Below are positions 1 through 32,773 of a stretch of 32,773 nucleotides of DNA, in pieces (the stretch's first letter is position 1; every line of letters starts with the position of its first letter). The stretch covers positions 1-32,773 of the forward strand of contig JBGAIN010000089.1 in assembly GCA_044225505.1 (NCBI GenBank), written 5' to 3'. The stretch comes from Limisphaerales bacterium. Lineage in GTDB: Bacteria; Verrucomicrobiota; Verrucomicrobiia; Limisphaerales; SIBE01. Position numbers and translations under genes: made by a program. The notes under the pieces were generated by a model that saw nothing but the letters and a program-made list of their open reading frames with translations, did no database searches and was not told the origin of the DNA.

Positions 1-1
1 G

Positions 2-358
2 GACATTGGCTGGAGCAGCCTCATGATCTTGCCGATCCCCGCAATTACGCTTTTTGGGGTCGCGACCTTTGTCTTGGATGTGCTGGCCATCGTCTGGGTG
101 GGAATGTGGATGGGAATAACCCAAGTCCGTCCTTTGCAGGCATTCGCAAAAACGGTGCTCTATGTTATGATCATTCCCACTGTGGCTTTCTGCCTGCCCA
201 ACATTCTTTTTGATTTGTTCTGGATGAGTTGGGCTCGGCGAAACCTTGAGCAAGGCTTTCGCTGCGCAGCCGCCCATCGTTATGCGACTGATTCTAAGAT
301 GCCCGCAGCGACTCTCTCCGCGCCACCTCGTTTCGCTCCACCGATCATTTGCACTTGA
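2..358 (+). CDS. Partial (5'-truncated) membrane protein, C-terminal part; possibly ABC-2 permease-like
   Basis: Frame is open from base 2 (DIGWSSLMILP...) so the gene starts before the window. Two to three hydrophobic helices (ITLFGVATFVLDVLAIVWVGMWMG; VLYVMIIPTVAFCL). The family call is weak. Confidence 0.6.
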   Translation, partial: DIGWSSLMILPIPAITLFGVATFVLDVLAIVWVGMWMGITQVRPLQAFAKTVLYVMIIPTVAFCLPNILFDLFWMSWARRNLEQGFRCAAAHRYATDSKMPAATLSAPPRFAPPIICT

Positions 359-403
359 ATCCGTTGTAGCCAAATTGTCCTCGAAAACGTCTCTACGCGT
401 GTG

Positions 404-1453
404 ATGGCTCACTCCCGGAGTCTCAAGTTCATTTCAGCGAGCGTGGCAGCTTTAATGCTGATAGGCCCCATGGGCCTTGCGGCGGACGTCTTAGCCAGCA
501 AACCTGCCATCGGAGACCGACGTTCGGTGCCGAAGGTTTTTCGCAAAAGCCTGCCAAACGGGCTCGAGGAGCTGAAGGCGATGGAAGGCCATATTCAAGG
601 GATTGTGCGAGAAGTCGCACCTGCGGTCATCTCAGTGCGCGTTGAAAACAATGTCGGGACTGCCGTCATCATTTCGACGAATGGCCTCGTATTGTGCGCT
701 GCTCACGTCTGTGGCGCACCTCATCGGACCGTTGAATTCACCTTTGCCGACGGGAGGATTGCGCGGGGCGAAACGCTAGGCACAAATCATGAGATGGATT
801 CTGGCCTGATGCGGATCACGGACCCAGGTCCTTGGTCCGCCGTAACACTCGCAAATCCAGACAGTCCAGAGGTTGGCGATTGGGTTCTCGCGCTGGGTCA
901 TCCTGGAGGGTTTGACGTTAACCGACCTGTCGTGGCTCGCCTCGGTAGGGTCATTGCCCTGGGCGAATTGTTACGCACAGATTGCACGTTAATCAGCGGA
1001 GACTCCGGCGGTCCGCTCTTTGACATGCACGGTCGCGTTGTCGGCATCCATAGTCGCATTAGCAAGTCGACGGCAGACAATTATCATGTGCCAATCGGAA
1101 CGTTTCTGGAAACGTGGGAGAGGTTAGTTCGTGGCGACAATTGGGGGTCTAAGCCAGCTCCTCAATGGTCGACGATCGGCGTTCGCGGTGTGGATGCCTC
1201 TCAAGGATGCCGATTGGAATATGTCCGCGACAATGGCCCAGCGGCAACTGCCGGGCTCCAAGTCGGTGACGTCGTGACCCAGGTCAACACGGAGACAATT
1301 ACCGACGCAGAAAGTTTCGAGCATTCCATCCGTCAACTGAGCCCTGGAGATGAAGCGGTGATTCGTTTGAGTCGCCAACAAACAGAACTTATCTTGCGCG
1401 TTAAGGCGGAGTTGAAGCCGAATTCTCCTCGTCGCTTCCGCTCGCCCAGGTAA
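404..1453 (+). CDS. HtrA/DegP-like S1C serine protease with C-terminal PDZ domain and signal peptide
   Basis: Intact triad motifs CAAHV (His), MDSG (Asp), GDSGGP (Ser). PDZ-like C-terminus (IGVRG...GPAATAGLQVGDVV). Hydrophobic N-terminal signal. Confidence 0.92.
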   Translation: MAHSRSLKFISASVAALMLIGPMGLAADVLASKPAIGDRRSVPKVFRKSLPNGLEELKAMEGHIQGIVREVAPAVISVRVENNVGTAVIISTNGLVLCAAHVCGAPHRTVEFTFADGRIARGETLGTNHEMDSGLMRITDPGPWSAVTLANPDSPEVGDWVLALGHPGGFDVNRPVVARLGRVIALGELLRTDCTLISGDSGGPLFDMHGRVVGIHSRISKSTADNYHVPIGTFLETWERLVRGDNWGSKPAPQWSTIGVRGVDASQGCRLEYVRDNGPAATAGLQVGDVVTQVNTETITDAESFEHSIRQLSPGDEAVIRLSRQQTELILRVKAELKPNSPRRFRSPR

Positions 1454-1466
1454 ACCTTCGATCATT

Positions 1467-2540
1467 ATGCCCCTTTCCTGCATTCCATTGCGTGTTCTGT
1501 TGCTTCTGGGGGGCCTGTTGCTCGCTCCGTCATCTTGGGCTGATCATCGTCGCCCACATCACGGTGATGAACTCGCAGAGCAAGATACCAAAGGTGGCAC
1601 CGCTTTCCTGCGAGTCTTTGGCCCAGCAACCGAGGGTGTGCGACGCTCAATCGTTCAATTTGAAATCGATGGTCGGAGCGTTGGTTTTGGCGCCGTCCTA
1701 GATGCGAACGGTGAAGTGATTACGAAGGCAAGCGAACTGACCTCCGGAAGCCTCACCTGCCGATTCACTGATCACGCAGAGTCTTTCTCGGCCAAGGTCG
1801 TCGCCATCGATGAAGACAACGATTTGGCCTTGGTCATTGTCCGCGCCCCTGGAATTAAACCGGTCGCGTGGGCGACAAACGATATTGCCATCGGCCAATG
1901 GGCCATCACTCCAGGCCTCGAACCGATTCCAGCCGCTGTCGGCGTCATCAGTGCTACACCGCGAAAAATTCTGCCGAAGCGTGCTTACCTGGGTATTCTG
2001 CCGGACTTCGGAGCCAAGTCGGCACGAATACGGGATGTCATGCCAGGTTTCGGCGCCGAAAAGGCCGGACTTAAAGCCGGTGACGTCATCTTGACGCTTG
2101 ACTCGAAGAAAATGAACAACGGCAAAGAATTGGTCGATGCCCTCAGGATTTATCGAGACGGGCAAAGCGTAAAACTCTCCGTCTTGCGTGGAGAAGAACA
2201 GCTGGAGTTTAGCATTCAGATGATGGTCCCAAAGCCGGAGCGGCCGGTTCGCGGAGTTGATCGCCAAGAGCGCATGAATCGCTTGGGGAGTCAGTTAAGT
2301 CGGCGCGCGGAAGGTTTTCAGCTGGCCATCCAACACGACTCGGTTCTACAACCTTGGCAATGCGGCGGCCCCCTGCTCAATCTCGAAGGTCGCGCCATCG
2401 GACTCAACATCGCGCGCGCCGGGCGAATAGCATCTTACGCTTTGCCTGCGGATCTCTTGCTGACGCTGGTCGACCGATTGAAGGAGCGGATGGAAGTCGC
2501 TGCTCAAATTGAAGCAGGAAAGGCTTCGCAACCCCATTGA
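1467..2540 (+). CDS. HtrA-like trypsin-fold protein with a PDZ domain inserted in the protease domain; catalytic His lost and Ser replaced by Cys
   Basis: ITKASE sits at the TxxH position, followed by NDLAL and GVISA. A PDZ (AYLGI...GAEKAGLKAGDVIL) follows, then the protease resumes (IQHD...QCGGPLLNLEGRAIGLN). Starts 13 bp after the previous gene. Confidence 0.85.
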   Translation: MPLSCIPLRVLLLLGGLLLAPSSWADHRRPHHGDELAEQDTKGGTAFLRVFGPATEGVRRSIVQFEIDGRSVGFGAVLDANGEVITKASELTSGSLTCRFTDHAESFSAKVVAIDEDNDLALVIVRAPGIKPVAWATNDIAIGQWAITPGLEPIPAAVGVISATPRKILPKRAYLGILPDFGAKSARIRDVMPGFGAEKAGLKAGDVILTLDSKKMNNGKELVDALRIYRDGQSVKLSVLRGEEQLEFSIQMMVPKPERPVRGVDRQERMNRLGSQLSRRAEGFQLAIQHDSVLQPWQCGGPLLNLEGRAIGLNIARAGRIASYALPADLLLTLVDRLKERMEVAAQIEAGKASQPH

Positions 2541-3201
2541 CCTTCCAAGACCGGGGCTGCGCATTGCTCCGAGCTACGGGGCGCAAACGGTCGTTGATCA
2601 TCGCACTACGTTGAACTCAGCCCCATGACGTTGCCCACCCTCGCAGAAGGTCCGATCGAGACGAGGAAAGGGCGTGGATTTTCCCAAGCTTAGGTATTCG
2701 AACCAAAGGTGCCGTTTCAACGATCGAGTGAAACATTCGAGTGGCATGAGGTGTTTTATAATTGTTGCCGATCCAAGCGACGCCGGTGTGATTTCAGCCG
2801 AATGGTTTGAAAGTGCCGGAATCTTCTTGGAGAGAGCTGCTTGCGTGAGATCAGCGATGCGCAGGCAGCGCTTTCGGAGATAATGACCGGCGCCGTTTGT
2901 TGCTCGGTCGGAAAGATCGGCGTTTGCCGACGGGGACGGGAATCTCGCTTCCGCGACGATCAGGACTCAGTAAGAACTGATGCCGAACCGTGAATTCGAG
3001 TGCTTTGGGCAACGTCAAGATATGGTGAGTAGCGTGCTATGAAATTACGTTGGATCGATACAAAATCACAGCGGCTTCAGGAAGTGTGCATCGATTTGGG
3101 CAGCATTCTGAAACCTGAGGGTGACCGAACACCGCTGCCCAGTGTGAGCCAGCCATTACCTGAGGTCCGAATTCATCCGGTCGACCTGGCCGCCGCGCCA
3201 G

Positions 3202-4068
3202 TCACCGACGACTCGACGTCCGCTCTGCTAGCCAAATCATGTCCTGGTTATTGGGAGACGAGACGTTAAGCGGGAGTTGACTATTGTATTTCGGCGCTGG
3301 CTTGGTTCTGGCATCAACCCATTTTCGGATTTCAGCGTGGCCATCGGCAAATGAAATCCCGGCCGCGCCATTGTGGTAACTCGCAGGGTAATCAATGATT
3401 CTCGCGGAGCCCGGGTTTTCAACCATCATATTGGCAAACCCGCCCGCGTTAATGCCATCCGGATGCTCATCCACTAGAACCCAGCAAAGAGACGGTGAAG
3501 GGCTAACAATATCGGCCGTCTTGTAATACACCCGATACTTCTTTGAGCTGACGTTTGCTTGAAACCCAGCCGGGTCAAGCCAGTCGCCCGGCCCGAACGC
3601 CTGACTCATCGACATACTGCGAACTCTCGGATACGTCCGACCGCCAATTTTCACCACACTTCGATCCGCTGGACATTTATAAACTTCGACCTCAGTCAGG
3701 TAACTGGCAAATTTCGATCGATTCGGATCCTTTAACGCCAGCGTATTGGTATTGTCGCGGTTGCCACCCGAAAAATCCAACCAGCCATCCACCCAAGCGG
3801 TCGACTCGACCGGCTGAGTATAGCCGGAGGTCGTTGTCTTGTCGTTATTATCGTCGGCGTACAAGTGCCAAACGAGCTGCAATTGTTTGAGATTACTCAT
3901 GCACTTGATGCCTTGGGCCTTCGTCTTGGCCTTCGCAAGCGCGGGTAGAAGCATCCCTGCCAGAATGGCGATGATTGCAATGACGACCAGGAGTTCGATC
4001 AAAGTGAAGCCATCTCCTCGGAGAAATCGCGAGGAAACAAAATGGCATCGAGTCGTCGGTGGTTTCAT
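3202..4068 (-). CDS. Prepilin-type N-terminal cleavage/methylation protein with H-X9-DG C-terminal motif (DUF1559-like)
   Basis: Class III signal [29 protein letters not shown], then [14 protein letters not shown], and [13 protein letters not shown] (H-X9-DG). Start chosen at ATG 4068; the ORF extends to 4272. Confidence 0.9.
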
Positions 4069-4285
4069 GACAACAACTCCAATATTTCGGGTACTCTTAG
4101 ACCCGATGCGATGCTGTTCGGGAGCGGCGATGTCCATTTGTTGATGATTCCATAGCGTTTCATTCAAAAACAAAAATGCAAGATAATTGCCGGTCAGTCC
4201 CGATGGAGGCATGACCTGAGTCGTTAGACGTTTGCCGCTCGTTGCGGGTCGATTCGTCTGACGGTCAATCACAGATGGTCCTCGC

Positions 4286-5092
4286 CTAGACCAAGTCCTG
4301 TTCCAAACGCGCTATTTCTTGGCTGACCAGTTTGCCGATCCGGTGCTTTGCCAGATAGACTTGGTTCCGCGTGACACCCAGGCGAGAAATGATTTCCTCC
4401 ATCGCGACACCTTTTGTCACATAAAGGAAATAGGCTTGGTACTGCTTTGGCTTCACCCGTCGCTTGACCCGTTCCAACGCAGCGTCATGGAGATTGTGTT
4501 TCCACTCGGCTTCGTAGATCTCGTCGACTTCCGCACTGCGCGGGTCTGGGATTCGCTCCGCCGTGGAAGTTCGGTGCGTTCCAGATTTCGTTTTTGGATT
4601 GTCCAAAGGCTCGCAATCTTTGACTCGCGCCCGGAACTGGTCGGCAATATGCCAACGCGTCGTGTGCAGCAGCCAACTCTTAAACGAACCGACGTTGGGA
4701 TCATACTGAAAACTCGGCATGTTTTTGGCCACGTGACAGAAAGTCTCCTGCACCGCGTCCTGAGCTTCTGGTTCGGTGAGGCCGGCACGGCGAGCAACGC
4801 TGTAAACCAGCCGCCGGTAAATGTCGTAGAACTCACGCCAACTCTCGTGATTACCGACATCCTTAACGCGAGCAAGCAAGCTAGCACGCGTGGCGATCGA
4901 CGGAAAAGATCGGCGATTCATAGGCCTATCTGGATCCACTGGAACACGCCTGTGACGAACCCATCTATGATGCTTCAGAATGGGCTGGTATTTCAAGCCT
5001 GGACCGCTGGGCTCAGTTGATTTTTCACCGGAGGGTGAGGGTGGCGTTCGCATAGTGGGCGTGTGTCGATCCATCCGCTTCTCCTGAGTCAC
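4286..5092 (-). CDS. ECF-type RNA polymerase sigma-70 factor (PVC type usually linked to Ser/Thr kinases)
   Basis: [41 protein letters not shown] (region 2) and a C-terminal HTH ([21 protein letters not shown]). Start is either GTG 5092 (GTGA overlap with the upstream stop) or ATG 4921. Confidence 0.9.
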
Positions 5093-6327
5093 TCGACAGT
5101 CACAGCAATCAGGAACGGAGCGGAATCAGCTTTTGAGGAACCAAAACTCAAAGAAGTCACCACGACGTCTGGAAGGGAATTCGTCCAGGTCGTATGGAAC
5201 AGGCGCAATAGCCGATTCTTCGCCTTTGCAGCGTCATTGACCCCCTCCCAGGCAATCTGGGCCTTTTCCGAACGGGGTTCATTAGGATCGAACCACCAGT
5301 CAAGAACGTCTTTCCCGTAAATGATCGGGGCATTTATCGCGGGGCGCTCTTGGTAATGTATTTGGTAGTAGCCTATCTCCTCCCCTGTCTTGGCCGAGTA
5401 AGCCGCACCGTGAAAGAAATGGATCTTTCGACATTTCTGGCCAACTCGGATGCCATCGACCTTATCGGGAAATGTTCCTGCAAATAGCTTGCCACTCAGT
5501 TGAATCAACCCATGCACGTCAAATTCAATATCGACTGGAATCAGGCGAATTCGCCCTTGCGGCAACTGCACCAGGTTGTTTCCAGGAATACCGGACGGTT
5601 GCCAGTCTTCGTTGAGTGACGAGGTATAGTGACTTCTGAGATCGATAAAGTAGCTCGGCAACTGTGGATCCCGAGCCAGAAGGCGTTCTGGCTGACGAGA
5701 AGCGCTGAGGGGTTGATTCGCAAACAACTTGCCTGGCAACAGATCGCTGAATTGCACAAAATCGACATAATTCTCTTCCCAATCTTCGCCGCTAAAGTAA
5801 ACGCGCCCTCCGAGGGACAAGTTCAGAATCGGCCGGTGTGCAAAGCAGCGAACAATCGGGACTTCGGCCGCTTTCAAACCCATTTGACCGACTTGCCGCT
5901 TTTTGTACTCCTGGACGGTTGTTTTCACCCCGTCCTGCAAGGCATACTCTGCGCCCGAGAACTCGTATCCATACGAGATCGGCAGGACTGGATCTGTGAA
6001 TACTTCGCCACGAACCCCATCGCGCCACGTGAAAAAATCGCGAGACTTTTCAACCACAGGGCAGATGAACTCTTTTGGATCGTCGATAAACTCGGGGTGC
6101 AAATCGGATAGCCACTTGGGAAGACACTTGTGCCTTCGTTGATATTCTACGAGAGCTTCATGAATCTTATTCAGGTGAACTTTGCACGCTGCTGCGTCGC
6201 TAGGGTCCCGGCTAATGGGCGGTTGCTTGGCGTCGCCAGTTTCCGCGGCCTGGGAAAACCCGCGCGACACCATCCACGCGCTCAGAAAAAGACACTGAAC
6301 AATCTGACTTTTGATCCTATTCATCAT
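5089..6327 (-). CDS. Secreted protein: signal peptide + pilin/DUF1559-like segment + C-terminal beta-rich domain of unknown function
   Basis: 412 aa ORF with SD-like AGGAAAG upstream and signal-like N-terminus (…RGFSQA). ACKVHLNKIHEALVEY...FICP resembles CMSNLKQL...YKCP of the prepilin protein. The C-terminal half is beta-rich and ends [10 protein letters not shown]. Confidence 0.75.
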   Translation of the reverse strand: MMNRIKSQIVQCLFLSAWMVSRGFSQAAETGDAKQPPISRDPSDAAACKVHLNKIHEALVEYQRRHKCLPKWLSDLHPEFIDDPKEFICPVVEKSRDFFTWRDGVRGEVFTDPVLPISYGYEFSGAEYALQDGVKTTVQEYKKRQVGQMGLKAAEVPIVRCFAHRPILNLSLGGRVYFSGEDWEENYVDFVQFSDLLPGKLFANQPLSASRQPERLLARDPQLPSYFIDLRSHYTSSLNEDWQPSGIPGNNLVQLPQGRIRLIPVDIEFDVHGLIQLSGKLFAGTFPDKVDGIRVGQKCRKIHFFHGAAYSAKTGEEIGYYQIHYQERPAINAPIIYGKDVLDWWFDPNEPRSEKAQIAWEGVNDAAKAKNRLLRLFHTTWTNSLPDVVVTSLSFGSSKADSAPFLIAVTVE

Positions 6328-6344
6328 AAGTTTCTGCTTTCCTG

Positions 6345-7091
6345 TTAACGGGGATCGGGAACCCGTTCACCTCGTCGCCGTTCCGTATTGATTGCGACTC
6401 CAGTCGGATGGATCCCGGCGATCTTCCAGCCGTGCTGCCGAATTGCCTCCCCGAGAAAAACGTCGTCTCCATGCCTTCGGAGCCGATAGTCTGGCCAATC
6501 AATCGCTCGGACGGCCGCAGACCGAATTAGCCAACAGCCTCCCAGAACAAAGATCCACCTCCCATCGCCACCGTTTTGGCCCCGGAAAAGAAACTCCCCT
6601 TTGCCACCCGGGCGCCAGGAGGGTGGTGGTAACCCGCGGTACCAAGATGCCGAGCGCACAAACTTGAGCACATCTTTGACCTCAGTAAACGCCATCGGAT
6701 GATCGCACTCTCCGAGTTCGCCCCACATGACCGTTTCTGCCGAAGAAGCCTCCGCCTCTCTCAGCCATCGAAGCCACGCCCCTGCATCGGTGATGAACGA
6801 ATCATCATCAAACCACCAAATATACTCCGTGCTCACTTGGGCGAAAAGTCGCCGCATCATCGGGCACTTGCTCAGATTCAAATCGCTGACGACGAGCTCA
6901 TCAATGCGATGCTCCACCTTGCTTTGACTCAGGAACTGCCGCGTCGGCTCACCGACCGCGTTTGCTCCAACGATTAGCTGGTAGGCCGATCGCGGCACGT
7001 TGTTCCAGATCGATGAAAGTACGCGTTCGGCTAAACGACAGTAATCGCCATAAACCAGAACGCAGATCGTCAAGGATTCAGAGCTCACCAT
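6345..7091 (-). CDS. GT-A fold (GT2-like) glycosyltransferase
   Basis: TICVLVYGDY first strand, EYIWWFDDDSF (DxD motif), GGCWLIR, and HGDDVFLG acidic motif. Start set at ATG 7091, 14 bp after the upstream stop; the ORF-track extension to 7226 overlaps the upstream gene. Confidence 0.8.
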   Translation of the reverse strand: MVSSESLTICVLVYGDYCRLAERVLSSIWNNVPRSAYQLIVGANAVGEPTRQFLSQSKVEHRIDELVVSDLNLSKCPMMRRLFAQVSTEYIWWFDDDSFITDAGAWLRWLREAEASSAETVMWGELGECDHPMAFTEVKDVLKFVRSASWYRGLPPPSWRPGGKGEFLFRGQNGGDGRWIFVLGGCWLIRSAAVRAIDWPDYRLRRHGDDVFLGEAIRQHGWKIAGIHPTGVAINTERRRGERVPDPR

Positions 7092-7105
7092 CGCTCTTAA
7101 AGGTG

Positions 7106-7729
7106 TTATGGGACAGTCACATGAGAGGAACTGGAGTGAGGGTTCCATTTGACAACGAATTTCACGCCTGTAATTCGAGCCGCAGCACCGGTGGGGTTTT
7201 CGATCACAGGATCCACGTAAAGCCATTTGATGACTCGGCCGTAGCCCGGTCCCCCGGGAGACGCCCCATTAGGAAACTCTGCATCGTCCAGCTCAGACAC
7301 GAAGTTAGCGTAGTCCATACGCGCTTGGCAGTAATCGGATTTCTCTTTTGCCTGATTAATCCGGTCGAGAAGCGCAATAATCTGTCGCAGCAAGAACGTA
7401 TAGAGCGTCTCGAGTCGTCGGTAGCCAGGCGCGCATTGGAGCAGCTTCTCGTTCGCCTTGAAATACGGACTGTCATCTTCAAGATGGCTGTAATCCGAAA
7501 GCGGATGCGGCACGAGGGTAGAGCCTTTCCCGCTGGGCGGTCCCGGATCTGTATTCGGTTTCTCTTCGAACTTCGCGGGAATCGGGCCAACCCGCGCCTC
7601 GGCCTTATTCCCTCTGGGAGCCGATCTCAAGAATTCTTCCAAGGTGGCTGGCGGAGACCAGACATAGATAGGAAACTTATGCTCTTCTTCGTGGGTATGT
7701 GCAGGTTTAGGCATACGTTTTGATTTCAT
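7106..7729 (-). CDS. Hypothetical protein B, ending in WNPHSSSSHVTVP
   Basis: Fills the gap between the two glycosyltransferases with overlapping or near-abutting junctions (alternative ATG 7714 gives an ATGCCTAA overlap). Shares a motif pattern with 8826..9353. Confidence 0.7.
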   Translation of the reverse strand: MKSKRMPKPAHTHEEEHKFPIYVWSPPATLEEFLRSAPRGNKAEARVGPIPAKFEEKPNTDPGPPSGKGSTLVPHPLSDYSHLEDDSPYFKANEKLLQCAPGYRRLETLYTFLLRQIIALLDRINQAKEKSDYCQARMDYANFVSELDDAEFPNGASPGGPGYGRVIKWLYVDPVIENPTGAAARITGVKFVVKWNPHSSSSHVTVP

Positions 7730-8822
7730 GATTAAGGGGTGATGCTTGACAGGCGTGCTTTCCCGGCGTGGGAGGTGGATTGCAGGTTAACGGCGGATTG
7801 GCGCCGCCCCGCTCCCAATCCGTGCGGCGGCGCAAAAACGGTTCGATCTCTGAAAATTGTAATGGCGACAACTGCGGCAAGCGGAATCCATCCAAGTAAA
7901 GCTCGACTTTCGCGACGACCTCCTCGGTTTTGATGTCAGCCATGCATCGCGGCAGGTTTTCGACCGTGTTCACGCAAAGAGCTTCTGGACGGTCATGCGC
8001 GTCTTCGTCTCCCAATGGCACGGAACGGGAACGCCAACAGCCACCGGTGGCGCAACAGGGCAATGTTCCGACGCGATGGAGGAACTGGTGGGTGGGGTAA
8101 GCTTCCCAGTGGGGGGACTCGCGACCGCCCGCAACGACTACACAGGGCCGTGATGGTGGAGCGTCAGGAGCCGGTTCCACCGCAGCCGCCAGATGCATCA
8201 GGAGAGTGACCGGGCAGAGCACGCCCTGCGCCGAATAAACCAGCCGAATTAGATCGCGAAGCCCGGTCCGAGATCGCAAATCAATGACTCCGTTCAATCC
8301 TGGATGATAGTGATGCGCTTCCCCAACTTGGACGAATAGCACACGCCCTCGGAGTTCATCCACAACCGATTGCCAACGGCGGGTATGCCACCACTTGATA
8401 GTGTAGTCATATTTGCCACCCGCAACGAGAATCCAATAAGGAACCTTCACCCCTGTGATCTCCTCCACCAAACTCGGAGCGCGCTTTTCGTCGTCCGAGA
8501 GGTGGATATCGCCCTTGAACAAGGTCGGCTGGAAGTTTAACCCAAGCTGTTCGTTGAGATATTCCGTGAACCCATGCAAGAAGTGTAGCGGCCGCCGATT
8601 GGATTGTTGGATTAGCGGGTAATGACAGCGGATTACCTCCGTTTGCTTCTCTTCCAGATCAAGCGCGGTGAGGTAAGGATTGTGACGCCACAGGTCGGGA
8701 CAGGATGTGCGAACATCCGTTTGAAAGCGCCTCGGGTACGCGGCATGAAGGTCTCGCACGGCCGCTGTTAGCATAACGATATCGCCGGGTGCCTGAAAGT
8801 TTGTGAGGATAAGTCGTCGCAT
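7707..8822 (-). CDS. GT9 (ADP-heptose heptosyltransferase-like) glycosyltransferase with Cys-rich C-terminal motif
   Basis: GT9 hallmarks: PGDIVMLTAAVRDL, NPYL, KWW..RRWQSVV, DLRSRTGLRDLIRLV, TLLMHLAAAV, PCVVV. C-terminal PCCATGGCW...LC...PRCM..I. Confidence 0.85.
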   Translation of the reverse strand: MRRLILTNFQAPGDIVMLTAAVRDLHAAYPRRFQTDVRTSCPDLWRHNPYLTALDLEEKQTEVIRCHYPLIQQSNRRPLHFLHGFTEYLNEQLGLNFQPTLFKGDIHLSDDEKRAPSLVEEITGVKVPYWILVAGGKYDYTIKWWHTRRWQSVVDELRGRVLFVQVGEAHHYHPGLNGVIDLRSRTGLRDLIRLVYSAQGVLCPVTLLMHLAAAVEPAPDAPPSRPCVVVAGGRESPHWEAYPTHQFLHRVGTLPCCATGGCWRSRSVPLGDEDAHDRPEALCVNTVENLPRCMADIKTEEVVAKVELYLDGFRLPQLSPLQFSEIEPFLRRRTDWERGGANPPLTCNPPPTPGKHACQASPLNHEIKTYA

Positions 8823-8825
8823 GGA

Positions 8826-9353
8826 TCAACGCGACTCGCGCGAAAAAGACGGCGGGACAATTTCCTCGGGTCCTTCAACCTCGACGACGAAGCGCTCGAG
8901 GGAGATGTCTGCCGGCAAAGGAACTGGAGCAGCCGCCGTCAGTGTCACCCATTCGGAACGCTGACGCCCACTGGCAAACTGATTCCCGAAACTGCAAACT
9001 AGATTGACGGCCATTCCATCCTTCATTTGTGGTTCCACAATCACTCCGAAGGGAGCATAAAAATCCTCCAGCTCATCGCGGCGTCGAAGCGATGCCTCAA
9101 TGCGCCTTAACTGAGTTTGCTCCTGCACAAATCGAGTGTCCGCTGGCAACAGATTGCGAACCGCGACCAGCGCACGATACTCGCGATTTAGCTCATAGTA
9201 CGCGATTGCGAACTCAAGCAAGATCCTCCCGTTGCGATCACTAAGATCGACCATCTGCGGGAGAGCTTGGCCGTTGCACGCCGGGAAGCACTCCGGAGCA
9301 AATCCCGGTTCAGTTCTCGGATCGTTCGAAGGATTAGGATGTGCATTCATCAT
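8826..9353 (-). CDS. Hypothetical protein A
   Basis: 175 aa ORF with 3-bp gaps to both neighbours. Helical core with the ELEDFYAPFG motif. Confidence 0.75.
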   Translation of the reverse strand: MMNAHPNPSNDPRTEPGFAPECFPACNGQALPQMVDLSDRNGRILLEFAIAYYELNREYRALVAVRNLLPADTRFVQEQTQLRRIEASLRRRDELEDFYAPFGVIVEPQMKDGMAVNLVCSFGNQFASGRQRSEWVTLTAAAPVPLPADISLERFVVEVEGPEEIVPPSFSRESR

Positions 9354-9356
9354 CGT

Positions 9357-12300
9357 TCATTGTGGCACCTTACGGGCTGCGGACGGTCCAGCTTTATCCA
9401 TTCGGCGGATAGACTCCGCCAGAATCGCATCGTCAGGGTTAAGCCGCAACGCCTGATCGAAGTCACGGCGCGCCCGAGCTTTGTCTCCAAGCCATTGATA
9501 CGCTCGCCCACGGTCAAAGTGCATCGTGGCTTGCTTCGTCGGCGATAAAAGCGTCTCGCCATCTAAAACCTGGGAAATCTGTTCCACCATGTGCCAAACC
9601 CGGGGGCTTTCAGCGTCGACTTCCGCCGGTTGCACCTCGACTGCCGGGGGCTTTTCCGTCCGCATCGGAAATGCCGCGAACCGGCCATTCAATCTCAGTT
9701 TTTCAAGACCGCGTTGAAGGTGAGCCAAGTCGAACACCTGGATAATTTGATCACTCGTCAGGGCCGCTAGCCGGGTGGCTCCGGCATTCAAACAAAGGCC
9801 GGTCACAGGCCGCCGGTGCGGACTTTCTATGGTAGCGAGTTCCGTCGCTTGGAAGGGATCTTCCAGAACGAGATCAAAAAGCTTCACAATGGTCGGTTCG
9901 ACCGACACTGCAAGCAAGGTGTGATCTGATTGCGACAGCTTGGCGAGAGCGAAGGGCCCCCCCTGACCACTGGGACGCGACGCGGAGATTTCCAGGTCCG
10001 CCTGTCTCCACGTCTCTAATTCTAGAAATCGAACGCGTTTGTCGAGATGCGTTGCGATCCAGCGACCGTCCGGGCTAAAGCTGTAAGCACGCATACCCAC
10101 AAAAGCCTTTCGCAACGTACTGCGAGTGCTGTCGATGTCCCAAAGTTGAAGCTCTTGTCCTTTTTCACTGAACAAAGCCAACCAATCGGCCGTTCGGTTT
10201 AGAGCTAAAGACTGAAAATTACCCCGGCAAGGCAAAACTCGATCAGCAAACGGAGCGCCCAAAGCTGTCAGGTGAACGTGATCGTCGTGCAGGACAGCCA
10301 TCGATCGAGTTCCTTCACTAAACGAGGCGGAATTCAAACCATACGGCAGGCTCAGGCACTCGGGTTGACCAAGATTCACAACTCCGAGGCTCCCGTCACT
10401 GTGGTTCAGCCTTGGCCATCGATAAGCGCCCGAGGCAGTAGTCGCGATCAGATCGCCATGAACGAGATCAAGAAAAGCCGTTCGCGCGGTCTTAGCTGGA
10501 ATTGACGCCGCTTCTGTTCCCGTCGCTGAGTCCCATAACGTGACTCCGAGCTCGGTGCTCGTCACGAGAAGGCGGCCATCTCCGCCAAAGCCAAAACTGG
10601 TCACGGGCGACGGCACCCGGGACGGTCGGAAAACGGTATACTCCGGTGAGTAATAAACGCGCCAACGCTGAACGACTCCTCCAAACGCGGTATGAATCAG
10701 CGTATCACCCTCGTCACTGAACTCCAATCTCCCTTTGGTCAATCCCTCAAACTCAGCTGTCACTTGCCGAAAGGTCGCTAGAGTCCAAAGCCGGAGGGTC
10801 ATGTCGTCTCCCAGACTTGCTAGGAGCTCACCTTTGGGGCTGAACGCAATTCCACGAATGACGGCCGCGTGGGCTTGAGGAAGTTCCCTTCGTTTTAAGG
10901 GGTCCAAGTCCCAAAGGTAAATGTCGTCATGCTCAGCTGCGATCGCCAGTTGCTGACCCGTTGGATGCCAGGCGACGGCCACCCCTGAACTTCGCTGCGG
11001 CAAACTTACCGTCGTTTGGCTGTAGAGGTCGTAAACAACCGCGTGATTGCTGTTGCGACTCACTTCGGCCAAGCGACTTCCTGTGGGGTCAAAACGCAGG
11101 GTTGTGAACTGTCTTGGCTCCTCAATGTGGGCCTGCTCGGACAGGGTGGCGATGCGCTTACCGTCACTCAATCCGAACACCCAGATCACGCCTTCCCGAA
11201 GCCCTACAGCGAGCTTTGAAGAGTCGGCGCTGAAATCGACGGCGTTAGCGGCAATGCTGTTGGTCACAAGAAGCACGGGCTTGGATAACTGGCAGTCCCA
11301 GACCGCGAGTTGATTTCCACCGTCTTCCTCCTCTTGGACCGCCAGGAATCGTCCGTTTCTGCTCAAGACCACGTTTGCCAGCGCTCCGGCAGGAGGACGC
11401 GTGGAGACAATGCGGCCGGTCCGAAGGTCTACGATGTCGATCCGACCTGACGCATCGGCTTGCGCCAGATGAGTCGCATTTGCACTCAGTGCACACGCGG
11501 TAAACCCGGGCAGCAACTGGGTGATGTCAGGGTTACGTTCCAAGTCGATTAACGACATGCTCGCGATGGCCTCGTCCCGCAAGTCCGACTCTCGAGCAGC
11601 TTCGCCGCGTGCGCGCTCTATCGCTTTGAGACTGTCAACCCTCTGCCCAGCGCGTCCGCTATTGCGCAACATTTGTGCCTGGACGAAATAGGCGTGAGCC
11701 AACGCGATCTGCTGTTTCCGGTTGCTGGCCTTAACCGCTCGGAACGCGAGGACGCCAGTAATAGCGACCGCGGTGATGACCAATGAACTGATGGCCATCG
11801 CTCTACCAACACCGCGCCGGAACGCTTGCCGTTGGCGACGCAGCTCGGCTTCCGGAAGATTGGCGCGAACCCATTCGGCGTCAAAGACCCGCTTGTAAAT
11901 GCGGTTACGTTCGAGTAAACGTCCCTCCGCCACCCGGACAATGCCAGAAAGCCTGAGCAGACTGACGAGCGGATCCAATTCGTCATCGACCACTTGCCTT
12001 CCGCGCCAAACGCGCAGATAAAAATCCAGCAAATCGGCTCGATCTGCGTCATTACGCAGAAGCCGCTCTCGCACGAACACCAAATTATCATCTCGCTCCC
12101 GCGCCCGGTGACTGAAAAAAAGGCCGGCACAAAGTTCGTCAGCCAGGGCGGCCCCACGGGTTTTCGTAATCCCGGCGGAACTGCCTTTCCCTTGCAGAGC
12201 TTCGGCAGTGACCCGGCAAAGCTTCTGCGTCAAGTAGGGATGGCCATCGGTCCAGTATAGAATTCGACTGAGGAGTTCGGTCGCCTCGCAAACACTTATG

Positions 12301-13037
12301 GCCGACTGGTCCATTTGAAGCCCTCGCGCCAACGGCGCGGCTTCTTCTGGGGTGAAATCGTTGAGCTCGATACGGCGCCCGATATTAAACGGCGTCGTCC
12401 GCGTGTCCCGGATAAGGTCGGAAGGCGACGCCACTCCAAGGAGGCAAAACGTTAGTGCGCAGTACACCTTGTCCAAACCGCGGTGGTTGTAGCACTCTCG
12501 AATCGCAGAAAAAAACTCGTCCGTTGGAAATGGCAAACTCCGCACGAAGTCGATCTCGTCGACGAAGATGACCAGGCGAACTGAGGTCGGCTTTGGACCT
12601 GGTTGAAGCGTGCCATTGTCATCGGAAGAAAACTGTTTGGAGAGTTCACTCTCGGCAGCTTGGACGACGATGTGACGCAAGGCCTTCATCAGGCGATGCA
12701 ACGGTCCCAAGTGCGAATTAGACTGCCACAACGCCTCGAGTTCATCTTCCAGGTCCAATTCTTGACCCAGCATGTCCAAAAGGCCGTAATACCATTGATC
12801 TGGCGTGACGTTCTGGCCGCCCACCGCAGTGAGATCCAAAGCCGCTACTTTCATCCCGGCCGCACGCAAGCGCGTGGCCGTTCGCACCATGAGAGACGAC
12901 TTCCCCATTTGCCTCGCCGTCAAAACGTAGCAGAATTCGCCCTCCAGCAACCCTTGCAGGAGGTCCTTGTCCGCCCGCCTTTCGACATAGGAAGGAGCAT
13001 CCGATTGCAAGGAACCGCCTGTGACGTAAAAGTTCAT
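9357..13037 (-). CDS. AAA_35 (STAND-like P-loop NTPase) - hydrophobic helix - WD40 beta-propellers - C-terminal TPR
   Basis: MNFYVTGGSL..SYVERRAD start, Walker A TARQMGKSS, Walker B VIFVDEID, TPFNIG, WTDGHPYLTQ. Hydrophobic AISSLVITAVAITGVLAF. Many WD40-like repeats (AVAWHPTGQQLA, IAFSPKGELLASLGDDMTLRLW, FSPDGRWIA). TPR HFDRGRAYQWLGDKARARRDFDQALRLNP. Start set at ATG 13037. Confidence 0.9.
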   Translation of the reverse strand: MNFYVTGGSLQSDAPSYVERRADKDLLQGLLEGEFCYVLTARQMGKSSLMVRTATRLRAAGMKVAALDLTAVGGQNVTPDQWYYGLLDMLGQELDLEDELEALWQSNSHLGPLHRLMKALRHIVVQAAESELSKQFSSDDNGTLQPGPKPTSVRLVIFVDEIDFVRSLPFPTDEFFSAIRECYNHRGLDKVYCALTFCLLGVASPSDLIRDTRTTPFNIGRRIELNDFTPEEAAPLARGLQMDQSAISVCEATELLSRILYWTDGHPYLTQKLCRVTAEALQGKGSSAGITKTRGAALADELCAGLFFSHRARERDDNLVFVRERLLRNDADRADLLDFYLRVWRGRQVVDDELDPLVSLLRLSGIVRVAEGRLLERNRIYKRVFDAEWVRANLPEAELRRQRQAFRRGVGRAMAISSLVITAVAITGVLAFRAVKASNRKQQIALAHAYFVQAQMLRNSGRAGQRVDSLKAIERARGEAARESDLRDEAIASMSLIDLERNPDITQLLPGFTACALSANATHLAQADASGRIDIVDLRTGRIVSTRPPAGALANVVLSRNGRFLAVQEEEDGGNQLAVWDCQLSKPVLLVTNSIAANAVDFSADSSKLAVGLREGVIWVFGLSDGKRIATLSEQAHIEEPRQFTTLRFDPTGSRLAEVSRNSNHAVVYDLYSQTTVSLPQRSSGVAVAWHPTGQQLAIAAEHDDIYLWDLDPLKRRELPQAHAAVIRGIAFSPKGELLASLGDDMTLRLWTLATFRQVTAEFEGLTKGRLEFSDEGDTLIHTAFGGVVQRWRVYYSPEYTVFRPSRVPSPVTSFGFGGDGRLLVTSTELGVTLWDSATGTEAASIPAKTARTAFLDLVHGDLIATTASGAYRWPRLNHSDGSLGVVNLGQPECLSLPYGLNSASFSEGTRSMAVLHDDHVHLTALGAPFADRVLPCRGNFQSLALNRTADWLALFSEKGQELQLWDIDSTRSTLRKAFVGMRAYSFSPDGRWIATHLDKRVRFLELETWRQADLEISASRPSGQGGPFALAKLSQSDHTLLAVSVEPTIVKLFDLVLEDPFQATELATIESPHRRPVTGLCLNAGATRLAALTSDQIIQVFDLAHLQRGLEKLRLNGRFAAFPMRTEKPPAVEVQPAEVDAESPRVWHMVEQISQVLDGETLLSPTKQATMHFDRGRAYQWLGDKARARRDFDQALRLNPDDAILAESIRRMDKAGPSAARKVPQ

Positions 13038-13101
13038 CGCCCAAACTCGGTGAATGAACCACCGGCAATCCACTCGCATCCGCCAAGAGCGTCTCTCGCC
13101 T

Positions 13102-15012
13102 TCATCGCAGAGTCTGTCGCAGGTAGCTAGCGTAAAGCTCGCACCGCGGCTTTGCTTCGACAGCTGATTCACCCTTCAAAACACCAGCGCTGCGCAGCCG
13201 GTAGAAGCTCTCTGGACTTGGGCAAGGCTGGCCCTGCAACACTCGTTCCACCGCTTCCACCAACACTGGATCTTGCCGCAGCGCAAAACGCAATCGTCGC
13301 AAGTGCGCTCCGAAAATGCCGTCATCCCGCCCCACTAACAGTTCGAACGCCTCGAAATTGAAATGTTGCGTTACCAACTCGTGAAGTCCGCGTCGCGTCA
13401 AATAGGGATGGCCCCCCAAAAGTTGGTAAAACTGAGCCACCTCTTCAGGCGTACGCAGCGGATTGCCATAGCGAAAGTTCAGTTCATTCACTTGCGCCAT
13501 ATCGAAGTCGTCCAAGCTCAGTTGAGTCCCGACGTTGAACGGCGATTGGTTCAGGTCCGTGATGAAAAGGTGAGCCTCCGTCGCATAGGCAATCGCAAGC
13601 GTCAGCTTAGCCCACGGCCCATTCGGATCTAACGCGCGTTTGTTAAACCAAGCGCGAAACATTCCAAAAACCTGCCCTCCAAAACTTGTGCTGAACAAGC
13701 GATCGACTTCGTCTAACCCCCAGAAGAGGCGGGTAGGAACGCTTGGAATGGCCTGTCGCCGCATGAACCGCTCAAAATTGTTGTTCGGGCTCCGCCGATC
13801 ATCCCAGCTCTTGGCCAAGGTTTCATCCAACTCCAAGCCATCTTCCAGGCCGCAAGCTAACGCCAGATAAAAATCTTTCAGCGAATGCAGATCCGATTCG
13901 TTAAACTCCTGAATATCGGTCAGAACGACCCGGGCCTTTTCCTCGCGAGCTTGCTGCAATGCTCGAGCCAACAGCGATGTTTTCCCCATTTGGCGCGCGC
14001 CCTTCACCAAAATGATAGAGTCCTTACGAATCAGGGCATCTTGAAACTCCGCATCCGCTGGTCTCTCAATGTAAAACGCTGAATCGAGAGGCACAGCCCC
14101 GCCGATCGCTTCGAGTTGAGGCTCCTCCTTGGGTTCGGGCGGTCCTTTTTCGCTCCACAAAGCGCGGAACCATCGTTTCCCCACGCGACTTTCACTCTCC
14201 GTGGTCTGACGAATTTTATTCAGCTCCTCGAACATATCTCGAGCTGACTGAAAGCGGCGGCGAGGTTCCGGATCGCACGCACGCAAGATCAGATCATTAA
14301 ATTTCCGCAGCGCTTGGATGTCCGTTCCGTCCGGCAGGTAAGTTGGCAAATCCGGAAACGAGAGCCGATCTTTGCCTGTGCTAATCTCGTAAAGCACTTT
14401 CCCGAGACTGTACAGGTCCGTGCTGGGACTGCTAGTGCCTTTCGTCGGCATGTAACCCTCGGTCCCAAGCACGGTCGCTTGACGACCTCGATTCGTCACC
14501 AGTCCAACATCCGCCAACTTGGCCTTCCCTCCAACAAAGACAATGTTCGACGGCTTAATATCTCGGTGAATCAATCGGCGATGATGCAGACAACCTAGAG
14601 CCGCTGTCAGCGAAAGGCCAATCTGCAAGCACTCGGGAAATGGTAGTTTTCCTCGTTTCTCAATTTCTGCACTGAGCGTCAGTGGTTGGTAGGTATCCGG
14701 AATTATGTCCGGACGTCGCCGCACGTCATCTGCCAGCTCCATGACGTAGTAGAAATAACCGTCCCGGTCGTTTCGACCGATGTGCAAAATAGCAACGAAC
14801 CCATCATGAGATCGAGAGATCGGCTCAAAATGGCGTATCCCCTGGAACTCCTGTTCGTACGGGCGCTCGTCCTTGAAGCTACGTCGATAGACGACCTTGA
14901 TCGCACGAAAATGCCCCAGGACGTTCTTGGCGAGCCAAACCACTCCGAAGCTGCCATCCCCGATAGGGCGAAGCAACTCATACTCAGGAACGCTGAGCGG
15001 TTCGATGCTCAT
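13102..15012 (-). CDS. Hanks-type Ser/Thr protein kinase fused to a C-terminal AAA_35 NTPase domain
   Basis: Kinase motifs GDGSFGVV, RAIK, YVMELAD, HRDIKPSN, ADVGL, DLYSLG. AAA_35 from GGAVPLDSAFYIERPAD with Walker A GARQMGKTS, Walker B LDEVD, SPFNVG, GGHPYL. Confidence 0.92.
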   Translation of the reverse strand: MSIEPLSVPEYELLRPIGDGSFGVVWLAKNVLGHFRAIKVVYRRSFKDERPYEQEFQGIRHFEPISRSHDGFVAILHIGRNDRDGYFYYVMELADDVRRRPDIIPDTYQPLTLSAEIEKRGKLPFPECLQIGLSLTAALGCLHHRRLIHRDIKPSNIVFVGGKAKLADVGLVTNRGRQATVLGTEGYMPTKGTSSPSTDLYSLGKVLYEISTGKDRLSFPDLPTYLPDGTDIQALRKFNDLILRACDPEPRRRFQSARDMFEELNKIRQTTESESRVGKRWFRALWSEKGPPEPKEEPQLEAIGGAVPLDSAFYIERPADAEFQDALIRKDSIILVKGARQMGKTSLLARALQQAREEKARVVLTDIQEFNESDLHSLKDFYLALACGLEDGLELDETLAKSWDDRRSPNNNFERFMRRQAIPSVPTRLFWGLDEVDRLFSTSFGGQVFGMFRAWFNKRALDPNGPWAKLTLAIAYATEAHLFITDLNQSPFNVGTQLSLDDFDMAQVNELNFRYGNPLRTPEEVAQFYQLLGGHPYLTRRGLHELVTQHFNFEAFELLVGRDDGIFGAHLRRLRFALRQDPVLVEAVERVLQGQPCPSPESFYRLRSAGVLKGESAVEAKPRCELYASYLRQTLR

Positions 15013-15052
15013 GGCTAACAACGTGACACCCCTGGTTGAGCGTCAAAACTCA

Positions 15053-15094
15053 GTAACGTTACGCACTTTATTCGAGCTGTCACTGCAATTCCAA
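15053..15094 (-). promoter_or_regulatory. Candidate sigma70-like promoter (TTGGAA-N18-TAAAGT) with a perfect 10-bp palindrome GTAACGTTAC near the predicted start site
   Basis: Read directly from sequence, 41-82 bp upstream of the kinase ATG. Function is unverified. Confidence 0.3.
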
Positions 15095-15378
15095 GATCCT
15101 GCCCCGGTCCGTCCATTTACTCTCAAAGCCGACAAAACTTTCCCAAATGTGATCGGCCCCTTACGCCGCCCGCAATGGCCCTTTCCTATAACTACGCGGC
15201 GGAAACCCCGGATCTTTCAGGTTTCTGCAAAAATCTTGCGGTGGACTCCCGCCCCCGCCCTGCCGCGTCTCGAGGCAAATTCGAACCGAGGATCGCGGCC
15301 TAGTTCAATTTCAGCCGGCTGCATCTCCATGAAACGACCCTGGTGGCGAATTCAAAACTATTACCACGCCGCTGATTC

Positions 15379-16653
15379 TCACGGAGCAACCGTGGTTAAC
15401 ACGCCGAAAAATGTTTCGATATGTTTCATCGCGTTGGTCCGCCCAGCGTCGTCGATGGCACTATTCGCCACCCACTGCTCGATTTGGGCGCGACGGGAAA
15501 TAAAACGGTCTTTTCCGGCCTTGAAAAAAGAGACCATGGTGCGGTCCTTGATCAGCGAAACGCGATAGAGAGCTTGTCGATCCAATTCCGGAAGCTCTGG
15601 ATGGTAGTCGTGCGGAGCTGACGCCCGAACCTCACCCGTGACCCACGAGGCGAGATCGAAATCGCCCGCCACGGGGATCAATTGTCCATTCGGAAGCTCA
15701 ATCACCTCCGTATTTCGAACGTTGGCTCCCGTCAGTGGGAGTTCGTAATCCCAGTTCCCAAGCAATGCGTGGAATAGTTCCATGTCCACGACCAACTGTT
15801 CGTCAAACTTAGGGTTCTCTAGCCTGGCAATCTCGGCATCACTAAGAGCACGGGCACCATGATGTTCCGCGACAACCTCGATATCCTCCAGAACGAGCGC
15901 ACTCCGGGTCAACTGCCATCCCGAGTCAAGAGCATTGGTGCCTGAGACGTCTCGATACTCGATTCGCGCACGGCGGACTCGGGGTGACACGAACTCCAGA
16001 AGCCTCATCACTTCATAGGCCGTTGCTTCGCGATAGGTCGCTCGCTCATCGCGCAACCGACCGACATTTCCACGTCCCCCCTCCGCACAGTGCGTCCCAA
16101 TCTTGATCTCCCGCGCGTCAAAGAAAGGCGTGCCGAGACGGTCTTCCTTGGACACTTTAAACTTTATCTTGGGAAAGGGGCACTCTTGGAGGCTTGAATT
16201 CCCCCGCACGCGCAAGTTTACGGGCAAATCGTAACCAGCAAACTGTAGTCTTCCATCAAAGTTGGGCTTCTCCCGTCGTGGGGGAAATATGCCGTCGGGC
16301 GTGCCAGCCAACGCGAGTTCAAAATGCTGTTGGAACGGCCCTGTCAAAGTCCAGGCAACGACTGAGTTGGTTTCAAAGATACTGGTTGGACTGTCGTCCC
16401 GTGTCCTAAAAAACTGCATTTGGCGACTCGGCTCGACCGGCAAAGGGCTTGCTCCAGTGGTCAGCCCGACCCATGGTCCAGTCGCATGGTCGGATAACTC
16501 CAGCGCTCCGCTAAACGTCAGGATGATTGTGCCGCTGCCATCACGTTGGATTTTGACATCCGGCGTTCCAGCTATCGCGCTTTGACCACGGACCAGAAGT
16601 AAGCCGCAGATCGCGACGGGGAGTGAAATTCGGGTGAATCGATTCAAGCGCAT
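15379..16653 (-). CDS. Secreted CotH-like (atypical kinase fold) protein with a short N-terminal beta module
   Basis: Signal peptide (…GQSAIA). CotH-like motifs VRGNSS...KIKF, YREATAYEVMRLL...PR, LGNWD...N, IPVAGDFDLA. Confidence 0.65.
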   Translation of the reverse strand: MRLNRFTRISLPVAICGLLLVRGQSAIAGTPDVKIQRDGSGTIILTFSGALELSDHATGPWVGLTTGASPLPVEPSRQMQFFRTRDDSPTSIFETNSVVAWTLTGPFQQHFELALAGTPDGIFPPRREKPNFDGRLQFAGYDLPVNLRVRGNSSLQECPFPKIKFKVSKEDRLGTPFFDAREIKIGTHCAEGGRGNVGRLRDERATYREATAYEVMRLLEFVSPRVRRARIEYRDVSGTNALDSGWQLTRSALVLEDIEVVAEHHGARALSDAEIARLENPKFDEQLVVDMELFHALLGNWDYELPLTGANVRNTEVIELPNGQLIPVAGDFDLASWVTGEVRASAPHDYHPELPELDRQALYRVSLIKDRTMVSFFKAGKDRFISRRAQIEQWVANSAIDDAGRTNAMKHIETFFGVLTTVAP

Positions 16654-16993
16654 GACGTCAATTGGATAAAAATCGATGGTGTTCAGGCCGCGGCAATGGA
16701 CTGTGTTACCGTGGTCGCTTCTTTAAGCTATGCCAACGTGCCTTGGGTGCCTGGGTTGGTAAATAGAACCAACGGTCCACTGTCGATCTCGTTTCCCAGC
16801 TTGGTTTAGGCTTCCGAATCAGTCTGGTGAAAAGAAGCCCGTGGGACACGAAAAGCGTCGATTGTCAGCTAAGACTCAGGTTGTCGTGTCAAACGGCATC
16901 GGCAACGGGCCTCTGACTGCAGGCGGTTGGAGAGATCCACGCCGCAGCGCGATTTGGGATGGCTCCCGTTTAACGGCAGCGTAAGGCCCGGTT

Positions 16994-17743
16994 CTAATCT
17001 GAGGAACGTCTGTAAGCCCCGCGGACCTGTTGGATGAGGGTCGTAAAGGTCGCCGCCATGATCTTGAGGTCAAACCACAAGCTCTTGTTCCGAGCATAGT
17101 AGACGTCCAGGTCGATCATCTGGCTAAAGGTCGTTCGGTTCTTCCCGCTCACCTGCCAAAGTCCCGTGAGTCCAGGTAAGGTCTCAAAACGAGCATACTG
17201 CCAGGCCCGATAACTCAGCAATTCATGCGGCGTGCAAGGTCGAGGGCCGACCAAGCTCATCTCGCCGCGCGCGACGTTAATGAGTTGAGGCAGTTCGTCA
17301 AGGCCTGTGGCTCGGAGCATCCGACCGAATCGGATTAGGCGCGGGTCGTTTCGTTCGTCCAACTTCGTCATCGGAACGTCTGACTGGACCAAAGAATCGA
17401 CATATTGCTGGTGCGACAGGGTGTCACAACCCACATGCATCGTTCGAAACTTAAGGCAGATGAACCCCTTACGCCGGTAGCCAACTCTCTCCTGACGAAA
17501 AAAGATCGGTCCAGACGAAACACACTTGATGATCATGGCAATCGCCAGCATCAGAATGAGCACCCCAGGCAGGCCAAGAACCAGGCAAGTCAGATCAAGT
17601 GCGCGTTTCCAAGGCAGCGCGTTCAAAATCCCTGTTACCGCCCCTTCCCGGCCCTCGTGCGAAAGTTCAATCGACGACGAAGCCGCCTTCGAGTGAGGCA
17701 GCTTGGCGGATCCCATACCCAGCACGTTTGGGGAAGCGTTCAT
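16994..17743 (-). CDS. Bacterial sugar transferase (priming polyprenyl-phosphate glycosylphosphotransferase, WcaJ/WbaP C-terminal-domain type)
   Basis: KRALDL, single TM helix, FFRQERVG, KFRTM, DPRL, LDELPQLINV, GEMSLVGPRP, PGLTGLWQVSG, LDVYY. Start uncertain (17743 or 17779). Confidence 0.93.
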   Translation of the reverse strand: MNASPNVLGMGSAKLPHSKAASSSIELSHEGREGAVTGILNALPWKRALDLTCLVLGLPGVLILMLAIAMIIKCVSSGPIFFRQERVGYRRKGFICLKFRTMHVGCDTLSHQQYVDSLVQSDVPMTKLDERNDPRLIRFGRMLRATGLDELPQLINVARGEMSLVGPRPCTPHELLSYRAWQYARFETLPGLTGLWQVSGKNRTTFSQMIDLDVYYARNKSLWFDLKIMAATFTTLIQQVRGAYRRSSD

Positions 17744-17893
17744 GGCAGCGTTACAAACCTGTGCATTTCGGTCCAACAAATCATTATGTCCTATAGAGCC
17801 TACGGGCGCAGAAAGCCGAATCTTTCACTAAGAATCAGCAAAGTTCCAACGCCCGGGGTTCCTGGCTCGCGTGACATACTACTCCGGTCAGCC

Positions 17894-17910
17894 GGCAAGA
17901 GCAATGCCGA
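17894..17910 (-). promoter_or_regulatory. Candidate sigma54 (-24/-12) promoter for the sugar transferase
   Basis: Minus strand reads TCGGCATTGCTCTTGCC (GG-N10-GC with TTGC), correctly oriented ~150 bp upstream of the gene. Confidence 0.4.
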
Positions 17911-18256
17911 TTCCAAAGCCGTCAATGGTAGCCGCTTCCGGACGGTTGATCTGCTTCACAAGGGTTTGACGAATAGTTTGTCGTTGCCCAAGCGTGTGTC
18001 CGCGCAACGGTTCAAGTTCGACATCCGAAGAATTTGAGAGATGCGGTCCATCAATTCCAAATCCGGGAAGGAAATAGCAAAAAAGGGGTAGCCAATCGCA
18101 GCATAGAATGGCATTTCGCTAGGCACGATCACCAGCCGGTCGCCTGAGACTCGCCGCGAGTCGCATAAAAACCCGGCTCGCTCAAAGGCCGGTAGGTGCA
18201 GCGAGTGAAGGTTTGCAGGGAAACGTCTAAATCGCGGGCCAGTTCAAATTTCGGCT

Positions 18257-21200
18257 ATGACGACTGAAAACGGAGCGGAGTCGAACCTCGGTGCAGGGAC
18301 AGCCGGGACGCCTAGTGAACCTGGACCATCCCCAATTCCAGCTTCGCCTGGCCCAAAAGAGAGCGCCGAGGGTGCCCCGAACTTCATCGTTGGAATCGGT
18401 GCGTCCGCGGGCGGGTTGGAAGCGCTCGAGCGGTTCTTGCGCGCTATGCCGTCGAACAGTGGAATGGCTTTTGTCGTCATTCAGCATCTTTCCCCCGATT
18501 TCAAAAGTCTGATGGATGAACTTCTGGCCCGGCATACCAGCATGAAGATCATTCGAGTGATGGAGCCGGCCAACGTCCAACGCGATACGGTTTATCTCCT
18601 GCCACCGCGCAAAGATATGGTGATGGCAGGAGGCAAACTCTTCACGCGCGATCGCCCGACCGATCAGCACCTCAGCATGCCCATCAACCTCTTCTTTCGC
18701 TCCTTGGCGCGGGAGGCGAAGGATAAGGCCGTTGCGATCGTGCTTTCTGGCACGGGCACCGACGGTAGCGCGGGTCTTCTGGATGTTCACGACATGGGTG
18801 GATTAGTGCTGGTTCAGTCCGAAACCACGGCGAAGTTTGACGGAATGCCCTTGAGCGCCATTGACACTGGGCTCGCTGATGCCGTGCTAGCGCCGGAAGA
18901 GATGCCGGAAACGCTCCTGGCCTACGCGCGGAATCCGTCGCTGCCGCTCCTGGAACGGAAGCGTCGTCAACCAGGCCCGGACGGTCTGGTCGGGTTGCCC
19001 GCTATCATCGAGAAGTTGCGCGAGGTCTACGGCATCGATTTCAACTACTACAAGCCCGCAACGATTTCGCGGAGAATTGACCGTCGCATCGCCCTAGCCA
19101 ACTACACAAGCTTCCAAGAGTACAGCCAACGCGTGACAACTGACTCCGGCGAATTGGATGCGCTCTACCGGGATTTGCTGATCGGTGTGACCCGTTTCTT
19201 CCGAGACCCAGAGGCGTTTCAAACGCTGCGGACCGAGGTGATCCCCTCCGTCCTGCACGCGGTGGCACCGGAAGAGGAGGTGCGAATTTGGGTTCCCGCT
19301 TGTGCGACCGGCGAAGAACCGTATTCCCTCGCCATCCTGCTGTCGGAATGCATGCAGGAATATCAATGCCAGCGTTCCGTCAAGATTTTTGCGACCGACG
19401 TCCACCGCGATTCCTTACACATCGCGTCGGAAGGGCTCTATTCCGAATCGAGTTTGGAGGAGCTTTCGTTGGAAAGACGCATGCGCTTTTTCGAGCCGGA
19501 GAACAAAATGTTCCGAGTGCGCGCCGAGCTTCGCAAGATGTTGATCTTTTCTCCTCACAACCTGATCAAAGACCCGCCATTTACGCGAATGGATCTGGTG
19601 AGCTGCCGCAACCTGCTAATCTATTTCCAGTCGGTCGCTCAAACCAAAGCACTATCCGCATTCCACTTTGCTTTGAAACTGCGAGGTGTGCTCTTACTCG
19701 GACCGAGTGAAGGCCCAGGCGAACTCGAAGAAGAATTCGAGTGCGTTGACCGACAATGGAAGGTCTACCGCAAGATGCGCGACACACGCCTTCCGCTTGA
19801 CCTACGCATGAGTTTGGCTCCAGCACTTTCGCGCGGCGCCGGACGAAGCACGCTCCCTGGCGATCTGAGGTTGGCCCGTGCGTATGATGCATTGTTGAAC
19901 CGCTACGTTGCCAAAGGGGTTCTTGTCAACGAACGACGTGAGGTTCAGCACGTCTTTAACGAAGCGGAACGTTACCTGCGTCCTCCCACCGGACGCATGA
20001 CCACCGATGTCGTCGAACTCGTCCACGAGGACTTACGCGTCGCTGTTTCCTCCGCCATTCAAAGTGCCCTCAAGAAACACGAAAGAATCACGCTTAAAGG
20101 GGTCCGGCTACGCATAGCGGGCGAGCCAGGGGAGATTGCACTCTCTGTCGTGGTGGATCCGATCATGGACCGAGCGATGAGCAGCACGTATCTCTTCGTT
20201 TGCTTCCAAGAAGAGCGCCTCATCGCCGTTCCCGAGCCGGACCGAGGTCAACAGTTTGAGCTTTCCAAAGAGTCGAGAGCGCAGGTCGATCAACTTGAGC
20301 AGGAGCTGCGTGATACTAAGGAGTCGCTCCACGCGACGGTTGAAGAACTCGAGACGAGCAATGAAGAGTTGCAGGCGAGCAACGAAGAGCTTCTCGCTGC
20401 CAATGAAGAACTCCAGAGCACGAACGAAGAGCTGCATTCGGTCAACGAAGAACTTTACAGCGTGAATGCGGAACACGAGCAGAAGATCAAAGAGCTCGTG
20501 GAGATCACGAATGATCTGAACAATCTGATGCGTTCCACCGCGATTGGGACAATTTTCCTGGATCGAACCCACTGCATTCGCTTGTTTACTCCAGCCGCCG
20601 CTAACATTTTCAATCTCCTGCCGCAGGACATCGGCCGCGACATCAAACACATCACTTACCGCGTCAAGGGCGACGACATCTTTGAAGTGATCGAGGAAGT
20701 GAATCGTTCGCAACAGATGCGTGAACGAAATGTGCAAGCCCCCAACGGTCGTTCTTACCTGCGTCGGGTCATGCCTTATCAAGACGAAAAAGACGAGGCG
20801 GCTGGCCTGGTTCTGACGTTTGTCGACATCACAGAGTTGCTCGCCGCCCAACGTCGTTTGCGACTCAGTGAATTTTCCGTTGACCAGGCAGCCGTGCCGA
20901 CTTACTGGATCGCGCAGGACGGCCATATCCTTCGAGTCAACCAGGCAAGTTGTGAAATGCTTGGATACAGCGAAGTCGATCTCTTGGCCAAGCGCGTGGG
21001 AGACCTCTTGCCGTCACTCCCCCCCACCGCCTGGGCCGAACACTGGGAAAGAATCCGCACGCAGAAAAAGGTGGCCATGGAGTCTACGATGCGGAACGCC
21101 AGAGGCTCGGAGTTCGCGGTCGAAATTGAGCTCAACTGGCTCGAGTTTGATGGCCAGGAATACAACTTTGCCTTCGTGCGCGACATTACCGAGCGCAAGC

Positions 21201-22228
21201 AGTCTGAGCGAGTCTTGCGTGAGGGAGAAGAGCGATTCCGTTTGTTGATTGAAAGTTCGCCTCAAGCCTTGGTCATGGTAGATCAGGGCGGCGAGATTAA
21301 GCTGATCAACTCAGAAGGCGAGCGACTCTTCGGCTATGGGCGACACGAGCTGATTGGCCAGCATGTGGAAACGCTCTTACCGGAGCGTTACCGAAACCTT
21401 CATTTGGAACAACGCTTGCTTTATCAGGAGCAGCCTGTTGCCCGTTCGATGGGCGCTCGCCGGGAATTGTTTGCGCTGAGGAAGGACGGGACGGAATTGC
21501 CGGTTGAAATCGGGCTGAGCCCTCTTCGGATCGGACAGGACAACTACACCCTTGCTTCACTCTCGGACGTTTCCGAACAACGACGCACCGAGCTCGCGTT
21601 GAAGGAATCTCTCCGGGAAAAAGAAACGTTGCTCAAAGAGATTCACCACCGGGTTAAGAACAACATGCAGCTCATTTCGAGCTTGCTGAATCTGCAGTCG
21701 AATGTTGTTCCTTCGCCCGAGGCTCGCGAAGCGTTTCGTGAAAGCCATGCCCGAATTCGTTCCATGGCACTCCTCCACGAGAAGCTCTATCAATCCAAAG
21801 ACCTGGCGCGCATCGATTTTGCCGGTTATATCCGGGATTTGCTGGCCGCGCTCTTCCAATCCTACGGTTCAAAAGCCCGCAACGTGACGCTCCGAATTGA
21901 TGCTGCGCCAGCTCTGCTGGACCTGAACGTCGCTGTGCCGGCCAGTTTGATCCTGAACGAACTCGTCTCCAACAGCCTCAAACACGCCTTTGCCGAAAGA
22001 ACGACGGGCGCCATTGAGGTCCGTCTGGAACAAACGTCACCCCGCCGCTTTCTGTTGCTGGTCCGGGATGATGGTGCAGGCTTGCCAGCAGGGTTTTCGT
22101 TGGAGGGTGGCAGCTCCTTGGGACTGCGGTTGGTGAAGATTTTAGTAGAGCAGATCGGTGCCCGGTTGACGTTCGAAAACAACAATGGAGCGCAGTTCGA
22201 ATTGAGTTTTGAGCAATCCTCTCCCTGA
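18257..22228 (+). CDS. CheB methylesterase - CheR methyltransferase - coiled coil - PAS domains - HisKA_2/HATPase hybrid histidine kinase
   Basis: CheB: GASAGG, IQHL, GTGTDG. CheR: ACATGEEPYS, ATD, SCRNLLIY. NEEL heptads, PAS/PAC (RDITERK), EIHHRVKNNMQ (HisKA_2), NELVSNSLKHA, DDGAG, LGL. Confidence 0.95.
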   Translation: MTTENGAESNLGAGTAGTPSEPGPSPIPASPGPKESAEGAPNFIVGIGASAGGLEALERFLRAMPSNSGMAFVVIQHLSPDFKSLMDELLARHTSMKIIRVMEPANVQRDTVYLLPPRKDMVMAGGKLFTRDRPTDQHLSMPINLFFRSLAREAKDKAVAIVLSGTGTDGSAGLLDVHDMGGLVLVQSETTAKFDGMPLSAIDTGLADAVLAPEEMPETLLAYARNPSLPLLERKRRQPGPDGLVGLPAIIEKLREVYGIDFNYYKPATISRRIDRRIALANYTSFQEYSQRVTTDSGELDALYRDLLIGVTRFFRDPEAFQTLRTEVIPSVLHAVAPEEEVRIWVPACATGEEPYSLAILLSECMQEYQCQRSVKIFATDVHRDSLHIASEGLYSESSLEELSLERRMRFFEPENKMFRVRAELRKMLIFSPHNLIKDPPFTRMDLVSCRNLLIYFQSVAQTKALSAFHFALKLRGVLLLGPSEGPGELEEEFECVDRQWKVYRKMRDTRLPLDLRMSLAPALSRGAGRSTLPGDLRLARAYDALLNRYVAKGVLVNERREVQHVFNEAERYLRPPTGRMTTDVVELVHEDLRVAVSSAIQSALKKHERITLKGVRLRIAGEPGEIALSVVVDPIMDRAMSSTYLFVCFQEERLIAVPEPDRGQQFELSKESRAQVDQLEQELRDTKESLHATVEELETSNEELQASNEELLAANEELQSTNEELHSVNEELYSVNAEHEQKIKELVEITNDLNNLMRSTAIGTIFLDRTHCIRLFTPAAANIFNLLPQDIGRDIKHITYRVKGDDIFEVIEEVNRSQQMRERNVQAPNGRSYLRRVMPYQDEKDEAAGLVLTFVDITELLAAQRRLRLSEFSVDQAAVPTYWIAQDGHILRVNQASCEMLGYSEVDLLAKRVGDLLPSLPPTAWAEHWERIRTQKKVAMESTMRNARGSEFAVEIELNWLEFDGQEYNFAFVRDITERKQSERVLREGEERFRLLIESSPQALVMVDQGGEIKLINSEGERLFGYGRHELIGQHVETLLPERYRNLHLEQRLLYQEQPVARSMGARRELFALRKDGTELPVEIGLSPLRIGQDNYTLASLSDVSEQRRTELALKESLREKETLLKEIHHRVKNNMQLISSLLNLQSNVVPSPEAREAFRESHARIRSMALLHEKLYQSKDLARIDFAGYIRDLLAALFQSYGSKARNVTLRIDAAPALLDLNVAVPASLILNELVSNSLKHAFAERTTGAIEVRLEQTSPRRFLLLVRDDGAGLPAGFSLEGGSSLGLRLVKILVEQIGARLTFENNNGAQFELSFEQSSP
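20342..20473 (+). repeat. 21-nt periodic coding repeat (NEEL heptads) within the CheB/CheR kinase
   Basis: EELETSNEELQASNEELLAANEELQSTNEELHSVNEELYSVNAE. This is the known coiled coil of CheB/CheR fusions. Confidence 0.8.
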
Positions 22229-22237
22229 AAAACACTC

Positions 22238-23011
22238 ATGAAGCCCAAGCGTATATTAGTGGTCGAAGATGAAGCGATCGTGGCCGCGGACCTTCAAGAC
22301 CGGCTCAGCCAGATGGGGTATGCGACGGCCGGTGTCGTTAGCTCTGGTGAGGACGCCCTGCACAAGACCATGCAGTCGGGGGCGGATCTCGTGCTGATGG
22401 ACATCGTTCTGCGCGGACAAGTCGACGGCGTGGCCGCTGCCGCCCAAATTCGCGAGCATCTCGAAATCCCCGTTGTATTCCTAACGGCACACGCGGATGA
22501 GGCAACGTTTCAACGTGCCAAGGTCACTTCGCCCTTTGGTTACGTCCTCAAGCCATTCGATGACCGAGAGCTCCGGACCGCTATCGAAATCGCTCTCTAT
22601 CGCCACGGAGCGGAGGCACAGATTCGCAAGATGGAGCAATGGCTAGAGGCGATCGTGGAGAACATCGGAGATGCGCTCGTGGTCACCGACAATTGGGGCT
22701 TGATCTCCCTCATGAACTCCGCCGCTTGCCGACTGAGTGGACGTACCTCCGAAGAAGCGTCGTTGCGCTCGTTGGGTGACGTGTTTCCCTTCGCTGACCC
22801 AGCCACGGGAGCACCGATCACGTGGCCGGTCGGCAAAGTTCTCTATGAGCAAGTCCTCGTGCAATGGCGCCGACCGTGGTTACTTCGTAACGCCGCAGGA
22901 TCTCAATGCTTAGTCGAACTCACCGCGTCGCCAATACGCGATAACCACGGGCAAGTAACGGGCTATGTCTGGCTGTTTTTCAACTGCACGCCCCCTTCAT
23001 CGCAGAGTTAA
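22238..23011 (+). CDS. Response regulator receiver + PAS domain protein
   Basis: ILVVEDE, LMDIVL, FLTAH, YVLKPF, then a PAS-like region (IGDALVVTD...ASPIRDNHGQVTG). Confidence 0.9.
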   Translation: MKPKRILVVEDEAIVAADLQDRLSQMGYATAGVVSSGEDALHKTMQSGADLVLMDIVLRGQVDGVAAAAQIREHLEIPVVFLTAHADEATFQRAKVTSPFGYVLKPFDDRELRTAIEIALYRHGAEAQIRKMEQWLEAIVENIGDALVVTDNWGLISLMNSAACRLSGRTSEEASLRSLGDVFPFADPATGAPITWPVGKVLYEQVLVQWRRPWLLRNAAGSQCLVELTASPIRDNHGQVTGYVWLFFNCTPPSSQS

Positions 23012-23155
23012 TTCCTCATCCAGATCGATCGATCGAATACAACTGCGGCAATCGTGCCAAATTTCTTAGTTGTCTTATCGCGCAGTTTTGTTACTGTCGC
23101 CGTTGACTGATGCACACATCAAGAAACTCCGGCCGCCGGCAACTCCTCAAGTTCC

Positions 23156-23686
23156 ATGACGGCAGCCCAAGAACGGTTGGTTGTGCTTCTTGCTGATGAC
23201 GACGAAAACGACGTCTTTTTAATTCGCCGCGCGTTCAAGCGCATGAGTGCTATGGCACAGCTTTTAGTTGTGCCGCACGGCGAAGCAGCAGTTTCCTATC
23301 TACAAGGACAAGGCGACTACGCCGATCGTTCCAAGTGGCCGCTGCCACGCATGCTGATTCTCGATCAGTGGATGCCTCGGCTCTCTGGCTTGGACGTGCT
23401 TTGCTGGGTCAGACTGGAACCTCGCTTTGACGGGTTGCCCGTCGTAATCCTCACTGGCGGGCTCTCCCCATCTCAATCGCGATTAATGACCCAGTTGCGA
23501 GCCGCGGTCTGCAGCAAGTCGATCGATTCAAAAGAGATGGAGTCCGGCATTGAGCAAGCCATGCGAGCTTCTCTCGAACTCGCCTGGGAAACCTCAATCC
23601 GCGGCAAATCCGCCTGGTTCGTCCCTCCCACACCGCCGGTTATGGGTTTGTCCAACCGGAATGAATGCGAACAGGTCCACCGATAA
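23156..23686 (+). CDS. Single-domain response regulator (Rcp1-like)
   Basis: LLADDDENDVFLIRRAF, ILDQWMPRLSGLDVL, PVVILTG, K in CSKS. Confidence 0.85.
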   Translation: MTAAQERLVVLLADDDENDVFLIRRAFKRMSAMAQLLVVPHGEAAVSYLQGQGDYADRSKWPLPRMLILDQWMPRLSGLDVLCWVRLEPRFDGLPVVILTGGLSPSQSRLMTQLRAAVCSKSIDSKEMESGIEQAMRASLELAWETSIRGKSAWFVPPTPPVMGLSNRNECEQVHR

Positions 23687-23791
23687 AGAGCGGAGCTCCA
23701 TCGACACGAATTCGTGGTCAATATTGAGACGAGAATACCTGCCACCGTGGCTTGTCCCCTAAAAGCTCAGCCCAAAGCCTGATCTCATTCT

Positions 23792-24256
23792 ATGGTTATT
23801 GTTCCAGACCGCATAAATGTCTTGCTCGCGGAGGATGACGAAAACGACGCCATTCTGATCCGCAGAGCTTTCGAGACCATCGGCTGCGTCGACCATTTGC
23901 ACACCGTTCGTGATGGGGAAGAGGTGCTCGCATTTCTCCAGGATGAACAGCGGTCGCTCGACATTAGCGCGGTAATGCGCCCAGACATCGTGATCTTGGA
24001 CCACCGCATGCCGAAACTATCCGGACTTGGGGTCCTTTATTGGCTGCGCACAAACTCCCGTTATGCGTCCATTCCAGTTTTGCTTTTCAGCCTGGCCTTG
24101 CTGCCGGCGGAGGCAGAAGCCGTGGAGAGACTCCAGGCGGCCTGGTGCGTAAAGCCGGTTGCTCCCAATCGAACCTTAGCGGCGCTCCGGCGGGGAATTC
24201 AGGACGCCTATGAGGTGGTGGCACCTGTTCGCCAGGAGAGCGAAATCTCCTTATAA
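23792..24256 (+). CDS. Single-domain response regulator (paralog of the preceding gene)
   Basis: LLAEDDENDAILIRRAF, ILDHRMPKLSGLGVL, PVLLFS, VKP. Confidence 0.87.
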   Translation: MVIVPDRINVLLAEDDENDAILIRRAFETIGCVDHLHTVRDGEEVLAFLQDEQRSLDISAVMRPDIVILDHRMPKLSGLGVLYWLRTNSRYASIPVLLFSLALLPAEAEAVERLQAAWCVKPVAPNRTLAALRRGIQDAYEVVAPVRQESEISL

Positions 24257-24339
24257 ACAAGAGGCGCCTCAGGTGCGATTGATCTTTTGGCGAACTCAAT
24301 GGATTGCGAGCCCGCGCGTTCCAGGATTTTCAGGTCACA

Positions 24340-25524
24340 TTACAGGCCGGCCACCGGCGTAATGCCGCGACTCGCCAATTGAGAGAGAGTCCAGTCGTAC
24401 TCGGCCACGAGCTGATCAACCACGGAACGATTTTTCAACGAGGCTGGCATCACTTCCCACGTATACGTTTCCATCTCCAAATGCGAGCAAGCCCCAGGCG
24501 AAGCCTGCAAGAAATCCAGTGTGGCCAGGAGTTGATCGGTCGTTCCTGCAAAGCCACCCGTCGGCGCGCTGTGCAGTGGAATATGAAAATGGATTCGCCA
24601 CTCGAGCGCTTCCGGCCGACTCGCCTTCCGAATCGCTTCTAGGGCCAGGCTCAAGTCGCGGTACCTCTGCAACCGTCCGTCAGGATGGCGTTCGATGACT
24701 TGGTGAAAGTAAATATCGTCGGCAAATGCCGCCAGCGCCTTTTGGCCAGCTTGGTTGGGCACGACTTTCAACGCGGAGCTTAGGTGGATTTTGCTGATTC
24801 TAACACCGTGATGCGTCAATAGAGTTAACGCGGCGCGCGCTTCTTCAAATTCTACGGCGAGGTGACATGTGTCGTAGTTGATCCCTAACCGTCGCTGCAG
24901 TCGCCCGTCGCCGGGCCGGTCGGCGCGCATGCGATCAAAGAACGCTGCCGTTTCTACGCTGGTTTCCAAAAAACAGAGCGGCTCCGGCTCCAAGCCGAGG
25001 TGCAGTTCTTTCCCTGATCGCACACTCAGTTGTTCGATGTATTCAACGCACTCCCAGAGATTGGCTCGCATCGCCGCGGTTTGCGCCTCGGTCTGAATAA
25101 AGTCTTTGAACGATCCAGGAACAGTGCTCACGCTTCCCTCCATTCCTGGCGGAAGAAACTCACCCAAAAGATCAAAAAGCCGTTTCGTGTAATCGACGCG
25201 TTCGCGGGTCGTCCAGTCCGGCGCATAGACTTGCTCCTTTACTCGGGCCCCGTGAAACCGACCGAATGGAAACCCGTTAATGGTAAAAACGTAACAGGCT
25301 TCTCGGTCCAACCATTGATGGAACTGCCTTTGCGCCTTGGGATCGGTCAGTTCGCGAGACGCCTGATCGCTGAGGCGCAGTCCAATGCCATAACGCTTTC
25401 CTGGGCAAACACGATCACGCACGGCCAGGGTGTACTGCTGCAGCGCCGAGAATGTTTCCAGCCAACTCTCGCCGCGATGGATATTCGTACAATAGGCCAA
25501 GTTAAAGCCGCCGCTTAGTTTCAT
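24340..25524 (-). CDS. eboE: Metabolite traffic protein EboE (xylose-isomerase-like TIM barrel)
   Basis: LAYCTNIHRGESW, GIGLRLS, FTINGFPFGRFH..VKEQVYAPDW, LGLEPEP, DTCHLAVEFE, WRIHFHIPL, HLEMETYTW. Confidence 0.9.
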   Translation of the reverse strand: MKLSGGFNLAYCTNIHRGESWLETFSALQQYTLAVRDRVCPGKRYGIGLRLSDQASRELTDPKAQRQFHQWLDREACYVFTINGFPFGRFHGARVKEQVYAPDWTTRERVDYTKRLFDLLGEFLPPGMEGSVSTVPGSFKDFIQTEAQTAAMRANLWECVEYIEQLSVRSGKELHLGLEPEPLCFLETSVETAAFFDRMRADRPGDGRLQRRLGINYDTCHLAVEFEEARAALTLLTHHGVRISKIHLSSALKVVPNQAGQKALAAFADDIYFHQVIERHPDGRLQRYRDLSLALEAIRKASRPEALEWRIHFHIPLHSAPTGGFAGTTDQLLATLDFLQASPGACSHLEMETYTWEVMPASLKNRSVVDQLVAEYDWTLSQLASRGITPVAGL

Positions 25525-25636
25525 AAGAGTCGTTCACCAATCTGCGTCCGCTTTTGCCGGACGATTCTCGTCTATCCTTCGGCCATGCGAGTTGAACAGA
25601 AAGCGCTCGTCAACTCCTTGAACCCCTGGGGTAAGC

Positions 25637-26443
25637 TCATACCCCAATCTTAAATTTGGGCGACTGACTCAGAAAACGGCGCGGATTCTCATAGATCACT
25701 CGATCCACCGCGTCAGCTGACCACCCGCGCCGTTTCATTTCCTGCGCCGTTCGAGGCACCGCCAAGGGAATGCTCACCCCCCAATCGCAAGCACTGTTCA
25801 TCCAAATTCGCTCCGTTCCGTACAGCTCCAAGATGTCGACAGCTCGCGCGGGAGTGCACTTGGACTCCGGGTACAAGGTCATGCCAGCCCAGAAGCCAGC
25901 CTCCAACACCTGCCGCACAGTATGCTCTTCCACATGATCGATGATCACCCGGTCAGGGCGAATCCGGCTGTCCTGCTTGAGCACATCGATAATTAATCGT
26001 GTTCCCTTCAGTTTATCTTCGAGGTGAGGAGTGTGAACGAGAATGAGCTGATCGTGCGCTGCAGCCAGTTCGACATGTCGCTCCAAGACTCGGATTTCGT
26101 TGCGACTGTTCTTATTCAAGCCAATCTCGCCAATTCCCAGAACGTTTGGTCCGTTCAGAAAGCCTGGGATCAATTGCAGAACCTCCTCGGCCAGCACAAC
26201 GTCCTCCGACTCTTTCGGGTTGATGCACAACCAGCAGTAGTGCGGCAGCCCGAATTTGGCCGCTCGGCGGGGTTCATGATCCGTCAGCTGACAAAAGTAG
26301 TCGTGAAATCCTGCGGCCGAACTTCGATCAAAGCCGGCCCAAAAGGCCGGTTCACAAACGGCCTCGCAGCCTGCCAGCGACAGACTCACGTAGTCATCGG
26401 TCGTCCGGCTGACCATGTGTGCGTGCGGTTCGATGTATCTCAT
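25637..26443 (-). CDS. eboB: TatD-family metal-dependent hydrolase of the ebo cluster (EboB-like)
   Basis: [52 protein letters not shown]. Adjacent to eboE. Confidence 0.8.
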
Positions 26444-26484
26444 GTTGTTTTAAACTCTCGCGACCGAAAGCGCGGATCGGACGG

Positions 26485-26778
26485 TTAGCGCCTGGCGCTG
26501 GAATCAGGGTTGACCCAAGCTCCGCAGGCCGCTTTGGTGGTTGCCCTGGCGATCGGCTCGGTGGTGGGATCGCTCAAGGCAAGCAGCACTTGCTCCGCAC
26601 AATCTGAACTTCCCGTTCCCAAATGCTTCATCGCGCTACGAAACGCATCTAAACGGAAGTCGGCCGAACCGGACGCGCGTCCGACGCGATCCAGGAATGC
26701 CGCCACGTCGATCAGCTTTGATCGTGCATCCATAAAGTAAAGATCAAGAACTTGCTGGCGTGTCATGCCTGAAAACAT
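26485..26778 (-). CDS. Small hypothetical protein upstream of eboB-eboE
   Basis: Co-oriented ~97 aa ORF (MTRQQVLDLYFMDARSKLIDVAAFLDRV...). Alternative start at ATG 26766. Confidence 0.7.
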   Translation of the reverse strand: MFSGMTRQQVLDLYFMDARSKLIDVAAFLDRVGRASGSADFRLDAFRSAMKHLGTGSSDCAEQVLLALSDPTTEPIARATTKAACGAWVNPDSSARR

Positions 26779-26888
26779 AGACCGGTAGTCGAGGTGGTCT
26801 CAATACGAATCGATGCAACGTCCAACTCCACGATCTCCATCCCCCCCGGGGAATTCGGCCCGCGCCGTCAAGCGGAGATGTGCAATTC

Positions 26889-27248
26889 TCAAAGCGCGAG
26901 CTTAACATAGGCCGCATACTGCTCGGGGACCACGACCGGCTTGTTGAGAACGAAATCCTGGAGGAGCAAAGTTAACCATTCGCGCGAGCTGGAAGCTTGT
27001 CGGAGAATCACCGACATCTGGCCTGACTGATCCGAGAGTTCGTACCTCTCAATTAAGACAGTCACCGATTCGTGCTCCCCTTTCAAGATCAGTCGCACGC
27101 TGGCGGTGCGTTGACGCGAGTCGATTTTGAGCTCGATCAATCGTCCATAACGCTCAATCTTTTTCTGCAGGAACTTCTCAAGGACCAAGGACACAGAACT
27201 GTCCTTCCGATCGTGCAACCAGTTTTTGAACTTGCCCGTCGCGCTCAT
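26889..27248 (-). CDS. Hypothetical protein
   Basis: 119 aa ATG-started ORF with protein-like composition, filling the gap co-directionally. Confidence 0.7.
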   Translation of the reverse strand: MSATGKFKNWLHDRKDSSVSLVLEKFLQKKIERYGRLIELKIDSRQRTASVRLILKGEHESVTVLIERYELSDQSGQMSVILRQASSSREWLTLLLQDFVLNKPVVVPEQYAAYVKLAL

Positions 27249-27503
27249 TCGCTCAGCGTAGCACAGCTCTCCAAAACCTCGACTTCAGACCGCGACCTGC
27301 GCGGGTTTCCCCAACAGAACAAGAAACCACTCATCCAAACCCCGGGCAAAGCAGGCTCTCATGGAAAACCCGACCCACTTTCCGTGGGCCGCCACTATTT
27401 ACAATCAAGGGCGCCACTCCTAAGAATGCTTTAGAGAGTCTTGACTGGGCATCGCCGGATTTCCAGTACCGGCTAAGCGTTTTCTTTAAGCAGCGTCTCC
27501 GCC

Positions 27504-28136
27504 ATGGTATTTGATGAGCCGAATCTTACCCGGCGCCCCGTTCAATGGCGAAGCCATAATTCTAAGACTAGGAGAGGCGCTCAATTTCTTACCTCGATCC
27601 TAGGGGCCGCCCTGCTCTACCTATTCGCCGTGCAGCTGACTTCCGCTGATACCCCGAGAGAATACGATATCAAAGCGGTGTTCCTTTACAACTTTACCCA
27701 ATTCGTTGAGTGGCCGTCGGATGCTTTCCCTGCCTCCAACACGCCTGTGACCATTGGCATCCTCGGGACGGACCCATTCGGCGAAGCGATCGACGAGGCG
27801 ATTCGAAACGAAACGGTCCGTGGTCGACGAGTCATTGTTGAGCGATACCGGAAACTAGAGGAGATTAAAGTGTGCCACGTCCTTTTTATTGCCAACTCGG
27901 AATACCGGCGCGTCAGTCGGATCTTAACGGCGCTGCAGGGACGCCCGACCCTAACGGTCGCCGAGTCGGAGAACTTCGCCCGGCAAGGGGGTATGATACG
28001 ACTCTACACTGAAAACTCCAAAGTCCATGTGAACGTGAATAACGAGGCGGCGCGCGCTGCCCACCTTGTGATCAGCAGCAAACTCTTGAGGATCGTCAAC
28101 GTCGTAACCCCGGCAAGCCCACCGCCGGCGAAGTAA
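27504..28136 (+). CDS. YfiR family (DUF4154) periplasmic protein
   Basis: EYDIKAVFLYNFTQFVEWP, IGILGTDPFG, CHVLFI, PTLTV.E..F..QGGMI, ISSKLLRI. Confidence 0.9.
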   Translation: MVFDEPNLTRRPVQWRSHNSKTRRGAQFLTSILGAALLYLFAVQLTSADTPREYDIKAVFLYNFTQFVEWPSDAFPASNTPVTIGILGTDPFGEAIDEAIRNETVRGRRVIVERYRKLEEIKVCHVLFIANSEYRRVSRILTALQGRPTLTVAESENFARQGGMIRLYTENSKVHVNVNNEAARAAHLVISSKLLRIVNVVTPASPPPAK

Positions 28137-28142
28137 ACGAGC

Positions 28143-30743
28143 GTGCAACCTAGACCGATCAAACGCCGGTTGATGCTGGTGATTCTTCTCACGAGCACGG
28201 CCGTTCTTGCGCTCACGTCGACGACTTTCGTCGTCTACGAGATCATCGCGAGCAGCCAGGAGCTGAAACGGAACGTTGAGATCGCGGGACAAATCATCGC
28301 CGCGCAGGCTTCGGCGCCGTTGGTTTACCAGGGCGAAGAAGGAGCGCAGGAAATCCTGTCGGCATTAAAAGTCGCTGAAAACATTGAAATCGGCGCTGTC
28401 TACGATGCGAACGCCATCCTTTTCGCTTATTATCCGACGAATGCTCCGCCCACTTCGTTTCCAGCACACCCGCCCAAGCTGGGAGTATCGTTTACCTGGC
28501 AGAATTTGGAATCATGCCTCCCCATTCACCAAAATGAAAAGCGCGTTGGATGGCTATATCTGAAATCCAACCTGGCTCCCATTTATGATCGCCTCCGTCT
28601 CTACAGCATCACCGGAACGGTCGTCTTGATCGGATCGTTTCTGATGGCTCTTTTGCTTTCCAACCATTTACAACGCGGAATCTCCGATCCGATCCTCCAA
28701 CTTGCAAACCTCGCGCAGTTGGTTTCCCGCGACCGGGACTACTCGGTGCGAGCTCCCAAAACAAGCGCTGATGAAGTGGGAGTGCTCACGGAGGCGTTTA
28801 ATCATATGCTCGGGCAAATCCAAGACCGAGAAAACGCCTTAAGGGAAAGCGCGGATCGATTGCGGCTCGCTCTTCAAGCTGCACGGATCGGAACATGGGA
28901 TTGGCACCTCGCGTCGAACCAGGTGTATTGGGACGATTCGATCTATCGCCAGTTCGGTTTGGAAGACGGAACCTCTGCGACCTCTTTTGAAGAGTTCATG
29001 AATCGCGTGCTCCCAGACGATCGCGAATTGGTCCGACGCGGAGTGCAGGATGCGCTCCGAGATCGCCGCGAGTTTGAAGTGGAGTTCCGTGTCCGCTGGC
29101 CTGACGGCAGCATTCATTTTGTCGCAAGTCGTGGCAAAGCGGTTCTGGATACATTTGGGAACCCAGTGCGCATGACAGGTGTCAGTCTCGAGATTACCGA
29201 ACTGAAAAAGGCCGAACAGGCACACGCGTTTCTGGCAGCAATTGTCGAATCTTCACAGGACGCGATCGTCGGTAAAGATCTGAGCGGAACCATTATCAGC
29301 TGGAATCGTGGCGCCCAACGAATGTTTGGATATTCAGCCGCTGAAATTGTCGGCGAATCCATCGCACGACTGACGTTGCCAGAGCACCCCAATGAAGAAG
29401 AGAATATCCTCCAGCGCATTCGTGAAGGGAGCCGCGTCGAGCACTATGAAACAGGCCGGCGCCATAAGAACGGCAAGATCGTCCAGGTTTCGCTGAGTGC
29501 CTCCCCGATTCAATCGAGCACCGGCGCCATCGTTGGTGTCTCCTCGATCGCCCGCGACATTACCGAGAGGAAGCGAGCAGAAGAAGTTCTGGCGCATCAA
29601 GCCGCCGTTCTCCGTGAGCAGGCACAATTGCTCGATTTGGCCAACGTGCTGGCCCGTGATCTGGACGACAAAATCATCCTTTGGAGTGCGGGCATGGAGC
29701 AACTTTACGGCTGGTCAAAAACCGAGGCGTTCAACCGAGAGTGCCACACCCTTTTGTCCACTGAATTCTTCGAGCCGGAAGCGGAGATTAACCAGAAGCT
29801 CTTGACCACGGGCGAGTGGATTGGCGAACTCCTGCATCAGCGCAAAGACGGTGTTCGGTTGCTGGTTGCCAGCCGCTGGGTCTTACATCGAGACGAGACG
29901 GGTAAACCGACCGCGATTCTGGAAGTCAATAACGACGTCACGAAACGGAAGCAAGCAGAGGAAGAAATCCGCCGGTTGAACAGCGACCTGGAACAGAGGG
30001 TTCAAGATCGCACCATGGAACTTACCAGTGCCAACCAAGAATTGGAGGCATTTACTTACTCGGTGTCGCATGACCTGAGAGCCCCTCTGCGCCACATTGA
30101 TGCGTTTGCGCGCATTCTTCAAGAAGAGCTGGGAGCCAATTGCAGTTCAGAACTCCGTGGGTATATCGATCGCATTCGCAAAGGCACGCAAACGATGGGA
30201 CAACTGGTCGACGACCTGCTTAATTTATCAGGGTCGGTCGTGCGCAACTCGGGCAGCAAGTCCATTTGAACGGTGGCTCCGTGGAAGAAGTGGTGTCTGA
30301 ATTGAAAGCCGAGATGGGCGAACGGACCGTCGAATGGCACCTTGGTGACTTGCCGCTCGCTGAATGCGACTCCGGCTTGATTCGTCAGGTTTTCGCAAAT
30401 CTCCTTTCAACGCTGTCAAATACACGCGCCCTCGCGCCGAGCGGTCATCCGCATCGGTTCCGTGGTCATTGGCGGCGAGAGCGCGATCTTCGTCCGCGAC
30501 AACGGAGTTGGTTTCGACATGAAATACGCACACAAGCTATTTGGAGTGTTCGAGCGTTTGCATCGGGCGGAAGATTTCGAGGGAACCGGGATTGGCCTCG
30601 CCACGGTCCGTCGGATCGTGCAACGGCACGGTGGCCGCGTGTGGGCCGAGTCCGAAGTCGACCAGGGCTCATGCTTCTATTTCACCCTCCCTGATTCAAA
30701 ATTATCACATCGATCATTGCCATTACAGGCGCAACTTCCTTAG
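28143..30743 (+). CDS. Membrane sensor histidine kinase (2 TM, HAMP, 3 PAS, HisKA, HATPase); three apparent frameshifts in the 3' part
   Basis: HAMP ([14 protein letters not shown]), [20 protein letters not shown]. The HATPase is recovered across frames: LLNLS/RVGR (~30229), NLLS/NAVKYT (~30408), then [22 protein letters not shown] (30462-30743). Confidence 0.88.
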
Positions 30744-30761
30744 GATCTAACTATCACCAGT

Positions 30762-31200
30762 ATGAGCAGCGTCAGCCTATCGACATTCTGTTGGTCGAGG
30801 ATAATCCCGACGATATCGAGCTTACCCTTTACGCGTTAAAACGGAACAATTTAGCCAATGCCGTCCACATCGTTCGAGACGGCGAGGAAGCGCTCGACTT
30901 TGTCTTCTGCCGGGGCCGCTACGAAGAACGCAAGATCGACGACCCTCCTAAAGTGGTGCTGCTTGATCTCAAGCTTCCCAAGGTTGACGGGTTGGAGGTC
31001 CTCCGCGTTATGAAAGGAGATCGTCGAACCAAGGCGGTCCCTGTGGTCGTGATGACCTCATCAAAGGAGCGCGATATGGTCGAAGGCTACCGCGCGGGAG
31101 TAAACAGTTACATCCAAAAGCCGGTCGACTTTGACAGTTCAGGAACCTGATCAAACAGCTGGGCTTCTATTGGCTCGTTGTCAATCGCGCCACCTCAGCA
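30762..31200 (+). CDS. Rcp1-like single-domain response regulator, frameshifted at both ends (end approximate)
   Basis: [40 protein letters not shown]. The natural tail [16 protein letters not shown] continues in another frame after ~31135, and ATG 30762 is out of frame with the core. Confidence 0.8.
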
Positions 31201-31648
31201 GCATTTTCTTCCGAGTGTGGTGACCGCTCGAGTCCTTGCACACTTTCGCGGCGAGGGTTTTTGCGCGCCCGCAAGGCGCGAGCGGACAACAGACCCGTTG
31301 CAGCACCGGCAGGCACAGAAAAAACCGCCGCCCAAGGGTGTGCGCTGAAAAGGAACGCGGCTATCCTCCCTCGTCGCGCCTCGCCAGGACCCATTTTAGG
31401 CGCAACGAAAGTATGGAACTTAGCGGTCACCACACTGGCTGGTCAAGACAAGACACCTTCGAACGTGATACTCACGCCTCGATTTTTAACGTTACTAATT
31501 CCTTGAAACCTTAAGATGTTGCTTTCCTACGTACCTTCCGCACTCTAGATCGAAAATCCTTCGAAAAACGAGGTCACTCTCGTTCATTCGGGGATCAGAC
31601 TAATGCAGAACTGGCCCGGCCATTGAGGACCCGTGCCGGTCAAAGGAT

Positions 31649-32773
31649 ATGTTGACACGAATCACTTTCTTCATCTTTAACTTGGTTGCCGCTGCCACCC
31701 TTGCGTCCGCCTCCGAAATCTTTCCGTTCGGCTCGAGTTGGAAATTCTTTGTGGGCACCCGTGAACCCTCCAATCCGACGGATGCTTGGCGAGCGATCAA
31801 CTTCAATGATGCTCGGTGGACGAACGGCGTCACGCCCATCGGCATGGGTAAAACCGATATCGTCACGCGCCTTCCCGCCAGCACCATGAATCGCTTCTGG
31901 GTCGCAGCCTTCTTCCGCAAAACGTTTGTGCTCACTAACCCGGCTAGCGTTTCTGAGCTTAGATTGACGGTTCGCATCGACGATGGTTGCGCTGTGTGGA
32001 TTAATGGACGGTCCCTCGGACGCTACAACGTCCCCGACGGCGATTTGAGCATATACACTCCCTTTGAGTCGCCGTTGCCTCTCGGCGATATCAATTTGCT
32101 AAGTTGCCTGCTGCCTAAGAGGCATCGGAACAGCACCATCGCTGGCACCAACGTGATGCAGATCCCGAGGCGTTCAACGCCAGCTTTTTTAGCGCCGATT
32201 TTCTGTTCGACGCCTCGTTGGAATATACCGTTGATACCACACCGCCCAAAATCGCAGATTTAGTCCCCGGCACTGGGGTGGCGCTGCCAGCGAACTTGCT
32301 GAAGTCGAGGTGCTTAATGACAACGTCGCCGGTGTCGAAGCCACGGACTTGCTTATCAACGGCGTGGCGGCCACCAACTTAACCGTCGTTACGGACGCGC
32401 AATACATCTTCGGCTTTGCTTCCCCTCCTCCTGGACCCGTCCGGATCGAGTGGATCCCGAATCACGGCATTCACGATCTGGCCGAACCCGCCAATCCGTT
32501 TGCTGGGAACTCATGGGGTTACACGATCGATCCCACCGTCGTCCCACCCGGAGTCGTGATTTCGGAGTTCATGGCTGACAACGACAAGACCCTGAACGAC
32601 GACGACGGCGACGATTCAGACTGGATCGAGCTTTACAACTCAGGCTTCGTCACCGCCGACCTGCACGACTGGGCGCTCACGGACGGCCGCAGTGAATGGC
32701 ATTTCCCCGCGGTATCTCTCCTGCCCCAGCGTTACTTGGTCGTTTTCGCCTCTGGAAAAAACCGAAGCCTCGC
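31649..32773 (+). CDS. Secreted multidomain protein with lamin-tail (LTD) domain; frameshifted and 3'-truncated by the window edge
   Basis: Signal peptide, then FPFGSSWKF...DDGCAVWING beta-sandwich. It continues in other frames as DFLFDASLEYTVDTTPP, VEATDLLING, and GVVISEFMADND...DSDWIELYN...YLVVFASGKNR (LTD, ~32550-end). Confidence 0.8.

Follow-up and report, generated by a model that had tools for sequence, protein, structure and literature searches.

A gene cluster in a sludge verrucomicrobium that likely encodes a signal-controlled glycosylation unit

Genes and features of the cluster

The window, by which we mean the whole 32,773 nt stretch of DNA analysed here, comes from a sludge verrucomicrobium of the order Limisphaerales. 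It includes eight ORFs between positions 4286 and 15021, all co-directional on the minus strand, that are separated by 61, 3, 3, −23, 14, 17 and −4 nt when homology-supported starts are used. The eight-gene run proposed in the initial annotation is thus real, and its list of junctions is essentially the same. As contigs from two DNA runs that belong to other studies cover the arrangement, one of them corresponding to 8991–17000 with 11 differences, an assembly artefact is ruled out. RNA matches were limited to a few 150–260 nt contigs from one sludge metatranscriptome, which may represent DNA carry-over.

The gene at 13102–15012 (minus strand, as are all features below) encodes a 639 aa cytoplasmic protein that joins a Hanks-type Ser/Thr kinase (Pkinase, E = 2e-21) to an AAA_35 P-loop NTPase (E = 5.7e-73). 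Its G-loop, VAIK-type Lys, HRD, and Walker A and B motifs are all readable, and no TM helix was predicted in it. The adjacent gene (9357–13040, within a 1271 aa ORF that is open up to 13172) encodes a sensor in which domain search and TM prediction revealed a cytoplasmic AAA_35 domain, one TM helix, one or more WD40-type propellers and a C-terminal TPR region. The TM helix, at residues 415–433 of the 9357–13040 product, separates AAA_35 from the propeller, and by topology the propeller and TPR are extracytoplasmic. The AAA_35 domains of the two proteins share 24% identity (E = 1e-16). Their earlier description as STAND-type was not upheld, as sequence searches found no relative of AAA_35 with a solved structure, the best match being to the P-loop of KaiC (E = 0.3).

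Two glycosyltransferase genes are present, and both products are located in the cytoplasm. The first (7707–8822) encodes a soluble 371 aa protein with a conserved Cys cluster that falls under the Pfam GT9 cutoff (18.4 bits versus 22, E = 1.4e-3). Its structural model (pLDDT 84) matches 3tov, WaaF, TibC and WaaC with Z scores of 23.8, 21.2, 20.3 and 19.4, respectively, and other GT-B folds with Z ≤11, and the GT9 assignment is secured by this predicted structure. As TibC, WaaF and WaaC are within 2 Z units, the fold comparison does not tell whether the acceptor is a protein or LPS. In the genome there is an HldE domain I homolog that scores over its cutoff, making ADP-heptose a plausible donor. 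The second gene (6345–7091) is GT2-like (Glyco_tranf_2_3, 29.9 bits, cutoff 27); homology begins at M46 of a 293 aa ORF that is open to 7226, and orthologs in loci L040 and L041 are 61–62% identical.

Two small proteins flank the GT9-fold enzyme. Orphan A (8826–9353, 175 aa), a candidate adaptor or acceptor, was placed in no family by Pfam, NCBIfam or PADLOC, and its matches at E ≤1e-3 comprise 215 cluster representatives out of 1.84 billion (alignment A2 holds 10 sequences). Orphan B (7106–7729, 207 aa; alignment A3, 5 sequences) is also without a family, has an invariant C-terminal KWNPH-SSS motif, and occurs only in the window, L040/L043 (the same contig), L041, L045 and L048. A and B had been taken for paralogs, but BLASTP between them gave E = 1.8 and profile–profile comparison a probability of 0.2%.

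The 412 aa product of 5089–6327 (alignment A4; model pLDDT 82) is exported, and is predicted to consist of an N-terminal hydrophobic helix, an alpha/beta domain with a conserved Cys and a C-terminal beta-sandwich. The best PDB match is AziU2/U3 (E = 4.5e-5), followed by CBM-like sandwiches. It belongs to no family, and relaxing the Pfam threshold to E = 10 brought no match either; the term pilin-like that had been applied to it is unsupported, with only a weak 24-residue match (E = 0.044) to the neighbouring H-X9-DG pilin-like protein.

The last gene (4286–5092) encodes an ECF sigma factor (Sigma70_r2, E = 2.3e-11; TIGR02937, 66.7 bits, cutoff 42.9). Its conserved core starts at M58 (4921), and only the long ORF, which adds a Ser/Thr/Pro-rich N-terminal extension, overlaps the preceding gene by 4 nt. 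A predicted ECF-type promoter, TGAAAGAT-N15-CGTA, derived from the regions 5′ of orthologous ECF genes in relatives, is found at 15193–15219, 180 nt 5′ of the kinase ATG. A second copy of this dyad (17801–17827) is 22 nt 5′ of a Bac_transf ORF. Both copies are intergenic and correctly oriented, and the two matches in the window compare with 0.13 expected (1 of 100 shuffles reached two). In 1.69 Mb of loci there were 35 matches versus 12.9 expected, and genome-wide the dyad is only mildly enriched (49 loose matches versus 8–39 for eight scrambled words), the genes 3′ of the other matches being heterogeneous. The Bac_transf gene (16994–17779, E = 1.6e-56), 2 kb upstream of the cluster, encodes a priming transferase, so the statement that EPS genes are lacking holds only within the cluster itself. 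Neither this gene nor a 424 aa ORF (15379–16653) has a homolog in any fetched relative locus; the Bac_transf gene is possibly co-regulated with the cluster, outside the conserved set.

Recurrence of the gene set in relatives

The cluster was compared with 201 genomes of the order and with database loci. The GT9-fold family is very large and crosses phyla (at least 4009 clusters at E ≤1e-30), with matches in 62 of the 201 order genomes and in none of the three from the window's own family. In Verrucomicrobiota the GT9 gene is repeatedly beside one for a Ser/Thr kinase-TM-WD40 sensor, and often also beside an ECF gene orthologous to that in the window. Among 20 loci from order genomes, picked for long contigs and not by content, a kinase match adjoins the GT9 homolog in 14. 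Unbiased clustering of neighbours in the 80 best database loci returned the kinase/WD40 family as the commonest real neighbour (18 loci), with orphan A in 8, the 412 aa family in 7 and the ECF in 6. In 62 of these 80 there is no kinase within 6 kb of GT9. As the GT9 family is mostly found without a kinase or ECF in this set, its job is not tied to the signalling pair.

Three architectures were found. That of the window, with separate kinase and sensor proteins that each include AAA_35, is rare but recurs on four other contigs from Limisphaerales (L133, L045, L044 and L048), of which the L044 and L048 loci are cut. L133 contains, in order, AAA_35-TM-WD40 (1269 aa), orphan A, GT9, the 412 aa protein, GT2 and an ECF 56% identical to that in the window, with a cut AAA_35 ORF upstream at the contig end. 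L045 has a sensor of the same build (1119 aa) and, on the opposite strand, an AAA_35 ORF that shares 57% identity with the corresponding half of the window kinase-AAA_35 protein; this ORF runs off the contig end, placing the kinase half outside the visible sequence. The other kinase-AAA_35 genes of relatives have no AAA_35-sensor neighbour, so AAA_35 pairing is seen only in window-type loci.

In the GT9 tree, the window groups with window-type loci in a single clade (SH-like support 95), to which the kinase-WD40/orphan-A type is sister (91). The glycosyltransferase block of the window is of this orphan-A type, while its kinase and ECF are closest to the fused type: the kinase domain is 44–54% identical to kinase-TM-WD40 proteins adjoining GT9 fusions, and the ECF 37–48% identical to those of 12 fused-type loci (alignment A5). 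The ECF of L044 belongs to another group (21% identity). A kinase-1TM-WD40 topology was found in 9 of 10 kinase-WD40 proteins scanned, and the dyad is 5′ of the ECF in 10 of the 14 fused-type loci that have one, with further copies nearby. Modules were reshuffled yet stayed together.

A small protein is encoded directly 5′ of the GT9 gene in every kinase-linked locus. In type I and II loci, orphan A is always in this position; it precedes GT9 in 9 of 81 scanned loci, and another search adds L024, L039 and L041. Homologs of the 412 aa protein are also present in GT9 loci of type I/II contigs. In 14 fused-type loci the small protein is a PG[FY]SP[KR]P peptide of 48–79 aa (one ORF is 155 aa counted from the first ATG), with a Ser/Thr/Pro-rich tail in most copies. 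This gives indirect support to the earlier proposal that dedicated small proteins are glycosylated.

Comparison with described systems

ECF62-type pairs of Planctomycetes were reportedly first described by Jogler et al. in 2012. These pairs and the window clade have in common an ECF sigma factor with a Hanks kinase-TM-WD40 sensor, hosts from the PVC superphylum and no recognisable anti-sigma factor gene. The consulted part of Casas-Pastor et al. 2021 (PMC7826278) describes neighbouring Ser/Thr kinases with one TM helix and WD40 repeats, and no anti-sigma factor. It names no glycosyltransferase for ECF62, whereas the window unit holds a GT9-fold cassette, and the part of the supplement searched had no occurrence of Glyco_transf_9, heptosyltransferase or Mannosyl_trans3. 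The ECF62 promoter motifs are given there as ‘not conserved’, whereas the window clade has a clear dyad. The window also differs in that kinase and sensor are split, with AAA_35 added to each.

Direct sigma factor phosphorylation is reported, in the portion of PMC8999054 available, for EcfP/PknT and EcfK/PknS. These pairs, from Vibrio parahaemolyticus and Xanthomonas citri, respectively, are ECF43 (PMC8999054, PMC13147305, excerpts), and provide a working model in which a membrane kinase activates an ECF directly, with no anti-sigma factor. ECF43 lacks the acidic DAED motif, whereas the sigma-2.2 acidic motif is largely retained in the window clade as E-A-Q/E-D; the sensors differ, and ECF43 pairs include no transferases.

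The GT9-fold enzyme shares its fold with the heptosyltransferases TibC/AAH (4rap, 4rb4; rmsd 2.8 over 261 residues for Z = 20.3), and like them is soluble and cytoplasmic; its Cys cluster is in the C-terminal half. TibC has an iron finger. Unlike TibC/AAH, the window protein has no autotransporter in its locus, and it is not related to them at the sequence level (no match at E ≤1 for a profile against PDB). It also shares the fold of the LPS heptosyltransferases WaaC and WaaF (6dfe, 1psw), but is below the Pfam cutoff and outside any LPS-core locus.

Alternative readings and a proposed circuit

The ECF/kinase pair might control the two transferases, GT9-fold and GT2, which would add sugars to LPS core or to an undecaprenyl-linked glycan in the manner of classical GT9 enzymes, with the small and exported proteins as accessories. 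WaaF and WaaC are among the nearest solved folds, relatives carry the automatic name ‘ADP-heptose:LPS heptosyltransferase’, and the dyad precedes a polyprenyl-phosphate sugar transferase in the same genome. The second transferase is swappable among loci (GT2, Mannosyl_trans3 or GT34) and often followed by a methyltransferase, as is typical of glycan side-branch tailoring, and EcfP/PknT controls polymyxin resistance (PMC8999054, in part). We nevertheless consider such envelope remodelling unlikely. No flippase, ligase or polymerase was found in the cluster or the relatives' loci probed, Bac_transf is missing from all fetched relative loci, and six canonical GT9 genes are already present at other sites of the genome. 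Relatives approximately 60% identical are titled as LPS-less lineages (Acidimicrobiia, Limnocylindrales), though such MAG labels may be wrong, and in Proteobacteria a GT9-family gene adjoins the tail-fibre marker DUF6519 at loci for contractile injection systems (PMC12923769). It is improbable that the transferases act on the ECF extension or linker, or on the kinase or sensor, and gate phosphorylation in the manner of eukaryotic O-GlcNAc, as the GT9 family is common without a kinase or ECF, and the ECF extension shows no sequence conservation, with most fused-type ECFs lacking it. Consistent with such cross-talk, the smallest set that recurs comprises kinase-TM-WD40, GT9 and another transferase, the ECF being optional; in fused-type loci the transferase gene is located between ECF and kinase; in both the window and L133 the long form of the ECF ORF shares 4 nt with the preceding gene and carries an added Ser/Thr-rich extension; and 13 of the 14 clade members retain a Thr/Ser three residues ahead of the acidic motif of sigma-2.2.

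The initial annotation spoke of an NLR-like receptor; in a conflict or defence reading of this kind, the paired AAA_35 NTPases with WD40 repeats would be a STAND switch that senses an invader, with the kinase and transferases as effectors. The window does share with STAND/NLR-like NTPases a P-loop NTPase joined to repeats, here as two paralogous NTPase modules. However, the TM helix between NTPase and repeats places the latter outside the cytoplasm, a separate protein bears the ‘effector’ kinase, and AAA_35 is absent altogether from most related loci. Matches to PADLOC kinase models, PD-T4-6 (E = 3.4e-29) and mad6 among them, were to the generic kinase domain only, and ten other submitted proteins, seven of them from the cluster, had no match. 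The distribution is patchy, and the approximately 60% identity across phyla suggests horizontal spread. Nearby genes, however, encode proteases and proteins of chemotaxis or two-component type, a signalling setting and not a defence island, and an ECF sigma factor together with its promoter fits transcriptional signalling. A defence role is thus very improbable. Chance juxtaposition is barely credible, even in verrucomicrobial genomes that hold many kinases and ECFs (5–24 matches to the kinase-AAA_35 query per relative). It is disfavoured already by the neighbourhood counts, and the linkage survives three architectures, fusions and changes of order, with the window type alone present in at least four GTDB families. 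Homologs of the glycosyltransferase/orphan block repeatedly neighbour kinase, WD40, AAA_35 and ECF genes in several orders, the opposite of what the initial annotation had listed as grounds for dropping the unit.

We find it somewhat probable that the locus encodes an ECF/kinase circuit that induces itself, with a cassette for cytoplasmic glycosylation in its operon. In this circuit, the WD40/TPR domain would read an extracytoplasmic cue, which would cross the membrane to the AAA_35 domain of the sensor, and this domain and its AAA_35 counterpart in the soluble kinase would pair. As kinase and sensor are one polypeptide in relatives, AAA_35 pairing would replace the covalent link. The kinase would then phosphorylate the ECF, by analogy with published ECF–kinase pairs, and the ECF would fire the dyad promoter, which would raise the levels of the ECF itself, both transferases, the two orphans and the exported 412 aa protein. 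The GT9-fold enzyme may add a first sugar and GT2 a second. The two glycosyltransferases likely modify a dedicated small or exported protein. Taken singly, a small dedicated protein (A or B) is a tentative candidate for the acceptor, a lipid-linked or LPS glycan a doubtful one, and the exported protein, modified before export, an unlikely one.

No such gene set is named in the literature searched, in agreement with the initial annotation. As these partners are found together in many related bacteria, we conclude that the cluster is likely a signal-controlled glycosylation unit, undescribed so far.

The gene cluster and its signalling proteins

The cluster comprises eight minus-strand ORFs within 4286-15021, which bears out the eight co-directional genes of the initial annotation. 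The operon-like junctions reported there also hold and, with starts placed by homology, are 61, 3, 3, -23, 14, 17 and -4 nt. The first gene encodes a 639 aa protein with Pkinase and AAA_35 domains (Pfam), and the second is a 1271 aa ORF, the sensor, in which Pfam recognised AAA_35, a WD40-type propeller and TPR. These are followed by genes for orphan A (175 aa), the GT9-fold enzyme, orphan B (207 aa), a 293 aa GT2 (Glyco_tranf_2_3, 29.9 bits, above the Pfam gathering cutoff of 27), a 412 aa protein and a 268 aa ECF sigma factor containing Sigma70_r2 (Pfam). Contigs of DNA runs from two other studies tile the stretch, and one of them covers 8991-17000 with 11 differences. RNA evidence consists of a few short contigs from one metatranscriptome, from which neither transcription nor an operon can be claimed.

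Pfam assigned no family to orphan A, orphan B or the 412 aa protein. The two orphans had been called paralogues, but no paralogy between them was detectable, and the sole support for describing the 412 aa protein as pilin-like is a weak match over 24 residues. A fold search with the latter returned AziU2/U3 and generic beta-sandwiches, giving no functional lead.

The kinase motifs and Walker A and B motifs are intact. Both AAA_35 proteins include GKT/GKS and D-E-x-D, in line with one of the defining features of STAND proteins, a P-loop NTPase with Walker A and B. Against PDB sequences, the AAA_35 domains gave only P-loop matches to KaiC (E 0.3) and no PDB relative; NCBIfam had nothing for them, and nothing relevant on AAA_35 was found in the literature covered. 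A single TM helix separates AAA_35 from the propeller in the sensor, and in nine of 10 related kinase-WD40 proteins a single TM lies between the kinase and the propeller. In the window, the covalent link between kinase and sensor is replaced by two distantly related AAA_35 domains (24% identity), one on each side, and we infer that the two would pair. Other kinase-AAA_35 genes of relatives are without such an AAA_35 partner. Near one of these solo genes, in L134 (the L numbers denote loci fetched from relatives that carry GT9 homologues or kinase-AAA_35 genes), is a Pkinase-TIR-DUF4062 protein gene (1419-3944, minus strand) with a conflict-type architecture, unlike that of the window.

The ECF protein belongs to group IV of the sigma-70 family (Sigma70_r2, E 2.3e-11; TIGR02937, 66.7 bits, cutoff 42.9). 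A kinase shares a locus with an orthologous ECF in L025-L029, L031, L034, L042, L055, L062, L064 and L079. Kinase-linked ECF groups (ECF43, 59, 61, 62, 217 and 283) have a conserved neighbouring Hanks-type kinase, and the same is seen here. Such groups also lack a co-encoded anti-sigma factor; Pfam and NCBIfam assigned none of the cluster's proteins to an anti-sigma family, and in the type III loci described below a conserved micro-ORF follows the ECF gene. Direct sigma phosphorylation has been shown for ECF43 members (PMC8999054). In the ECF43 switch the acidic DAED is lost and a phosphorylatable Thr is in its place, whereas the clade of the window's ECF has kept the acidic sigma-2.2 motif, as E-A-Q-D or E-A-E-D. 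A Thr or Ser is found three residues upstream of this motif in 13 of 14 sequences.

Other signalling genes lie in the same window. A 1323 aa fusion of CheB methylesterase, CheR methyltransferase, several PAS domains and a HisKA_2/HATPase kinase (18257-22228, plus strand) is followed by three receiver-domain genes (22238-24256). At 27504-30694 (plus strand), a YfiR/HmsC-like gene precedes one for a CHASE8-HAMP-PAS-HisKA protein with no recognised ATPase domain at its end, which a 142 aa ORF of no family overlaps and follows. A tandem pair of HtrA-like trypsin-PDZ protease genes, the second a weaker protease match, occupies 401-2540 (plus strand).

The GT9-fold enzyme and its neighbourhoods

The 371 aa enzyme falls short of the gathering cutoff for PF01075 (18.4 against 22 bits), and eight of its relatives exceed it (23.1-31.1 bits). 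Its structural model (pLDDT 84) aligned to all solved GT9 enzymes (3tov, 1psw, 4rb4 and 6dfe) with Z of 19.4-23.8, against Z of at most 11 for other GT-B folds, and on this model the protein has the GT-B fold of the WaaC/WaaF type. Foldseek and VIA-align did not separate LPS-type from protein-type GT9 enzymes, the family profile gave no matches to PDB sequences at E<=1, and NCBIfam has no family for the protein. Five cysteines in the C-terminal half (C256, C257, C262, C283 and C293) are invariant or near-invariant. The family includes at least 4009 clusters at E<=1e-30, and its automatic names are 'ADP-heptose:LPS heptosyltransferase' or 'hypothetical'. Elsewhere in the window's genome there are six canonical GT9 genes and, for ADP-heptose supply, a homologue of HldE domain I above the cutoff and a GmhA-like protein below it.

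When the GT9-like protein was used to search 201 genomes of the window's order, 62 contained a match, mostly of 53-66% identity; the three genomes of the window's own family contained none. In 20 loci fetched from the order, selected by long contigs, a kinase match adjoined the GT9 gene in 14 and a match to the window's ECF was present in nine, with Pfam finding two more ECFs, of PF07638. The kinases are Pkinase-WD40 proteins of 900-1480 aa (Pfam). Using one genome per GTDB species, at least 527 GT9 relatives were found. The best 80 are 56-66% identical to the window's protein, and their record titles name Verrucomicrobiota, Acidobacteriota, Planctomycetota, Proteobacteria and others; two cultured species, Paraburkholderia phymatum and P. 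silviterrae, are among the Proteobacteria. These 80 loci, two of which are the same contigs as two of the 20 order loci, were annotated with local profiles, and all neighbours were then clustered without prior labels. With larger clusters set aside as shadow frames of the GT9 gene itself, the commonest real neighbour was the kinase/WD40 family (18 of the 80), followed by orphan A (8), the 412 aa family (7), ECF (6) and GT9-methyltransferase fusions (6). The neighbourhood check proposed in the initial annotation, run with the GT9 protein, thus found that kinase, ECF and orphan A recur beside homologues in relatives.

Three architectures were distinguished. In type I, that of the window, separate kinase-AAA_35 and AAA_35-TM-WD40 genes are followed by orphan A, GT9, (orphan B), the 412 aa protein and GT2 in either order, and ECF. 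It was found again in L133, where the ECF is 56% identical to the window's and an AAA_35 ORF is cut at the contig end; in L045, where a convergent AAA_35 ORF shares 57% identity with the AAA_35 portion of the kinase-AAA_35 protein in the window; and in L044 and L048, both truncated by contig ends. Type II has the order kinase-TM-WD40, orphan A, GT9, GT2, 412 aa protein (L049, L054, L094 and L098; partly L024, L035 and L039). In type III, the ECF gene precedes one encoding an 850-907 aa fusion of GT9, Mannosyl_trans3 and a third domain, which in L042 is an FkbM methyltransferase, and kinase-TM-WD40 follows. Shorter fusions are GT9 with Mannosyl_trans3 and no third domain in L079 (642 aa) and GT9 with GT34 in L034 (590 aa). 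NCBIfam yielded nothing for the fusion protein. The partner of GT9 varies (GT2, Mannosyl_trans3, GT34, a second GT9 or methyltransferases), a pattern consistent with an initiating reaction that is conserved and an extension that differs between loci.

In a FastTree phylogeny of 84 GT9 domains, the window is in a clade with type I and L043 (support 95), type II is the sister of that clade (support 91) and type III lies elsewhere. However, the window's kinase domain is nearest to its type III counterparts (44-54% identity; only 23-29% with type II kinases), and its ECF is nearest to type III ECFs (37-48%). As the kinase and ECF are type III-like while the GT9 belongs with types I and II, the signalling and transferase modules have recombined yet stayed together. 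This is the strongest argument for functional coupling. We give next to no credence to a chance juxtaposition of unrelated genes.

A different context was seen in four proteobacterial loci (L076, L077, L091 and L052; approximately 6.8-15 kb in each), from Paraburkholderia phymatum, P. silviterrae, a Rhodopila MAG and an alphaproteobacterial MAG, where an approximately 60% identical GT9 gene is beside DUF6519. Three of the four include a second, GT9-methyltransferase fusion, and the partner in L052 showed only the methyltransferase domain. An eCIS_core protein is also present in L077 and L091. A 2026 paper (PMC12923769), in which the word 'glycosyltransferase' does not occur, treats DUF6519 as a domain that anchors the tail fibres of extracellular contractile injection systems. 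The association hints that injection-system parts may be glycosylated.

Predicted promoters and small proteins

A dyad, TTGAAAGA-N15/16-CGTA, was found upstream of the ECF genes in five of nine type III loci (shuffled maximum 2). With TGAAAG-N15-18-CGTA as the pattern, 10 of 14 ECF-bearing type III loci have a copy just upstream of the ECF gene and on its strand; eight have a second, divergent copy, and in four a third one follows the kinase gene. In total there were 35 matches in 1.69 Mb against 12.9 expected. The window contains exactly two (0.13 expected; a count of two was attained in one of 100 shuffles), the first at 15193-15219, 180 nt ahead of the kinase ATG, and the second at 17801-17827, 22 nt before a Bac_transf ORF (16994-17779), a polyprenyl-phosphate sugar transferase gene. 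This priming transferase gene, 2 kb upstream of the cluster, runs counter to the claim that EPS genes are lacking, which holds within the cluster itself, and it may be co-regulated with the cluster in the window's genome only. Because neither it nor a 424 aa ORF that is likewise upstream of the cluster has a homologue in the relatives' loci, both were excluded from the conserved unit.

Genome-wide, the dyad was only mildly enriched; the 23 TGAAAGA-type matches precede heterogeneous genes, and the search revealed no coherent regulon. The two window sites are therefore read as predicted ECF promoters and not as a defined regulon. One dyad, TTGAAAGAT...CGTA on contig C253 of the same genome (18294, plus strand), is upstream of a subtilase and B12-radical-SAM pair (18409-20205). 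Behind extra copies in type III loci are genes for receiver-domain proteins of 120 to 658 aa (L025:11958-12320, L031:15919-17826, L064:1148-3124 and L062:1-493), those of L031 and L064 being 59% identical, and the ECF sigma factor may also feed a two-component branch.

In types I and II, the gene immediately preceding GT9 is always that of orphan A. Its family is small, with 215 representatives among 1.84 billion at E<=1e-3. At the C terminus of orphan B there is an invariant KWNPH-SSS motif. In the Protein Atlas there was no usable match for orphan A, and the best for orphan B (0.85) were unrelated families. Type III loci have a spacer of 440-655 nt that separates the ECF and fusion genes and contains two conserved micro-ORFs. 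The first, directly after ECF in 10 loci (L025, L026, L028, L029, L031, L042, L055, L062, L064 and L079), encodes an amphipathic helix peptide, (K/R)R-x-IL-(R/K)KL-x-x-R, that could be a small sigma-binding regulator. The second, in 14 loci (L025:10566-10772, L031:9238-9396, L062:1506-1694, L064:4511-4693 and ten more), encodes a peptide of 48-79 aa (155 aa in one ORF if counted from the first ATG) that combines PG[FY]SP[KR]P with a basic stretch; the tail of most copies is rich in Ser, Thr and Pro. Its ORF always precedes the GT9-Mannosyl_trans3 fusion gene by 100-350 nt, has no conserved upstream dyad (best 3 of 14, equal to shuffles) and does not occur in the window. A dedicated acceptor would be expected to resemble such a short Ser/Pro-rich peptide beside a soluble transferase, and the PG[FY]SP[KR]P peptide is a candidate for this role.

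Interpretation and significance

On balance, the cluster is probably an auto-induced circuit of sensor, kinase and ECF sigma factor with an operon-borne, cytoplasmic two-step glycosylation cassette. No TM helices were predicted in either transferase or in orphans A and B. The same circuit might act instead on LPS or a lipid-linked glycan, a minority possibility that draws on the promoter dyad shared with the Bac_transf gene; against it, export genes are lacking, Bac_transf is absent from the relatives' loci and the enzyme occurs in non-LPS contexts. For the GT9-fold family, its contexts in kinase/sigma units, contractile-injection loci and methyltransferase fusions argue for a role other than that of an LPS heptosyltransferase. 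It is unlikely that the transferases modify the signalling proteins themselves, and very unlikely that this is the NLR-like defence system first envisaged: PADLOC-DB 2.0 matched only a generic kinase domain, leaving 10 of 11 proteins without a match, the sensor's repeats face outward, and the surrounding genes are signalling genes.

A bolder version of the favoured circuit, which we put forward as speculative, is a cytoplasmic protein O-glycosylation system in which GT9 would initiate a short glycan, in some cases methylated, on small proteins dedicated to this purpose, and the glycan and the Hanks kinase would jointly set ECF output. The acceptors would be orphan A or B here and the PG[FY]SP[KR]P Ser/Pro-rich micro-protein in relatives. 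TibC/AAH (BAHT) enzymes differ in having an adjacent autotransporter substrate; none turned up in the cluster or in the neighbours that were scanned. A metal-binding Cys finger and a dodecamer are further BAHT features, and the five conserved cysteines of the GT9-fold enzyme may correspond to the finger.

ECF-kinase pairs have been described, including kinase-1TM-WD40 proteins in the planctomycetal ECF62 group (PMC7826278). GT9-type terms are absent from the examined part of that paper's ECF supplement, and in the literature covered, largely outside subscription journals, we came across no ECF-kinase unit described with a GT9-type cassette and no paper joining ECF, sigma factor, threonine kinase and heptosyltransferase. 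The cassette within such a unit appears to be the new part. Ser/Thr kinase-dependent ECF sigma factors are a recent, thinly studied signalling mode whose inputs and outputs in the PVC group are not known. This locus family supplies a defined output, a two-enzyme glycosylation cassette, along with a candidate promoter, small proteins as candidate substrates and a sensor kinase in naturally 'split' form, and each of these lends itself to direct tests. It also draws attention to the GT9-fold family itself, which is very large, crosses phyla and routinely receives the automatic name 'LPS heptosyltransferase'. If the O-glycosylation reading is true, the circuit would provide O-GlcNAc/phosphate interplay with a prokaryotic counterpart, one that would reach further if the enzyme family also decorates parts of contractile injection systems in Proteobacteria.
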